Virus record (IMG/VR): IMGVR_UViG_3300045921_000263
Coordinates: 1 to 52,182 of that record
Origin: a virus
Lineage: Duplodnaviria > Caudoviricetes
DNA length: 52,182 bases
Strand: one strand, 5' to 3'
Shown: piece by piece, positions 1 to 52,182 of the stretch
Position numbering within the stretch: position 1 is the stretch's first letter
Layout of the letters: every line of letters begins with the position of its first letter
Program-made: the position numbers and the translations under genes
The notes under the pieces: model-generated
What the model saw: only the letters and a program-made list of their open reading frames with translations
The model's database searches: none
What the model was told of the DNA's origin: nothing

Positions 1-82
1 AAATAGGCTTGTCAGGTGCACTGGTGGCGTTTAGTGTTGCCGCATAGCTAGTGCCTTTGGTAGCCGACCGCTAGCTAAACTC

Positions 83-113
83 GCGGCCCGGTTGAGCACA
101 GCTCCCGGGCCGC
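83..113 (+). terminator. GC-rich hairpin upstream of capsid promoter (possible terminator of upstream gene)
   Basis: GCGGCCCGG...CCGGGCCGC stem with inner GAGC/GCTC, followed by AATCTTT. Confidence 0.45.
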
Positions 114-120
114 AATCTTT

Positions 121-161
121 ACAAAATACCTGTTGCAATCGTTCACGCTTGTGCGTAATGT
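121..161 (+). promoter_or_regulatory. sigma70-like promoter for capsid operon
   Basis: ACAAAATA-N4-TTGCAA(133-138)-N17-TAATGT(156-161); same layout as other promoters in window. Confidence 0.6.
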
Positions 162-246
162 GAGCGCATTGCTGATGACGTGATGTCATCCTTTGAATGC
201 GACATGGGTCGCTCTCCCCTCCAAATCGCCAAGAAAGGTAATTCTC

Positions 247-1305
247 ATGGCAGCAGGTCCCACGACTCGGGTGAGCGACATCATCGTCCCCGAAGTCTTC
301 ACTCCCTATATGCAAGTTCTGACAGAGGAAAAATCGCGACTCGTTCAGTCCGGTCTTCTCTCTCGTTCGCAAGCTCTTGATGCTCTGCTCGCTGGCGGTG
401 GTATCACGTTCCAGGTGCCTTCGTTCCGCGATCTGGACAACGATGCTGATCGTGTCTCGACCGACACTTCGGTGCCGTTCAATCATCCTGATTCTTCGCT
501 CCCGTCTGGTGTGGCTCGTCCGCCGAACCCGCTGAAGATTCAGACGCAGAAAGAGATTGCCGTTCGTCTGAACCGCAACAACTCTTGGTCTTCGACAGAC
601 CTCGCAGCGATCCTTGCCGGTGCTGATCCCATGCAGGCAATCGCCAATCGCGTTGCTGCCTACTGGACTCGGCGTCTGCAAGCCGCGTTTATCGCGACCT
701 GGAAAGGCGTCATCGCTGACAACGAAGCGAACGATTCCGGTGACTACATCAACGACATCTCGGGAACGAGCTTCATCGATGGTGTGACCAACTTCTCTGC
801 TGAAGCCTTCCTCGATGCTGCCCAGACGATGGGTGACTCTCAGGAAGATCTGGTTGCTGTGGCGGTCCATTCGGTCGTCTACAACCGGATGCAGAAGAAC
901 AACCTCATCGATTTCATCCCGGATGCTCGTGGTGAGATCAACATTCCGACCTTCCTGGGTCGTGAAGTGATCGTCGATGATGGTCTGCCTCGGACCGGTT
1001 CGGTCTACGACACGTGGCTCTTCGGTGCTGGTGCAACTCAGCTCGGTGTTGGCACTCCCCCGGTGGCAACTGAAGTTGAGCGGAGGCCCGGTGGTGGCAA
1101 TGGTGGCGGTCAGGATGTGCTCTACTCGCGCGTGATGTGGACGATTCACCCGACTGGTCACGCTTGGGTTGGCACGGCTGGTGATGGTGGTCCGGCGAAC
1201 ACCGGAACGGGTAACTCGGACCTCGACGAAGCTGCGTCGTGGGACCGAGTGTATCCGGAGCGGAAGCAGATCAAGTTCGCTCGCCTCGTTACTCGTGAGG
1301 CCTAA
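247..1305 (+). CDS. major capsid protein
   Basis: Start moved to ATG 247 (AAAGG upstream); T..SD.I.PEVF..Y N-terminus and W.RVY.ERKQI C-terminus typical of YuA-like coat proteins; strongly biased codon usage. Confidence 0.9.
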   Translation: MAAGPTTRVSDIIVPEVFTPYMQVLTEEKSRLVQSGLLSRSQALDALLAGGGITFQVPSFRDLDNDADRVSTDTSVPFNHPDSSLPSGVARPPNPLKIQTQKEIAVRLNRNNSWSSTDLAAILAGADPMQAIANRVAAYWTRRLQAAFIATWKGVIADNEANDSGDYINDISGTSFIDGVTNFSAEAFLDAAQTMGDSQEDLVAVAVHSVVYNRMQKNNLIDFIPDARGEINIPTFLGREVIVDDGLPRTGSVYDTWLFGAGATQLGVGTPPVATEVERRPGGGNGGGQDVLYSRVMWTIHPTGHAWVGTAGDGGPANTGTGNSDLDEAASWDRVYPERKQIKFARLVTREA

Positions 1306-1311
1306 TACTTA

Positions 1312-1333
1312 AGGCGGAGCTTCGGCTCCGCCT
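1312..1333 (+). terminator. hairpin after major capsid gene
   Basis: AGGCGGAGC-TTCG-GCTCCGCCT, perfect 9-bp stem with cUUCGg loop; weak U-tail. Confidence 0.65.
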
Positions 1334-1358
1334 CTATCTCCATTTGGAGGGAAGCTCC

Positions 1359-1733
1359 ATGACTACTCGTATGCGACATCTTCGTCATCGCGAATTGAAC
1401 GGTCTTGCTCGGAAACGTCTTGATCACACGAAGAAGGCTCTCGCCATGGGTCTTCCCGCTGGTCGCAAAGCAGAGTATGTCTTCACTGCTGACAACCTGA
1501 CTGACATGATCACTGTAGCTGGTCAGGACAATCTCGCAGTAGGAAATCCTCGTGTCATCTTGAGAGGTAATCTTCCTACTCAACTCAGGACTGGTAAAAT
1601 CTACTGGCTCGCTGATACAGGAACGAATACCTATTCTCTTCACGAAAAGAAAGCGGATGCTGCTGCCGGAACTGGTGACATCACTTTCACTAGTAATGGG
1701 ACTGGCACTCTTCGTATGACCATCCTTGATTAA
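1359..1733 (+). CDS. hypothetical virion-associated protein
   Basis: GGAGG RBS before ATG 1359; position directly after capsid gene; beta-rich C-terminus. Confidence 0.6.
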   Translation: MTTRMRHLRHRELNGLARKRLDHTKKALAMGLPAGRKAEYVFTADNLTDMITVAGQDNLAVGNPRVILRGNLPTQLRTGKIYWLADTGTNTYSLHEKKADAAAGTGDITFTSNGTGTLRMTILD

Positions 1734-1743
1734 GGAGAAAGAA

Positions 1744-2373
1744 ATGGATATCAAAGAAGCACTCGGTCAGCTCGATACTCTTGAAGATTCGAACTGGACT
1801 GATGACGGAGCTCCGGCTATCGAGGCTGTTTCCTCCCTCTTGGGTAGGAAAGTCACTCGTGCAGAAATCATTGAGGCTGCGCCGAAATTCTCTCGAGAAA
1901 ACACTGATCTTTCTGGTGTTACTCCTGCTCCAAAGACTGAGCAAAATTCGAATGCCTCTCTTCTGAAGATCTTCTCTGAAATGGAGCCCATGCTGCCTGA
2001 AGAGCTGGCACAGAAGATTCTTTCCAAGATTGATCCAAAGCTGTTGCCTGAAATTGAGATCATGCTTGGTCAGCAGTTGCAGGCAATTGAACAGAAAGAA
2101 AAAGAAGTAGAGGAGATGAAGCGTCGTGTCAAACTAGGCCGCGCTCTCACTCAGGCTTGGATCAAAAGGCTGATTCCAGACATCTCTAATCAGCAAGCAA
2201 TCCAAGAATATATTCGATCTTCGAATGCTCGCCGTGCAGAGAAAGCTGCTGAAATCAATCGAGTTCTTGGCGGACTGAAACCGGCTGATATCGCCAAGCT
2301 CGATCCTCGAGCCGCCATTGACAAAGCATTCGCCCGTAAGACTGCTCGTGGTAGTCAGCGTCCGGTGCGGTAA
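1744..2373 (+). CDS. hypothetical protein (head module)
   Basis: AAGGAG RBS, ATG 1744; stop overlaps next start. Confidence 0.65.
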   Translation: MDIKEALGQLDTLEDSNWTDDGAPAIEAVSSLLGRKVTRAEIIEAAPKFSRENTDLSGVTPAPKTEQNSNASLLKIFSEMEPMLPEELAQKILSKIDPKLLPEIEIMLGQQLQAIEQKEKEVEEMKRRVKLGRALTQAWIKRLIPDISNQQAIQEYIRSSNARRAEKAAEINRVLGGLKPADIAKLDPRAAIDKAFARKTARGSQRPVR

Positions 2374-2777
2374 TGGTGACGTTGGACCGCACATACGCTC
2401 TCGCACTTTCGCGTCAAAAGCGTAGGCTTGCTGAAGCATCCAGAAGCCGTTTTTCGGCGCTTATCTCGACCCCTCAGACGCTTGCTGGAGGCCAAGCGCC
2501 AGCGGCTAGTGCTGCCCTAGCCTTGCCTGCCAATGCGCGGCTAGCGGTGTCCTCCGACGTCCCTGTGGCCTCTGGAGAGGTGGTGGTAAACGTGGCAGGT
2601 GGCAGGGTGCTGGGAACGCCTGCTCTGGCTGCAAATCAGATCTACGAAGTAGGTTATGTAGAATCTGGCAAACAAATCACACTCGAAAAAACTGTCGCAG
2701 GTGCTGGCACTATCACGCTCTACTTCCTAGATGATTGGAAGCGACCTTTTTCAATCGCCACTTCAACATTCACATGA
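2373..2777 (+). CDS. hypothetical virion protein
   Basis: TAATG coupling with upstream gene; contains dispersed element C. Confidence 0.6.
   Translation: MVTLDRTYALALSRQKRRLAEASRSRFSALISTPQTLAGGQAPAASAALALPANARLAVSSDVPVASGEVVVNVAGGRVLGTPALAANQIYEVGYVESGKQITLEKTVAGAGTITLYFLDDWKRPFSIATSTFT
2465..2580. repeat. dispersed phased element C
   Basis: GA at 2468/2477/2488, GA/TC-free core, TC at 2550/2560/2571; reverse complement contains GCCACAGGGACGTC as in element A. Confidence 0.6.
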
Positions 2778-2785
2778 GGTGAACT

Positions 2786-3316
2786 ATGCCACTCATTGTT
2801 GAAGATGGAACAGGAATCGCAAACGCAAACTCCTACACGACAGTCGCTTTTGCAGATGCCTATTTTGCAGATCGCATGAATTCCACTTGGGCTGCTGCTA
2901 CCACGGCTGAGAAAGAATCTGCTCTGATCAAAGCTACTGATTACATTGAGCTGCGCTTCAAACATCGCTGGAAAGGCAATCTCGCTCCTGAAGCAACGAC
3001 ACTGTCGTTTCCAAGGCAATACTTCTACGATCGTAAGGGCGAGCTGGTAGATTTTGAAGAAGACGGTATCCCGGTAGATATCCAGAAAGCGACAGCTGAA
3101 TATGCACTTCGAGCTCTATCTGCAGATCTTCTCCCTGATCCTGTTGTTGCCGATTCTGGTCAGGCTGTCAAAAGAACCTATGACAGAGTCGGTCCGCTTG
3201 AAACTGAGGTCGAATATGAAGGTGGTGCTTCTCGGCCTGATCTTATTCGTCCTTATCCTTCTGCAGACAATCTTCTCAAATTCTGGATCACAGGCGTTGG
3301 CGGGGTGATTCGATAA
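2786..3316 (+). CDS. head-tail adaptor (DnaT-like family)
   Basis: MPLIVEDGTG..NANSY..V..AD.YF..R...W N-terminus, ALI.ATDYI, L.FPR motifs. Confidence 0.8.
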   Translation: MPLIVEDGTGIANANSYTTVAFADAYFADRMNSTWAAATTAEKESALIKATDYIELRFKHRWKGNLAPEATTLSFPRQYFYDRKGELVDFEEDGIPVDIQKATAEYALRALSADLLPDPVVADSGQAVKRTYDRVGPLETEVEYEGGASRPDLIRPYPSADNLLKFWITGVGGVIR

Positions 3317-3711
3317 TGGGGATCGATTATGCAAAGCTCGCAAAGAAGGCCGAAGCTCTAATAACGAAAGCTGGCCGGATTGTGACGCTTGTTCGACCCA
3401 ATGAAAATCCAGCTGACCCCAATCAGCCTTGGAATGGTCCTGCTAATGGTGAAATCACGCTCGATATTCCAGGCATTCAACTTCTGCCGAATGCTGTCCG
3501 CATCTTTGGGCTTTCCGCTTTGGGTGATGCGAAAGAGTTCAAAGAATTGATAACTTTCAACGAATTGATCTATGTCGTTTTTCAAGGCGAAGTAGATTTG
3601 GCAACCTATACTCTAGTTCGTGATGGTGGTGTAGATTATCAGATTGAGGCAACACAAGCTCTGAAGCCAGCCGATACAACCTTGCTCGGTTTCATCGGAG
3701 TTCGTCGATGA
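3316..3711 (+). CDS. head closure / head-tail joining protein
   Basis: DY..LA..A..LI...GR.VTL motif; synteny. Confidence 0.7.
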   Translation: MGIDYAKLAKKAEALITKAGRIVTLVRPNENPADPNQPWNGPANGEITLDIPGIQLLPNAVRIFGLSALGDAKEFKELITFNELIYVVFQGEVDLATYTLVRDGGVDYQIEATQALKPADTTLLGFIGVRR

Positions 3712-4124
3712 GCCTCACCTATAAAGAAGCGAATGACGAAATTCTTGCGTTGCTCAAGACAGCGTGGGACACCACTGGTCACAAGATTTTCTGGGAAGGT
3801 GTCCGCGACCAACGTGAAACTGACATGTCTCCGTGGGCAGCAGTCGTAGTTCGCCATGTAGCAGGTCAGCAAGACACTCTCGGCGGAGTTGGTTCCAGAC
3901 AATTTCTGCGTCTTGGGACAATTATCGTCACTATCAACACTCCATCAAGTTCTGGCTTGTCAGAAGCCTACAACTTGGCTAAGGTCGTAAGCGACGCCTA
4001 TGAGGGTGTTTCTTCACCTAATGGAGTTTGGTTCCGAAATGTTCGTATCAATGAGCTAGGTCGGGAAGGAACTTTCTTCCAGATCAACGTCATCATTGAT
4101 TTCGAATACTACGAAACTAAGTAA
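3708..4124 (+). CDS. tail terminator protein
   Basis: PW..V.VRH..G.Q.TLG, R.G.I.V.I.TP, Q.NV..DF.Y motifs; precedes tail tube. Confidence 0.75.
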   Translation: MSLTYKEANDEILALLKTAWDTTGHKIFWEGVRDQRETDMSPWAAVVVRHVAGQQDTLGGVGSRQFLRLGTIIVTINTPSSSGLSEAYNLAKVVSDAYEGVSSPNGVWFRNVRINELGREGTFFQINVIIDFEYYETK

Positions 4125-4136
4125 GGGAGGCCAGGA

Positions 4137-5696
4137 ATGGCACAAGTTCCGAAGATTGACTCTAATATCACTGGACTTGCTTATGCCGAGGAAGCCTCTC
4201 TAGGTTTCTTGCCCGGCGAAGGAGGTTTCAGCGGCACTCCGGTATGGAGGCGTCTCAACCCGAATAGCTATAACGACTTCGGTGGCGAAGTTGTCACCGT
4301 GGCTCCAAATCCAATCAATCCGTCTCGTCAACGTCGCAAAGGTGTTACCACTGACCTCAATGCGTCTGGTGGTTTCAATCACAACCTGACATATGAAAAC
4401 CTCAAAGATCTTATGCAGGGTGTGTTCTTTGCGGACATCCGTGCTAAGCCTCAGAGGGCTGTCACAGCAATCGACCTCGACGGTAACAACCCTGATGAAT
4501 ATGAGGTCGCTTCCACGGCCGGATTCCTTGTCAACTCTCTGATCATTGGCAAGAATTTTGTCAACGCTGCGAACAATTCTCTCAATGTTGTCGTAGCAGT
4601 TGTCAACAACGTCTCTGTAGAAGTTGCTAACGGTCAGCTTGTCGCTGAAACTCCGCCCGCTGGTGCTGTCATCAAAGTCGTCGGTTATCAGTTCGGTGAT
4701 GCTGATGCAGTGATCAACGTCTCCGGAGATCTTCCTCGGCTCCAGTCTAATGGTGGCCTCACTGACTTCACAACTCTCGGCCTTGTCCCCGGTCAGTGGG
4801 TATACATCGGTGGTGATATCTCTGCACATACCTTCACCGCTGCTGCTAACAACGGCTTCAAGCGTATCAGGTCTGTGAATGCTTCGGGAATCACTTTCGA
4901 CAAATCTGATCAGCCGATGGTCGCTGATGCTGGTGTTTCCGGCAAGACCATTCGGTTGTTCTTCGGCGATGTGCTTCGGAATGAAACTGGCTCGCTGATC
5001 AAGCGCCGAACCTACAATATTGAACGAACGCTGGGCGCTCCGGATGATTCTCAACCATCGCAAATCCAATCGGAAGTGCTGATTGGTGCTGTCCCCAACG
5101 AAATCTCTATCAACATTCCGCAGGCTGAACTGGCATCTGTGGACTTCACGTTCGTAGCTATCGACAACGAACAGCGTTCTGCTGCAATCGGACCGAAGCA
5201 AACGAACGTGATCGAGCCTCGCTCTGCTTCTGAATACAACACTTCGAGCGACATCGGTCGTATTCGGTTGGCGGCTGTCTCAAATGTTGATGAGGCACCT
5301 TCGGCTCTGTTCGCTTACGTTACTGAAGCGACGATCACCATCAATAACAACGTCACGCCAAACAAGGCTGTCGGTGTTCTTGGTGCATTTGATGTGACCG
5401 CAGGCACTTTCCAAGTCTCAGGAGAACTGACAGCATATTTCTCCAATGTGGCTGCGACGCAAGCTGTTCGAAACAACGCTGACGTGACTCTGGATATCTC
5501 TTTCGTCAAAGACAACACGGCAATGGTCATTGACCTGCCGCTGATTTCTTTGGGCGATGGACGACTCAATGTAGAAGTGGACCAGCCGATCACACTGCCT
5601 CTTTCTACTGAGGCAGCATCTGGTCAAGATGTGAGCAATAATCTTGATCACACGGCTCTGATCACCTACTTTGATTACGTTCCGAACGCGGCGTAA
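4137..5696 (+). CDS. major tail tube protein
   Basis: KIDSN.TGL.YAEE, L.PNSY.DFGGE, PINPSRQR.KG motifs of YuA-like tail tube proteins. Confidence 0.85.
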   Translation: MAQVPKIDSNITGLAYAEEASLGFLPGEGGFSGTPVWRRLNPNSYNDFGGEVVTVAPNPINPSRQRRKGVTTDLNASGGFNHNLTYENLKDLMQGVFFADIRAKPQRAVTAIDLDGNNPDEYEVASTAGFLVNSLIIGKNFVNAANNSLNVVVAVVNNVSVEVANGQLVAETPPAGAVIKVVGYQFGDADAVINVSGDLPRLQSNGGLTDFTTLGLVPGQWVYIGGDISAHTFTAAANNGFKRIRSVNASGITFDKSDQPMVADAGVSGKTIRLFFGDVLRNETGSLIKRRTYNIERTLGAPDDSQPSQIQSEVLIGAVPNEISINIPQAELASVDFTFVAIDNEQRSAAIGPKQTNVIEPRSASEYNTSSDIGRIRLAAVSNVDEAPSALFAYVTEATITINNNVTPNKAVGVLGAFDVTAGTFQVSGELTAYFSNVAATQAVRNNADVTLDISFVKDNTAMVIDLPLISLGDGRLNVEVDQPITLPLSTEAASGQDVSNNLDHTALITYFDYVPNAA

Positions 5697-5719
5697 ATCC
5701 CAATAATGGAGAATTGAAG

Positions 5720-6151
5720 ATGGGAATGTATGACGTTTTCGAGACTGATGAGGATCTCGAAACAACAGGCATCTGGCTGGATTATGGCGATTTCCGCGTT
5801 CGTATCGCCTCTGCTGGTCAGGGTAACAAGAAATATGTGAAATATGCTGAGAAAGCTCTCAAGCCTGTTCGCAAAGCGATGCAGGCTGGAGCTCTCTCGA
5901 ATGAACGATCTCTCGCGATCATGTCTGACATTTATGCCAAGACTATTGTCCTTGACTGGGAAGTCTTGGTTGATGGCAAGATGGTGAAGGGCATCGAACA
6001 GCGAGACGGTTCCATTGCTCCGTTCAACTACGAGAACGTTCGTCAGGTCTTCCTTGATCTTCCTAATCTGTTCCTTGATATTCAAGAACAGGCCAACTCA
6101 ATCGCCAACTTTCGTAGGGCGGAACTGGAGGAAGATACAAAAAACTCGTGA
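5720..6151 (+). CDS. tail assembly chaperone (gpG-like)
   Basis: Y..FETD..LE..G.W.DY motif; between tail tube and tape measure. Confidence 0.8.
   Translation: MGMYDVFETDEDLETTGIWLDYGDFRVRIASAGQGNKKYVKYAEKALKPVRKAMQAGALSNERSLAIMSDIYAKTIVLDWEVLVDGKMVKGIEQRDGSIAPFNYENVRQVFLDLPNLFLDIQEQANSIANFRRAELEEDTKNS
6139..6145 (+). other. programmed -1 ribosomal frameshift site (A AAA AAC)
   Basis: X XXY YYZ heptamer at end of chaperone ORF; -1 frame is open into 6148-6474. Confidence 0.75.
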
Positions 6152-6474
6152 GTGTCCTTGAATACCAGATGGAGCAAGGACACATCGAGGAACAAATCAT
6201 CAAACAGGCTGAAAGAAGCGGCCTACCAATCCCAGATCGCATTGAAAATGCCCCTAGCATTATGCCGGGGCTAGAGCTATACTACATCGGGTTCTTAGAG
6301 CTGAACTCTTCCCGTTCTTTGGGCGGATTCGGCATAGGCCCGATTCCTTGGCTTGCGATAGAGCAATATTCGCAGGCTTTAGAACTAGATGAAGATCAGA
6401 AAATGGCGATGCACTTCCACATCGTCGAAATGGACAAGGCCTACCTTCGCCATCAACAGAAGAAAAACAAGTAA
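6148..6474 (+). CDS. tail assembly chaperone, frameshift extension (gpT-like)
   Basis: F.EL...R..GFG.GPIPW.AI..Y motif; -1 frame relative to upstream ORF. Confidence 0.75.
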   Translation: MSVLEYQMEQGHIEEQIIKQAERSGLPIPDRIENAPSIMPGLELYYIGFLELNSSRSLGGFGIGPIPWLAIEQYSQALELDEDQKMAMHFHIVEMDKAYLRHQQKKNK

Positions 6475-6950
6475 TGCCGACACTTCAGTTCTCGAAAAAT
6501 ATCCGCCGACGCGGTAGACAAGTAGAGAACGCAGCGACCGCTCTTGTTCGTTCGATGGCGAAGAGAACTTTGCGCTCACTGGTCCTAAATACGAAAGTTG
6601 ATACCGGCAAAGCTCGATCTAACTGGCGCGTCGGTGTCGGAGCACCCACAAGGGCTGTAATCAGTCCTTACAATCCATATCCGAAAAAATCAAAAGCCAA
6701 TGGTCAGGGTATTGCAGAAACTGCTAATGCCACGGCTGCGATCGCTGCTGGTAACGCTCGCATCAATTCTCTGAGAGGTATCAGCGGAGTTGGTTTGAAG
6801 ACTGCCCTCTTCATCAGCAATAATGTAGATTACATCGACAAAGCTCTGCTGCCCGGTGCTCTAGAGGCTTCTATTGTTGAAGCTAGAGCAGCACTCAGGG
6901 GTTTTCGAGTATTCGATTCACGTAATGATGATGAGGGAGGTGACGTCTAG
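6474..6950 (+). CDS. tail completion / neck protein (HK97 gp10-like)
   Basis: T.VDTG.ARSNW motif, ISNNV.YI. Confidence 0.7.
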   Translation: MPTLQFSKNIRRRGRQVENAATALVRSMAKRTLRSLVLNTKVDTGKARSNWRVGVGAPTRAVISPYNPYPKKSKANGQGIAETANATAAIAAGNARINSLRGISGVGLKTALFISNNVDYIDKALLPGALEASIVEARAALRGFRVFDSRNDDEGGDV

Positions 6951-9900
6951 TGGTCACTGAAACTGTCAACATTCGGTTCGTAGAATCGGGCGCTAGAGTT
7001 GTCAAGCGCCGGATTGATGAAATCGGTCAAGCTGCGAACAGTGCAACTCGCGGTATTTTTCTGCTCAAGAGAGCATTGTTTGTCATCGGTGGTGCAGGTA
7101 TTGCTCGCGGTCTGCAACAGTATGCTGATTCACTCACCAATATGGAGAACAGACTTAGGCTGACAACTGACAGCACGGCTCAGCTAGAAGCAGTTCAGTC
7201 TGAACTTTTCGAAGTAGCACGTCGTTCTCGTTCAGATCTTGCTGGCACAGCCGATATCTACAATAGGATTGCTCTTTCTGCGAAGAATTTCGGAGTAGGA
7301 CAGAAACAAATTCTCGCTGTAACTGAAACTCTGCAAAAAGCAGCTATCCTTTCTGGTGCGTCCGCTCGTGAAGCCAACGCTGCCCTCATTCAGCTTGGGC
7401 AAGGTATCGCTTCTGACCGTCTGTCTGGTGATGAACTTCGTTCTGTTCTGGAACAACTTCCGGCTGTCGCTGACATCTTGGTTGACTATCTAAACAAGAC
7501 TGGTCAATTCGGTAATGTCACTCGCGGCACGTTGCGTGAGCTTGGTCGTCAAGGCAAGCTCACTGCTGATATAATATTCAGTGCAATTGAAGCTGCGCAA
7601 GGTCGTATTTCTCAACTCTTTGAAGAAACTAACCCTACGATTGAGCAAGCCTTCAAAGTCGCTGAAACTAATCTACTTCAATTCATCGATAAGTTTGACG
7701 ATGCGACTGGTGCTTCTGCTGCTGTAGCCAAAGCGATCATCAGTATTTCTGAGAACTTGGACATTTTGCTCGCTGGTGTCCTTGCCGTTGCTGCTGCTCT
7801 CACTGGGCTATTCACAGCTAAAGTTCTCGCGGCAATTAGCGCCTATGTGACGAAACTTCAAATCGCTGGCGGTGCTTTCGCACGACTACGTTCAATTCAA
7901 GCGGCTTCTGCTGCCGCCCAAGCGGCTCATACTGCTGCTATCGCGAATGACACTCGTATTCGTGTGCAAAACTACATGGCGATCGTTGCTCGTTCTAACG
8001 CGCAACTTAGATCAGCTCAAGCAGAATATGCTGAAGCTACCGCTGCTTTCACAAACGGTCGTGCTCGAGATGCTCAAACTGGTAGGTTCATTGCGAACCA
8101 AGTTGCTCGTGACCGACTGACTGCTGCCAGTATCAGGCTCGCAAATGCAGAGCGTATTAATCTAGCACTGACTAATCAACTCACTGCGGCTCGTGTTGCT
8201 AACACTGCTGCTGAAAATGCTGCTGCGGCTGCCGCAACTCGCGCAGCGATTGCTCAAGAAGCTAAGAATACGATGCTAGTCCGTCTTAGCGCCACTTTCC
8301 CATTGCTCACTGGTGCTGCTCGGATGGCTGGTGGAGCAATCGCAGGAGTGTTCTCGCTTATTGCCGCACATCCGATTGGTGCTCTGATTACTGCCCTCGT
8401 TGCAGCAGGCATTGCAGTCTTCACCCTGGGTGATCGATTCAAGGTAACTGCTGACGGCGTAGTGTCGCTGAAAGACGCAGCTATTGCTGCATTCCAGATT
8501 ATCTTTGAATGGGTAGGCAGTGTCGTTTCTGCGCTGGGAGAGCGACTAGCTCCAATCATCAATACAGTTAGTCAGGCTTTTGTCACTCTTGGTGAAATCG
8601 CTAGTAGTATTCTAGGCGGTATCTTTCAAATCTTTGTGTCTGTGTTCAACGCTATCGCAGGAACAGTTGTCGGCTTCATTAACGGAACTATTCGTTCTTG
8701 GCAACTGCTTCCAGCAGCTTTGATAGATATTATGAATATCGCACGAAATGGCTTGCTGACAATTATTGAGAATATTGTCAATGGCTTCATTGAAGGCATC
8801 AAGGAAATTCCGAATTTCTTCTCTCGAGCGATGGAGAATATCGCTCAATTTGCTAGGGATGCAGTCACTTTCATTGTTGATGCTTTCACAGCTTTGCCTG
8901 GAGCTATCAGTGATATCGCTGAAGCGGCTGTTCGTTTCCTAGTGGCGAAGTTCCAGAATGGAATTAACTCTATCAAACGACTTTTGAATACCCTCCCCGG
9001 TATTTCGCTCTCTGTTGGCGAAGACATCCAAGCCGCTTTTGACGGTTTGAAAATCGAACTTCCAGATCCTCCAAGTTTTAATGATTTCTTCAGAGAAGGA
9101 AGACTTAGTCTTGATCGTTTTCGTGGTGAAGTTACTGGTAGTGCTGCTGAAGTCGGTAACATCTACGCTGAAGAGTTTGCAAACGCCTACAGTCGCAATT
9201 TGGCCGGTGAAGCTGGTCAGGCAATCTCCAATGCAGTAGAATCGCTTGGCAATTCTGTCATTAATCGTGCTCGTGAAAATCTTGCGAAACAAACTAGTGC
9301 TATAACTGATAGCCCGATCGATACAGGTAAGCCTGGAACTGGTGGCGATGGCGGTGGCGGTGGCGGTGGTCGTCGTCGTGGTGGCGGTGGTGGTAGCTCA
9401 GCGAGTTTTGATTCCGAATTGACACAGCTCCGACAGAGGATCGATCTGGAACGCCAGTATGGCATCCAGAAAGAAATAACGAACAACATCTTGAGCATTG
9501 AAAAATCTATCAAACGCGAGCTAACCCAAACGGAGGCAGAGCAAGTCGCAAATGTGACTAAACTTTTGGAAATTAGCAAAATTCAAGGTCAAGTTCTGCA
9601 AGAAATTCTTGGTCCTCAAGAAACTCTACAGTTCACTCAGCAGGCATTGAACGAGCTGTTCGCTCAGGGAGCTATCACTCTCGAACAATATAATACGAAA
9701 CTGCGTGAAACACAGATCGCTGCTGATCGTGCCGCTAACACCTTGGGCGGAGGTTTCCGTGCAGCGATCGCATCCAGTATCCAGTCTGCTGGTCAGTTTG
9801 GCGAGGCGCTTGGTGGCGTCGTGGTGGATGCTGCAAACAGAGCTGCTGACGCGATTGTTGAATTCGCAAAGACTGGTAAATTCAATATTCGCCAGTTTTT

Positions 9901-10333
9901 CCAAGATCTGTTTGCTCAACTTCTGAAGCTGGCGGCGCAACGCCTCCTGCTCCAATTCATCGGTGGGCTTTTCGGTATTCCAGGTGGAGGGCTTGCCAAG
10001 TTCAATCAGGGTGGATCGATCTTGCCATCTTTCGCTGGCGGTGGTAGCATCGTTCCGACTGGTCCGGGTTCTACCGACTCTCAAATCGTAGCATTCAACA
10101 AACGTCCTGATGAGCGTGTAGATATCCTCACTCCTGGACAGCAAGCAGCACAGAGGAATGCGATGAACAGTGCTGGTGGTGGAAAGACGATAGTCAACAC
10201 CACAACCAATATCGCCGCCGTTCTTTCACCCAGAGACATCGTTGGTGCATTTGACAACTCTGATGGAGAAACAGTAGTAGTCAATATGATCCAACGCAAT
10301 GCATCAACTATTCGGCAAATTGTGCAAGGATAG
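6950..10333 (+). CDS. tape measure protein
   Basis: 1127 aa, Ala-rich; tape-measure N-terminal domain (A.IQLGQ..ASD.L.GDELRSVLEQ); C-terminal FA.GG...G.G.TDS motif. Confidence 0.93.
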   Translation: MVTETVNIRFVESGARVVKRRIDEIGQAANSATRGIFLLKRALFVIGGAGIARGLQQYADSLTNMENRLRLTTDSTAQLEAVQSELFEVARRSRSDLAGTADIYNRIALSAKNFGVGQKQILAVTETLQKAAILSGASAREANAALIQLGQGIASDRLSGDELRSVLEQLPAVADILVDYLNKTGQFGNVTRGTLRELGRQGKLTADIIFSAIEAAQGRISQLFEETNPTIEQAFKVAETNLLQFIDKFDDATGASAAVAKAIISISENLDILLAGVLAVAAALTGLFTAKVLAAISAYVTKLQIAGGAFARLRSIQAASAAAQAAHTAAIANDTRIRVQNYMAIVARSNAQLRSAQAEYAEATAAFTNGRARDAQTGRFIANQVARDRLTAASIRLANAERINLALTNQLTAARVANTAAENAAAAAATRAAIAQEAKNTMLVRLSATFPLLTGAARMAGGAIAGVFSLIAAHPIGALITALVAAGIAVFTLGDRFKVTADGVVSLKDAAIAAFQIIFEWVGSVVSALGERLAPIINTVSQAFVTLGEIASSILGGIFQIFVSVFNAIAGTVVGFINGTIRSWQLLPAALIDIMNIARNGLLTIIENIVNGFIEGIKEIPNFFSRAMENIAQFARDAVTFIVDAFTALPGAISDIAEAAVRFLVAKFQNGINSIKRLLNTLPGISLSVGEDIQAAFDGLKIELPDPPSFNDFFREGRLSLDRFRGEVTGSAAEVGNIYAEEFANAYSRNLAGEAGQAISNAVESLGNSVINRARENLAKQTSAITDSPIDTGKPGTGGDGGGGGGGRRRGGGGGSSASFDSELTQLRQRIDLERQYGIQKEITNNILSIEKSIKRELTQTEAEQVANVTKLLEISKIQGQVLQEILGPQETLQFTQQALNELFAQGAITLEQYNTKLRETQIAADRAANTLGGGFRAAIASSIQSAGQFGEALGGVVVDAANRAADAIVEFAKTGKFNIRQFFQDLFAQLLKLAAQRLLLQFIGGLFGIPGGGLAKFNQGGSILPSFAGGGSIVPTGPGSTDSQIVAFNKRPDERVDILTPGQQAAQRNAMNSAGGGKTIVNTTTNIAAVLSPRDIVGAFDNSDGETVVVNMIQRNASTIRQIVQG

Positions 10334-10336
10334 AAT

Positions 10337-11845
10337 ATGCCTTTCTCGACAGGAACAGCAGTCAACTCGACAGATCTTCTGAAGAAGATCAACACCCATC
10401 TAGTCGCTAATGGGTGGACAAAACTTCGTGGAGAAGAGGACATTGTTCCTGCATCGCCAAAATCTGCGCGCTATTGGCGAATGATTGTTCTTGAAAGTCA
10501 GACGACTAGTGCCACTGTTCGCGGCGTTCAGCTATTCAATTTGCGAGGAACTCCTGGCGGTCCGAACCTTTGCACCAATGCTGCGAATTTCACAATTTCT
10601 GATCTTGGAACAGGAAATGCTTCTCTTTTGATTTCTGGAGGTGTTGTTCGTTCTAGCAACATAGGCTCTGCTCGCGCTTGGAGAATTCAATACGATTTTG
10701 GTTCTCCTACAATCATTCGTGAACTCTACATGCGAGCTGACTCTACTGTCGGCAATACTCCTCGTTCCTTCGTGATCCAATGGTCTCATGATGGAGAAGT
10801 TTGGACCACGATGTTCGATGCTTCCAATATCAGCTGGACCGCTTCCGAATTCAAGACTTTCACATGGAATGACGGATACGTTTCTCCTATCCATCCGAGT
10901 TCGACCATTGCACGGCGTTCAGGCTCTGCTGAGGATTTTCCCGCTGACGTAAACTGGGAAGGGTCTGGTTTTCGCCATATGAGTGAAGACATGTATGCTT
11001 GGCAAGCTCCAGGCTATGATGCGAATCGTCGTGTTTATGTGAAAGCTCGCTCTCATTCTGTTGTTTCATCTTCAACAGAAATCATCGAATGGAATTTCTC
11101 GGCTGCCTATAACAACAATCTTCGTGGTTTCTTTGAAAACGTTGGAACATCTCCTAATTCGACTTTCCATTTTTTCGGCACTGGAACTATCAGCTATCGA
11201 ATCTACTCGAATAGCAAGCGACTGATTTTGATAACAAAGACTGGTGCTACGGACTATACTTCTTCCTATGTTGGGTTTCTGTCAGCTTTCGCTCTTCCGG
11301 ACTATTATCCGTTTCCATTGACTATGTCTGCAACTTCTCCGAGCAGATCTGCCTATAACTTAGCGACTTCAGACAACGTTCTCAGTTCTATGGCAGATCC
11401 AGGCTTCGGATGTATCGTTTCTAGATATTGGGATGGTATTATTCGCACAGGTGGAAACAGAGCTGCTGGGGCAACCGATGGGTATACTGTGAGTGGCACA
11501 TCTTCACCTTTTCCTTTCGTCTGGCCTCATTTCTTCGGTAAGTCAACTTCTAACGAGCGCTGGCCTAATAACCGAGGTGGAGGCACGACAGGAACAATGT
11601 ATTCTAACCAGACACTCATGGAAAAACTAATCGCTACTCAACAAAACGATCTGCCTCTGTTCCCAGCAATCGTGATTGATCACCAGTATGGGAGTCTCGG
11701 AGCGCTTGATGGTGTTTTCATTTTGCCGGGTTGGAATATCTTAGCAGCAGAGCAAACAATGACAATCAATTCTGTGAACTACAGGATTTTTCCAAACAGG
11801 ACGCGTCGTTTGGGTGCAAGCTGGTTCGCAGTAAGGGAAGACTGA
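10337..11845 (+). CDS. tail-associated structural protein with F5/8-type (discoidin-like) insertion
   Basis: M.F.TGTA N-terminus, G.LDGVF..PG C-terminus; internal ARYWR / YDFG / P.SF.IQ.S.DG..WTT motifs. Confidence 0.65.
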   Translation: MPFSTGTAVNSTDLLKKINTHLVANGWTKLRGEEDIVPASPKSARYWRMIVLESQTTSATVRGVQLFNLRGTPGGPNLCTNAANFTISDLGTGNASLLISGGVVRSSNIGSARAWRIQYDFGSPTIIRELYMRADSTVGNTPRSFVIQWSHDGEVWTTMFDASNISWTASEFKTFTWNDGYVSPIHPSSTIARRSGSAEDFPADVNWEGSGFRHMSEDMYAWQAPGYDANRRVYVKARSHSVVSSSTEIIEWNFSAAYNNNLRGFFENVGTSPNSTFHFFGTGTISYRIYSNSKRLILITKTGATDYTSSYVGFLSAFALPDYYPFPLTMSATSPSRSAYNLATSDNVLSSMADPGFGCIVSRYWDGIIRTGGNRAAGATDGYTVSGTSSPFPFVWPHFFGKSTSNERWPNNRGGGTTGTMYSNQTLMEKLIATQQNDLPLFPAIVIDHQYGSLGALDGVFILPGWNILAAEQTMTINSVNYRIFPNRTRRLGASWFAVRED

Positions 11846-11846
11846 G

Positions 11847-12938
11847 ATGGCTTTCTCGACAGGATCTGGTGACTACCTTGCTCTCATGAACGCAGTTCTC
11901 ACACATGCGATTAATGATGGTTGGACAACGACAGGTGGTAACTGGCCGATCTCCAAAGATAACGTGAGAGGCGTCAACTGGTCCACCAGAACTATCTCTG
12001 CAACTGATTATCTCAGTGGTAATGCTGTCAATTTCACTGAACGATTGATTGATCTTTCTATTGGAAGTTCAGGTGCGAACGCAACTTCGAACGCGAGTGT
12101 CCAAGCGACTTCAGTTCAAATCAGGAACTTGCAAGTTCCAATTCAAGAATGGTTCATCTTTTCTGATCCAAATGAGGGAAACTACATCCACGTCGTGATG
12201 CGCCAGACCAATGGATATACAAACGATTGCTGGGCGCACTTTTCCTTCGGTGAACTAGACAAAGGCGGTATGGGCTACACGAGCATAGCCTATGCAGCAT
12301 CTTCGTGCCGTCGTCCGTATGTTGCTCTTCCAGCAGGATCCAATACTAATACTTTCGAATCCTATGATTGGAATTGTGGAATCAATGGCAACTGGTCAAG
12401 CTATATGTCCGGACGCCTTGGATTTCAAGATGCATATGATCGTCAAACTTCTTCTGGACTAAACAGTCTTGTGTTCATGATACATCCAACCGTGTCTCCG
12501 GTTGTTGGAGGTGGTGGTTGGATTCAACCTGATCAGATCGGCACACAGCAAAATCTCTATGATTCAACATCTCCATCAGCTAGTCCACAAAACAGTATCG
12601 CAACAATTCTAACGAACTCATCAAGCATGAGTTTCTCATTCAATACTGTGATTGGTCACTGTCAAGCTCAACCATACTCCGGAGCGATCTCGCTTTCTGG
12701 AATTCCTTTCATTCTACTGAACGGCTCATCACCCACAGCCCAAGGTATGTTCCTGGGTATGTTTCCAGGAATTCGTATCTGTAGTTTGGATACCTACAAT
12801 CCAAAAGACGAGGTTACGCTGGCGTCTGACACTTGGTTTCTTGCACCTATCCTCAGGAAGACTACAAATGCAGAGTGTCTGCAAAGCACTGTGGTCGCTA
12901 GTGGAAATCTAGGCTATGCTTACAAGAAAGTAGTCTAA
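11847..12938 (+). CDS. tail-associated structural protein
   Basis: MAF.TG N-terminus, HF.FG.LDK, SG.LGYAYKK C-terminus; synteny with YuA-like tail genes. Confidence 0.65.
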   Translation: MAFSTGSGDYLALMNAVLTHAINDGWTTTGGNWPISKDNVRGVNWSTRTISATDYLSGNAVNFTERLIDLSIGSSGANATSNASVQATSVQIRNLQVPIQEWFIFSDPNEGNYIHVVMRQTNGYTNDCWAHFSFGELDKGGMGYTSIAYAASSCRRPYVALPAGSNTNTFESYDWNCGINGNWSSYMSGRLGFQDAYDRQTSSGLNSLVFMIHPTVSPVVGGGGWIQPDQIGTQQNLYDSTSPSASPQNSIATILTNSSSMSFSFNTVIGHCQAQPYSGAISLSGIPFILLNGSSPTAQGMFLGMFPGIRICSLDTYNPKDEVTLASDTWFLAPILRKTTNAECLQSTVVASGNLGYAYKKVV

Positions 12939-14647
12939 TGGGATGGGGCTTCTTTGACTACAGCACCTACGCGACATTCAGTGGGACTGTAACTTTTCCT
13001 GATCAGTTTCCTTATAGTGCTCTGACTGGTGTTCAGAGATCAGAGGGCTGGACTGCAAACACCAATCAAGTCGCATACGATTTCGGTTACTTGTTCTCGA
13101 CGGACGCTAGCCGAGGACCACTGGTAGACGAAACAGGAACTGGTGTTCCGCGACTTCAAGCGAACTTCCATAGCGATTTTCACTTCAGGCTTTGGGTTGT
13201 TCCGAGCTTGTTGCAGTTGAACAACCCACAGATTGGAATAGATATTCCTTTCCGTATTTGGAGCACAGGAACTATCTTTGAGACTTTCACTAATATCTTG
13301 GTGAGTGGAAGTTCTGTTCTTTCTTTTGATATTTCTCCAGGAGACGTTATTCGGGACTTCGAATATCTTGTTGTCAACATGCAGATCGATGCTGGAGAAG
13401 CAAGCATCGAGGCAATCGTTGAGTTCAGCACGACTAATCTTGTCGGCTATTTGACTGTCATAGCCACAATCTCTGATACTTTCAATCTAATTCCTGATGT
13501 TCCTATCAAAGAACAGTGGGAATTCAAGACTGACGTGCTAACGAATCATCTTGGTGTGGAGCAACGAATTTGTCTGCGTCGCAGACCGCGAATCAGGCAA
13601 GAATTCACATTCGAGATCATTAATCTCAGACAACGCCGTGAACAATACAATGTCACGAGGAAAAATATTCTTTCTAGATCTTTGGTGCCGATGTATCAAT
13701 ATTCGGTGAATCTTGATCAGCCTGCTACAATCGGTGCAACTAGGCTCTACTTGAACAACTCACAATCTAATTTGCGAGCAGGTGAATTTGCCATCATTGT
13801 CAATCCGACTACTGAACAATTGATCATCTCTAAAATCGCTGTCATTGAAACTGATGGCATCACGCTCGAATCTCCCATTAGTTTTGATATTGATGACCAT
13901 TGGGTCGTAGCTCCGGTAATCAATGCCGTCATCAATGATGGTAGCGGAATCGATATGAGAAATGTGACTGGACAGCTCAAGATCACTGCTGACAGTTTCA
14001 CTGAACCAGCATTGCTGAGGCCCAATGCGACTCGAACAGTAGAAATGTTTGACGGCATCCCATTCATCAATAGAAGGCCGTTGATCAATGCTGATGAGAA
14101 TTTCAACTTCGAACGTGAGATTTTTGACAATGAGACCGGCGTTCGTGACATCGACTCTGGATGGACTCATCCAAAGATAAGTGGCACCAGAAAGTTCCTG
14201 ATTCAGCGAGTTTCTGATCCTGAAGAAATGGATTACTGGCGCTCGGTGTTTGACACCGTTCGCGGTGGACAAAAGTCTTTCTTGCTCTCTACTTTCTTTC
14301 CTGACTTGACACAGGTGAACCCAAATCAGAACGTTCGTGGATTGTCAACAATCCTTATCAAAGAGGGCTACTATCCCGCCCTCTATTGGACTTACGACAC
14401 TTGGAAGAGAATTCAAATCGAATATACCAGCAAAAATCGCTCTCAACACGTTGTGATGAACGCAACTACTAACCAAGATGGGACTGCAAATATCCAGCTA
14501 TCACCAGTGATTCCTGATCTTAATGGCTATGAAACTGTCAAATATATCAGTTTCTTAATGAGATGGAGGGCCACTGACACTATTGTCTTCAACCATTGGG
14601 CCAACTATAGTGAAGTCAGCTTTGGTGTCTTCAGTTCGGATGAATAA
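12938..14647 (+). CDS. distal tail / tail tip protein
   Basis: E.WEF.TDVL....G.EQR..LR..PR motif; G....F..P pattern. Confidence 0.7.
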   Translation: MGWGFFDYSTYATFSGTVTFPDQFPYSALTGVQRSEGWTANTNQVAYDFGYLFSTDASRGPLVDETGTGVPRLQANFHSDFHFRLWVVPSLLQLNNPQIGIDIPFRIWSTGTIFETFTNILVSGSSVLSFDISPGDVIRDFEYLVVNMQIDAGEASIEAIVEFSTTNLVGYLTVIATISDTFNLIPDVPIKEQWEFKTDVLTNHLGVEQRICLRRRPRIRQEFTFEIINLRQRREQYNVTRKNILSRSLVPMYQYSVNLDQPATIGATRLYLNNSQSNLRAGEFAIIVNPTTEQLIISKIAVIETDGITLESPISFDIDDHWVVAPVINAVINDGSGIDMRNVTGQLKITADSFTEPALLRPNATRTVEMFDGIPFINRRPLINADENFNFEREIFDNETGVRDIDSGWTHPKISGTRKFLIQRVSDPEEMDYWRSVFDTVRGGQKSFLLSTFFPDLTQVNPNQNVRGLSTILIKEGYYPALYWTYDTWKRIQIEYTSKNRSQHVVMNATTNQDGTANIQLSPVIPDLNGYETVKYISFLMRWRATDTIVFNHWANYSEVSFGVFSSDE

Positions 14648-15454
14648 ATGGCCTATCAAGATGACGAAACGGGTCTGACAACTGCCAGACCAATCGAGCT
14701 CTACAGGTTCTCCGGAACTTTCAATAGCTATAACCTGACGAGCTATAATCTACCAGTCACTTCTAATGGCACAACTTACAAGCCTGTAGCGATTGATAGG
14801 AACAAGCTCAAAGTCTCAACTCAAGAGCAGACTGAGAACGCTCTCGAGATCACCATGCCTTTTGATCATCCTTTGGTGACCGAGTATGCTTACCAGAATG
14901 CTCCACCGAATTTGACTCTTGAGCTAATTCGTTGTCATGAGACAAACCCAAATGACACTGTCATCCTGTGGAAAGGACGTGTCACCGGATTCACTGTTGA
15001 GGGACGCATTGCCAAGCTGAAAGTTCCGGCAATCATGTCCTATGCTCTCAACGGAAATGCTCCAACTCCACGTTATCAGGCTCCATGTAATCATATTCTG
15101 TATGATGCACGCTGTGGTGTGAACTCTGCTCTGCATCAGCATGTGGCGACTATAACTCAAATCACAGGAAACATCATTACCATCAACAACTATCCATGGT
15201 CACCGACAGCTGCTGTCGCTGGTCAGATGATTACACCTGCCGGTGAGCAGAGAATGATTATTTCTGTGACCGGCAATGATATCACTGTCACATACCCGTT
15301 TGCCAAAGTTCAGATTGGTCAGTCAGTGACTATTCGCAAAGGCTGTGACCATTCTTTCGAAGGTGACTGCAAAACGAAATTCAACAATGGTGCAAGGTTT
15401 GGTGGCTTTCCAATCGTGCCTGCAAGAAACCCATTCACGAGCACACTGACATGA
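14648..15454 (+). CDS. tail hub protein (DUF2163/BR0599, GTA-like)
   Basis: P.ELY.F N-terminus; C.H.LYD..CG and GCD.....C..KFNN...FGGFP Cys motifs. Confidence 0.85.
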   Translation: MAYQDDETGLTTARPIELYRFSGTFNSYNLTSYNLPVTSNGTTYKPVAIDRNKLKVSTQEQTENALEITMPFDHPLVTEYAYQNAPPNLTLELIRCHETNPNDTVILWKGRVTGFTVEGRIAKLKVPAIMSYALNGNAPTPRYQAPCNHILYDARCGVNSALHQHVATITQITGNIITINNYPWSPTAAVAGQMITPAGEQRMIISVTGNDITVTYPFAKVQIGQSVTIRKGCDHSFEGDCKTKFNNGARFGGFPIVPARNPFTSTLT

Positions 15455-17919
15455 TCTGGTTCACGCTTGCTCTGTTCGTTGTTTCGTTCTTGATTGTAGC
15501 TCTGCTCACGCCGAAGCCAGAGTTCGAAAACGTAAGAGCAGAAACTCTTGACGATGTAGATTTTCCTCGTGCTACTGAGGACGCACCAATCCCTCTCGTC
15601 TTGGGCCGTGTCCGAATGAAGGCACCTAACGTCATCTGGTATGGGAATTTCAGAAGCGTTCCAATTATTGAAAAAATCAAGACTGGGCTGTTCAGCTCGA
15701 CCAGAGTAACTGTCGGTCATCGCTATTTCTTGACGATGGATTTGGCGTTGGCGATGGGTCCAGGCGTCGTTTTGAAAGAAATTTATGTTGATGACAAGAT
15801 CGCTTGGTCAGGCACGACCAGCGGTGCCGGTCCTTCTGCTGTGAACAACGTAGGCATCAGCTTCGGTGGTTACAAGAAGGGCGGAGAGATGAACATGTCA
15901 GGCTTTTTCTACTCGGGAGCTTTCAACCTAACAGATCAGCCTGTCGACAGCATCATCGCTGCCCAAGTAGGGAATGCGAACGTTCCTGCCTATCTTGGGA
16001 CTTCTCACATCACACTTGATGGTGAAATCGGTGAGAGTGCACAACTACGCAAGATGGCATTCGTGATCGAATGCTATACAAACGCTCTTGGGCTTCCCAA
16101 CGGTGGTAAAATCGGAGACGATATGAACCCGGCGGAAGCTCTATATCAAGTTCTGACTGATACATGGCGCGGGCTTGGTATCAATCCTGCTCTCATTGAT
16201 ACCACGACTCTTCAAAATATTGGTAACACTCTTCATAGTGAAGGTAACGGTGTTTCTATTCAAGTGACTGCCGAAACAAATGGCAAGAAAGTCGTAGAAG
16301 AAATTCTGCGACAAATTGATGGTGTTGCCTATCAAGATCCCACTACTGGTAAAATCATTTTTAAGCTGATCCGAAATGACTACGACCCTAATACGCTTGA
16401 TGTTTATGATGAAAATGACATCATCAAAGTAGAGAATTTCTCTCGTTCCGGATGGGACGAAGTCATTGCCCAAGTGAAAGTTAGTTTTCCACAGCGCGAC
16501 AGTGATAGTGACGCAGTGGCAATCTCTCAAGACATGGCTACGGCTGGAATGGTTGGTCGCCTTCGCAGCACCACGGTCTCTATGCCGTTCTGCTACAACC
16601 CTACTCTTGCGAATCAACTGGCTTCACGTGAACGTGCACAATATTCTGTGCCATTGTTCCGCATGACGTTGCAAATGAATCGGAACGCTAATACTCTTCG
16701 ACCCGGTGATGTTTTCAAAGTCAATTGGGACGACTACGGTATCAGCAACCTAGTTCTTCGTGTTCAAGAGTTTGATTTTGGTTCGCTTCTAGACGGTAAA
16801 ATCGTTATTCGCTGTTTGCAAGATAATTTCGCTCTGAGCACTGTAGTCATCGCACCACCTGCTGGAACAAACTGGCAACCTCCTGTTGTAGCTCCACAGA
16901 TAATCACAGTTTCTGAAATCGTCGAGATGCCTCGTTTCTATATGAAGCGTCTTCAATTCCCGCTGCCTGATGGTCGCGCTGGTGCTATTCCGCTTGCCTT
17001 GAAACCCAGCTCGGCTTCGAGTTCCTATGATTTTCTTGCTGGGAAAGTTTCTGGTAATCTAGACGTCAGAGAACCGCAAGAAGTTCCCTATCCGGCCACT
17101 GGAACTCTCACAGCACAATATCCTGAATCTGCCGGTTTTGCTACGGGTCTTGACACCACTGGTTTCACTCTTGCAAACTTCTCTGGTGAGAATTTCGTTC
17201 CTGCTGGAACTCTTGCTCAGCTTCGAAATGGCGAGCTTGGTATCCTGTATGGTAACGAAGAGTTCATGGGCTTTCTGAATGCAGTCCAGAATCCAGATCT
17301 TAGTTGGACTCTGACTAACGTCTATCGTGGTCTATTCGGCACAAGGCCCAGGACGCATCCTATCAATACTCGCTTCTATCAAATTCGTTCTGAATTGCTT
17401 GGTATTGGTAGCTTGGACGATATTTCGGAAACTGGAATTCTCTACTATAAGCTGCTTGATCGTGTCGGTCCGACTCCGATTAATCCCAATGCAGTGACAC
17501 AAGCGTCAAAAACCATGAACAGACTGGCGCGTCGTCCGCAACGTGTTCGCAATCTTCAGCTGGATGGACAGAGAACTAACATCACTATCGGACCTAACAC
17601 TGGCAGTTTGACTCTCACTTGGGCACGATCCAATCGAGAAGTGTCTACTGTAACTATCGAGACTGATCCTGATCAGACTCCGGACATCTCTGATGCACTC
17701 AATGAACGGTATCACATAGAAGTTTTCAACAATGGTTCTCTTGTTTCTCAACTATCTGTAGACAACTGGGCAGGACCGACCAGTCGTGTTATCGACTTTT
17801 CTCTCACTTCACTGACTGGTCAGGGTGAGATCCGTGTTACGGCTGAATGGGATTATTCACCGAGTCCTGAAGTTGATGCGATTGAATACGCTTCTCTTCC
17901 AATAACCTTTGCACAATGA
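15451..17919 (+). CDS. central tail tip protein (gpJ/GTA megatron-like)
   Basis: FP.ATE..PIP.V.G, PNV.WYG, DMNPA..LY..LT..W.G, L.PGDVF, RGLFGT.P..H motifs. Confidence 0.85.
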   Translation: MIWFTLALFVVSFLIVALLTPKPEFENVRAETLDDVDFPRATEDAPIPLVLGRVRMKAPNVIWYGNFRSVPIIEKIKTGLFSSTRVTVGHRYFLTMDLALAMGPGVVLKEIYVDDKIAWSGTTSGAGPSAVNNVGISFGGYKKGGEMNMSGFFYSGAFNLTDQPVDSIIAAQVGNANVPAYLGTSHITLDGEIGESAQLRKMAFVIECYTNALGLPNGGKIGDDMNPAEALYQVLTDTWRGLGINPALIDTTTLQNIGNTLHSEGNGVSIQVTAETNGKKVVEEILRQIDGVAYQDPTTGKIIFKLIRNDYDPNTLDVYDENDIIKVENFSRSGWDEVIAQVKVSFPQRDSDSDAVAISQDMATAGMVGRLRSTTVSMPFCYNPTLANQLASRERAQYSVPLFRMTLQMNRNANTLRPGDVFKVNWDDYGISNLVLRVQEFDFGSLLDGKIVIRCLQDNFALSTVVIAPPAGTNWQPPVVAPQIITVSEIVEMPRFYMKRLQFPLPDGRAGAIPLALKPSSASSSYDFLAGKVSGNLDVREPQEVPYPATGTLTAQYPESAGFATGLDTTGFTLANFSGENFVPAGTLAQLRNGELGILYGNEEFMGFLNAVQNPDLSWTLTNVYRGLFGTRPRTHPINTRFYQIRSELLGIGSLDDISETGILYYKLLDRVGPTPINPNAVTQASKTMNRLARRPQRVRNLQLDGQRTNITIGPNTGSLTLTWARSNREVSTVTIETDPDQTPDISDALNERYHIEVFNNGSLVSQLSVDNWAGPTSRVIDFSLTSLTGQGEIRVTAEWDYSPSPEVDAIEYASLPITFAQ

Positions 17920-18013
17920 CGAGCCACAGGGACGTCCAGCAGCGGCCTTGTTTGCTGGCCGCTGGTAGGGTAGCAGGCAGGGCTTCAAGAGGCCCTCTGA
18001 CGCGTCCTGTGGC
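17918..18013. repeat. dispersed phased element A (intergenic)
   Basis: GCCACAGGGACG...CGTCCTGTGGC imperfect inverted arms; GGGCTTCAAGAGGCC shared with element B; TC at 17985/17996/18005. Confidence 0.65.
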
Positions 18014-18058
18014 GGCGCTGGCCGTGCTTTTGCCAGCTACCCTAGCACCGGAGGTCCA

Positions 18059-18412
18059 ATGCCGCTTGAAAGACAATCTTGGGTTGTAATTTCCCGCGCC
18101 TTGCTATATGGTGTAAGTGCTCTCCTCGTGGCAGGAGCATATCTCTATATTCGGTGGGACGCATACAACGATGGCGTTGCTGATACCACCGCCAAATACG
18201 AAAATCTGATCTTGAAAGAGCGCCAGCGCGTTAACGAAGCGAATTCGGCTGCGCTGGCAGAAGCGCGTTCAAAGATCTCTGAACTACAAAGCCTGCTACG
18301 AGAACGAAATGAAAAACTGTTGGATCTTCAACGTGAAGCGGCTCAAGACCGCGACGCTGATAGGCCTGCCATCGGCACTAGGAGCGTGCAGCGGCTCAAT
18401 CGGATCCGTTGA
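18059..18412 (+). CDS. i-spanin (Rz-like)
   Basis: N-terminal transmembrane segment then coiled coil; overlapped by lipoprotein ORF. Confidence 0.7.
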   Translation: MPLERQSWVVISRALLYGVSALLVAGAYLYIRWDAYNDGVADTTAKYENLILKERQRVNEANSAALAEARSKISELQSLLRERNEKLLDLQREAAQDRDADRPAIGTRSVQRLNRIR

Positions 18413-18623
18413 ACCGCCCAAGCTGGCACCTCCGCCTGCCGAGCTGACTAAACAGTGTGCTCGACCTGTTCTGCTGCCGAATCGTTCTTTGTCGCAATCA
18501 GAGGTTGAAAACTTCTGGCTCAAAGATCGTTCTAATCTAATCGAGTGTGGTAATTACAAGTATCTGCTCCAGCAGTTTTATCTTGATCGAGATGCTAGAA
18601 TAGCTGGAGAAAAGAATGTCTGA
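18333..18623 (+). CDS. o-spanin (Rz1-like lipoprotein)
   Basis: Lipobox LGAC, Pro-rich linker, C..P and W..DR..L.EC motifs; start uncertain (GTG 18333 or ATG 18309). Confidence 0.7.
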   Translation: MKRLKTATLIGLPSALGACSGSIGSVEPPKLAPPPAELTKQCARPVLLPNRSLSQSEVENFWLKDRSNLIECGNYKYLLQQFYLDRDARIAGEKNV

Positions 18624-18861
18624 TTTGCAAAATCTTGAAAAACGAGTGGAAATTCTAGAGGTTTGGAAGGTCGAGCAAACAACGAATCACGCTGTTAGAG
18701 TAGAAAAAGATCGTCACATGGATCGACGTTTTGACGAACTCAAAGAGAGTGTCGACCAAGTCAAGGGTTACCTGCTTCGCATAGTCTGGGTGATCGTGCT
18801 CGGAATAATCGGTTCTCTCTTGACTTTCATCATAAATGGAGGGCTGAATATTGGAAACTAA
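18616..18861 (+). CDS. small membrane protein, holin/XhlA-like
   Basis: Coiled coil plus single C-terminal TM helix in lysis cassette; GGAG RBS. Confidence 0.5.
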   Translation: MSDLQNLEKRVEILEVWKVEQTTNHAVRVEKDRHMDRRFDELKESVDQVKGYLLRIVWVIVLGIIGSLLTFIINGGLNIGN

Positions 18862-19297
18862 GCAAGAAAATCAACTCGCTTTGATGCTCAGCTTTCCTTT
18901 CTTGAGCCTTCTAATTCTCATTGGACTCGTGCCTATAGTCTTTCCATTGATGTCAGAATACGAGGGAAGAATATTCCCAGTGGTGAAGAACATTAAAGTA
19001 GAAGTGATTGATAAAAAAGAAAACGGTATTTTCATCAATGTTTCTTTCGACAAAGTCAGAGCTTGTGAATTCATTGGTATCTCATGGTATGATCAATTCG
19101 GTAACACGATTCCTATCATATTCGAAGCTAGCGCACGAGGAGAAAATGGCGAGATACCAAGAACACGTCCAGCCTTGCCGGGACAAAAAGCTGGCCCATG
19201 GGAACTGATAGGTCTGCAAAGTCTACAAGGAAGTATGGCGATTGTATCTCATCGCTGTCATCCACTGTGGATCACATACACACACTTCTACCCATAG
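18851..19297 (+). CDS. membrane-anchored hypothetical protein in lysis cassette
   Basis: N-terminal hydrophobic segment; F.K.R.C.F and H.CHP.W motifs. Confidence 0.55.
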   Translation: METKQENQLALMLSFPFLSLLILIGLVPIVFPLMSEYEGRIFPVVKNIKVEVIDKKENGIFINVSFDKVRACEFIGISWYDQFGNTIPIIFEASARGENGEIPRTRPALPGQKAGPWELIGLQSLQGSMAIVSHRCHPLWITYTHFYP

Positions 19298-19306
19298 GAG
19301 GATCAT

Positions 19307-20116
19307 ATGCGTGACAATCTCATGAAGACTACTGAATGGATTCTTGTCCATGAAGGTGGTTATGTAAATCACCCAAAAGACCCCGGTGGACCGACGAACA
19401 TGGGTGTAACCCAGCGAGTCTATGATAGCTGGCGCGTTCGTAATGGGAAGCCAAAGCAATCTGTTCGAAATATCACCAAAAAAGAAGTGATTTCAATTTA
19501 CAAAGATCAATATTGGGACAAGATCTGGGGCGATTTTCTCCCTTCTGGACTTGACTATTCACTCTACGACTTTGCAGTGAATTCTGGTCCTACGAGAGCG
19601 ATCAAGTTCATTCAGCGATTGGTCGGTGTCAAAGAAGACGGTGTTATGGGCAACGTCACTCTCGGTGCAATTCTCAGCAATAAAAATATCGAGAAATTAA
19701 TCATCGATCTGAACTATGCTCGCTGGAACTGGCTGAAAAAACTGCGTCATTTCAGCACGTTCGGCAAAGGCTGGACTCGCCGTGTCATGGGCGAGAAAGA
19801 AGGCGTTCAAGAACGTGATCACGGTGTTATTGACCGGAGCATTCTTCTCTACAAACAGGCCAGCTCAATCCCAGCACCAAAGAACTTGAAAGACGGCTCA
19901 GGTGTTCGCACTGAAGAAGAACCTCTCAAACTCATGGAGGAAATTACTGAGGGTCTCACTTTTGACAATGTTGCGAAGATTGGTGCAGGTTCTCTTCCTG
20001 CATGGCTCACTGCGGCGGCTGCTTTGCCCGAGGGACCGCTTCAATGGGCGTTCGCAGCTGGAACTGTCATGGTGCTGTTCATGGTGGCTTTGTGGTTGTT
20101 TCGCAAACTCAAATGA
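19307..20116 (+). CDS. endolysin, glycoside hydrolase family 108 with peptidoglycan-binding domain
   Basis: HEGGYVNHPKDPGGPTNMGVT catalytic motif, D.AVNSGP, FG.GW.RR. Confidence 0.92.
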   Translation: MRDNLMKTTEWILVHEGGYVNHPKDPGGPTNMGVTQRVYDSWRVRNGKPKQSVRNITKKEVISIYKDQYWDKIWGDFLPSGLDYSLYDFAVNSGPTRAIKFIQRLVGVKEDGVMGNVTLGAILSNKNIEKLIIDLNYARWNWLKKLRHFSTFGKGWTRRVMGEKEGVQERDHGVIDRSILLYKQASSIPAPKNLKDGSGVRTEEEPLKLMEEITEGLTFDNVAKIGAGSLPAWLTAAAALPEGPLQWAFAAGTVMVLFMVALWLFRKLK

Positions 20117-20355
20117 TGGCCAAGTATGGCCACAGACAAAGCCATAAGCCATTGTTAAAGCTGCACAAAAGTTCTGTGACCAAACTTGCCACACTGGCCA
20201 AAGCCCAAACGCAACCCGTAGCAATTTGCTAAAGCAACGCAACCCAGGGGACGCTATGTCAGGTATGGCAAGTATGGCAACCCCTTGTTTTGCTTAGGTA
20301 AAATGGCCTTTTATATTACTTCTTAAATATTAAAAAGAATGGTAAGTATGGTCAC
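20117..20355. other. non-coding region with iterated motifs and AT-rich tract (candidate origin)
   Basis: A(A/G)GTATGG at 20122, 20261, 20270, 20344; CGCAACCC at 20210, 20238; AT-rich tract ~20310-20340. Confidence 0.4.
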
Positions 20356-20367
20356 ACAGAACTAAGC

Positions 20368-20396
20368 TAGTCGCAGCCCCACCCTTGGGCTAAGCT
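20368..20396 (+). promoter_or_regulatory. putative promoter for helicase
   Basis: TAGTCG-N17-TAAGCT then AAGGAG RBS; weak -35. Confidence 0.35.
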
Positions 20397-20417
20397 GGCG
20401 TCAGAAAAGGAGAAACT

Positions 20418-21893
20418 ATGTTAGATCTACTCAAGAACTACGTTCACCAAGTCGAGCCTTTCCAACACCAGCGAGAACATCTATACAAGAACGCTGGGCG
20501 TAAGGCATGGGGTCTGCTTTGGGAGCAGGGAACCGCAAAAACGAAGCCGATCATTGATACGGCTGCAATCCAATACATTCTCGGAAACATCAACGGTCTA
20601 CTAGTAGTAGCTCCTCCTGGAGTTGAGCGCAACTGGAACACCGACGAAATTCCCAAGCATATGCCACCAGATGTCGCTCTGGATACGCTGGTGCAGGTGT
20701 TCAAAACTTCGCGCAAACATACTCAAGAGCATAAACGCGCGATGGAAAGCCTGTTCCGTCATGACGGTTTGTCAGTGCTGTTGATCAGCTATAATGCATT
20801 CATGACTAATGAAGGCAAAGAACTTTGCAAAAAGTTCCTCACGAAGCGAAATGTTCTCATGGTTCTAGATGAGGCGCACAACATCAAGACACCTAATGCG
20901 AAGCGCACGAAAACAATCGTCGCTCTTGGCAAATATGCGAAGATGCGCCGTATTCTCACAGGAACACCGATCTCTGTTGGACCATTCGATCTCTACAGTC
21001 AAATCAAATTCCTTGATGAATGGTTTTGGAAGAACAAAGGCATTCACGGATCAGTAGAGTTTCGCAACTTCTTTGGGCGCTGGTTCACTAGGACTGATTG
21101 TCAGAGACTTCATGGCTATGATCCAGGCTATGACAAGCTGATCGAATACCAAAATCTTGATAAATTGGCAGAATGGCTCAATGAAATCAGTGACCGAGTG
21201 GTCAAGGATGATGTTCTTGATCTGCCTCCGAAACTCTATCAGAAACGATATTTCGAGTCTTCTCCAGAAATGCGAGCTGCCTACCAAGAGCTGAAGAAAG
21301 AGCTAATGCTGGAGATCGGTAGTAACGTAGTGTCGGCTGAGCTTCCTATCGTGATGCTTCTACGATTGCAGCAGATCGCATGTAACTATGTGCCAGTCGG
21401 TAATGATGAGCCTGTTCACATGTTCTCCAAGAAAAACCCCAGACTAGAGGTTCTGGAGCAAATCGATGAAGAGGTTCATACCCAAGGAATCATCTGGGCA
21501 AGATTCCGTCATGATATTGATCAGATCATGGATCTTCTTGGTGACAAAGCCTGTCGCTACGATGGATCTATCGACGAGGACACAGCAGAACGCAACAAAC
21601 TCGCTTTTCAGCGTGGCGAATACAAATGGTTTGTGGGTAATGCCCAGAAGGGAGGATCTGGTCTTACGCTGACTCAGGCGAAGACTGTTGTCTACTATAG
21701 TAACAGCTTTCGCTTGATTGATCGTCTTCAGTCTGAAGACAGAGCACATCGTGGTGGTATGGACAAACATCCTGTGAACTATATCGATATCATGAGTGAT
21801 TTTGATATCGACGAGCACATCGTGACAAATCTGCGGAACAAGAAAGAAGTTTCCACAGAAATTCTCGGCGATGCACTCAAGGAGTGGATCTGA
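20418..21893 (+). CDS. SNF2-family (SF2) helicase
   Basis: EQGTAKT motif I variant, DEAH, LTGTP, GLTL, QSEDRAHR. Confidence 0.9.
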   Translation: MLDLLKNYVHQVEPFQHQREHLYKNAGRKAWGLLWEQGTAKTKPIIDTAAIQYILGNINGLLVVAPPGVERNWNTDEIPKHMPPDVALDTLVQVFKTSRKHTQEHKRAMESLFRHDGLSVLLISYNAFMTNEGKELCKKFLTKRNVLMVLDEAHNIKTPNAKRTKTIVALGKYAKMRRILTGTPISVGPFDLYSQIKFLDEWFWKNKGIHGSVEFRNFFGRWFTRTDCQRLHGYDPGYDKLIEYQNLDKLAEWLNEISDRVVKDDVLDLPPKLYQKRYFESSPEMRAAYQELKKELMLEIGSNVVSAELPIVMLLRLQQIACNYVPVGNDEPVHMFSKKNPRLEVLEQIDEEVHTQGIIWARFRHDIDQIMDLLGDKACRYDGSIDEDTAERNKLAFQRGEYKWFVGNAQKGGSGLTLTQAKTVVYYSNSFRLIDRLQSEDRAHRGGMDKHPVNYIDIMSDFDIDEHIVTNLRNKKEVSTEILGDALKEWI

Positions 21894-22231
21894 TGACAGT
21901 ATATGCTGTTCAGCAACAGATGCGGTTTGACCAGACGAGCAAAGAGCTCGTTCCCCGATTCACTTCAATAAAGAAAGCTGAAAGATGGGGTAAGCTAGTC
22001 TATCTCTTGTCTCCCAGCGCACATCCTTTCAACCCAGATCTTGTCCTGGGTGATCTTCACGAGAAGCTGTGTAAGTTCTCTGATAGAGATTATCTTCTCT
22101 TGATTGGCAATCCAGGTCTCATTGGGATGGCGACTGCACTCGCTGCCTATTACAACGAAGGACGCGTCAAACTGCTTCAATGGAGCGCTCGTCATAATGA
22201 GTATACGGAGATTGCTGTGAAGATTTACTAG
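21893..22231 (+). CDS. hypothetical protein
   Basis: TGATG coupling; F...DYLLL.G.P motif. Confidence 0.65.
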   Translation: MTVYAVQQQMRFDQTSKELVPRFTSIKKAERWGKLVYLLSPSAHPFNPDLVLGDLHEKLCKFSDRDYLLLIGNPGLIGMATALAAYYNEGRVKLLQWSARHNEYTEIAVKIY

Positions 22232-22271
22232 ACAAATACTGCTTGTCTTTTAGGTCTCACTTAGCTACTGT
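22231..22271 (+). promoter_or_regulatory. phage promoter (GACAAATA box)
   Basis: GACAAATA-N4-TTGTCT-N17-TACTGT. Confidence 0.7.
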
Positions 22272-22301
22272 GGTCAAGCTGGTATAGCTTGGAGGTCGAC
22301 A

Positions 22302-22859
22302 ATGACATATGATTATACTGCATTCCGAAAGGAACCGAGCAGCAATCTAACAAACGTCCTTCGCCAGCTCGCTGATGAATATCTCGCCGCAGAAGCTGAG
22401 GTAATCAAAGCTCAAGAAGCATTGGAAATTGCTGTCGCTCGCAAGAGAGATATCGCTGAGAATCTCATTCCGCAAGCTACCGACGGAATGGATGGCAGGT
22501 TCAATCTTGGCGATGGACGCGAGCTCATTGTCAAGGAAGAAATTCGCAGCAGCATTGCAGGTGAAAAGCGCATACCTGCTATTCAGTGGCTTGATGAGAA
22601 CGGCTACGGTCACATCGTCAAACGCGAAATTTCAGTTGAGTTTGCAAAAGGTGACACTGAGCGCTGCGAAGCATTCTTGCAGGCGCTGAAAAATCTTGAA
22701 GCACAACTCGGCACTCTTGTTGTGAAAACTAATTTCACAGTTCACCACGCAACGCTGAACTCTTGGGTTAAAGAGAGGCTCAGTGAGGGTGTTGATTTGC
22801 CTGTGGATGTTTTCGGCATTTTTAGGCAACGAACTGCCAAGGTGATCCTGCCCAACTAG
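22302..22859 (+). CDS. conserved hypothetical replication-module protein
   Basis: GGAGG RBS; WL.E.G.G.IVK and VH..TL..WVKE motifs seen in phage replication modules. Confidence 0.7.
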   Translation: MTYDYTAFRKEPSSNLTNVLRQLADEYLAAEAEVIKAQEALEIAVARKRDIAENLIPQATDGMDGRFNLGDGRELIVKEEIRSSIAGEKRIPAIQWLDENGYGHIVKREISVEFAKGDTERCEAFLQALKNLEAQLGTLVVKTNFTVHHATLNSWVKERLSEGVDLPVDVFGIFRQRTAKVILPN

Positions 22860-22913
22860 GATAGTGTTGGGGATGACCGCTGGTCGATCAACTGTCAACT
22901 AGGAGCCAAGAAA

Positions 22914-23771
22914 ATGGCAAAGACTGAAGTCGCAGAAACAAAGAGCTATGAAATCTCCTCAGGAGCTTTCGACTACGGAAAATACTCCCACGCTGGGTTC
23001 GAGGGGACGACCATCAAAGACCTCTCAATTCCGTTCATCAACGTATTGCAGTCAAACTCGCCTGAAGTTGAAGATGAGTTGATTCCTGGCTGTAAGCCCG
23101 GCGATTTGGTGAACTCTGTCACCAAAGAAATCTTGAAGCAGCCAGTAGTCGCGATTCCTGTCTATAAGGAAGCTGCGATCGTTGAGTGGATGCCTCGCAC
23201 CAAGGGTGGTGGTTTTGTCGAACGTCATGACTTGAACAGCGAAATCTTTCTGAACGCTATCAAGGCTAATGGCGGTTCGCGTATTCCTCCGAAAGATGCT
23301 GATGGCAAGCGCATTCCGTTCAAGTCGCCCGCAGGGAACGATCTTGTTGAGACCTACTATGTCTACTGTCTCACCATGAACCCTGAAGGGACAGAGATCG
23401 AGAGTTATTGTGTGCTCTCGTTCAGCTCCACGAAGATCAAGGTTTACAAGGACTGGATGACGGCTATGTATACCCAGAAGGGTAGACCGCCGATCTTCGC
23501 AAACCGCTGCAAAATCTCCACCGTTAAGCAGAAGAACGAGTCTGGCACGTTCTACAATTACAGTATCGGGCCGTTCGCTGATTCTTGGCGTGAGTCTTTG
23601 ATCAACCCCGGCACCCCTGATGGCCAAGCTCTGCTCAAAGAAGCCAAAGAGTTCGCTGACATGATTGATCAAGGTCTGGCTCGCGCCGACTTTGAATCCA
23701 TCACAAAGAATGCTGCCGATGACGATCCTGTTCCGAGCAGCAAAGTTGGTGACGACGAGATTCCGTTCTGA
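22914..23771 (+). CDS. putative single-stranded DNA-binding protein
   Basis: DL.IPF..LQ..SPEV motif; acidic C-terminus ending DDEIPF. Confidence 0.65.
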   Translation: MAKTEVAETKSYEISSGAFDYGKYSHAGFEGTTIKDLSIPFINVLQSNSPEVEDELIPGCKPGDLVNSVTKEILKQPVVAIPVYKEAAIVEWMPRTKGGGFVERHDLNSEIFLNAIKANGGSRIPPKDADGKRIPFKSPAGNDLVETYYVYCLTMNPEGTEIESYCVLSFSSTKIKVYKDWMTAMYTQKGRPPIFANRCKISTVKQKNESGTFYNYSIGPFADSWRESLINPGTPDGQALLKEAKEFADMIDQGLARADFESITKNAADDDPVPSSKVGDDEIPF

Positions 23772-23777
23772 ACGGCT

Positions 23778-23811
23778 GACCTCGGCATGGTGCTTCGTGC
23801 CGAGGTCTTTT
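23778..23811 (+). terminator. intrinsic terminator
   Basis: GACCTCGGCA...TGCCGAGGTC stem followed by TTTT. Confidence 0.75.
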
Positions 23812-23827
23812 CATCTCGAAGACATCG

Positions 23828-25078
23828 ATGAAATTCAGTCGGCAGCAAGAGTCTGCTCTCAAAAAGGTTAACGACTGGTATCGCTCTGGCGATAAGCAAG
23901 TGTTCCGCCTCTTTGGGTTTGCAGGCACAGGAAAAACGACACTGGCAAAATATCTTGCAGAAGGCATCGGAGAAGATGTCTTGTTCGCGGCCTACACTGG
24001 CAAGGCAGCGCATGTCTTACAGAAGAAAGGATGTCACAACGCATCGACCATCCACTCTTTGATTTACCGTAGTCGTGATAAGAGCAAAGCTCGGTTGGAA
24101 GAGTTACAGAAAGAGCTTGCTGCACTTATCATTTCTATGGAAGGCATGGAGCAAGAGTATATAGAGAATCATCCGAAAGTGCGAGCACTTCGCAATAATA
24201 TTAAAGAAGAAGCGAAGAACGCTTCTCAGCCAATGTTCGTGTTGAACACAGAAAGCGAGGTTCGTAATGCACCTTTGGTCATAATCGATGAATGTTCTAT
24301 GGTGGATGCCACTATGGGACAAGACCTTCTATCTTTCAATACCCCCGTTCTCGTGCTGGGTGATCCAGCTCAGCTACCACCTGTCGGTTCCGCCGGATTT
24401 TTCACTGAGAACGTGAAGCCTGATGTCATGCTTGACGAGATTCACAGGCAAGCCAAAGAAAGTCCCATTCTCCGTATGGCTACAGATGTTCGTGAAGGTA
24501 GAAAATTGAGAATAGGTGATTGGGGAGATAACTGCTATGTCTACCCAAAGGGGACGAAACTTGAGCGTGAGCGAGTTCTTGAATATAGTCAACTTCTTGT
24601 AGGTAAGAACAGAACTCGTCATCTGATGAACAAACGAATCCGTTCATTTCTTGGTCACGAGGGTGAATTTCCTGTAGTCGGTGACCGTTTGGTTTGCCTA
24701 CGCAATAATTCAGAGCTAGGCTTGTTGAACGGCGCCATTTTCTACACAACAGGTGTGGACGGCGTTCTTGATGGTAAAGTCCACATGAGCGTTCGTTCAG
24801 AAGACAACCCTAATGTAGGGGACATACAAGTCGCTGCTCTTGAGCATCATTTCCTCGGTCGTGGAAATGAGCTTAATAGCCAATACTGGCTTCGCTCTGA
24901 AGGACAAGAATTCGACTATGGATATGCGCTCACGGTCCACAAATCGCAAGGCTCTCAATGGGATAGTGTTGCCGTTTTTGACGAAAGTTGGGGATCGAAG
25001 CAAAATCGCCAAAGATGGCTGTATACTGCGATAACCCGCGCGGCCAAAGAAGTGACCGTAGTTGATATGCAGGAGTGA
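23828..25078 (+). CDS. RecD/Dda-like SF1 helicase
   Basis: GFAGTGKT Walker A, IIDECSM, GDPAQLPPV, YALTVHKSQGS, LYTAITRA. Confidence 0.92.
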   Translation: MKFSRQQESALKKVNDWYRSGDKQVFRLFGFAGTGKTTLAKYLAEGIGEDVLFAAYTGKAAHVLQKKGCHNASTIHSLIYRSRDKSKARLEELQKELAALIISMEGMEQEYIENHPKVRALRNNIKEEAKNASQPMFVLNTESEVRNAPLVIIDECSMVDATMGQDLLSFNTPVLVLGDPAQLPPVGSAGFFTENVKPDVMLDEIHRQAKESPILRMATDVREGRKLRIGDWGDNCYVYPKGTKLERERVLEYSQLLVGKNRTRHLMNKRIRSFLGHEGEFPVVGDRLVCLRNNSELGLLNGAIFYTTGVDGVLDGKVHMSVRSEDNPNVGDIQVAALEHHFLGRGNELNSQYWLRSEGQEFDYGYALTVHKSQGSQWDSVAVFDESWGSKQNRQRWLYTAITRAAKEVTVVDMQE

Positions 25079-25084
25079 GCAACC

Positions 25085-26935
25085 ATGAAAACTCAGGAGC
25101 AACGAAAAATGTATGGTCCAACAAATCCGGACTGCGATCTTGTCCACGCAGAAAAGTATCGTGGGGAGAACGAAACGTTTCGGGAAGCTGTCAACCGCTG
25201 GTCAGGTTTTTTGCAAGATAACCATGATCACTACATGAGCTTTCGGGAAATCTGCCTGTATCAGCGATTCATGCCACCGGGTCGTGTTCAGGCAGGAGCA
25301 GGTTCTCTTAAGAATGTGACACTCTATAACTGCTTCGTGATGCCTACAATTCACGACAGTTTCACAGATGGTCCCAGCAAAGAAGAGCTGGCTCAGCTGA
25401 AACCCGGTGAACACGCGCCTCTCTCGATCATGGATACAGCAAAGAATGCTGCTATCACCATGCGTCAAGGTGGCGGCGTTGGCTACGACATCAGCACATT
25501 GCGCCCTGCTGGAGATCTCATACGAGGCGTTCAGAGCACCACAGATGGTCCTCTTGCCTTTGCACCAATTTATGATGCTATCTGCCGAGCGACCTCTTCT
25601 GCTGGCAACAGGCGTGGTGCACAGATGCTCGTGATGCGGGTTGACCACCCTGACATCGAAGCCTTCATCCGAGCGAAGCAAGTCTCCGATGATAGCATTC
25701 CATGGGATATGCGTCCGCTCCGCGGCTTCAACATGTCGGTCGCAGTTACTGACAAGTTCATGGAATGTTTGGCTTCTGGCAAGCCATTCCCTCTCCAGTT
25801 TGGCGGAAAAGTCTATCGCGAAGTTGATCCCCATGCCTTGTGGGACATGATCATGCGAGGAACCTACGACTGGGCAGAGCCTGGGGTTCTGTTCATCGAT
25901 CAGATCAATCGTATGAACAACCTCTACTACTGCGAGACGATCGCAGCAACTAATCCTTGTGGTGAACAGCCTCTACCTCCCTACGGAGCCTGTCTCTTGG
26001 GCAGCTTCAATTGGGTGAAGTATCTCCTCAAGGATACTGATGGAAAGTTCTACTTTGATTACGATCTGCTCGCAGCGGACATTCCGCATGTTGTTCGTGC
26101 TATGGACAACGTGATCGATCGTAGTCGTTATCCTCTGCCTCAGCAGAAGCTGGAAGCCCAGAGGAAGCGTCGAATGGGTCTTGGTCACACTGGTGTTGCC
26201 AATGCTCTGGAGGCCATGGGCTATCCCTATGGAAGTCCCGGGTTCTTGGAAATGGAAGACGAAATCATGTCTTTCATTACCAATAAGTGCTATCAGGCTT
26301 CGGCACAACTGGCAGCTGAGAAAGGTAGCTTCCCGCTCTATGATGAAGAGCGCTACATGGCCAGCGAATTCATCAGTGGTCTTTGGGAAGAGACCAAGGA
26401 CATGATCCGGAAATACGGCATCAGGAACAGTCATCTGACCTCGATCGCACCGACTGGCACAATCTCATTCACCGCTGACAACGTGTCGTCTGGGATTGAA
26501 CCTGTCTTGGCCTATGAACAGTCTCGTCGTGTGATCGTTCCCGGTGGTCATCGCATCGTGACTGTTCCAGACTATGGTGTCGCACATTTGGGTGTGAAAG
26601 GTAAGACTGTAGTCTCTGGTGAAATCACCGCCGCCGAGCATATCGGCGTTCTCTGCACGGCCCAGATGCACATCGACTCTGCGTGTTCCAAGACCGTGAA
26701 TGTCCCGACCAACTTCTCCTTCGATGAGTTCAAGAACTTGTATCTAATGGCTTACGAAGGTGGAGCGAAGGGCTGCACAACGTATCGCCCTGCTGGCAAA
26801 TATGACGAGCCAATTCAGGCTTCTAAGAAAGAAATTCAAGCAGACCGAGATGAGCTGGTCAGCTTGGAAGATGGCGGAACTTGTAGCTGGGATCCTGTAA
26901 CGGGTCAGCGAAAAGGTGCCTGTGCTAACGACTAA
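25085..26935 (+). CDS. nrdJ: class II (B12-dependent) ribonucleotide reductase
   Basis: NCF, GGGVG, RRGAQM, TNPCGEQPL, IAPTGTIS, SKTVN; C-terminal Cys pair; no small subunit nearby. Confidence 0.9.
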   Translation: MKTQEQRKMYGPTNPDCDLVHAEKYRGENETFREAVNRWSGFLQDNHDHYMSFREICLYQRFMPPGRVQAGAGSLKNVTLYNCFVMPTIHDSFTDGPSKEELAQLKPGEHAPLSIMDTAKNAAITMRQGGGVGYDISTLRPAGDLIRGVQSTTDGPLAFAPIYDAICRATSSAGNRRGAQMLVMRVDHPDIEAFIRAKQVSDDSIPWDMRPLRGFNMSVAVTDKFMECLASGKPFPLQFGGKVYREVDPHALWDMIMRGTYDWAEPGVLFIDQINRMNNLYYCETIAATNPCGEQPLPPYGACLLGSFNWVKYLLKDTDGKFYFDYDLLAADIPHVVRAMDNVIDRSRYPLPQQKLEAQRKRRMGLGHTGVANALEAMGYPYGSPGFLEMEDEIMSFITNKCYQASAQLAAEKGSFPLYDEERYMASEFISGLWEETKDMIRKYGIRNSHLTSIAPTGTISFTADNVSSGIEPVLAYEQSRRVIVPGGHRIVTVPDYGVAHLGVKGKTVVSGEITAAEHIGVLCTAQMHIDSACSKTVNVPTNFSFDEFKNLYLMAYEGGAKGCTTYRPAGKYDEPIQASKKEIQADRDELVSLEDGGTCSWDPVTGQRKGACAND

Positions 26936-26950
26936 ATAGTTCGCCTCATG

Positions 26951-26991
26951 GACAAATAATGCTTGCGGCTAAAAGCTCGAAGGGGTAATGT
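26951..26991 (+). promoter_or_regulatory. phage promoter (GACAAATA box)
   Basis: GACAAATA-N4-TTGCGG-N17-TAATGT. Confidence 0.7.
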
Positions 26992-27045
26992 TCGAGCATT
27001 GGCCGCAAGCTGCGACCAAGCAATAGCTCAGAAATGGAGTCACCG

Positions 27046-27708
27046 ATGACCGATGCCATCACTTTCCTTGACAAGTCCTACACTCGTGCCGACCTTGAAA
27101 GCATGACTGACGAAGCTCTCCTGGAGCTCAGGAACCTCGTTGCTTCCAATCTCGGCGTTGCTTCTGTGAAAGGCTTCAAGGACCACACGACCGCTGTTGA
27201 GCAAACCCTCAAAGCTCTCAAGAAATATGAAGCCTCTGCTGAACCGGATGAAGAAAAGCCGGTGAAGCAACCCAAGGAGCGCAAACTGGCGAAGCCTGCA
27301 GAAGCTCAGCATGTCAAGCGGCCGACCCGGAAAATGTTCTCCGTGATGAAAATCGTGAAGCCGTTCGATGGCCAAGAAGATCGCTCTCACCGTTCCGGAA
27401 ACTACAGGGATGGTATGATGATCATCGAGGCGATCGAAGGTGAAGGCACTCTCGCTTGGGACATCTACAACTGGGAGAAGCAAGGCTACGTCCAGGTGAT
27501 CGAGCCCACTGAAGAGGAATATGCACAGCGTCGCGCTGCGTGGTATAAGGAGAAGGGTCGCGAAGACCCTGATGTCGCGAAGATCCGTATGCGTGAAGAG
27601 CGTGAGAAATCCAAAGCTGAGCGAGAAGCTGAGCGAGAAGCCAAGAAAGCTGAACGGGAAGCTGCCAAGGCTGCGAAGAAAAACGCCGAAGCTCAGGCTG
27701 CCGAATAA
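27046..27708 (+). CDS. hypothetical protein with charged helical C-terminus
   Basis: GGAG RBS before ATG 27046 (alternative start 27034); biased codon usage; coupled to next gene. Confidence 0.7.
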   Translation: MTDAITFLDKSYTRADLESMTDEALLELRNLVASNLGVASVKGFKDHTTAVEQTLKALKKYEASAEPDEEKPVKQPKERKLAKPAEAQHVKRPTRKMFSVMKIVKPFDGQEDRSHRSGNYRDGMMIIEAIEGEGTLAWDIYNWEKQGYVQVIEPTEEEYAQRRAAWYKEKGREDPDVAKIRMREEREKSKAEREAEREAKKAEREAAKAAKKNAEAQAAE

Positions 27709-28595
27709 TGATTATTGAACGCATCAATGCGTTCTTTGAGTATCTCAATGAACGCGAAAACGTCCGCCTTCGAAAGGAGGCGGGCGATTTCTTTCCGTGG
27801 ACTGAGGATGAGATCCTCAGAACCTATAAGTTCACCAACGTTCGGCGTCAACACGACCGGACCAGCATGGAGCTTAGAGAGCGTTTCTACACACCACACT
27901 ACGAAGATGACAATCGCTCAATCTTGATGAACTGTGCCACATACCGATATTTCGGGACGTGGGAGTTCGCTTCTGCTATTGGATGGCAATCGTATGATGA
28001 CTTCGATTTTGATATGATCGAAGAAATCGCAACAGATCGTCTCAACAACAGAGAGCGTGTTTTCACAGGTGCATATGTCATTACAAATCAAGGGATTCCT
28101 GCCCCAAAACAGGAAGTTGTGGTGCATTATTTTCTCAAGGCTCTTTGGAAAGCGACGCCGGAGATCGTAAATCTAGCTCAGACCACACAGTCTTGGGAAC
28201 AGGTCGCCAAGCGCATGATGAGGCTGAATGGCTTCGGAGGCACTGGCTTCATGACCAAAGAAGTTCTCTTGGACACGACCTACACTGGCTTCTGGAAAGG
28301 ACGCCAGCTCAATGAGCACATGTCTTTCCCGATTGACTGGTTCAAATGGACCCCAATCGGCCCAGGAGCTCTCCGTGGTGCGGCTCGTGTCCTTGGGGAC
28401 GATCAGGCTAAGCCACTCAAGAACGAGCAGGCTTTTCAGTGCATCATGGAACTTGTGAACTTACAGCACCTGTTCTTCAAGCACGATTTTGAACTTTCAC
28501 CGACGGATATTCAGTTCGGTCTGTGTGAGTTCGACAAGTATGAGCGTGTTCGTCTTGGACAAGGAAAGCCGAGAAGTAGATACAATGCTCCCTGA
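27708..28595 (+). CDS. aGPT-Pplase1 / 5-hmdU DNA kinase helical-domain protein (DNA-glycosylase-like fold)
   Basis: ERE.VR..K..G...PWT.D.IL..YKFTNVRR..DR, FTGAY, GPGA.RG, DIQ..LCEFDKY.R motifs; no Walker A. Confidence 0.8.
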   Translation: MIIERINAFFEYLNERENVRLRKEAGDFFPWTEDEILRTYKFTNVRRQHDRTSMELRERFYTPHYEDDNRSILMNCATYRYFGTWEFASAIGWQSYDDFDFDMIEEIATDRLNNRERVFTGAYVITNQGIPAPKQEVVVHYFLKALWKATPEIVNLAQTTQSWEQVAKRMMRLNGFGGTGFMTKEVLLDTTYTGFWKGRQLNEHMSFPIDWFKWTPIGPGALRGAARVLGDDQAKPLKNEQAFQCIMELVNLQHLFFKHDFELSPTDIQFGLCEFDKYERVRLGQGKPRSRYNAP

Positions 28596-28794
28596 CTCTA
28601 TTTTCTGGATTCTACTCTACTGGCTGATCATGTGGGCAATGTTCCTACAGTGGTATAGCCAAGAAGTAGAATCCGGACAAAGACCCAAGATGAGCTGGCT
28701 CATTCTAGTGCTGACATTCCTATTCGTCGGCTTTGTTCCATTATTGTTCCTTTTCTTTTCTATAAAGAAAGCTATAGAAAAGACAAAACGATAG
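28585..28794 (+). CDS. small two-TM membrane protein
   Basis: Two hydrophobic segments, basic C-terminus. Confidence 0.5.
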   Translation: MLPDSIFWILLYWLIMWAMFLQWYSQEVESGQRPKMSWLILVLTFLFVGFVPLLFLFFSIKKAIEKTKR

Positions 28795-28823
28795 TTGTCT
28801 TTTGTGTGCCCCAGCTATATGCT
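28782..28823 (+). promoter_or_regulatory. phage promoter for glycosyltransferase operon
   Basis: GACAAAAC-N5-TTGTCT-N17-TATGCT. Confidence 0.65.
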
Positions 28824-28856
28824 GGGGCTCATACTGTATAACTCGAGGAAGCTAAC

Positions 28857-30143
28857 ATGAAGATAGCTGTAGCCCTCCATTCCTGCATGGATCTTGGAGG
28901 TATTATCAATCACACAGAGCAACTGATCGGCGGTTTTCAAGACCTAGGACATGTAGCTCATCTGTATGAGCTTGTCTACGCCGACAACGCAATTACTCAA
29001 ATTCGCTCTGGTGATTTTGAGTTCAACGGACCTAGTGGAATTCCGTTCGCTCAGGGTAAGGGCTGGAATTTTCACAAATCTGCACGTCTGTCCTACAAGA
29101 CCTCTCCTGGGCTTGTGAACGCAAAGCACATTTTGAGCCAGTATGATATCGTCATCTGGACAGTGCCTGTTCCTCCCAAGAACAGGCAACAGCTCGGCAA
29201 CGATAAATGGCCAGAACTCTATGATCTTGATCCTAGGATCAAGCAAATTGCTTTCATTCATGATGGTAACGCTAGGAGTAATTCTCTCCATCTATATCAT
29301 GTTGCAGAGCACATCTCTGGTCTTGCCTGTGTTCACGAATGTGCACTCAACTCTGCTGATATTTTCCCTATCCCGCGCGCGCTGGTATTGAACCCACAGT
29401 TCATGCCAATTCGTGAATACCCAGAGTGGGATGACAAGTTCACTGGCTTCGTAAACATGCAGACATTCAAAGCATGGAAGCATGTTCATGAGCTCATTCA
29501 GGCTATTGCCTACATGCCGCCCAAAGAACCGGGCGAGCTGCGGGAAGTCGCTGGTAAAGGGATCGAGTATCAGTATATGACCTCGATCGACAAATGCAAA
29601 GAGATTTACTACCACAACGACCCTGAGAAGCCTTTTCATGGGCGCAAGTTCTGGGACGTTGCTCTCGAGAACGGTATGAAGCATCATGACTATTGGCCAA
29701 CACCAGATGTAGACGAATGGCTAAAGATGGCCCGAGTTTTGGTAGATCCGAGCTGGTCTGCGAAATACAGTGCCATTGGTGGTCACTGGAACAGAGTAGC
29801 TGTTGATGCCATGATCCGCGGTGCGGTGCCTGTTGCACAGAAGCGTGGTATGGGAACTTCTCTGTTCAAGCCCAAAGTTCATTACGTTCCGCTGGATGGT
29901 GCGCGAGATGCTCAGGATTATGCAGATATTGTTCTAGAGACAGGACACATGTCTGCAATCCAGGCTCGTAGTTTCCAGGAAGCTGCTCGTGAACTTCTGC
30001 CGCAGTTTGATCGAAAGGCGATTGCTCGTCGTGTTATCGATCTAGCAAACGGCGAAGTAGAAACTGAGATCGGAGCTGCCGATCCAGATCTGCGTGAGAA
30101 GTTCGAAAATCAGATGTTCGATCACTTTGGAATTATCGCATGA
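28857..30143 (+). CDS. GT-B fold glycosyltransferase (putative DNA-modifying)
   Basis: MKI.......D.GGI N-terminal loop, FIHDG, F..WK, and VDPSW......WNRVAVDAMIRGAVPVA nucleotide-sugar-binding signature variant. Confidence 0.75.
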   Translation: MKIAVALHSCMDLGGIINHTEQLIGGFQDLGHVAHLYELVYADNAITQIRSGDFEFNGPSGIPFAQGKGWNFHKSARLSYKTSPGLVNAKHILSQYDIVIWTVPVPPKNRQQLGNDKWPELYDLDPRIKQIAFIHDGNARSNSLHLYHVAEHISGLACVHECALNSADIFPIPRALVLNPQFMPIREYPEWDDKFTGFVNMQTFKAWKHVHELIQAIAYMPPKEPGELREVAGKGIEYQYMTSIDKCKEIYYHNDPEKPFHGRKFWDVALENGMKHHDYWPTPDVDEWLKMARVLVDPSWSAKYSAIGGHWNRVAVDAMIRGAVPVAQKRGMGTSLFKPKVHYVPLDGARDAQDYADIVLETGHMSAIQARSFQEAARELLPQFDRKAIARRVIDLANGEVETEIGAADPDLREKFENQMFDHFGIIA

Positions 30144-31168
30144 AAGTCATCACAGCGCGCGGTGTGAACGATGCTATCCTTCTTGGGCTTTCTTTGCTGA
30201 AAGTCGAAGGTGTAGATCGAGAATCCAGAAATGGTCCTGTTCGGGTGTTTCCAGGACCCGTTACTACTCACTATCAGCATCCGGAGGAGCGTGTTCTATT
30301 TCACCCAGAAAGGGACGCGAACCCATACTTCCATTTCATGGAAAGCCTCTGGATGCTATCTGGAAGACGTGATGTAGAATGGATCAGCCGATTCTCTAGC
30401 AACATTGCAAACTACAGCGATGACGGAGTCACTTTTCATGGTGCTTATGGCTATCGCTGGCGAAACTGGTTTGGAGTATGCGAATATTTGCCTGACGGCA
30501 CAATTCGCGAACTTGGCAAAATCAATCAGCTTGCCACAATCGCCAACATCCTGAAATCTGATCCAGATGATAGACGAGTAGTTCTCCAGATGTGGGACGT
30601 TTGTCAAGATCTTGGACGTGATGGAAAGGATTTTCCATGCAATGTAGTCGCAACGTTCCGCATTAATCCCTACGGCAAATTGGACATGACCGTCTTCAAT
30701 AGGTCAAACGATATGATCTGGGGTGCCTATGGCGCGAACGCTGTTCACTTCTCAATGCTCCAAGAAGTAATGGCATCTTGGATCGGTGTGCCGATGGGTG
30801 GCTACTGGCAAGTGAGCACAAACTTCCATAGCTACCATTCAACTCTTGAGAAGCACTCTAAGCTGATTGGTATCTGTCCTGGATTTGATCCATACGAGCT
30901 AGGCGAAGTTCGGCCTATTCCTGTCGTCAATGGCCCAATAGAGCAGTGGTTTCAAGATCTGCACATGTTCATGGAGGTAGGTCCCGCCATTGGGTTCAAG
31001 GACAAGTTTTTCAAGAAAACAGCAGTTCCGATGCTACAGTCTTGGGAAATGTGGAAAAACGCTGAAAGCCCGAAACGCATTGAAAATGCGATGAGATATG
31101 CCAGTGAGATCGAAGCGCCAGATTGGCGTAGGGCCTGCCTAGAATGGCTAGATCGGAGAAAGAAATAA
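30140..31168 (+). CDS. thymidylate-synthase-family dUMP hydroxymethylase (putative)
   Basis: SRNG, D.PCN catalytic Cys, RSND..WG..GAN with Asn at the dUMP-specificity position, NFH.Y; M6/YuA-type subfamily. Confidence 0.8.
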   Translation: MKVITARGVNDAILLGLSLLKVEGVDRESRNGPVRVFPGPVTTHYQHPEERVLFHPERDANPYFHFMESLWMLSGRRDVEWISRFSSNIANYSDDGVTFHGAYGYRWRNWFGVCEYLPDGTIRELGKINQLATIANILKSDPDDRRVVLQMWDVCQDLGRDGKDFPCNVVATFRINPYGKLDMTVFNRSNDMIWGAYGANAVHFSMLQEVMASWIGVPMGGYWQVSTNFHSYHSTLEKHSKLIGICPGFDPYELGEVRPIPVVNGPIEQWFQDLHMFMEVGPAIGFKDKFFKKTAVPMLQSWEMWKNAESPKRIENAMRYASEIEAPDWRRACLEWLDRRKK

Positions 31169-31716
31169 TGTATGATGATATCGTCTGCGATGTAACTCGC
31201 ATCAAATTCGCTCGAGAAGGTGCTTCAGTTCTTCGCACACATACTCAATCTGGGATTGGTCCACACTTCGTCGGAATGCACACTTTCAACATGATCACCA
31301 TGTTGAAGATCCTTCACCCTAACCCTTCTATCAACCTCGTTTGGGCTGTTATGGAGCATGATATCCCAGAGAGAATGACAGGCGATATACCACATCCTGC
31401 AAAGAAAGCTGGTCTAGTCAATCATGATCAGCAGTCTGCATTTGAAAAACATCTGAAAATCGCTGTATTTGGAGAAGATCATCTTAGCCAGCTCAGTGAA
31501 GAAGATCTGAAATGGCTTAATGGTCTGGACATGTTAGAATTCTATTGCTGGTGTAAGGACCAGATAATGATGGGAAATCGCATGATGGAAAGAAAACTTC
31601 ATGCGGTCGAAAACTATATGGAACAATACAAGTTCATGTATCCAGAAAAGATTGTGGACACCTATTACGCAATCCGCAGTCACAACTGGCAAACAATGTC
31701 TGATATCGGAGGTTAA
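31168..31716 (+). CDS. HD-domain nucleotidase (YfbR-like)
   Basis: V.R.H, V..H, HD.PE..TGD.P, D.LE motifs. Confidence 0.75.
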   Translation: MYDDIVCDVTRIKFAREGASVLRTHTQSGIGPHFVGMHTFNMITMLKILHPNPSINLVWAVMEHDIPERMTGDIPHPAKKAGLVNHDQQSAFEKHLKIAVFGEDHLSQLSEEDLKWLNGLDMLEFYCWCKDQIMMGNRMMERKLHAVENYMEQYKFMYPEKIVDTYYAIRSHNWQTMSDIGG

Positions 31717-32321
31717 TGATGTCCAATGACTATGTTGCTCAAGAAGGAGGAGATCATTATCAGGCAGATTACCAGCACTGGGATTGGGTGATTGACTGCA
31801 AGGTTCACTATCTAGCTGGCAACTGCACCAAGTATCTCTCGCGCTGGCAGAAAAAGAACGGCGTAGAAGATCTTCGCAAGGCGATGTCATATCTAGAAAA
31901 GATGATAGTCGTCAGAAAGAAAAGTCCAGACTATGTATTCAATCACGGGGCACCGGACATTGTTCGTATCTGCACAAATCGTCTTTGTGAAAGTCTTGGC
32001 TTGAATGATATTGAGCGCAGTATCTTTGAACTTGTTTCTGGTCCTTGTTCAATGAAAATGCTGTTGCTTGCATACAGCCAGTTGAAAGAACTAATTACGA
32101 CCTCTCAGATGGCCGTAGAGGCGCAGCTTGGCACTGCCGCACCTGCACCACATGGCCCGGCTTCAAGGCCGCCAGAGGACGTCCCTGGACGTGTCTGTGG
32201 TGCTATTACCAAGGCACCTATGCCCAGCGCGTCCACAGGCGTCGCAAGAAAGCCTTCTCTCGGCATGGAACATCCGTTTGGCTATGATGAAGCAGCAGAA
32301 CTAGGCTTTAGGAAAGAATAA
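31716..32321 (+). CDS. DUF3310-like nucleotide-modification-associated protein
   Basis: Q.GG.HY, Q.WD, GN..KY..R...KNG.EDL.KA..YL motifs; low-complexity tail encoded by element D. Confidence 0.75.
   Translation: MMSNDYVAQEGGDHYQADYQHWDWVIDCKVHYLAGNCTKYLSRWQKKNGVEDLRKAMSYLEKMIVVRKKSPDYVFNHGAPDIVRICTNRLCESLGLNDIERSIFELVSGPCSMKMLLLAYSQLKELITTSQMAVEAQLGTAAPAPHGPASRPPEDVPGRVCGAITKAPMPSASTGVARKPSLGMEHPFGYDEAAELGFRKE
32097..32200. repeat. dispersed phased element D
   Basis: ACGACCTCTCAGA.GGCCG.TAGAGG nearly identical to left arm of element B; GGCTTCAAGG on right; GA at 32099/32108/32118. Confidence 0.65.
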
Positions 32322-34396
32322 TGGTCGTTCGCACAAAAACGAATCCAAATAATGGAGGCTGTCTCCAACTTGGGTTTTTCATGCCAGAGGCGAGCTGGCG
32401 TCCTCCTTCAATTTCAGATCTCCCTTCTTGGAAGGGCGCAAAAAGAATAGCGATTGATGCCGAAACAAGAGACCCTAGTATCGTTGCGAATCTAGGATCT
32501 GGTTCTATAAGAGATGGGTATACTGTAGGATGGGCCTTCGCAATCGAAGGAGGGCCGAAATACTACCTACCAATTCGTCACGAAGGAGGCGATAATCTCC
32601 CAGTAGAACAGGTTCTGCACTACCTGCGAGAACAGATCAAAAATTTCACTGGAGAGTATGTGGGAGCTAATCTCGCATACGATGTTGATTATGGATACAA
32701 TGATGGGTTTGAATGGCATCCTGATGCGACTTTTCGAGATATTCAAATTGCAGATCCTCTGATTTACGAGCTACACCGAAGCTATTCTCTCGAAAATATC
32801 GGCAAGCGAAATGGTGTTGAAGCTAAAGATGAGCGACTCTTGATAGAAGCAGCAGAGGCCTTTGGCCTTGATCCAAAAGCGGGACTGTGGAGACTACCTG
32901 CACGATATGTCGGAGCCTATGCAGAGAATGATGTGACATCTCCGCTAGAAATTCTACGCATACAAGAGAAGCGTATCGACCAAGAAGGCCTACGGAAAAT
33001 CTGGGACTTAGAAAGTCGCACTCTGCCTGTGCTAGTTCGTATGCGCCGACGTGGTGTTCGCATAGATTTTGACAAGCTCATTCAAATCGAAGAATGGACT
33101 AAAGTTGAAGAACAGGCTGCTCTTGACCTGATTCGTCGACATACTGGTGTCAGAGTTGCATTCGGTGATGTGTGGAAAGCCTCTGCTCTTGCTCCTGCGT
33201 TAGAGGCTATCGGTATGCGTCTGCAAAAAACAGCCCAAGGACAGCCACAGATTGACCGCTTCCTCTTGGGTGGAAGTAATCATCCTGTTTGTGAGGCAAT
33301 TCTCCGTGCTCGAAAAGTGAACAAGATTCGCACAACTTTTGCTGAGAGCATCAGAAAGTATGCAGTCAACGGAAGAATTCATTGCTCTTTTCGTCAGATT
33401 GCATCAGAAACTGAGAGCGGAGAGCAGAAAGGTGTTCGCTATGGTCGTCTTTCTGCAATTGACCCAAACCTTCAGCAACAGCCTAGCCCGGATCGAGACC
33501 CAGAAATCGCAGGTGAATGGCGCAAGATCTTCATCCCAGAAGAAGGTGCGATCTGGGGCTGCAATGACTATTCTCAGCAAGAGCCCAGATGGACGACGCA
33601 TTTCGCAGCTGTGATGGACTTGCCTCGTGCTCGTGAGGCTGCCCTGCGCTACCAGAACGATCCCAACACTGATAACCACGAGATGATGACCAGATTGGTC
33701 TACACAGATGCTCAAGTTGAAGAATGGCTAGCAAAAGATCCAAAGGCTTTCAAAGTTCATCGTGGATATTCAAAGAACATCTTTCTTGGACTTTGCTACG
33801 GTGAGGGTGGAGCAAAGCTCTGTCATGATATCGGCAAGCCTACTCGCTGGTGTGTTTTCTATGGTATTGGTGCTGATCGACGTGTAGAGTATTTCGAAAA
33901 TCGTCGAGAAGCCATGGATTACAGAAACCAAATCGGAAGAGGACATATTCGTGAAGTTGCAGGTGAAGAAGGTCAACAGATCCTAGACAATTTCGATGCA
34001 GAAGTGCCATATGTGCGCCAGCTTGCTAGAGCGGCGACAAGAAGAGCAGAGATGAAAGGCTACGTTAGAACTATTCTTGGTCGCAGGCTCAACTTCGAGC
34101 AGCGAGAGGACGGTTCCTATGACTATACGCACAAGGCGCTGAACAGGATTATTCAGGGGAGCAGTGCAGATCAAACGAAGCTCGCTATTTGTGAGCTTGA
34201 CAGAGCAGGTTATTTTCTTCAGTTGCAAGTTCATGACGAGACTGATGGAAGCTATTCCTCAGTCGCCGAAGCAAAAGCAGCAGGTGAAGTGATGCGTGAC
34301 TGTATCTTGAGCATGGTTCCTGGAAAGCTGTGGGTTCCTTTCAGAGTTGACACAGAGGTTGGACCTTCCTGGGGTGAAATCAAAGGTGTGAAATGA
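32321..34396 (+). CDS. DNA polymerase, family A
   Basis: D.ET exonuclease motif, GRLS..DPNLQQ, DYSQQEPR, K...LG..YG.G, N..IQGS.AD, QVHDE. Confidence 0.95.
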   Translation: MVVRTKTNPNNGGCLQLGFFMPEASWRPPSISDLPSWKGAKRIAIDAETRDPSIVANLGSGSIRDGYTVGWAFAIEGGPKYYLPIRHEGGDNLPVEQVLHYLREQIKNFTGEYVGANLAYDVDYGYNDGFEWHPDATFRDIQIADPLIYELHRSYSLENIGKRNGVEAKDERLLIEAAEAFGLDPKAGLWRLPARYVGAYAENDVTSPLEILRIQEKRIDQEGLRKIWDLESRTLPVLVRMRRRGVRIDFDKLIQIEEWTKVEEQAALDLIRRHTGVRVAFGDVWKASALAPALEAIGMRLQKTAQGQPQIDRFLLGGSNHPVCEAILRARKVNKIRTTFAESIRKYAVNGRIHCSFRQIASETESGEQKGVRYGRLSAIDPNLQQQPSPDRDPEIAGEWRKIFIPEEGAIWGCNDYSQQEPRWTTHFAAVMDLPRAREAALRYQNDPNTDNHEMMTRLVYTDAQVEEWLAKDPKAFKVHRGYSKNIFLGLCYGEGGAKLCHDIGKPTRWCVFYGIGADRRVEYFENRREAMDYRNQIGRGHIREVAGEEGQQILDNFDAEVPYVRQLARAATRRAEMKGYVRTILGRRLNFEQREDGSYDYTHKALNRIIQGSSADQTKLAICELDRAGYFLQLQVHDETDGSYSSVAEAKAAGEVMRDCILSMVPGKLWVPFRVDTEVGPSWGEIKGVK

Positions 34397-35100
34397 GATA
34401 TGGAGTTTTGGTGAACGGAGACTTCGAAGAAAGATCTCTCATTAAAATGACCGCTCCGGGTTTCTCTCGTCCCATGTTGGGACGTAGCGGAACTTATGAC
34501 GAATATGTCATGAAAGAGATCAATCGAAGCTACGGCAAGCTAGATGTGAAAAATCGTGTCGTTTTGGACATCGGTGCAAATATCGGCTGTTTCTCTCTTT
34601 GGGCTTTGGGCAAAGGAGCTAGACATGTGATCTCTTTAGAGCCAGAATTGAATAACTTCAATATGCTGGAGCTGAATTTGAAAGATGAGACTAACTTCTC
34701 TCTTTACAACGAAGCCCTAGCCGCTGATAAAGATGGAGAAGGTATTCTCTATCTCAGCAAAACTGGCAAAAATCCTGGGAATTCAAGCACAACACCTCGT
34801 CGAGGCCGGATTGGAGTTTTGATCAACTACATGTCTGTAGCCCAACTCAAAGAATACCATCCGGATATAGATGTAGCGAAAGTTGACTGTGAAGGCGCAG
34901 AGTATGATTTCATGAAAACTCTGGTCGAAGCATATCCAAATATGCGACAGGTAGCACTAGAAATTCACATCAGTGGTTTTGGACTTCTAGCTGCAATCTC
35001 TTTGCATAACCTGATGCTTGATGCAGGCTTCACTGCTATTGTTCCACCACGGCTAGATAATGAGAGTCTTTGGCAAACTCTAGCGACATATGAAAGATGA
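34393..35100 (+). CDS. FkbM-family SAM-dependent methyltransferase
   Basis: VLDIGANIG.FS, EP...N...L..N, KVDCEGAEY, EIH. Confidence 0.85.
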   Translation: MRYGVLVNGDFEERSLIKMTAPGFSRPMLGRSGTYDEYVMKEINRSYGKLDVKNRVVLDIGANIGCFSLWALGKGARHVISLEPELNNFNMLELNLKDETNFSLYNEALAADKDGEGILYLSKTGKNPGNSSTTPRRGRIGVLINYMSVAQLKEYHPDIDVAKVDCEGAEYDFMKTLVEAYPNMRQVALEIHISGFGLLAAISLHNLMLDAGFTAIVPPRLDNESLWQTLATYER

Positions 35101-35647
35101 GAAAATGCAGCATGTGATGCTTGATCTTGAGACATGGGGGACAAAGCCGGGCTCTGCTCTGCGTTCTATCGGCATGGTCCAGTTTGATCCTTTCTTCCCA
35201 GGATTCGGGAAAGAATTCTACTGCAATATTGATGATGAAAGTCAGCTCGCAATCGGTGCTATCAAAGACCAAAAAACTGTTGAATGGTGGACGCAGCAGA
35301 GTAAGAAGGCGCTAGAAATTCTAGAAGTAGAAAAGCTCAATGTTCATGATGCTTGCGACAGAGTGATCCAATATTTCAATGAGACAGGAGTTTCCATTGT
35401 TTGGGCACAAGGTTCCAATTTTGATCCTGTGCTTCTTGAAGCAATCTTTGACATGGCTGGAAAAGTCGTGCCATGGAAATTCTACAATACTCGAGACACT
35501 CGCACTATCTACAGCGTAGCAAACTATGACACTAGAAAGATGCCTCGCGTTGGTGAACATCACAATGCTCTAGAAGACGCAAAGCATCAAGTTCGGTGTG
35601 TCTATCGCAGCTACCAAATCCTTCACAATAGGGAGAAAGATCAATGA
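35090..35647 (+). CDS. DEDDh 3'-5' exonuclease
   Basis: HVMLDLET, SIG.V.F, TVEWW..Q, W..G.NFD, RDTRT, HNAL.DA. Confidence 0.85.
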   Translation: MKDEKMQHVMLDLETWGTKPGSALRSIGMVQFDPFFPGFGKEFYCNIDDESQLAIGAIKDQKTVEWWTQQSKKALEILEVEKLNVHDACDRVIQYFNETGVSIVWAQGSNFDPVLLEAIFDMAGKVVPWKFYNTRDTRTIYSVANYDTRKMPRVGEHHNALEDAKHQVRCVYRSYQILHNREKDQ

Positions 35648-36114
35648 TCCTGAGTGGTCGAACCATTCAGCAGCTCAAAATCATGGAGCCATTCTATGGC
35701 AGAACACGCCATAAGGGCATGACTTTTGGGTGTGGACCAGCAGGCTATGATGTTCGCGTAGAGTTCGATGAGAATGGCATCACAGATGCTGTTCAACTCC
35801 TTCCAGGTCAATTCCTACTGGCCTCTACGATCGAGCGTTTCAGGATGCCCAGAGACGTTATCGGAATCGTGCATGACAAATCTACTTGGGCTCGTCTTGG
35901 TCTTGCTTGTCAGAACACGGTGATTGAGCCAGGATGGGAAGGATGGCTCACTCTTGAACTGACTAATCATGGTCATGAACCTCTTACAATCGAGCGTGGA
36001 ATGCCAATCGCTCAAGTGATATTTCACTTCGTAGACGATGATACTATTGGCTATGAAGGAAAATATCAATCTCAAAAGCGTGGACCTGTCAGGCCCATCA
36101 TTGAGAAATGTTAG
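35644..36114 (+). CDS. dcd: dCTP deaminase (trimeric dUTPase superfamily)
   Basis: PAGYDVR, KSTWARLG, IEPGW.G.LTLEL.N, IAQ, Y.GKYQ.Q. Confidence 0.8.
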   Translation: MILSGRTIQQLKIMEPFYGRTRHKGMTFGCGPAGYDVRVEFDENGITDAVQLLPGQFLLASTIERFRMPRDVIGIVHDKSTWARLGLACQNTVIEPGWEGWLTLELTNHGHEPLTIERGMPIAQVIFHFVDDDTIGYEGKYQSQKRGPVRPIIEKC

Positions 36115-36116
36115 AC

Positions 36117-36145
36117 TTGTGCCGCATATGGCGCTAAGGTAGGCT
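36117..36145 (+). promoter_or_regulatory. putative promoter
   Basis: TTGTGC-N17-TAGGCT in intergenic gap. Confidence 0.55.
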
Positions 36146-36176
36146 AAAAGCCAACCTCTAGAACCTGGAAAGTCTA

Positions 36177-36623
36177 ATGTCAGAAAGAAGCATGAAAGGG
36201 ACGTTGGTCAAGTGCCTGTCCCCGTTGGATGCCGTTGCCATTGAATCACCGATGACTGGCCTCGGCATTCCAGACATAAACTACATCGGTGGATGGATCG
36301 AATGCAAGGCTCTGAAAGCATGGCCCAAAGGAGCAGACAAGAATCCAGTGAAGTTTCCACATGCATGGACAAAAGAACAGCAAGTCTGGGGTTACAGACG
36401 TGAAAGAGCTGGCGGAGTTTCACTTGTATGTGTCAAAGTCAGCTCATCATGGTTTTTCTATTCAGCGACCACATTGAAGGTGAATAACTTATGGGACAAT
36501 ATGACAAGACCACAGATGTATCAGTGGGCACTGAAGGTTTTCGAAGTATCTCTACCGCAGAGGGAGCTGTGCGAATTCCTGACCTCACTCCGTCGGACCT
36601 CAGTCCTGCAGAGCACCTTCTAA
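36177..36623 (+). CDS. PD-(D/E)xK nuclease, Holliday junction resolvase/VRR-NUC-like
   Basis: G.PD....GWIECK, Q..W...R...GG motifs. Confidence 0.75.
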   Translation: MSERSMKGTLVKCLSPLDAVAIESPMTGLGIPDINYIGGWIECKALKAWPKGADKNPVKFPHAWTKEQQVWGYRRERAGGVSLVCVKVSSSWFFYSATTLKVNNLWDNMTRPQMYQWALKVFEVSLPQRELCEFLTSLRRTSVLQSTF

Positions 36624-36913
36624 TTTGGCGTCGAAGAGAAGGCTATACTCAGCCAGTCGCAGCTGAAGTTCTTGGCATAAGCCTGAACTCACTAATCGGA
36701 GTAGAGCGGAAAAATGATAATTCACTCTTTGTCTGTGTGCCTCGGATAGAAAAACTGCACCCTCACGAGATATGTTTCATTTTGCGCCGTCGTTCTGGAC
36801 TAACTATCCCTGAGTGTGCTGAACAAGCTGGTGTCTCAAGATACTGGTATAATCTGATGGAACAAGGAAAAGTCTGCTCTGATCGACTTTTCCAATACTG
36901 GGGTGAAAAATGA
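36491..36913 (+). CDS. XRE-type double helix-turn-helix protein
   Basis: RRREGYTQ..AA..LGIS and RRRSGLT...AEQAGVSR....ME.G; start uncertain. Confidence 0.7.
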   Translation: MGQYDKTTDVSVGTEGFRSISTAEGAVRIPDLTPSDLSPAEHLLIWRRREGYTQPVAAEVLGISLNSLIGVERKNDNSLFVCVPRIEKLHPHEICFILRRRSGLTIPECAEQAGVSRYWYNLMEQGKVCSDRLFQYWGEK

Positions 36914-39312
36914 AAGGGCATACCGACCATGCAATAGATTTCCTGAAAAAGTTCAAGCCCGGTGGACCTTGGGCACTTGGAGCAATCGCTACTGATCGTA
37001 AAGGTGTTGAGTTCAGAACTTTTAGGTCTGAACAGGATGCCTATAATTTCATTGAAAAATATAATGGTGAATGGAACCTTTATTTCCTGATCAACGAACC
37101 GACGCACGATATCAAAACCAAGCCTTCTAAGACTGATATCGCAAATGCTCTTTGGCTGCACGTTGATATTGATAGCAATGCCGCAGACAAAGAAAGTCTA
37201 GAGCATGATCTTGATATAACGCTAAGTCATCTCACTGACAAGCTGCCGAAAGGTATTCCACAGCCGACTTGTATCATATTCTCTGGAAATGGCTATTGGG
37301 GCTTCTGGAAACTCAGAAATCCTTTCCCGATCGAAGGAACTGAGGCAAAATGGGAGGATTTTGAACTCTACAACAAGCGTCTTGAACAGGTTTTCGGAGG
37401 AGATTACTGCTTCAATGTAGACCGAATCGCTCGTCTTCCTGGGACAATCAACGTTCCAAATCCACAGAAGCGCAAGAAAGGTCGTGTCGAAGTAGAAGCG
37501 AGACTACTGCATTTCAACCCAGGGGCTGTCTATGACATCTCAGACTTCAAGAAGTCTGCTGGTGTGCAGTCTTCTGGGTCAATGATGGATGGAGGCAAAG
37601 AAGCCGGTGTCGATATTGACATCGGCAATATTGAACGAATTCAAGAACTCAGCGAGCTAGACGAATGGTCAGTTCCAGATAGAGTGAAAATTATTATCGC
37701 TCAGGGACACCATCCAGACCAGCCCAAGGAGAAAGATAACTCTCGGTCAGCATGGGTCTTTGACTGTGTGTGCTCATTAGTTCGCTGTGGTGTTCCCGAT
37801 GCTGTGATCTACAGTATCTTGACAGACCCCGGCTGGGCTATCTCAGCCAGTGTGCTTGAACTCAAGTCCGGTGCTGATCGCTATGCGCGCCGACAGATTT
37901 CACGCGCCAAGCAATATAATGAAGATCCTAACCTTTTGATGATGAACGACCGACATGCTGTCATCGGTAATATCGGCGGCAAATGTGCAGTCATCGAAGA
38001 GCTCGATGATCACTTGAAATTGCACAATGGTCAGACATTTAATCGCACAAGACTGACGATGTCTAGCTTTGAAAGCATTCGTCAGCGATACATGAACAAG
38101 CGTATCAAAGTTGGTGTGACGAAAGACGGTGTCGATGTAACCGAAGAACTCGGGAAGTATTGGCTCAAGCACCCGATGCGTCGGCAGTATGACACCATGC
38201 GATTCATGCCGCTCATTGAGAAAGAAGGTGTCTACAATCTGTGGCGTGGTTTCGCTTATGAAGCAGTTCCTGGAGATTGTAGTCTATATCTAGAACACTT
38301 GAAAGAAAACATCTGCTCTGGTAATGAATATCATTACGACTATCTAATTCGTTGGATGGCGCGCGCTGTTCAGGAACCTGCTAGTGCTGGAGAGGTAGCT
38401 GTCGTTCTTCGTGGTGGCAAAGGGACAGGTAAAGGCTGGTTCGCCAGGACTTTTGGTCGTCTTTTTGGGCGACACTTTCTTCACATTGCAAACGCAAAAC
38501 ATCTCGTGGGTAATTTCAATGCTCACTTGCAGGATTGTTGTCTGTTGTTCGCAGACGAAGCGTTCTTTGCTGGTGACAAGTCACACGAAAGTGTGCTCAA
38601 GATGCTGATTACTGAAGATGTGCTGCCTATTGAAAAGAAAGGTTACGACGTTGAAGCGCAGCCGAACTTTGTTCACATGATAATGGCTTCTAACGACCCT
38701 CACGTTATCCGTGCAACCGGAGATGAACGCAGATATTTCGTGCTTAATGTGAGTGAAAATCGTAAACAGGATGCGAACTATTTTGGCAAGATTCAGGAGC
38801 AAATGGAGAACGGCGGCTACGAAGCTCTGCTCTACTATCTCCAATCAATTGACCTGACTGGCTTTCAAGTTCGCAATGTGCCACAGACTGATGCTCTGCA
38901 AGAGCAGAAGCTGCTATCAATGAACTACGATGAAGAGTGGTGGTTTCGCAAATTGCAAGATGGTCGCATCTTTGATACTGACTCTGAATGGGAGCGATTT
39001 GCTCAAACGGATAGGATCACGCAAGATTTCGTGAGATATATGGAGCTGTGGCGTTTCAATCGTCGTGGTAACGAAACCTCTCTTGGTCGATTTCTTTATC
39101 GTGTTGTTCCGCATCTAACCAAAGTTCGTAGAAGAACAACTGTCGACGTGGATGATGGATTTGGTGGTCCTAAACGAGAAACACGTCGATTGATGTTCTA
39201 CGACTTTGGCACTCTCGAAGAGTGCAGAAGATCATGGGAAAAACTTCATGGTAAGGTCGATTGGGAAGAGCCTGTTCAGCTTGATATTGACCAACCGGAT
39301 GTGCCATTTTGA
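36910..39312 (+). CDS. primase-helicase (RepB-like primase plus SF3-like helicase)
   Basis: LHVDID, SGNG...W, R..RLPGT.N; GGKGTGK Walker A, FADEA, SN, RRYFV. Confidence 0.88.
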   Translation: MKGHTDHAIDFLKKFKPGGPWALGAIATDRKGVEFRTFRSEQDAYNFIEKYNGEWNLYFLINEPTHDIKTKPSKTDIANALWLHVDIDSNAADKESLEHDLDITLSHLTDKLPKGIPQPTCIIFSGNGYWGFWKLRNPFPIEGTEAKWEDFELYNKRLEQVFGGDYCFNVDRIARLPGTINVPNPQKRKKGRVEVEARLLHFNPGAVYDISDFKKSAGVQSSGSMMDGGKEAGVDIDIGNIERIQELSELDEWSVPDRVKIIIAQGHHPDQPKEKDNSRSAWVFDCVCSLVRCGVPDAVIYSILTDPGWAISASVLELKSGADRYARRQISRAKQYNEDPNLLMMNDRHAVIGNIGGKCAVIEELDDHLKLHNGQTFNRTRLTMSSFESIRQRYMNKRIKVGVTKDGVDVTEELGKYWLKHPMRRQYDTMRFMPLIEKEGVYNLWRGFAYEAVPGDCSLYLEHLKENICSGNEYHYDYLIRWMARAVQEPASAGEVAVVLRGGKGTGKGWFARTFGRLFGRHFLHIANAKHLVGNFNAHLQDCCLLFADEAFFAGDKSHESVLKMLITEDVLPIEKKGYDVEAQPNFVHMIMASNDPHVIRATGDERRYFVLNVSENRKQDANYFGKIQEQMENGGYEALLYYLQSIDLTGFQVRNVPQTDALQEQKLLSMNYDEEWWFRKLQDGRIFDTDSEWERFAQTDRITQDFVRYMELWRFNRRGNETSLGRFLYRVVPHLTKVRRRTTVDVDDGFGGPKRETRRLMFYDFGTLEECRRSWEKLHGKVDWEEPVQLDIDQPDVPF

Positions 39313-39410
39313 CGACCTCTCAGAGGCCGCTAGAGGGCCTTTTTGCTGGGGGGTATACCTACCCTAGGGCAAGGGCTTCAAGGGGCCTCCTGGACGCTCT
39401 GAGACGTCCG
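39311..39410. repeat. dispersed phased element B (intergenic)
   Basis: TCTCAGAG...CTCTGAGA inverted arms; GA at 39314/39323/39333, TC at 39378/39388/39398/39407. Confidence 0.7.
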
Positions 39411-39514
39411 TAGGACATGTTGGATTAGTGGCCTATGCAGCTGGAACAGTTGCACTGGTCACTACAACATCGGCAGGGTATAATTTTCTCAGGCAAACCA
39501 AAATGGAGCACCAA

Positions 39515-39718
39515 ATGCTGAGTAAAGTCTGGATGATACCTTGGTCAGTAAAAGGTTTTGACGAATACCAAAGCAGCCTCGTCTTGTTCGATGAGCATGT
39601 AATGAAACAACAGGCTGAGGCAAATCCAGAGCGAGGTCGTATTTTATTTGAAACGATTGATCTAACTCCAGAAGAGGAAGCATCTATCCTGCAAGCAATG
39701 AGGAATATTTTCGAATGA
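39515..39718 (+). CDS. hypothetical protein
   Basis: GGAG RBS before ATG 39515; ATGA overlap with ligase. Confidence 0.55.
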   Translation: MLSKVWMIPWSVKGFDEYQSSLVLFDEHVMKQQAEANPERGRILFETIDLTPEEEASILQAMRNIFE

Positions 39719-40620
39719 GACCGATGCTCGCATCTAATTGGGAAAGCTGCAACGAGGATATGTTCCCTTTCTGGGCACAGCCCAAGCTGGATGGTATTCG
39801 TGTTCTGATCGGAGAAGACGGATGTCTCTACACGCGCAGCTTGAAGCCTGTGCGAAATCACCAGATACAATCTCTCGTTCGAGATATACCAGAGTTGAGA
39901 GGCCTGGATGGAGAGATAATCGTCGGAGATAAAACTGCAGAAGACTGTTATCGCAGAACAAATTCTGCTGTAATGAGTTATGAGAACGAAGATATTGCAC
40001 ATGCGACTATCCAGATTTTTGATATCTGGAACGACCCGTGGTCTAGTTACGATGAGCGCTATAGCAAGTTGGTGAGAAGAAGCAAAAGTTGGCCTCAATG
40101 GGTTCAACTTGTGGAAACAAAATTGATTGATGACCCAGCCATGTTAGAAGAGTATGAAAAGAGCCTACTGGCTCAAGGTCACGAAGGTGTAATCCTTCGA
40201 AGCCGTCATTCTCTCTACAAAAAAGGTCGTGGAACACCCAAGGGAGGAGAGCTGATCAAACTGAAAAGGTTCGCTGATGCCGAGGGAATTATCGTAGCCT
40301 GTCATGAAGAAATGCACAACGCAAATCCGGCGACCATCAATGCTCTCGGTTACACTGAACATAGCAGTCATCAAGAAAACTTGATCGGCAAAGGCACCCT
40401 CGGTGCTTTTGAGCTCAAGATTGACGAGAAAAAATGGCCGAGTGGATTTGTCCGAATCGGCACAGGAATGTCTGCACGACAGAGGGAGGTCTTCTGGTCC
40501 AAGCGAGATGAGCTGATCGGTAAGATTGTGAAGTTCAAATACTTTGAAGTCGGTGTCAAAGACGCACCTAGATTCCCCGTCTTTCTGGGCTTCAGAGATG
40601 CTGATGACATGTGGGAATGA
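39715..40620 (+). CDS. ATP-dependent DNA ligase
   Basis: QPKLDGIR adenylation motif, LDGEI, FD, EGVILR, KLK.F.D.E, PRFPVF.GFR. Confidence 0.92.
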   Translation: MRPMLASNWESCNEDMFPFWAQPKLDGIRVLIGEDGCLYTRSLKPVRNHQIQSLVRDIPELRGLDGEIIVGDKTAEDCYRRTNSAVMSYENEDIAHATIQIFDIWNDPWSSYDERYSKLVRRSKSWPQWVQLVETKLIDDPAMLEEYEKSLLAQGHEGVILRSRHSLYKKGRGTPKGGELIKLKRFADAEGIIVACHEEMHNANPATINALGYTEHSSHQENLIGKGTLGAFELKIDEKKWPSGFVRIGTGMSARQREVFWSKRDELIGKIVKFKYFEVGVKDAPRFPVFLGFRDADDMWE

Positions 40621-40621
40621 A

Positions 40622-40885
40622 ATGATCACTCATGAGATTCTTAGAGACAAGTGTCGCAAAGCGATGGGGATGAAAATTCCCATCGCCGCAAAAGAGCGAT
40701 GGGCTATTTTCATCAAAGAAAAACGAACAGAGTTCATTTTTCGGTATGAGTGGATTATTGATCGTCGTTTCTACGATTGGGTTCATGATAATCAGCAGTT
40801 TCTTGACATCATGGATGGAACTGAATGGTTCGGAGTCTACATTTGTCATCCTGATGGAACTCCTATAAATTATTACGACAAATAG
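40622..40885 (+). CDS. hypothetical protein
   Basis: ORF filling gap between ligase and next promoter. Confidence 0.5.
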   Translation: MITHEILRDKCRKAMGMKIPIAAKERWAIFIKEKRTEFIFRYEWIIDRRFYDWVHDNQQFLDIMDGTEWFGVYICHPDGTPINYYDK

Positions 40886-40917
40886 TTGTTTTCTTCTCGA
40901 AAATCGTAGGGCATTTT
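40877..40917 (+). promoter_or_regulatory. phage promoter (GACAAATA box)
   Basis: GACAAATA-N4-TTTTCT-N17-CATTTT. Confidence 0.5.
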
Positions 40918-40978
40918 GCAATAGTGCTGCAACTAGGAGACAACTAATGATCAAGAGCCTCATTAAAGAAGGAGAGCC

Positions 40979-41698
40979 GTGATGTCGGATATTCGTGCCA
41001 AAATCTTGGCTCTGCGCAACATGATCACTGAGCGCGGAGCAACCGAGGCTGAGGCAATGGCGGCTCTCGCCAAAGCCGACAAGCTGATGGCTGAGCATGG
41101 TCTGACTGAGGCAGATCTTGAAGTCGCTGAAGCTAAGCGCGATATGTCTGTTGGTGAGTTCAAGTATGGCATCAAAACGCAGCATCCTTGCGCGAAATGG
41201 TGCAGCAAAACCATCGGTGAATTCTGTGGTGTCATAACGTGGTATGATCCCAATGGGCAAAAATCCAGCGGTTTCGGCTTCAATGCAGATGTTGAGATGT
41301 ATGAGTTTCTGCTCAAGCTAGTTCACGACTCCATGAACAGAGAGTGGAAGAATTATCTCGCAACCAATCCTCCCAAGAAAGGCGTTAGTCGCCACACTGA
41401 ATACTGGTCTTTCATGCTGGGCATGGCTCAGCGCATCAATGAGAAGCTGCAAGAGCTGATGCAAGCTCGTGAAGTGAAAGTTGACAGCACCGGAACTGAT
41501 CTTGTCGTTAAAAAGTATGCCATTATTCAGGCCGGTATGAAAGAAATGCTTCCGGACCTTCATTTTCGCAAGGCAAACTCTCGTGGTATCCTTGCTGATA
41601 GCTCTGCTATGAACAAAGGTCGCAAGGCTGGTGACAGGGTGAACCTGAACCGTCCTTTGAAGAATGGCCCAAACGTTCGCAAAGCGATCACTTGCTGA
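40979..41698 (+). CDS. DUF2786-like protein
   Basis: KI.AL......G.TE.EA.AA..KA..LM..HGL motif; SF..G...RI; G..AG..V.LN. Confidence 0.75.
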   Translation: MMSDIRAKILALRNMITERGATEAEAMAALAKADKLMAEHGLTEADLEVAEAKRDMSVGEFKYGIKTQHPCAKWCSKTIGEFCGVITWYDPNGQKSSGFGFNADVEMYEFLLKLVHDSMNREWKNYLATNPPKKGVSRHTEYWSFMLGMAQRINEKLQELMQAREVKVDSTGTDLVVKKYAIIQAGMKEMLPDLHFRKANSRGILADSSAMNKGRKAGDRVNLNRPLKNGPNVRKAITC

Positions 41699-41728
41699 CA
41701 ATTGACGGCTGTTCAAGAGCCTTTTCGC

Positions 41729-41752
41729 GGGGTAGTGTTAGCGCACTACCCC
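41729..41752 (+). other. hairpin, overlapping a possible promoter
   Basis: GGGGTAGTG-TTAGCG-CACTACCCC; GACAATTG-N5-TGTTCA-N17-TAGTGT overlaps it. Confidence 0.4.
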
Positions 41753-41777
41753 CCAACTCTAACCACGAGGTGAATTC

Positions 41778-42923
41778 ATGGCGGTCTACTTCATGAACAA
41801 AGGTCATATCGACCTTGACGTGATCCGCACAATGGGTGTGTCAGTCAAAGAAAATGACAATCCTATCGGATTCTTTGGCACCGGACTGAAGTATTCCATC
41901 GCAACACTGCTGCGAACCGGGCACAAGATCAGCCTCAAAACTGACGGTCATACCATTGACTTTCGCACCCAGGAGAAAATCATTCGTGGTAAGACTTTTC
42001 AGATGATTCAGATGGGTGATGAACAGCTTGGATTCACCACAGATCTGGGCAAGAACTGGGAGGTCTGGCAGGCTTATCGCGAGCTCTACTCGAATTGTCT
42101 TGATGAGAATGGTAAAATCAGCACCATTTTCGATGAATCTTTCGACACCATTTTCTCAGTTAATGGTCCAGAAATTGACAACATTCATGCAGATCGCGGC
42201 AAGATTTTTCTGCAGAACGAACCGTGGATTGTAGGTTCGGGTATTGAAATTCATCGCGGAAAGTCGGACTATGTGTATTATCGAGGCGTGTGTGTTCACA
42301 AGCTGCTGAAGCCGAGTCGTTTCACCTACAACTTCACGTGTCAAATGACACTGACCGAAGACAGAACGCTGGCCTCCACCTACGACATGATCTACAAGCT
42401 CAGCGCGAGACTTCCTCGTGTCGCGGACCCTGTGTTCTGCGAAAAGATCATTGATCCTGACTGGGACGGTTTTGAAACGAATCTCGACTTTTCGAATTGC
42501 TACGACCCAAGCGAAGAATTTCTCGATGCATTGGAGAAGCATCGTGCCAATGCTCGTATGAGAGAGAAAAACAAAGAAATTCTGTATCGGCATCGTAAAG
42601 TCAACAAATGGGATGTGTTCGAGCTTGACGATGAGCAAGCTCGCACCGTGGCTTCTGCCTGCAAAATGCTGAGAGCGCTGAACTGCTTCGTGTCTCCGCA
42701 AGATTTTACGTTCGTCGAAAACCTCGGTCCGGGTATCTACGGTCATTGCAAAGACGGCAAGATGCTGATTACTCGGCAGACCATCGCTAACGGCAGAGAC
42801 TTTCTTGCAATCACGATGTATGAGGAGTGGATTCATGATCACTTGGGTTACAAAGACGAAACTCGTGCGATGCAGCAGTTCCTTCTGGACAAAATCTTGG
42901 AACTGATTAAACGGGAGAATTGA
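41778..42923 (+). CDS. GHKL-type ATPase-like protein
   Basis: G.S.K.....IG.FGTGLKY.IA motif and RELY.N..DE motif. Confidence 0.65.
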   Translation: MAVYFMNKGHIDLDVIRTMGVSVKENDNPIGFFGTGLKYSIATLLRTGHKISLKTDGHTIDFRTQEKIIRGKTFQMIQMGDEQLGFTTDLGKNWEVWQAYRELYSNCLDENGKISTIFDESFDTIFSVNGPEIDNIHADRGKIFLQNEPWIVGSGIEIHRGKSDYVYYRGVCVHKLLKPSRFTYNFTCQMTLTEDRTLASTYDMIYKLSARLPRVADPVFCEKIIDPDWDGFETNLDFSNCYDPSEEFLDALEKHRANARMREKNKEILYRHRKVNKWDVFELDDEQARTVASACKMLRALNCFVSPQDFTFVENLGPGIYGHCKDGKMLITRQTIANGRDFLAITMYEEWIHDHLGYKDETRAMQQFLLDKILELIKREN

Positions 42924-42927
42924 TAGC

Positions 42928-42956
42928 TTGTCACGAGTTTCTTCGCATACTATGCT
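42928..42956 (+). promoter_or_regulatory. phage promoter
   Basis: GAGAATTG-N5-TTGTCA-N17-TATGCT, then AAGGAGG RBS. Confidence 0.7.
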
Positions 42957-42986
42957 ACAGGTATAGCTAAACCCAAGGAGGATAGA

Positions 42987-43223
42987 ATGGGCTACTCGGC
43001 AACAACTCCGGAAGAAATCAACGTGGTGGTGCTCGTTACGTTGAAAGCTGCCATCAAGATGTATCTCATGTATGGCATCAAAGTGAACCGTGCCTACACG
43101 CCGACCAAGATGCTCGCCAAAGCTGGCGAGCTTCTCGGTAAAGAATATAAGCGTGGTCAGCTGTCGCAGGCTTTTGCCGATCTGCAAGCCCGCTACGATG
43201 AAATTCTTGTTGGGAGGAACTAA
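42987..43223 (+). CDS. hypothetical protein
   Basis: Strong RBS; G.K..R...T.ML..A....GK.YKRGQ motif. Confidence 0.7.
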   Translation: MGYSATTPEEINVVVLVTLKAAIKMYLMYGIKVNRAYTPTKMLAKAGELLGKEYKRGQLSQAFADLQARYDEILVGRN

Positions 43224-43224
43224 C

Positions 43225-43452
43225 ATGGTTCGCTATATCAGTGCAGAGAACCTCCACGCTGATGACTTCGGAGACAGGTTCACTCATCAAGTTGGTGAAG
43301 TCGTCTACGATGCTCGCACCAAATTCGGCTCTGCGTGGGCTACGATGACGCAGAGCTCTTTTCAGAAGTATGGCTTCGGTCGGCTTGGTGTCGGCTTCGG
43401 TCAGAAATACGTTCGCAACGCTGCGGGTGAACTGCACAAGGTGGAGGGCTGA
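43225..43452 (+). CDS. hypothetical protein
   Basis: GGAGG RBS; YDA.TK.G.WA.M...F...G.G.LG.G.GQKY motif. Confidence 0.7.
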   Translation: MVRYISAENLHADDFGDRFTHQVGEVVYDARTKFGSAWATMTQSSFQKYGFGRLGVGFGQKYVRNAAGELHKVEG

Positions 43453-43454
43453 TA

Positions 43455-43808
43455 ATGTCGTATGGTATCTACACTTGGGAGTTGGAAGAACTGACTGTTT
43501 TCAACGCCCTTGATGACAAAGAACCAAAGAAAGTCAACGTTGAGTTTGTTCTTGTCTGCACTGATCCAGGCACGCCAGAAAGTGGAAGATTCGGTCCGCC
43601 GGAATTCTATGATCCAGGTGAAGCTCCCACATGGGAAATCGAGAGCATTCAGATCATCTTTGAAAATTCTCCTCCTCTTGGCATTACCGAAAATCAATTC
43701 ATGGAATTATTCCCAAGAGGAGACAGTATAATTGACATGGCTATCGAATGTGCTCTTGACAACGGTATTGTAGAGTCTGAATCCGATCCGGAGCCTGATT
43801 ACGAATGA
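43455..43808 (+). CDS. hypothetical acidic protein
   Basis: GGAGG RBS; GPPE..DP.E.P motif. Confidence 0.65.
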   Translation: MSYGIYTWELEELTVFNALDDKEPKKVNVEFVLVCTDPGTPESGRFGPPEFYDPGEAPTWEIESIQIIFENSPPLGITENQFMELFPRGDSIIDMAIECALDNGIVESESDPEPDYE

Positions 43809-44326
43809 ATTTGTTCGTGCTTGACGAAGATCCAGCCGCTTCGGCGGCTGGACTTGACGATAAACGCATTGGCAGTGCCCTGCGTGAAGTCAACCAGATG
43901 ATGTCTACTGCGCTTGCTCAGAGCGGCGTAGAGGGCGCTAGCGTAGGGCCGGGGCTGCTATGCCGCCCAAGCCATCAACGCCATCCAGTGACGCTCTGGG
44001 TGGGCCAGACAAGCGGCAATTTTGCGTGGGCATACGCCTATGCAATGGCGCTCATTAAAGAATGGCAACTCCGCTACGGAACATGGCATAGCTCTAGCGA
44101 TAGAACACCATACATATGGAGATTTAGGACTTGCATTCCTCAAGGCCCTCTGTTACCGTTCCAAAATAGCGCGAGACACGGTGGATTGGGGCTTGACTTC
44201 ACGCATCTGCCAGTTCCAGAATCATACCGAGCGTATATTCAGGAGCGCTGGCTGACAGACAAACGGCCTCCGACCTACACGAATCGGGAGTGGCCTGAAT
44301 GGGTGAGCTGGAACCAAAAAGCATGA
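43805..44326 (+). CDS. pyrimidine-dimer glycosylase / endonuclease V-like protein
   Basis: MN.F.LD.DP..SA..L.DK....E..QM.ST, H..HP.T.W, EW..RYG..H motifs. Confidence 0.7.
   Translation: MNLFVLDEDPAASAAGLDDKRIGSALREVNQMMSTALAQSGVEGASVGPGLLCRPSHQRHPVTLWVGQTSGNFAWAYAYAMALIKEWQLRYGTWHSSSDRTPYIWRFRTCIPQGPLLPFQNSARHGGLGLDFTHLPVPESYRAYIQERWLTDKRPPTYTNREWPEWVSWNQKA
43912..44000. repeat. dispersed phased element E
   Basis: CTCAGAGCG...CGCTCTGGG arms; GA at 43921/43931, TC at 43975/43984/43995. Confidence 0.6.
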
Positions 44327-44604
44327 GGATTAAAGCAGGGATCCGAATCGGTTTCTGGGATCACACCAAAACTGGTCCTTTCAAGGCTATCGGATATTAC
44401 AACGGACCTGATCTTGGTGATCATATCCCCGGCACCAGACTTCAGCAAAATCTGATGGAAGGTGAGCTCGTCTTCCATGTTGGAGTTTTGTTCAGACCTG
44501 ATCTTGGCAAAAATCAGAGACTAGAAACGATTTTGATTCTTGAGAAATATATTCCCGAGATGTTCGAATACGAGCACTGGGAGCGTCTGTGTAACGACAA
44601 ATAG
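44323..44604 (+). CDS. hypothetical protein
   Basis: ATGA overlap with upstream gene. Confidence 0.55.
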   Translation: MRIKAGIRIGFWDHTKTGPFKAIGYYNGPDLGDHIPGTRLQQNLMEGELVFHVGVLFRPDLGKNQRLETILILEKYIPEMFEYEHWERLCNDK

Positions 44605-44636
44605 AATTTGTCTTCACCCCGCTCTTTAGGTAAGGT
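44596..44636 (+). promoter_or_regulatory. phage promoter (GACAAATA box)
   Basis: GACAAATA-N4-TTGTCT-N17-TAAGGT. Confidence 0.7.
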
Positions 44637-44672
44637 GCAAACTATAGCGGCACCATCCTAAGGAGAGGGTAA

Positions 44673-44984
44673 ATGGGAAGCAACGTCAGGCTGGCCTACG
44701 ACAGGCCCAATGGCTGGAGCATCAGCCTCTACAAAATTTCTGACAGCTACGGCACCTACTTCGTCGTTTACGAGTCGGTCGTTGACGGCTACGGCGACTA
44801 TGACGGCGAGGATGCCATGGACTTCAACACGGAGGCCGAAGCCCGCAAATACTACGAGAAGCGGGTTGAGTTTCTCCGTGACACGCCCAACTGGGAGGCC
44901 CAGTCGGCGTATGATGAGCTGCACGGCACGATCAACGGCGTGGACCCGGGGATCGTTGAGTGGCGCGAACTGGTGGGGGAATAG
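44673..44984 (+). CDS. hypothetical protein (GC3-rich codons, likely early)
   Basis: AAGGAG RBS, downstream of promoter. Confidence 0.7.
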   Translation: MGSNVRLAYDRPNGWSISLYKISDSYGTYFVVYESVVDGYGDYDGEDAMDFNTEAEARKYYEKRVEFLRDTPNWEAQSAYDELHGTINGVDPGIVEWRELVGE

Positions 44985-45263
44985 ATGCTGAAGCGGTTCT
45001 ACGTTGACGTCGGGGTTGTGACAAACCCCGACGCTCATCCCGGATCCAAAATCGGAGACACGCAGTATAGGTTCATGGATGACATGGACAACCCGACTTT
45101 TTCCTATGACTACGTGTCTCTGGAAAAAGCTCTGGCTGAACATTCACCCTGCGTGATCGTTTGGGTGCCCAAGGTGATGCGGAACATGAGGCGCATGATG
45201 GAGATGAATGCCGAACTCCCTCAAGAGCAGCGTGACATGCTTCGCTTGAAAGGAATGATCTGA
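44985..45263 (+). CDS. hypothetical protein
   Basis: Tightly packed ORF. Confidence 0.6.
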   Translation: MLKRFYVDVGVVTNPDAHPGSKIGDTQYRFMDDMDNPTFSYDYVSLEKALAEHSPCVIVWVPKVMRNMRRMMEMNAELPQEQRDMLRLKGMI

Positions 45264-45544
45264 TGATCTACTATGTTGCTGCGACGGATTGCATGTCGTG
45301 GGGTCGCGGAGCCTATGCTTGGGAAGCTGTTGGCCATGCTCTTCAACACTCTGGTCGCAAAGCCACGAAAGTTGTTCTCTTTGAGGTGGATTCACCCAGG
45401 GAGGGTGACGTCTATGTCAACGACATGGGCAACATCGTTGCGCCCAAGGGGAGCAAATTCAGAGAGCTTGCTACGATCTCGTTGCACCGTCTCTCGCCCA
45501 AGTTCTACTCGTTTTTCGACGAGCTTGAAGCAATGCTGGAATGA
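45263..45544 (+). CDS. hypothetical protein
   Basis: TGATG coupling; WGRG...EA motif. Confidence 0.6.
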   Translation: MIYYVAATDCMSWGRGAYAWEAVGHALQHSGRKATKVVLFEVDSPREGDVYVNDMGNIVAPKGSKFRELATISLHRLSPKFYSFFDELEAMLE

Positions 45545-45554
45545 GGCGTGTTCT

Positions 45555-45802
45555 ATGAAGATCGACTATCTGCCCACTGAAGACGACATCATGTATGCCT
45601 TCTACGATGATCAGAAGAACGAAGTTCGTTGGTGGGGTTGTTCCAAGAACACTCCTTACGATCCTGAGTATTCTCAGTTCGTCGTGACAACGTGGTCATT
45701 GTGCAAGCCTGCGGCTGGTATTCGCATGATTTCCACTTCAGGATGGAGCTGACTGAGTCGCCGGATAGGGTTGTGATCTTGGCAGCTTGGGATGTGGGCT
45801 GA
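45555..45802 (+). pseudogene. hypothetical gene, probably frameshifted near 45675
   Basis: ORF 45555-45752 plus protein-like -1 frame (RDNVVIVQACGWYSHDFHFRMELTESPDRVVILAAWDVG) ending at next start. Confidence 0.35.
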
Positions 45803-45938
45803 TCCAAGCCCAGAAGCAGTTGAATGGAGACGACAGAACAAGAAACGAGTTCGTCCGTATGTCCGCAAGCGACTACGACTGACTCCGTGGCTACTGCGCT
45901 GGACAGCATTGGTGCTGCTGTCGGCGCTTCTCTTCTGA
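45792..45938 (+). CDS. small basic/hydrophobic hypothetical protein
   Basis: 48-aa ORF filling gap; stop precedes GGAGG RBS of next gene. Confidence 0.4.
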   Translation: MWADPSPEAVEWRRQNKKRVRPYVRKRLRLTPWLLRWTALVLLSALLF

Positions 45939-45952
45939 TAGGAGGACTTGTG

Positions 45953-46351
45953 ATGCAGTATCTGTCAAAGACAGTGCCTATCTACGAGTGTGGAAAGTGT
46001 GGCGCTACCGGCCGACTGGAAGGCATGTGTGAGTGCTGCAATGTCACCGTGAGATATTATGATGATGAACCTGCTACCTACTGGAGTGTCGCAGTCTACG
46101 AGACTGGACTGAACTATGGTGGTCCGGAAGAAGGCGGCTGGTGGTATGAGTGTGGATGGCTGATTGATCCGCATAAGCAAAGAGTTTTTGACTCTCTGGA
46201 ACAGGCAGTCAAATATCACAAAGAGTTGCTCAATCATTACAAGGACACGAAGAATATCGCCGTTCACGGTTCCAGTTCCTGGCTACCCTGTCTACTGCTG
46301 AGGAGGAAATCATGGCAGAATGTGTGCGACTCTACTACGATGGGTATCTGA
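45953..46351 (+). CDS. hypothetical protein with CxxC pairs and YGGPEEGGWWY motif
   Basis: GGAGG RBS before ATG 45953; C-terminus may be frameshifted. Confidence 0.6.
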   Translation: MQYLSKTVPIYECGKCGATGRLEGMCECCNVTVRYYDDEPATYWSVAVYETGLNYGGPEEGGWWYECGWLIDPHKQRVFDSLEQAVKYHKELLNHYKDTKNIAVHGSSSWLPCLLLRRKSWQNVCDSTTMGI

Positions 46352-46581
46352 TGAATACCATCGAGCCCAGCTCCAAATTCAAAAGCATCCCCAACGCTCG
46401 CTGTGATACCGCAGAAGGGCGTGAAAAAGTCGCTCGGAGGCTGATGGAAGGTTGGATCCGAAATGCAGGCTACCATCGCCATCTGTTCAGGATTGAGCAT
46501 GGAAAGACTGATCCGCTGGTTTTGTCCAGAATGACTTCCGAAATCATGCAAAAATGGAGCGTCAAATGCGTGGAATTCTGA
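46312..46581 (+). CDS. hypothetical protein
   Basis: GGAGG RBS. Confidence 0.55.
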   Translation: MAECVRLYYDGYLMNTIEPSSKFKSIPNARCDTAEGREKVARRLMEGWIRNAGYHRHLFRIEHGKTDPLVLSRMTSEIMQKWSVKCVEF

Positions 46582-46859
46582 TCAACCCTTGGACGAAAGA
46601 TATCAGCGAAGTGGAGTGTGGAAAATTATCGGCCCAGAAGTCAACCTGTTCACTATCGGGCTGTATCTGCCCAATAGAGACGCGCTGTTCTTGGACGATG
46701 AAGGTTTGCTGAAACAAGGTGTTCTCCATTAATGGTGAGCTTTTCGCTGGAAAGGGCTTGATCTTGGGATCCACCCGTAGTGGTAACTCTGCAGATGCAA
46801 AGTCGACCATAGCCCAGATAAAGGCTATGGTCGGCTGGACAAATCTGGTGACAGCATGA
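46566..46859 (+). pseudogene. DUF3846-like gene broken by two frameshifts
   Basis: MRGILINPW..DISEVE / LFT....N.D.LFLDDEGLL / F.I.G..FAGKGLILG...G.S.D.KST lie in three successive frames. Confidence 0.6.
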
Positions 46860-47050
46860 TCAAGTTTCTGCTTGTGCTTTTCGGATCCATCGTATTCTGT
46901 ATTGGAGGTCCACTGGTAGTTCTTCTTTTGATAGAGGAACTACCAGTGACTTGGCTCAACATTTTTCTGGTAGGAGGAATTGAGAGCTTTTTTGTGTTGA
47001 TGGCGATTGAGCTCGCTAAACTCGTGAAGCAGTTGTGGAGAGATCTCTAG
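46856..47050 (+). CDS. small two-TM membrane protein
   Basis: ATGA coupling; two hydrophobic segments. Confidence 0.55.
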   Translation: MIKFLLVLFGSIVFCIGGPLVVLLLIEELPVTWLNIFLVGGIESFFVLMAIELAKLVKQLWRDL

Positions 47051-47678
47051 GTTTAGGTATTTTTCGAGAGGAAACTTCCTTTACTGGAGGGAGTTTCCTC
47101 TCGGGATACGTTTCTGCAATCTTTCTCCAGTCTGGTTCCATGAACATGAGTTTGACTTCATCTTTCATGATAGAGTTCTCTGTCTTCTCTGAAACGACTA
47201 ACAGGTCAAGCTCTTCTTGCATTCTTGGCTGCCATTCATTTCGGTTTTTCGGCCAGTCGTTGTTCATCTCCAACCATTTGTAGAGCACTGCGCTGAGTTG
47301 CCATTCAAGACCGTATTCCAGATCTTTGATGGATTGGAAATTATAGACCGGTTTTGCTTCTTCGGTTCTGGAGTTCCTTAATGATCTGGGATCGTATAGC
47401 ACTGAATGAATGATGCTGTTCCCCATTATCTTCTTGGATACCAATGAGCGAAGTTTTTCGTTCCAGAATACGAAGTCGTAGAGTTCCCCAATAGCGACCC
47501 TGGATGGGATATCGCCGTTGCGAACTGCACGGTAAAGGTGAATTGCAGAGATGATCTGCTTCATGCTGAAGAAGTATGGCATCCTTTTCTGGATTTTCGG
47601 CTGTGTGCGATATAGCAGTGGGATATCTCCATCGTAGTCTGGACGATTGGGACGAGCAGCGTTGAACAGAGCTTTCAT
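47016..47678 (-). CDS. hypothetical protein (only credible minus-strand gene)
   Basis: AAGGAG RBS on minus strand; own promoter; no competing plus-strand gene. Confidence 0.65.
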   Translation of the reverse strand: MKALFNAARPNRPDYDGDIPLLYRTQPKIQKRMPYFFSMKQIISAIHLYRAVRNGDIPSRVAIGELYDFVFWNEKLRSLVSKKIMGNSIIHSVLYDPRSLRNSRTEEAKPVYNFQSIKDLEYGLEWQLSAVLYKWLEMNNDWPKNRNEWQPRMQEELDLLVVSEKTENSIMKDEVKLMFMEPDWRKIAETYPERKLPPVKEVSSRKIPKPRDLSTTASRV

Positions 47679-47730
47679 TTCCTAACTCCTTACGTCTTTA
47701 AGCCTGAAAGTGTGGTCAGGTGCGGTTGTA

Positions 47731-47759
47731 AGATTATAAGTATTTGCAAGTGGATACAA
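47731..47759 (-). promoter_or_regulatory. promoter for minus-strand gene
   Basis: TTGTAT-N17-TAATCT on minus strand. Confidence 0.5.
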
Positions 47760-47799
47760 GGGGTTGAAGGTTCAAAATGGAGTTAAAAACTTAAAGACA

Positions 47800-48075
47800 T
47801 CCGGCGCCAGCTTTGCGTGGGTTGCGCTAAACTGGGGCGCGGTGGATGCCCAACGGCTGGCGGCGGGAGCTAGTGTGGTTAAAACTATTTATCTTTTTAT
47901 ATATTATAAAGAATAATAATATATAGTAAAAGCAAGGGGATAGGGTTTAGGGCATAGGACCATACTTGGCTCAGTATAAGGGTTAAAGACGTTATATGAC
48001 CAGTCGGTAGATTAGGGAGTTTTGTGATGCAATTTTTCGGTGGGATTAGGGAGTTGTGCTGCAACTTTGGGTAGA
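47800..48075. other. non-coding region with AT-rich tract sharing motifs with 20117-20355 in inverted orientation
   Basis: GGGTTGCG at 47819, CCATACTT at 47960, AT-rich tract ~47880-47930. Confidence 0.4.
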
Positions 48076-48135
48076 TTAATATGATACACGAGAGATCCTC
48101 TTCGTCAAGATCTCACGCACAGATAGGAAACGAAA

Positions 48136-48804
48136 ATGGATGAAGATCGCGATCCCGAAAGTCAAGAATTCACTCCAGAATACAGCAACGTCAGAAGGCG
48201 TCCTCGCTCTCTGCTCGCTCGTGGATCCAAGCCGGTCCTGGTCCAATATCAGGATGAACACGGAAATTGGCGATCGAAGATAAAAATGTCCCGGATAAAA
48301 TTCGGGGATGCAGAAAAAGGAGTCTTTCTAGAAGTCTTCCGCAAATGGGGAAGAATGGGAGAGGCGGCTGCGGCTGCCGGAGTCTCAACCCAATGTGTCC
48401 GAAAAGCGATCCACGAAGATGAAGATTTCGCCGAGGCTGTTCTCATGGCCGAGGAGGAATACAAGGAGAAGCTCATTGGGCATCACCAGAATCTCGTCTT
48501 CAATGGGACGATAAGGAAGAACTACGATCGCAAAGGGAATGTCGTCTCCGAAGAGACCATCTATCCCATCCGACTGATCGAGCTTGAACTGAAAAAGCAC
48601 GATCCTGGCTACAGAGAGAAGCAGGAAGTCAGCGTGAATCATTCTGGCGGCGTTCTCATCGCGCCTGCCGAGATGGCGTCTGTCGACGACTGGGAGAAGC
48701 GTTTCTCCAATATGAAAGATGTGACTCCCTCCGAAAAGAGCTACGATCCTGCTCCTCTTGGGCATACAGACGATAATGAAGAAGACGAAGGCTGGCCTCG
48801 CTGA
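48136..48804 (+). CDS. terminase small subunit (putative)
   Basis: HTH (FL......G....AA..AGVS), D.DFA.A...A, L....LK...P.YRE..EV...GGVL..P. Confidence 0.75.
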   Translation: MDEDRDPESQEFTPEYSNVRRRPRSLLARGSKPVLVQYQDEHGNWRSKIKMSRIKFGDAEKGVFLEVFRKWGRMGEAAAAAGVSTQCVRKAIHEDEDFAEAVLMAEEEYKEKLIGHHQNLVFNGTIRKNYDRKGNVVSEETIYPIRLIELELKKHDPGYREKQEVSVNHSGGVLIAPAEMASVDDWEKRFSNMKDVTPSEKSYDPAPLGHTDDNEEDEGWPR

Positions 48805-48873
48805 CCGAGGCTGGCCTTGATGACCGAGTGAAATTGAACGAGTGAGTCCATCCGATTCTTTCCGGATGGATCA

Positions 48874-49055
48874 ATCTTCATTTTCATCTTCATCTTCATC
48901 TTCTTCATCCGTCAGACGATGATAAAGAAGACGAGGATAAAGAAGACGATTGACAAAATAGAATTCATCACCTTCATCATCTTCATAAAAATGATGATGA
49001 AGATAAAGAACACGAAGATGAAGATAAAGAAGACGAGGATAAAAAAGAAGAAGAC
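48874..49055. repeat. (TTCATC)n / (GAAGAT)n low-complexity block 1
   Basis: Two pyrimidine-then-purine tract pairs in inverted arrangement. Confidence 0.85.
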
Positions 49056-49071
49056 CACGATCGTCGAGACA

Positions 49072-49112
49072 GACAAATACGAATTTTCTTCTGAGTAGTC
49101 GCATACTAGGGT
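49072..49112 (+). promoter_or_regulatory. phage promoter (GACAAATA box)
   Basis: GACAAATA-N4-TTTTCT-N17-TAGGGT. Confidence 0.65.
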
Positions 49113-49148
49113 GTAAGCACTAGGCAACTCTCACAAAGGGGAAAATCC

Positions 49149-49421
49149 ATGTCCAAATTCACAAAGGCCGAAATCCGGACCATCTGTCTGTTTTTCGGCG
49201 TTAACCCGTCCGAAGATGTGTGCGAACTTCCGGAAAACTACTTTTTGGAAGAATCGTCCGTGGAACATCCCGTGGGGGATATTCTGCAAGTGCAGCAAAA
49301 CGGCTACGTCGTCACCTTTGAAGATGCGGTGGCCGAATTCGCCAAGCACCCTTGGTATTTCCAGCGGAATTTCGTTGGGCTTGTGGAAGCTCTTAAGCTC
49401 CTCACCGGCGAAGTCAAGTAA
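49149..49421 (+). CDS. hypothetical protein (monocistronic)
   Basis: Own promoter, AAAGGGG RBS, own terminator. Confidence 0.7.
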   Translation: MSKFTKAEIRTICLFFGVNPSEDVCELPENYFLEESSVEHPVGDILQVQQNGYVVTFEDAVAEFAKHPWYFQRNFVGLVEALKLLTGEVK

Positions 49422-49439
49422 TACTGTCGTCAGCGGGAT

Positions 49440-49468
49440 GAGGGCCGAGAAATCGGCCCTCTCTTTTT
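49440..49468 (+). terminator. intrinsic terminator
   Basis: GAGGGCCGA-GAAA-TCGGCCCTC then TCTTTTT. Confidence 0.85.
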
Positions 49469-49477
49469 GAGGATAAT

Positions 49478-49700
49478 ATCGTCATCATTTTCGTCTCTCT
49501 ATGGTTGTTTCTTGATTTCATCTTCTTCATTTTCATCTTCATCTTCATCTTCGAAGATAAATGACCGAGTGAGTTTATCCGAGATGAGATGAAGATATTC
49601 TTGTAGATGAAATGAGATAGATGTGAAGATGACGAAGATAAAGAAGATGACGAAGATAAAGAAGATGAGGATAAAGAAGATCAGGATGAGGATATCGTTC
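49478..49700. repeat. (TTCATC)n / (GAAGAT)n low-complexity block 2
   Basis: Pyrimidine tract then purine tract with repeated GAAGATGACGAAGATAAA. Confidence 0.85.
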
Positions 49701-49712
49701 CTCTCAGATTGA

Positions 49713-49753
49713 GATAAATGGCGCTTTTCTTCTCACCCCTCTTGGGTTAGGTT
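49713..49753 (+). promoter_or_regulatory. phage promoter
   Basis: GATAAATG-N4-TTTTCT-N17-TAGGTT. Confidence 0.6.
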
Positions 49754-49794
49754 GCAGCTATGGGCAATGGTGCTCATCCATAGGAGGCTACCCA

Positions 49795-50001
49795 ATGACG
49801 AAGTTTAAGTTCGCTCCTCGTGAAATCAAAACCAAAGAGGAGCTGCACCTGCTCGCTTTCTACGCCTACTTGCAGTATTTGCACGAAGGCTTTGAGGTGA
49901 CGATTTGCAAGCTGGGCGTGGCGCGGGGTGCTTCGTTCAGCCGCAACCAGCATCCTTTCAACGGGCTGCGTGGGGTTGAAAAGCCCAGCATCTACGCTTG
50001 A
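49795..50001 (+). CDS. hypothetical protein (monocistronic)
   Basis: AGGAGG RBS, own promoter and terminator. Confidence 0.65.
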   Translation: MTKFKFAPREIKTKEELHLLAFYAYLQYLHEGFEVTICKLGVARGASFSRNQHPFNGLRGVEKPSIYA

Positions 50002-50005
50002 AGAC

Positions 50006-50043
50006 AAAGGACCGAGTCGGGTTATCCGACTCGGTCTTTCTTT
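50006..50043 (+). terminator. intrinsic terminator
   Basis: GACCGAGTCGG-GTTAT-CCGACTCGGTC then TTTCTTT. Confidence 0.8.
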
Positions 50044-50052
50044 GGGTTGTTT

Positions 50053-50299
50053 GTTCATCTTCATCTTCATCTTCGTTTTTGAAGATGAAGAAGACTGGAC
50101 GAAGAAAAGAAGACCGGACGAGCGATTCGACCGAGTCGATCAAAACGACCGAGTGGACGAAAACGACCGAGTGGACGAAAACGACCGACGATGAAGACGA
50201 CCGAGCGAGTGGAAACGACCGACGAGGACGAAGAGACCGACGAAGACGAAGAGACCGACGAGGCCGAGACCGACGAGGCCGAGACCGCCGAGGCCTAGA
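50053..50299. repeat. low-complexity block 3 with GACCG tandem array
   Basis: (TTCATC)3 then GAAGAT tract; GACCG at 50129, 50147, 50165, 50183, 50199, 50217, 50235, 50253, 50268, 50283. Confidence 0.85.
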
Positions 50300-50303
50300 A
50301 CCT

Positions 50304-50359
50304 GGGGGCCGGGGGCCGGGGGCCGGGGGCCGGGGGCCGGGGGCCGGGGGCCGGGGGCC
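50304..50359 (+). repeat. (GGGGGCC)8 perfect tandem repeat, G-quadruplex-capable
   Basis: Eight exact 7-bp copies. Confidence 0.95.
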
Positions 50360-50415
50360 ATTGGCTACCTATGGGCAACGCTTAGTTGCCTAATGGGCAA
50401 CGTGCTGCCCTAATT

Positions 50416-50444
50416 TTGCCGTATTTGCTTGCCATACCTATCCT
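50416..50444 (+). promoter_or_regulatory. sigma70-like promoter lacking the GACAAATA box
   Basis: TTGCCG-N17-TATCCT. Confidence 0.6.
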
Positions 50445-50496
50445 TGCCTAGGGGCGGCATGGGGCCGCTACCAGGCACTAGCAAAGGGTCAAAGCA

Positions 50497-50922
50497 ATGG
50501 CTACCACCCCCACCGGCGCCACCGGCGCCTCCACCGGCGCCACCGGCGCCACCACCGCCAAGGCCAAGGCCAAGGCGCCCACCCCCACCGTGGCCAAGGC
50601 CACCATGGCCACCGCGCCCACCGCGCCCACCGCGCCCACCGCGCCCTTGTTCGTGGTCGGCCCGTGGCCGGTCAAGGCTCAGGGCGGCAACTCCATCAGG
50701 GCCTACTGCTACAAGGTGGCCGTGGCGTTGCAGGCGCAGCACCCCGGCGGCTTTACGCTGGCCCAGTATGCCAGCGCCCTTGCGGCCAGCGCCGCTGGTA
50801 GCAACATGCGTCAGCCCGGCACGGGGTGGGGTACGGCGGCCAAGCCCAACGGCGCGGCCTACGCGCACGCCAACTGGTTTGCCCACCCCAAGCAGGGGTG
50901 GCTGGCCCCGGCTGGCAAGTAG
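50497..50922 (+). CDS. hypothetical basic Ala/Thr/Pro-rich protein with no Asp or Glu
   Basis: Promoter, AAAGGG RBS, strong third-position G/C bias, downstream hairpin. Confidence 0.7.
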   Translation: MATTPTGATGASTGATGATTAKAKAKAPTPTVAKATMATAPTAPTAPTAPLFVVGPWPVKAQGGNSIRAYCYKVAVALQAQHPGGFTLAQYASALAASAAGSNMRQPGTGWGTAAKPNGAAYAHANWFAHPKQGWLAPAGK

Positions 50923-50930
50923 CGGCCACC

Positions 50931-50954
50931 GGCCCTGCCCTACGGGGCAGGGCC
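50931..50954 (+). terminator. hairpin after Asp/Glu-free gene
   Basis: GGCCCTGCCC-TACG-GGGCAGGGCC perfect 10-bp stem; no U-tail. Confidence 0.5.
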
Positions 50955-50975
50955 ACTACCCCCAAGGGGATGAAC

Positions 50976-51077
50976 ATGCACAACGTGCTGATACCGCTAG
51001 CAGCAGTGGCCCTTGTGGCCTATGCCCTAGCGCCAACTGTTGCCAAGCTGGCAACAGTGGCGCTAGTGTTGCCTTAA
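50976..51077 (+). CDS. 33-aa hydrophobic peptide
   Basis: AAGGGG RBS; MHNVLIPLAAVALVAYALAPTVAKLATVALVLP; followed by hairpin 51087-51122. Confidence 0.45.
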   Translation: MHNVLIPLAAVALVAYALAPTVAKLATVALVLP

Positions 51078-51245
51078 GGCCACACCCCGCCCTAAGCACG
51101 GCTAGGCCGCGCTTGGGGCGGCAGGCCGCCCTCGATCTACCGTCTCTCCACACCCACCCCAGACTCACTACAAAAGAACTTTACGATCCCCAATCACCTC
51201 CTATTACCCTTGCATCAATTATCAACTCAAGTATACCTATAGAAC

Positions 51246-52182
51246 ATGGTCAGATTTCCTGATAACGTAGTCTGGAAACCCATGAGAGGCTCTCAAGAGG
51301 CTTTCTTGAGTGCCACTCCCATTTTTGAAGTCCTCTTCCAAGGAACTCGTGGCGGCGGTAAAACAGACTGCCTGCTCATGTCCTTTGGGATGCATGTGGG
51401 CAAAGGATATGGTCCCGCCTGGAAAGGAATCTTGTTCAGGCAGACGTATAAGCAGTTGACTGATGTTATCACAAAAACGAAGAAATGGTTTCCACTCATC
51501 TGGCCCGATGCTAGGTTCAACCATTCAGAGCACGTTTGGACTTGGCCGACTGGGGAACAACTGCTGCTTCGTCAGTTCCAGAAGGCAGACGACTACTGGA
51601 ACTATCATGGGCATGAATATCCATGGATCGGATGGGAGGAGCTATGCAACTGGCCGACTGATGAGGGTTACAAGCGCATGATGTCATGTTGTCGGAGTTC
51701 CCAGAAGGGAATGCCGCGCATGGTCCGTGCCACCACTAACCCTTATGGACCCGGCCACAACTGGGTAAAGCATAGATTTCAGCCGCATACCATGAATATG
51801 GTAGTGCGAAAAGATCTAGTTGACGAACATGGAATGAAAGAGCCGACCAGGCTCTCTATTCATAGTCATATCGATGAAAACAAAGCTCTACTAGAAGCCG
51901 ATCCAGACTACAAACAGAAGATTGCGGCTGCTGCTCGAAACGAAGCAGAAAAACGTGCTTGGCTCGAAGGCACATGGGACATCGTATCAGGAGGCATGTT
52001 TGACGATGTTTGGGAGCCGAAGTATAATGTGGTCCCGTCTTTTGAAATTCCCGAAAGCTGGAAGATTGTTCGCTCGTTTGACTGGGGCGCGTCAAAGCCC
52101 TTCTCATTGGGCTGGTGGGCGATCTCCGATGGAAGTGACTTCCAACTTCCAGACGGAAGATGGAGATCGAGTGTTCGTGGAG
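51246..52182 (+). CDS. terL: terminase large subunit (5' part, runs off window; absent from ORF track)
   Basis: W.P..GSQ..FL, GTRGGGKT Walker A, G.LFR, GHEYPWIGWEEL, R.TTNP.GPGHNWVK, SFDWG..KPF. Confidence 0.93.
   Translation, partial: MVRFPDNVVWKPMRGSQEAFLSATPIFEVLFQGTRGGGKTDCLLMSFGMHVGKGYGPAWKGILFRQTYKQLTDVITKTKKWFPLIWPDARFNHSEHVWTWPTGEQLLLRQFQKADDYWNYHGHEYPWIGWEELCNWPTDEGYKRMMSCCRSSQKGMPRMVRATTNPYGPGHNWVKHRFQPHTMNMVVRKDLVDEHGMKEPTRLSIHSHIDENKALLEADPDYKQKIAAAARNEAEKRAWLEGTWDIVSGGMFDDVWEPKYNVVPSFEIPESWKIVRSFDWGASKPFSLGWWAISDGSDFQLPDGRWRSSVRG

Follow-up and report, generated by a model that had tools for sequence, protein, structure and literature searches.

A predicted thymidine hypermodification pathway involving a GT-B glycosyltransferase in an IMG/VR viral genome

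The viral record IMGVR_UViG_3300045921_000263, which was analyzed in its entirety (i.e., the window; 52,182 nt; CheckV completeness, 82%), carries adjoining genes for a glycosyltransferase (GT) and a thymidylate-synthase homolog. The genome backbone is that of a siphophage with a family A DNA polymerase (PolA). The locus raises the question of whether the GT modifies viral DNA, i.e., whether, as a first-pass annotation proposed, 5-hmdU is incorporated and then glycosylated. On the basis of gene content, a structure model, and related loci, we judge with moderate confidence that the module encodes a two-stage thymidine hypermodification, in which hmdU would be made before replication and the DNA glycosylated after it. 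If so, the sugar-modified DNA would be shielded from host nucleases.

Gene content of the module

ORF calling, Pfam, and PHROGs recovered every gene that the first-pass annotation had listed for 27708-36114, all on the plus strand (Table 1). That list had left out the Rv2179c-like exonuclease, which is context outside the modification chemistry, and it named the synthase homolog first: the actual order is HMUDK_hel, GT, synthase, so the feature starting at 27708 is the helical protein and not the synthase. Profile searches that had been proposed as a check matched PF18723 and PF05050, while PF18748 and PF18724 gave 0 matches. The two couplings named in that annotation can both be read in the sequence as ATGA overlaps, GT/synthase at 30140-30143 and PolA/FkbM at 34393-34396.

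Table 1. Features of the module and its upstream flank
Feature	Coordinates	Strand	Evidence or remark
RNR large subunit	25085..26935	+	PF02867 E 2.4e-102; landmark upstream of the nucleotide-metabolism module
Conserved 224-aa protein, function unassigned	27034..27708	+	Stop overlaps HMUDK_hel start
HMUDK_hel (M6 gp55 / PhiJL001 gp19 type)	27708..28595	+	PF18723 E 4.4e-36
Possible 54-aa membrane peptide ORF	28630..28794	+	Translation; sequence reading
GT-B glycosyltransferase, 428 aa	28857..30143	+	AlphaFold GT-B fold; predicted 5-hmdU DNA glycosyltransferase
Thymidylate-synthase homolog / putative dUMP hydroxymethylase	30140..31168	+	PF00303 E 2.8e-21; phrog_5131 E 1.6e-122
HD-domain, YfbR-like 5'-deoxynucleotidase candidate	31144..31716	+	phrog_6047 E 5.1e-32
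DUF3310 protein, candidate nucleotide kinase	31716..32321	+	PF11753 E 2.2e-7
Family A DNA polymerase (PolA)	32321..34396	+	PF00476 E 6.8e-39
FkbM-family SAM methyltransferase	34393..35100	+	PF05050 34.2 bits, cut-off 22.7
Rv2179c-like 3'-5' exonuclease	35090..35647	+	PF16473 E 1.3e-41
dCTP deaminase, also dUTPase-like	35644..36114	+	PF22769 E 2.7e-24; PF00692 E 7.3e-6; phrog_1663 E 3.7e-49

The RNR gene is syntenic with those of MP1412 and PhiJL001. The 224-aa protein, whose ORF overlaps HMUDK_hel at TAATG (27706-27710, by sequence reading), matched no Pfam or PHROG family; by tblastn it lies immediately upstream of HMUDK_hel in 26 of 33 GT loci (among them all those with at least 2 kb of upstream sequence, bar the distant L032-L034). 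A GC-rich hairpin can be read at about 28812-28836, 3' of the 54-aa ORF, and was not flagged by a terminator scan; the corresponding gap holds an ORF of 77 to 78 aa in four related loci (cluster c6). Pfam matches of the HD protein fall under the cut-off (PF12917, E 3.4e-4), and the proteins that occupy its position elsewhere are plainly YfbR-like (L033, E 1.4e-19; MP1412_17, E 2.6e-9). The DUF3310 protein matches PHROGs annotated as "nucleotide kinase" (e.g., phrog_236, E 1.4e-13), and PolA shares 50 to 57% identity with its counterparts in phage Simon, PaMx11, and Bordetella phages.

Hydroxymethylase and absent kinase and transferase genes

The synthase homolog shares ~50% identity with enzymes of Yuavirus and Bordetella phages; among solved structures it comes nearest to the CMP hydroxymethylase MilA (E 5.7e-19), with E. 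coli ThyA behind (E 3.5e-12). Residues D164, C167, D191, and N200 align to L143, C146, D169, and N177 of E. coli ThyA, and this D-C-D-N signature is kept in 107/107 homologs. By the residue criteria for product and substrate given in sections 24 and 28 of PMC13326640, Asp at the L143 position, Asp at D169, and Asn at N177 would indicate a hydroxymethyl product rather than a 5-hydroxylase, and a uracil substrate; the cytosine enzyme MilA has Asp at the N177 position, where the viral protein has Asn. Judged by its residues, the synthase homolog thus carries a dUMP-hydroxymethylase signature. An ordinary thymidylate synthase, in a coincidental cluster of nucleotide-metabolism genes and with canonical DNA, would fit the PF00303 match and the many database records that call homologs "thymidylate synthase." We nevertheless regard it as very improbable, since Asp replaces Leu143, the water-excluding residue in ThyA (PMC13326640, section 24), the nearest named relatives are hydroxymethylases of the M6 group, whose phage DNA bears hmdU-derived bases (PMC8989533), and an HMUDK_hel gene always adjoins the synthase homolog.

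The first-pass annotation had recognized no P-loop kinase, transferase, decarboxylase, or radical SAM gene in the window, and the profile searches agree. Neither the 5-hmdU DNA kinase (PF18748) nor the amino-acid:DNA transferase (AADT; PF18724) is found in the window (82% complete) or in any of five near-complete relatives (0/5; 97 to 100% complete), while the kinase search recovered the gene in 3/3 kinase-type phage records used as a positive control. The window has 0 radical SAM genes, and the PLP enzymes tested (PALP family) gave nothing over the cut-off in the window and four relatives. Tet_JBP, TAGT, and epimerase are likewise absent from the window and four relatives, and Pfam scans of 30 ORFs showed no Nmad5.

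Glycosyltransferase and the slot ahead of the synthase

The AlphaFold (AF2) model of the GT bears out the GT-B assignment (pLDDT, 92.1). Its top Foldseek match is T4 DNA alpha-glucosyltransferase (AGT; 1y6f_B, E 3e-12), which also ranks first in VIA (Z, 25.3; rmsd, 3.8; 341 to 342 residues aligned; sequence identity in the structural alignment, 12%), with a lead within the tie margin over TarM (Z, 24.8), 6eji (24.5), and PimA (24.3). As modeled, the GT is therefore closest to T4 AGT, tied with other GT4 enzymes. At the sequence level, it is not a member of the AGT family PF11440: Pfam up to E 5 gives just PF00534 (E 8.6e-4; 19.3 bits, under the 26.4-bit cut-off), and hhalign against T4 AGT yields E 0.0073 and a probability of 5%. 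Its nearest language-model neighbors are viral, with the PF11440 AGT cluster among the viral-only ones, which we treat as a lead only. The GT has 234 homologs; tblastn gave it no match among 50,697 phage records, which points to a family without a match in cultured phages, and a pattern scan, which looks for short conserved peptide patterns only, confirmed no relative in 185,579 species genomes. A mildly acidic pI (6.15) counts against the proposed reading, as does the tie with other GT4 enzymes.

The synteny is strict. HMUDK_hel lies upstream of the GT in 31/31 loci having upstream sequence and the synthase downstream in 32/32 loci having downstream sequence, and the order persists down to 34% GT identity and ~30% PolA identity. 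Of the 72 HMUDK_hel loci that have an ORF in the cassette, the slot ahead of the synthase holds the GT-B in 27, a protein of 254 to 284 aa in 34, and both in 0; all 34 of these shorter proteins match TAGT (PF20691). One TAGT member that was tested matches 653 phage records; among the 30 matches listed, most are annotated as beta-glucosyl-HMC-alpha-glucosyltransferase or glucosyl transferase beside a dCMP hydroxymethylase. We take the alternation of the GT-B with the TAGT DNA glycosyltransferase at one slot, as read from these sequences, to be the decisive result for DNA glycosylation. Together with the hydroxymethylase signature, the kinase and AADT absence, and the T4 AGT-like fold, it supports the original proposal that hmdU is incorporated and then glycosylated on DNA.

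The GT could instead act off DNA (e.g., on nucleotides, on proteins of the virion or the host, or on a cell-envelope glycan), leaving plain 5-hmdU in the virion DNA, as in SPO1/SP8. The other top structural matches are GT4-like enzymes that mostly use lipids, small molecules, or polysaccharides, the weak sequence match is to the generic Glycos_transf_1, and some sources name homologs "glycosyltransferase involved in cell wall biosynthesis." This is quite unlikely, however, given that translation of the gene is coupled to that of the hydroxymethylase within a replication module, and that the gene keeps its position in every related locus, and alternates with a DNA glycosyltransferase family; the species-genome scan and the viral language-model neighbors argue in the same direction.

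Additional genes enter some cassettes: an NAD epimerase/dehydratase (E 1.8e-51) in three TAGT loci, and a radical-SAM/SPASM enzyme alongside either GT type. FkbM, which follows PolA outside the cassette in this window, lies between HMUDK_hel and the synthase in seven loci (four with GT-B, two with TAGT, and one, L102, with neither, so that a sugar target is not required). The suggested methylation of the sugar gains some support from these cassettes; FkbM is present in 3/5 complete relatives, and its absence from the other 2/5 counts against the suggestion, as does its place after PolA here.

Proposed pathway and comparison with known systems

In the pathway that we propose, the dCTP deaminase would supply deoxyuridine nucleotides, the synthase homolog would convert dUMP to 5-hydroxymethyl-dUMP, and the DUF3310 protein (a candidate hmdUMP kinase) and host kinases would raise it to the triphosphate, while the HD nucleotidase-like protein may deplete competing dTMP or dNMP. 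The phage PolA would then incorporate 5-hmdU. After replication, the GT-B would glycosylate hmdU within the polymer at its 5-hydroxymethyl group, giving a base-J-like nucleobase; the phage encodes no sugar-nucleotide gene, so the donor would be an NDP-sugar from the host. FkbM would add an optional tailoring step, in the simplest case O-methylation of the sugar.

HMUDK_hel is 27.8 to 30% identical to its Sonora and M6 homologs and is the only protein that accompanies the synthase in every cassette type, be it kinase, TAGT, GT-B, or other. Cys273-Glu274 is invariant (n = 21 sequences) in its LCEFDKYER motif, whose fuller form, D-I-[QE]-x-x-L-C-E-F-D-K-Y-E-R, is also found in the M6 gp55-type protein. 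This constancy and the invariant Cys-Glu suggest that it is more than a remnant. It probably recognizes or processes hmU in DNA for the hydroxyl-derivatizing enzyme (i.e., the kinase in M6 and the GT here); this role is a guess, since, to our knowledge, T4 AGT and BGT require no helical partner. Its homolog M6 gp55 was dispensable in vitro (PMC8989533, section 16), and SP10 gp186, a kinase fused to a Pplase-type domain, retained kinase activity when a C-terminal deletion left just the kinase domain (section 15).

The constancy, the motif shared with M6, and the very large family (4951 clusters at E <= 1e-3) would also suit a true group-transfer enzyme, with the Cys-Glu attacking hmU at C6 in the manner of amino-acid:DNA transferases. 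The GT-B would then only activate the hydroxyl (e.g., by providing a sugar or sugar-phosphate leaving group) or extend a group already in place, and the final base would be something other than a plain O-glycoside of hmU. AADT/PUGT has its catalytic Cys247 four positions after the metal-binding Glu243 (PMC11472151), and MAFFT puts this Cys247 in the HMUDK_hel Cys column. We still find such a transferase unlikely: hhalign against AADT twice gave a probability of 0.2%, a profile search of PDB sequences returned no PUGT match, a glycoside is, on chemical grounds, a poor leaving group, and T-even TAGT-family enzymes are annotated next to dCMP hydroxymethylase among the matches listed. We know of no HMUDK_hel in T-even phages, including T4, which also counts against it.

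The proposed glycosylation pathway shares much with M6/Yuavirus (also PaMx11 and ViI), whose phages use a dUMP hydroxymethylase, the 5-HMUDK kinase, an amino-acid:DNA transferase, and tailoring enzymes. The order RNR ... HMUDK_hel ... synthase, HD, DUF3310, PolA, deaminase, primase-helicase is common to both, with hydroxymethylases ~50% and HMUDK_hel ~28% identical (M6 gp55 type), and the modification is post-replicative on 5-hmdU, here by prediction. The window differs in having a GT-B between HMUDK_hel and the synthase, no P-loop kinase, AADT, radical SAM, PALP over the cut-off, or Nmad5, and a predicted product that is a sugar adduct rather than amino-acid-derived.

T-even hmC glucosylation (T4 AGT with the dCMP hydroxymethylase gp42) likewise combines a thymidylate-synthase-family hydroxymethylase acting on nucleotides with a DNA glycosyltransferase acting on the polymer, and our GT matches T4 AGT best in structure; by their titles, the DNA in AGT entries 1y8z and 1y6g carries an HMU base. 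Here, however, the base is predicted to be uracil-derived (the residue aligned with ThyA N177 is Asn), the GT is outside PF11440 by sequence, the backbone is that of a PolA siphophage, and an HMUDK_hel partner is present.

Kinetoplastid base J (made by the JBP1/2 thymidine hydroxylase and the glucosyltransferase JGT) belongs to the predicted product class (i.e., glycosylated 5-hydroxymethyluracil in DNA). In contrast, hmU would be made here before replication by a synthase homolog rather than by a Tet/JBP dioxygenase (Tet_JBP, 0/5 records), genome-wide substitution rather than sparse marks would be expected, and the GT is GT-B and AGT-like, whereas JGT is classed with GT-A enzymes in bioRxiv 10.1101/2023.12.21.572611. 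That preprint and PMC13229309 describe viral contigs with a thymidylate-synthase homolog next to GT-A or T4-BGT-like GT-B genes, as well as T-dioxygenase clades associated with GTs. In the parts covered, these metavirome surveys of GT pathways linked to 5mYOX/TET or ThyS are framed as cytosine sugar modification or dioxygenase-made 5hmU, and a term search of the main text of the preprint returned no "HMUDK," "aGPT," or "TAGT"; our GT is AGT/GT4-like and not BGT-like as in the surveys.

A close precedent is PhiJL001 (Keylargovirus, Mesyanzhinovviridae), a cultured marine siphophage of Alphaproteobacteria (~60 kb). Its complete genome also shows no 5-HMUDK kinase, and its gp19 (HMUDK_hel), gp22 (TAGT), gp23 (Nmad5), and gp24 (synthase homolog) follow the same architecture and module order. 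We found no measurement of its DNA in the papers searched. PhiJL001 differs in that its glycosyltransferase is a TAGT (PF20691, E 2.7e-53), i.e., of a different family from the GT-B, and in having Nmad5 and no FkbM in its annotated stretch. The pathway had been put forward as new; this stands for the GT-B version, which is without a match in the phage records searched, and the architecture is not wholly new, because the cultured PhiJL001 has the TAGT version.

Gene content of the window and its cluster

The window spans the whole of one IMG/VR virus record (52,182 bases; linear; CheckV completeness, 82%), and nearly all of its genes lie on the plus strand. Its nearest named relatives are Mesyanzhinovviridae-type siphophages (i.e., Yuavirus/M6, Bordetella FP1/CN1, PaMx11, and "phage Simon"), whose DNA polymerases and thymidylate-synthase homologs are ~50 to 57% identical to those of the window. 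At the nucleotide level, a megablast search of a 9.2-kb window region against 50,697 phage records gave no match. Promoter-like and terminator-like sites between positions 27000 and 36500 did not exceed the shuffled expectation. Both ends of the record are richer in G+C content than the remainder, and the final ORF extends past the record end. The predicted pyrimidine-dimer glycosylase would fit a sunlight-exposed phage at the sea surface.

All of the genes named in the first-pass annotation were present (ORFs, Pfam, and PHROGs), and the ATGA overlaps that it described between the glycosyltransferase (GT) and synthase homolog genes and between the PolA and FkbM genes were found in the sequence. 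It had placed the synthase homolog first, but the order is the PF18723 helical protein of the M6 gp55 type (HMUDK_hel), the GT, and then the synthase homolog; an exonuclease gene was also missing from its list. FkbM methyltransferase membership is supported by a PF05050 match above the curated cutoff, while the Pfam matches of the GT and of the HD protein are below theirs; the GT was identified on the basis of its fold, and the HD protein on the basis of PHROGs and positional counterparts. The 224-aa protein encoded immediately upstream of HMUDK_hel belongs to no Pfam or PHROG family and is kept at that position in most related loci. In the window, a 54-aa ORF separates the HMUDK_hel and GT genes; in L047 and L049 to L051 (L-numbers denote fetched comparison loci), this gap holds a 77- to 78-aa ORF (cluster c6).

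Features of the window, the comparison loci, and the cultured phage PhiJL001
Record	Feature	Positions	Match or remark
Window	G+C content, 0.539	1-2000	0.44-0.52 elsewhere
Window	224-aa protein, Lys/Glu/Ala-rich tail	27034-27708	stop overlaps HMUDK_hel start
Window	HMUDK_hel	27708-28595	PF18723, E 4.4e-36; 125.1 bits (cutoff, 25); profile positions 4-277 of 281
Window	54-aa ORF, one strongly hydrophobic stretch	28630-28794	HMUDK_hel-GT gap
Window	GC-rich hairpin without T-run	about 28812-28836	after 54-aa ORF
Window	GT	28857-30143	PF00534, 19.3 bits (cutoff, 26.4)
Window	Synthase homolog	30140-31168	
Window	FkbM methyltransferase		PF05050, 34.2 bits (curated cutoff, 22.7)
Window	Rv2179c-like exonuclease	35090-35647	between FkbM and deaminase
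Window	T4 endonuclease V-like pyrimidine-dimer DNA glycosylase	43805-44326	PF03013, E 1.8e-6
Window	G+C content, 0.585	50001-52000	0.44-0.52 elsewhere
Window, replication half	SNF2 helicase, Pam3 gp32-34-like proteins, RecD-like helicase, ribonucleotide reductase		Pfam
Window, replication half	DUF5906/VapE primase-helicase, DNA ligase, pyrimidine-dimer glycosylase		Pfam
L028	HMUDK_hel - FkbM - radical SAM/SPASM - GT-B - synthase cassette	6284-8004	also L029, L030, L064, L065, L067
L066	NAD epimerase/dehydratase	9895-10845	PF01370, E 1.8e-51
L093	Cluster c5 protein	9887-10858	323-354 aa in cluster
L102	Cluster c5 protein	1072-2052	
PhiJL001 (L122)	gp16, N-terminal domain of dATP/dGTP diphosphohydrolases	4293-4871	PF18909, E 1e-22
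PhiJL001	gp19, HMUDK_hel		Pfam, E 1.5e-45
PhiJL001	gp22, TAGT		Pfam, E 2.7e-53
PhiJL001	gp23, Nmad5		Pfam, E 1.7e-16
PhiJL001	gp24, synthase homolog		Pfam, E 2.2e-20
PhiJL001	gp25, HD/YfbR-like		Pfam, E 1.9e-05, below cutoff

Alternative occupants of the slot between HMUDK_hel and the synthase homolog

Relatives of the GT were encoded in 33 IMG/VR loci. HMUDK_hel lay directly upstream of the GT in all 31 loci having upstream sequence (L006 and L027 begin at the GT), and the synthase homolog lay directly downstream in all 32 having downstream sequence (L023 stops inside the GT). This order was kept even in L032 to L034, in which the GT is 34 to 40% identical to that of the window and PolA only 30 to 34%. 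The position of FkbM varied: it followed PolA in 11 of the 33 loci, lay between HMUDK_hel and the GT in 4 (L028 to L030 and L032; in L028 to L030 a radical-SAM/SPASM gene separates it from the GT), and was not in view in 18. Three of five complete relatives carry FkbM, and two lack it. The sister-clade cassette represented by L028 implies a more elaborate tailoring of the sugar or base than in the window. In L035/L036 (MW202657.1, a metagenomic siphovirus), the FkbM methyltransferase gene overlaps the stop of the DNA polymerase gene; the same record also has a "pyrimidine hmase" gene, after which comes a gene for a 415-aa protein that belongs to no Pfam family.

A search of IMG/VR for HMUDK_hel relatives yielded 559 pattern matches, of which 469 were confirmed and the best 80 kept. 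Using tblastn (also for the kinase tally, which was not profile based), the GT family was detected in 28 of these best 80 loci, the kinase in 3, and the amino-acid:DNA transferase (AADT) in 1, while 45 had HMUDK_hel and the synthase homolog without any of the three. We clustered the ORFs between HMUDK_hel and the synthase homolog in the 72 loci with at least one such ORF. The GT-B of the window family was present in 27 of the 72, a 254- to 284-aa protein (adjoining the synthase homolog in most cases) in 34, both in none, and neither in 11; these are counts of contigs from the best 80 of 469 loci, several of them near-duplicates and not independent lineages. All 34 of the 254- to 284-aa proteins matched the DNA glycosyltransferase family TAGT (PF20691; best E, 7e-27). 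One tested member matched 653 phage records, and most of the 30 listed records were annotated as a beta-glucosyl-HMC-alpha-glucosyltransferase or a glucosyl transferase beside a dCMP hydroxymethylase. On the basis of the counts (27 versus 34 loci, with no co-occurrence) and these annotations, the GT-B and TAGT, the latter a family with known activity in phage DNA glycosylation, alternate in a single slot.

Accessory genes accompanied both types. FkbM was found in the cassette of four loci with the GT-B, two with TAGT, and one with neither, and a radical SAM gene in four loci of each kind. An NAD epimerase/dehydratase gene between HMUDK_hel and TAGT in L066, L068, and L073 suggests a nonstandard NDP-sugar donor made by the phage. 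In loci with neither glycosyltransferase type, the cluster c5 protein (L093, L094, L095, L097, L101, and L102), which has no Pfam family, shares the cassette with FkbM, radical SAM, or (L101) a match resembling a kinase, and may represent a third type of enzyme that modifies hmU.

Among cultured phages, the tested TAGT member matched the marine phage PhiJL001 best (42.9% identity); this phage encodes HMUDK_hel, TAGT, and the synthase homolog, and no PF18748 kinase in its complete genome. In the 2004 annotation of its record, gp22 is already named a glucosyl transferase, and gp24 is described as similar to the dUMP hydroxymethylase of SPO1. The gp16 gene lies a few genes upstream of this hypermodification cluster.

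Predicted activities of the conserved and variable proteins

The best solved relative of the synthase homolog is the CMP hydroxymethylase MilA (E, 5.7e-19), followed by Escherichia coli ThyA (3.5e-12), and the protein is ~50% identical to the Yuavirus enzymes. ThyA position L143 is bulky in methylases and acidic in hydroxymethylases, D169 is Asn in 5-hydroxy-dCMP synthases, and N177 is Asn in enzymes acting on uracil and Asp in those acting on cytosine (PMC13326640). A HMMER alignment placed D164, C167, D191, and N200 of the homolog at ThyA positions 143, 146, 169, and 177. Since D164, D191, and N200 occupy the diagnostic positions, the protein reads as an enzyme with a uracil substrate and a hydroxymethyl product, and not as a hydroxylase. 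MilA, the cytosine enzyme used for comparison, has Asp where the homolog has Asn; for an added control, T4 gp42, the N177 column of the alignment held a gap. All 107 homologs that were aligned from the fetched loci, those of MP1412, Sonora, and RHph_TM26 among them, carry the D-C-D-N signature; this set counts some contigs twice because two locus sets overlap.

The window GT belongs to no PHROG family; tblastn against the phage collection (cutoff, 1e-5) gave no match, and a scan of 185,579 species genomes with short conserved peptide patterns gave no relative. A metagenome protein set contained 234 homologs (E ≤ 1e-3; 3,640 candidates), the best 120 of which were 51 to 99% identical and many of which lay on contigs of 59 to 67 kb. 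An AlphaFold model based on a 28-sequence alignment (pLDDT, 92.1; pTM, 0.90; a single-sequence run reached a pLDDT of only 32.3) adopted a two-Rossmann GT-B fold. Its top match was T4 DNA alpha-glucosyltransferase (AGT) both in Foldseek (1y6f_B; E, 3.0e-12; TM, 0.58/0.63) and in VIA (Z, 25.3; rmsd, 3.8; 341 to 342 residues; 12% identity), where TarM (Z, 24.8), 6eji (24.5), and PimA (24.3) tied with it within 1 Z. The modeled fold thus appears nearest to T4 AGT, in a near tie with other GT4 enzymes. Membership in the AGT family by sequence was ruled out: a Pfam scan at E values up to 5 showed PF00534 alone and not PF11440, and hhalign of the 28-sequence profile against T4 AGT gave an E value of 0.0073 and a probability of 5% over 53 columns. 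The same profile gave nothing against T4 BGT, and the TAGT profile did not match the window GT, which is a positional analogue only of TAGT. Precomputed annotation assigns PF00534 or PF13692 to many GT homologs, and in PDB sequences the GT profile aligned to solved GT4 enzymes in the C-terminal nucleotide-sugar region only. The closest language-model neighbors were all viral clusters, one of them a PF11440 AGT cluster, which we regard as a lead. The GT is not basic (pI, 6.15), and charge is therefore uninformative. From its context, i.e., the coupling to the hydroxymethylase gene and the alternation with TAGT, we predict that the GT is a sugar transferase acting on a hydroxymethylpyrimidine in DNA.

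With a threshold of E ≤ 1e-3, the HMUDK_hel family comprises 4951 representative clusters, and with one of E ≤ 1e-30 it comprises 1011; most members are stand-alone proteins of 280 to 310 aa. The kinase gene of kinase-type phages lies upstream of HMUDK_hel, immediately so in MP1412 and Sonora, where Nmad5 and the synthase homolog come after HMUDK_hel, and one small ORF away in RHph_TM26. SP10 gp186 is described in passages of one report as a kinase fused to a Pplase-type domain (PMC5889632), and its kinase domain is active by itself (PMC8989533); passages of the latter report describe M6 gp55 as dispensable for the in vitro product (PMC8989533). The residues Cys273-Glu274, together with the LCEFDKYER stretch around them, were invariant in a 21-sequence alignment and are common to the M6 gp55 type. 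Less probably, HMUDK_hel could itself be catalytic; its motif resembles the E-T-x-L-C catalytic stretch of solved AADT/PUGT presented in passages of PMC11472151, but the profile tests did not support homology to AADT: hhalign gave a probability of 0.2% against both one sequence and a three-sequence profile, and a profile search of PDB sequences recovered no PUGT or other relative. Because of these tests, we assign HMUDK_hel only a putative general role, in which it would handle the hmU of the DNA on behalf of the enzyme derivatizing the hydroxyl group.

None of 10 long HMUDK_hel representatives contained a GT or kinase domain. Other architectures included a fusion to an HhH-GPD base-excision domain (P0191; 420 aa), a combination with ankyrin and C1 domains (P0260; 1045 aa), and a marine eukaryote transcriptome protein without a second domain (P0125; 525 aa; MMETSP). 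Dinoflagellate DNA is rich in hmU, and the eukaryotic cases may be of interest in this regard.

Proposed pathway and known hypermodification systems

The first-pass annotation recognized no kinase, amino acid transferase, or radical SAM gene, and profile searches agreed. The 5-hmdU DNA kinase (PF18748) and AADT (PF18724, formerly aGPT-Pplase2) were found neither in the window nor in any of five relatives (97 to 100% complete), and radical SAM was not found in the window. The kinase search detected the gene in all three kinase-type phages (MP1412, RHph_TM26, and Sonora), and MP1412_10 scored an E value of 1.5e-46 for AADT in the same library. The sole PALP match in the window and four relatives was subthreshold (10.3 bits), and Tet_JBP (PF12851), TAGT, and Epimerase were each absent from these five records. 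Among the components of the M6/ViI-type 5-PmdU pathway, the window accordingly contains HMUDK_hel and a predicted dUMP hydroxymethylase and lacks the kinase and AADT. Given the sensitivity of the kinase search, an M6-type route is unlikely to be hidden in the missing 18% of the record.

In the pathway that we propose from sequence, predicted structure, and gene context, dCTP deaminase would supply deoxyuridine nucleotides, the hydroxymethylase would convert dUMP to hmdUMP, and the DUF3310 protein with host kinases would convert hmdUMP to hmdUTP. PHROGs annotate DUF3310 relatives as "nucleotide kinase," and T7 gp1.7 is such a nucleotide kinase. Competing nucleotides may be reduced by the HD protein; its counterparts by position are clearly of the YfbR-like 5'-deoxynucleotidase type. 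PolA would then build hmdU into DNA, and the GT-B would glycosylate it in the polymer with a host NDP-sugar as the donor. Where present, FkbM would add a methyl group, most simply to a sugar hydroxyl; since FkbM occurs in L102 with neither glycosyltransferase type, hmdU itself or another group is a possible target. The putative deaminase/hydroxymethylase and GT-B steps are supported by residue signatures and context.

DNA modified in this way should be resistant to many restriction enzymes; it may also be a target of modification-dependent nucleases. An hmU-specific DNA glycosyltransferase would be useful for labeling 5hmU and mapping its positions, much as T4 BGT is used with 5hmC. From the cassette comparison, a role that can be tested emerges for the HMUDK_hel (M6 gp55) family, and the cultured phage PhiJL001 allows a direct check of the prediction.

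Metavirome surveys report, in the passages available, GT genes adjoining thymidylate-synthase homologs and T-dioxygenases adjoining GTs (bioRxiv 10.1101/2023.12.21.572611; PMC13229309); the terms "HMUDK," "aGPT," and "TAGT" do not occur in the main text of the former. In titles, abstracts, and passages of the literature, we found neither a report of glycosylated hmU in phage DNA nor a description of the HMUDK_hel-GT-hydroxymethylase architecture or of the window GT family.

Tentatively, and with the odds rather against the reading as a whole, HMUDK_hel and the dUMP hydroxymethylase may constitute the constant frame of a hypermodification island of the plug-in type that occurs in many uncultured siphophages and whose slot takes the kinase/AADT set, TAGT, an AGT-like GT-B, FkbM, radical-SAM, or unknown genes. 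The island of the window would then yield O-methylated glycosyl-hydroxymethyluracil, the first base-J-like nucleobase made by a viral prereplicative route, through a DNA glycosyltransferase family without a cultured or solved member, and all hmU derivatization would share HMUDK_hel as a Cys-dependent enzyme.

Already known are glycosylated hydroxymethylcytosine in T-even phages, thymidine hypermodification derived from amino acids, and kinetoplastid base J. The proposed route differs from the base J pathway (JBP/JGT) in that the Tet/JBP thymidine dioxygenase of kinetoplastids is absent (PF12851; none of five records). If the predicted chemistry is true, thymidine hypermodification has a sugar branch, apparently widespread (of the best 80 HMUDK_hel loci, 28 have the GT and 34 others have TAGT), that bypasses the kinase/AADT chemistry of the characterized pathways (M6, ViI, PaMx11, PhiW-14, and SP10).

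What the first reader, a model, noticed from the sequence alone, without database searches (positions are those of the whole stretch)
50300..50968. A whole transcription unit written without the dinucleotide GA, encoding a protein with no Asp or Glu
Seen: by manual reading the + strand has no GA from 50300 to 50968, only 3 GA to 51130, and about 10 TC in 50300-51130, whereas ordinary 60-bp lines nearby carry roughly ten GA+TC. The exclusion covers the promoter, the leader, the ribosome site (AAAGGG rather than GGAG), all three frames of the ORF, the stop (TAG) and the hairpin. The 141-aa product has no Asp or Glu (all GAN codons). Inference: GA on the coding strand is TC on the template. If the phage puts a bulky group on T in TC, this looks like a pre-early gene kept unmodified so host RNA polymerase can read it from virion DNA. 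Its product could then unlock the rest of the genome. Established: 5-hmdU hypermodification in M6/ViI/phiW-14-type phages is associated with TG/TC contexts.
Basis: partly seen in the sequence, partly recalled or inferred. Interest (0 to 1): 0.92.

Follow-up and report, generated by a model that had tools for sequence, protein, structure and literature searches.

The report
Phage gene unit purged of GA
A small self-contained gene unit in an uncultured phage, and in about ten of its relatives, has been kept almost completely free of the two-letter word GA, which forces its protein to lack aspartate and glutamate and probably makes its message invisible to something that attacks GA.

Summary
The + strand has no GA from 50299 to 50968 (671 nt; next longest run elsewhere 89 nt). 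With the protein and its own codons held fixed, 8.1±1.9 GA are expected and 0 of 20,000 permutations reach zero.

The unit is an accessory insert between terS and terL: promoter region, an AAAGGG ribosome site, a 141-aa basic protein without Asp/Glu, a 33-aa hydrophobic ORF and hairpins. The same unit lies at the same place in 14 distinct related metagenomic phages. Ten keep 617-1155 nt with at most 3 GA, four are relaxed, and about half also exclude TC. It is the only such island in two complete relatives.

However, a cultured M6-type phage has no such island, a relaxed relative keeps the same genes, and TC exclusion switches between sister phages. That points to an outside, host-dependent agent.

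My best reading (about 0.4) is a message immune to a GA-specific attack on single-stranded RNA, as described for the CmdT mRNA ADP-ribosyltransferase. No mechanism is shown.

The parts
48136..48804 (+). Small terminase subunit gene, the left border of the accessory insert.
   Evidence: phrog_4044, E 7e-23. In CN1 and AN14 terS abuts terL directly.
48805..50298 (+). Two small cassettes (ORFs 49149-49421 and 49795-50001), each followed by a terminator-like hairpin, a (TCTTCA)n tract and a GA-dense tract.
   Evidence: The four GA-densest 100-nt windows of the contig start at 50169 (29 GA), 49580 (27), 48982 (21) and 50066 (21), against a mean of 7.9 (sd 3.0). A homologue of the 68-aa ORF sits upstream of the island in 9 of 18 related loci.
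50066..50298 (+). GA-dense, purine-rich tract that abuts the island: 55 GA in 233 nt, with 70% purine over 50090-50298.
50299..50968 (+). Strict GA-free zone.
50304..50359 (+). (GGGGGCC)x8 tandem repeat at the 5' edge. Public assemblies break here.
   Evidence: 8.0 copies, 100% matches; contigs end at 50302 and restart at 50360.
50370..50444 (+). Promoter region with two TATGGGCAACG-type motifs and two sigma-70-like candidates: TTGCCT-N19-TAATTT at 50386-50416 and TTGCCG-N17-TATCCT at 50416-50444. The start site is not determined.
   Evidence: Reading; motif enrichment 6 matches against 1.0 expected. Relatives share TTGyrc, a 16-18 nt spacer containing GTTGGCTTTTGCCC, and TAnnnT, behind an A/T-rich tract. 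The simple scan did not call either candidate.
50483..50488 (+). Ribosome site AAAGGG, without GA.
   Evidence: Relatives use AAGG-type sites. In the window, 46 of 49 other + strand genes have GA at -20..-4.
50497..50922 (+). ORF of 141 aa: an Ala/Thr/Pro/Lys-rich low-complexity tail followed by a conserved ~90-aa domain. No Asp or Glu; 9 Lys and 2 Arg.
   Evidence: 104 homologues. Model pLDDT is about 84-95 per 10-residue block for residues 51-140. Only weak matches, mostly to winged-helix domains, Z 6.0 or less.
50931..50954 (+). 10-bp G+C-rich hairpin just after the stop codon.
50976..51077 (+). 33-aa hydrophobic ORF that overlaps a long palindrome. Conserved in 3 relatives.
   Evidence: tblastn 60-82% identity in L007, L013 and L023.
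50969..51133 (+). 3' part of the island: 3 GA, no TC, strongly folded, ending in hairpins shared with relatives.
   Evidence: RNA fold of 50915-51140: -130.8 kcal/mol, z -6.3, 0 of 200 shuffles as good. Shared GTGTTGCC-TTAA-GG..ACAC element seen.
51246..52182 (+). Large terminase subunit gene (cut by the contig end), the right border.
   Evidence: 62.5% identity to Bordetella phage CN1 terL.
27708..31168 (+). Thymidine-modification genes elsewhere in the phage, giving context for the rival model: 5-hmdU DNA kinase 27708-28595, a 428-aa ORF 28857-30143, and a thymidylate-synthase homologue 30140-31168.

Best explanation
The island is an accessory, self-contained transcription unit. It consists of a promoter region, a ribosome site without GGAG, a basic 141-aa nucleic-acid-binding-type protein, a 33-aa hydrophobic ORF and hairpins. 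Selection at the nucleotide level keeps its sense strand free of the dinucleotide GA.

Most likely the message is thereby immune to a host agent that recognises GA in single-stranded RNA. The documented example is the CmdT toxin of the CmdTAC defence, which ADP-ribosylates adenine in GA and stops translation; a GA-cutting RNase would work the same way. This one protein could then still be made when every other phage message, all GA-rich and mostly with GA in the ribosome site, is disabled.

The absence of Asp and Glu follows from the nucleotide rule and is not a requirement of the protein.

Shown: the exclusion, its conservation, its strand bias, its nucleotide-level nature and its accessory position. 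Inferred: the agent, the immunity, and a counter-defence role for the protein. The GA-dense tracts beside the island may act as decoy substrate; that is speculation.
For: 1. The avoided word is exactly GA and nothing longer. 111 residual GA in 14 islands show no clear preference for a following or preceding base.

2. GA is avoided in all three frames, in the leader, in the ribosome site and between the ORFs. The ribosome site is of AAGG type in the strict loci, and reverts to an AGGA-containing site in the relaxed L018. In the window, 46 of 49 other genes have GA at -20..-4.

3. An agent of just this specificity exists. CmdT modifies N6 of A in GA of ssRNA, blocks translation, does not act on dsRNA, and acts weakly on ssDNA. 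The authors note that Shine-Dalgarno sites contain GA (PMC11618068, abstract and passages).

4. Sense-strand GA exclusion is the shared feature. 9 of 14 distinct relatives have 2 GA or fewer in the ORF, and 10 of 14 keep 617-1155 nt with 3 GA or fewer, against a background of 7.9-9.9% GA.

5. Homologues tolerate Asp/Glu: 44 of 104 have some. Loci with Asp/Glu also have out-of-frame GA (L012 has 6 in-frame of 20; L018 has 3 of 9). The constraint is therefore on nucleotides and relaxes as a whole.

6. The pattern looks like an arms race. Relaxed islands sit on long terminal branches, and TC exclusion toggles between sisters (L007 TC 0, L013 TC 24). The relaxed G003 keeps the whole modification module.

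7. The unit is accessory. It is inserted between terS and terL, which abut in CN1 and AN14. It is absent from 50,697 phage records and from one genome each of 185,579 species.

8. The highest GA densities of the contig flank the GA-free unit.
Against: 1. About half of the relatives also exclude TC, which is GA on the antisense strand. ORF TC counts are 0 in L007, L011, L025 and L026, 1 in L023 and L024, and 3 in L015. L007 is TC-free for 785 nt and G004 for 811 nt. An mRNA-only agent does not explain this, unless it also hits the single-stranded template DNA. Stems and palindromes also help: in the window the TC-free 3' part is strongly folded.

2. The GA-free zone begins 100-290 nt upstream of the candidate promoters. 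Much of that stretch is tandem repeat, which counts as few independent trials.

3. Other intergenic zones are also GA/TC-poor. There are 9 runs of 45 nt or more in 48 kb against 0.83 expected. By my reading, zone 20136-20321 has 4 hits in 186 nt. This hints at a DNA-level rule for promoters.

4. The host is unknown, so no CmdT-like gene can be tied to it.

5. Nothing shows how a small basic protein would counter such a defence. It has no match in PADLOC, Pfam or PHROGs.

6. No transcript data are available.
Confidence: 0.4

Rival explanations
1. Unmodified-template model. The phage hypermodifies thymidine in the context TC. GA on the sense strand is TC on the template strand, so the unit is a stretch of template without bulky bases. 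Host RNA polymerase can then read it freely from virion DNA, early or at high rate. The basic protein then acts on phage DNA or on the polymerase.
For: - 5-hmdU DNA kinase (PF18723, E 4e-36), a thymidylate-synthase homologue and a dCTP-deaminase-like gene are present. They are kept in 3 of 3 complete relatives.
- The literature suggests a TG/TC preference (PMC6449724, passages).
- It explains co-depletion of TC in half of the lineages, the extension upstream of the promoter, and the other GA/TC-poor intergenic zones.
- Island T content is low, at 14-21%.
- The protein is basic, and its weak fold matches are mostly to winged-helix domains.
Against: - TG and CA are enriched in the islands (observed/expected 1.0-1.7), although TG is the context the M6 kinase is reported to modify.
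- AN14, of the M6 species, has no GA-, TC-, TG- or CA-free run above 170 nt, and no cultured phage has the gene. The island is therefore not a general need of this chemistry.
- The relaxed-island genome G003 keeps the module.
- TC exclusion is all-or-none between sister phages, which is not expected from an enzyme they share.
- All other genes, including the replication genes needed first, carry about 8% GA and must be read from the same DNA. No phage RNA polymerase was seen among the ORFs scanned.
- Codon-boundary enrichment of GA and TC across the genome is generic and goes with TA avoidance.
- The gene lies beside the terminase genes. In well-studied phages (recalled: lambda, T7, P22) that end enters the cell last.
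Confidence: 0.25
2. Immunity at the DNA level to a host agent that marks or cuts single-stranded or modified DNA at GA/TC. Examples would be a DarT-like DNA ADP-ribosyltransferase, a TC-specific nuclease or deaminase, or a modification-dependent nuclease. One gene would then stay transcribable while the rest of the genome is damaged.
For: - It explains exclusion on both strands in class I loci, with stronger exclusion for template-strand TC.
- It fits the host-dependent, on/off pattern on the tree.
- CmdT itself has weak ssDNA activity.
- DarT enzymes with TC-containing motifs are recalled, not checked here.
Against: - Residual GA are not depleted for the complement of a TNTC-type motif, by my own reading of the hexamers listed. 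The avoided unit is the bare dinucleotide.
- Saving one 0.8-kb unit does not save a genome that is damaged everywhere else, unless its product stops the agent quickly.
- Several lineages show no TC avoidance at all (L013 24 against 25.7 expected; L019 16 against 15.2).
Confidence: 0.12
3. No selection on GA as such. The island is a by-product of G+C-rich, repeat-derived, Ala/Pro/Thr-rich coding sequence, or of foreign origin.
For: - The island is 66-70% G+C in a 48% phage.
- About 340 nt of it are short tandem repeats.
- The protein is low in complexity at its N-terminus.
Against: - Codon-permutation and shuffle controls reject it (0 of 20,000).
- The non-repetitive 329 nt 50640-50968 give 0 of 20,000 shuffles without GA.
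- The state is kept across relatives with only 50-74% protein identity and 53-73% island G+C.
- It is unique in complete genomes of 62.8 and 67.7 kb.
Confidence: 0.03

Closest known systems
CmdTAC defence: CmdT, an mRNA ADP-ribosyltransferase specific for GA dinucleotides (PMC11618068; abstract and passages read)
   Same: The recognised word is the same: GA in single-stranded RNA. The Shine-Dalgarno site is noted as a natural target. The effect falls on translation of phage messages, so a GA-free message is the logical escape.
   Different: It was described in E. coli against T-even phages. No GA-free phage gene is mentioned in the passages I read, and my search for such wording found none. 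The host here is unknown, and no CmdT-like gene is linked to these phages. The antisense (TC) exclusion is not predicted.
Post-replicative thymidine hypermodification of M6 / ViI / phiW-14-type phages (PMC5889632, PMC8989533, PMC6449724; passages read)
   Same: The phage belongs to the same wider group (terL 61-62% identical to M6-like AN14 and to CN1). It encodes a 5-hmdU DNA kinase and a thymidylate-synthase homologue.
   Different: The radical-SAM and PLP enzymes annotated in AN14 were not found among the 30 window ORFs scanned against Pfam, so the final base may differ. No modification-free island has been described, and none exists in AN14.
Motif avoidance to escape sequence-specific attack: restriction-site avoidance in phages, ACA-less messages that survive MazF, CpG depletion of vertebrate RNA viruses against ZAP (all recalled, not checked here)
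   Same: A short word is removed from nucleic acid so that a sequence-specific enemy finds no target. Here, as with ACA-less messages, the result is a single protected message.
   Different: Here a dinucleotide is removed completely from one natural 0.7-1.1-kb unit only. The cost is two amino acids and the canonical ribosome site. The state is conserved across a phage clade, next to tracts where the same word is at its densest.
Linker-histone-like / winged-helix nucleic-acid-binding proteins; SPO1 TF1 as a phage protein that binds hmU DNA (recalled)
   Same: The product has a Lys/Ala/Pro/Thr-rich tail and a small helical domain whose weak structural matches are mostly winged-helix domains.
   Different: There is no sequence match to any Pfam, PHROG, PADLOC or PDB family. 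Fold scores are in the range the tool calls common (Z 6.0 or less). Binding was not tested.
Pre-early / first-expressed anti-defence genes (T5 first-step-transfer genes, T7 gene 0.3; recalled)
   Same: The unit is small and self-contained, with host-type promoter candidates that could act before or independently of the rest of the programme.
   Different: Its position beside the terminase genes argues against first entry. Timing is unknown.

Membership tests
Thymidine-hypermodifying phage (5-hmdU pathway) | 5-hmdU DNA kinase | tested here: met
   PF18723 HMUDK_hel, E 4.4e-36, 125 bits against a cut-off of 25, window 27708-28592. Homologues at 60-73% identity in 3 of 3 complete relatives.
Thymidine-hypermodifying phage (5-hmdU pathway) | dUMP hydroxymethylase (thymidylate-synthase homologue) | tested here: met
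   PF00303, E 2.8e-21, window 30140-31165. Hydroxymethylase rather than methylase activity is inferred, not tested.
Thymidine-hypermodifying phage (5-hmdU pathway) | aGPT-pyrophosphorylase and tailoring enzymes (radical SAM, PLP) as in M6 | tested here: inconclusive
   The 428-aa ORF 28857-30140 has only a sub-threshold glycosyltransferase hit and no PHROG. No radical-SAM or PLP family was found among the 30 ORFs scanned. The contig is 82% complete.
Thymidine-hypermodifying phage (5-hmdU pathway) | Modified base present in virion DNA, and in the context TC | not testable with these tools
   Only assembled contigs of public runs are available.
Message adapted to CmdT-type GA-specific RNA ADP-ribosylation | No GA in leader, ribosome site and coding frames | tested here: met
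Message adapted to CmdT-type GA-specific RNA ADP-ribosylation | Host encodes a GA-specific RNA-targeting enzyme | not testable with these tools
   The host is unknown, and the family is absent from one genome each of 185,579 species.
Message adapted to CmdT-type GA-specific RNA ADP-ribosylation | Exclusion limited to the transcribed sense strand | tested here: not met
   TC is also excluded in about half of the lineages, and the zone starts upstream of the candidate promoter.
Winged-helix / linker-histone-like nucleic-acid-binding protein | Winged-helix fold | tested here: inconclusive
   Model pLDDT is about 84-95 per 10-residue block for residues 51-140. Foldseek gives no hit at E 0.001 or better. 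The best VIA-align Z is 6.0, with many winged-helix domains at Z 4.3-6.0, a range the tool calls common.
Winged-helix / linker-histone-like nucleic-acid-binding protein | Basic low-complexity tail | tested here: met
   Residues 1-49 are rich in A, T, P, K and G. The whole protein has 9 K, 2 R and no D or E. Homologues have Lys/Ala/Pro-rich tails.
Relatives of Mesyanzhinovviridae (YuA/M6/CN1-like siphoviruses) | Shared terminase and replication genes | tested here: met
   terL 62.5% identical to CN1 and 61% to AN14; terS phrog_4044. On the terL tree the island-bearing clade is separate, with 100/100 support.
Sigma-70-type promoter | -35 and -10 hexamers at 16-18 nt | tested here: inconclusive
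   Relatives share TTGyrc, a 16-18 nt spacer and TAnnnT. In the window there are only two imperfect candidates, neither called by the scan, and a natural variant alters one of them. No transcript data are available.

The most novel reading that the evidence does not exclude
This is a phage counter-defence built at the level of the alphabet. The unit is a fail-safe gene whose message contains no GA, and so cannot be marked or cut by a GA-specific RNA-targeting immune enzyme of CmdT type. It is flanked by transcribed GA-dense tracts that soak up the enzyme. Its protein has had to evolve without aspartate and glutamate. In some hosts the same rule is extended to the template strand. This would be the first natural case in which an immune effector's dinucleotide specificity dictates the amino-acid alphabet of a viral protein.
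Probability: 0.3. Interest if true: 0.92.

Novelty: new variant of a known kind. Interest (0 to 1): 0.8.

Why it matters
Whatever the agent, the result is unusual. A constraint on a single dinucleotide has held over a whole gene unit through deep divergence (protein identity down to about 50%). It is strong enough to remove two amino acids from a protein and the canonical ribosome site from its message.

If the agent is a GA-specific RNA ADP-ribosyltransferase or RNase, dinucleotide-free units would give a purely computational way to find both phage escape genes and the specificity of unknown RNA-targeting defences. This family would be a candidate inhibitor to test.

If the agent is the phage's own thymidine modification, the island would reveal the sequence context of that modification, which the literature calls unknown (PMC5889632, passage). 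It would also show that hypermodified DNA is costly to transcribe.

Both readings are directly testable with a recoded gene.

Tried and rejected
- 7-deazaguanine modification at GA (DpdA/TGT family): no PF01702 match in the window, while 14 of 14 control genomes matched. The contig is only 82% complete.
- A longer avoided motif (GAN, NGA, or the complement of TNTC): residual GA in 14 islands show no clear context.
- Genome-wide selection for GA/TC as a modification mark: codon-boundary GA and TC are enriched (z 11 and 14), but so are TG, CA, AG and CT, all balancing strong TA avoidance (z -23). No specific signal.
- Loss of the modification genes in relaxed-island relatives: not seen. G003 keeps them.
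- Position at a physical genome end: the direct terminal repeats of G001 and G003 place the island at different distances from the contig ends. Nine of 19 loci end within a few hundred nt of the island, and in the window's own runs contigs break at its tandem repeats, so I read these ends as assembly breaks.
- UV-lesion avoidance at TC: TT and CC are not avoided.
- Hypermutation by a TC-specific deaminase: the island is G+C-rich, not A+T-rich.
- Function from sequence or fold: no Pfam hit above cut-off, and no PHROG, PADLOC or PDB-sequence match. Foldseek gave nothing. ESM Atlas gave only unnamed viral clusters below 0.9.
- Host: no relative of the protein in genome contigs.
- Expression: no RNA holder is listed among the public runs, and only contigs could be laid.
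- Supplements of the papers were not opened. Table 2 and the supplementary figures of PMC6449724, and the extended data of PMC11618068, may bear on context preference.
Full report
**1. The observation.**

The window is a whole IMG/VR virus contig of 52,182 nt, estimated 82% complete. On the + strand GA occurs 4137 times, yet none lies between 50298 and 50969. That 671-nt run compares with 89 nt for the longest run outside this neighbourhood. Three GA follow (50969, 50972, 50990) before GA becomes normal again at 51134.

TC occurs ten times, all between 50441 and 50811. The stretches 50141-50441 and 50812-51132 are the two longest TC-free runs of the contig. From base composition, 35 GA and 32 TC are expected in 50299-50968.

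The ORF 50497-50922 encodes 141 aa without Asp or Glu. The exclusion goes beyond that:
- With the protein and its own codon set fixed, 8.07±1.92 GA would arise at codon junctions, and 0 of 20,000 permutations are GA-free.
- None of the 38 codons that start with A follows one of the 50 codons that end in G.
- The non-coding 50299-50496 and 50362-50496 are GA-free in 0 of 20,000 base shuffles.

TC inside the ORF is not below the permutation expectation (8 against 8.1).

**2. What the thing is.**

The phage is a distant relative of the YuA/M6/CN1 group, with terL 61-62% identical. In Bordetella phage CN1 and Pseudomonas phage AN14, terS abuts terL. Here terS (48136-48804, phrog_4044) and terL (from 51246) are 2.4 kb apart.

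The insert holds three small cassettes. Each follows a terminator-like hairpin, a (TCTTCA)n tract and a GA-dense tract. The third cassette is the island. Its parts are:
- a (GGGGGCC)x8 array;
- a promoter region with two TATGGGCAACG-type motifs;
- the ribosome site AAAGGG;
- the 141-aa ORF;
- a 10-bp hairpin;
- a 33-aa hydrophobic ORF lying in a long palindrome;
- terminal hairpins.

The 3' 226 nt fold far better than shuffles, z -6.3.

The protein has an Ala/Thr/Pro/Lys-rich tail and a conserved ~90-aa domain that AlphaFold models with confidence. Foldseek finds nothing. An exhaustive structural comparison gives only Z 6.0 or less, mostly winged-helix domains, a range the tool itself calls common. 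No Pfam, PHROG, PADLOC or PDB-sequence family matches.

**3. Conservation.**

The family has 104 members at 90% clustering, all from metagenomes. There are none in 50,697 phage records and none in one genome each of 185,579 species.

IMG/VR gave 19 loci, one of them in the window's own phage. This amounts to 14 distinct relatives. Wherever the flanks are present, the gene lies between terS (66-78% identical) and terL (78-87%), often behind a homologue of the 68-aa cassette gene.

| Measure (14 distinct relatives) | Result |
|---|---|
| Stretch of 617-1155 nt with 3 GA or fewer (background 7.9-9.9% GA) | 10 of 14 |
| ORF with 2 GA or fewer | 9 of 14 |
| Codon-permutation P of 0.005 or less | 9 of 14 |
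| Weak or no nucleotide-level avoidance | 4 (L010, L018, L020, L012) |

In two complete relatives (67.7 and 62.8 kb) the island is the only such stretch. On a terL tree the island-bearing clade is monophyletic (100/100). Strict islands occur in every subclade, and relaxed ones sit on long tips. GA-freedom is therefore ancestral and maintained by selection.

Of the 104 proteins, 60 have no Asp/Glu and 44 have a few. Loci whose proteins carry Asp/Glu also carry out-of-frame GA. The protein can accept acidic residues, and the nucleotide rule forbids them.

**4. New features.**

(a) TC is also excluded in about half of the relatives. ORF counts are 0 in L007, L011, L025 and L026, 1 in L023 and L024, and 3 in L015. 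L007 is TC-free for 785 nt. In these genes Ile, Phe, Val and Ser use only TC-free codons. Others show no TC avoidance at all (L013 24 against 25.7 expected). The state switches between sisters on the tree.

(b) Relatives share a sigma-70-like promoter: TTGyrc, a 16-18-nt spacer with GTTGGCTTTTGCCC, and TAnnnT, behind an A/T-rich tract and variable tandem repeats. The GA-free zone starts 100-290 nt upstream of it.

(c) The ribosome site is always of AAGG type without GA. In the window, 46 of 49 other genes have GA at -20..-4 and 25 of 49 have GGAG, GAGG or AGGA. The relaxed L018 has regained AGGA.

(d) The four GA-densest 100-nt windows of the contig (29, 27, 21 and 21 GA, against a mean of 7.9, sd 3.0) all lie in the terS-terL insert. 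The densest touches the island. In relatives the TC-densest window lies just upstream of the island, and GA-dense windows lie between terS and the island.

(e) The residual GA of leaky islands show no clear preferred neighbour, so the avoided word is the bare dinucleotide.

(f) The islands invert the phage's dinucleotide signature. GA and TC go from 1.2-1.4 to 0-0.2 of expectation, and TA from 0.4-0.6 to about 1.

**5.

Its premise is right. The phage encodes a 5-hmdU DNA kinase, a thymidylate-synthase homologue and a dCTP-deaminase-like protein. Three of three complete relatives keep them.

The model would also explain the TC co-depletion, the upstream extension, and the finding that some other intergenic zones are GA/TC-poor. 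There are 9 runs of 45 nt or more against 0.83 expected, notably 20136-20321 ahead of the replication genes.

Several results count against it:
- The only published hint on context is that about half of the resistant restriction sites contain TG or TC, and that the M6 kinase modifies TG (PMC6449724, passages). TG and CA are enriched in the islands.
- AN14, a member of the M6 species, has no GA-, TC-, TG- or CA-free run longer than 170 nt, and no cultured phage has the gene.
- The relaxed G003 keeps the whole module.
- All-or-none differences in TC avoidance between sister phages are hard to derive from an enzyme they share.
- Every other gene of the phage, including the replication genes that must be read first, is GA-rich. 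No phage RNA polymerase was seen among the 30 ORFs scanned.

**6. The reading I prefer.**

An agent with exactly this specificity is known. CmdT, the toxin of the CmdTAC anti-phage system, ADP-ribosylates N6 of adenine in GA dinucleotides of single-stranded RNA and arrests translation. It leaves dsRNA alone and acts weakly on ssDNA. The authors point out that Shine-Dalgarno sequences nearly always contain GA (PMC11618068, abstract and passages).

A message without GA in leader, ribosome site, any reading frame or the inter-ORF spacer is what escape from such an enzyme, or from a GA-cutting RNase, would look like. One modified or cut site can kill a message, which explains why the purge is complete rather than partial.

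The other features fit counter-defence better than a phage-intrinsic need. These are the accessory position among small cassettes, the patchy relaxation on the tree, and the independence from the modification genes.

The antisense (TC) exclusion remains the main difficulty. It could reflect weak action of such an enzyme on single-stranded template DNA, a second agent in some hosts, or, in non-coding parts, the many stems and palindromes. None of this is shown.

I found no paper that describes a GA-free phage gene. One search used the terms 'GA-free', 'GA-less', 'lack GA dinucleotides', 'devoid of GA', 'without GA dinucleotides' and 'CmdT'. The library does not cover all journals.

**7. Other checks.**

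Contigs of four public runs from hot-spring and microbial-mat metagenomes reproduce the island and break at its repeats. One strain differs at 10 positions plus one deletion within 50395-50450. By my reading, none of these creates GA or TC, and one removes a TC. With so few changes this is only compatible, not significant.

No RNA run is listed.

**8. Verdict.**

It is best described as a transcription unit under selection against GA on its sense strand, with optional extension to the other strand.

| Reading | Odds |
|---|---|
| Escape of the message from a GA-specific attack on single-stranded RNA | about 0.4 |
| Another DNA-level host agent | about 0.12 |
| By-product of composition | about 0.03 |
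| Something not yet thought of | the rest |

The phenomenon is a new variant of motif avoidance, and a recoded gene would test it directly.

Noticed in passing
window 48874-48909, 48912-49070, 49505-49552, 49580-49700, 50054-50074, 50066-50298: Each cassette between terS and terL is separated by a pyrimidine tract (TCTTCA-type; 7-12 TC and 0-1 GA) followed by a GA-dense tract (30-55 GA). The tracts are partly complementary and could form long hairpins. In relatives the order of the GA-dense and TC-dense tracts before the island is reversed.
   Followed up: partly
window 50191 to about 50297: Inside the GA-dense tract there is a short ATG-started frame that would give an extremely acidic peptide rich in Asp, Glu and Thr, directly before the gene that has no acidic residues. 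No evidence that it is translated.
   Followed up: no
window 20117-20417: The 300-nt intergenic region ahead of the SNF2-helicase/replication genes is GA/TC-poor, with both-free runs of 38, 72 and 62 nt. It carries four copies of a GTATGG(C/T)(A/C)A motif related to the TATGGGCAA motif in the island's promoter region. It is probably a main regulatory region with a shared regulator site. A similar GA/TC-poor zone exists at the matching place in G001 (43888-43983) but is not among the top runs of G004.
   Followed up: partly
window 47850-48100: An A/T-rich stretch followed by two copies of GATTAGGGAGTT (48010, 48044), just upstream of terS. This is a candidate packaging (pac/cos) recognition region. 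Relatives CN1 and AN14 also have about 650 nt of non-coding DNA before terS.
   Followed up: no
window 27034-31716 and 34393-35100: The modification cluster holds a 5-hmdU DNA kinase, an unassigned 428-aa ORF, a thymidylate-synthase homologue, a YfbR-like nucleotidase and an FkbM-type methyltransferase. The radical-SAM and PLP enzymes annotated in M6-type AN14 were not seen. The final thymidine modification may differ from 5-NedU.
   Followed up: partly
window 43805-44323: An ORF with a pyrimidine-dimer DNA glycosylase domain (PF03013, E 1.8e-6), in a phage found in hot-spring and microbial-mat samples.
   Followed up: no
window 50304-50359 and 50609-50646; loci L007, L017, L019, L021, L022, L024: In the window's own runs, public assemblies break at the tandem repeats inside the island ((GGGGGCC)x8 and (CCACCGCGC)x4). 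Nine of 19 related loci end within a few hundred nt of the island. Many database copies of this family are therefore on truncated contigs.
   Followed up: partly
whole window and related loci: TA is strongly under-represented in these phages (observed/expected 0.39-0.74; codon-boundary z -23 in the window) but not in the islands (0.7-1.6).
   Followed up: partly
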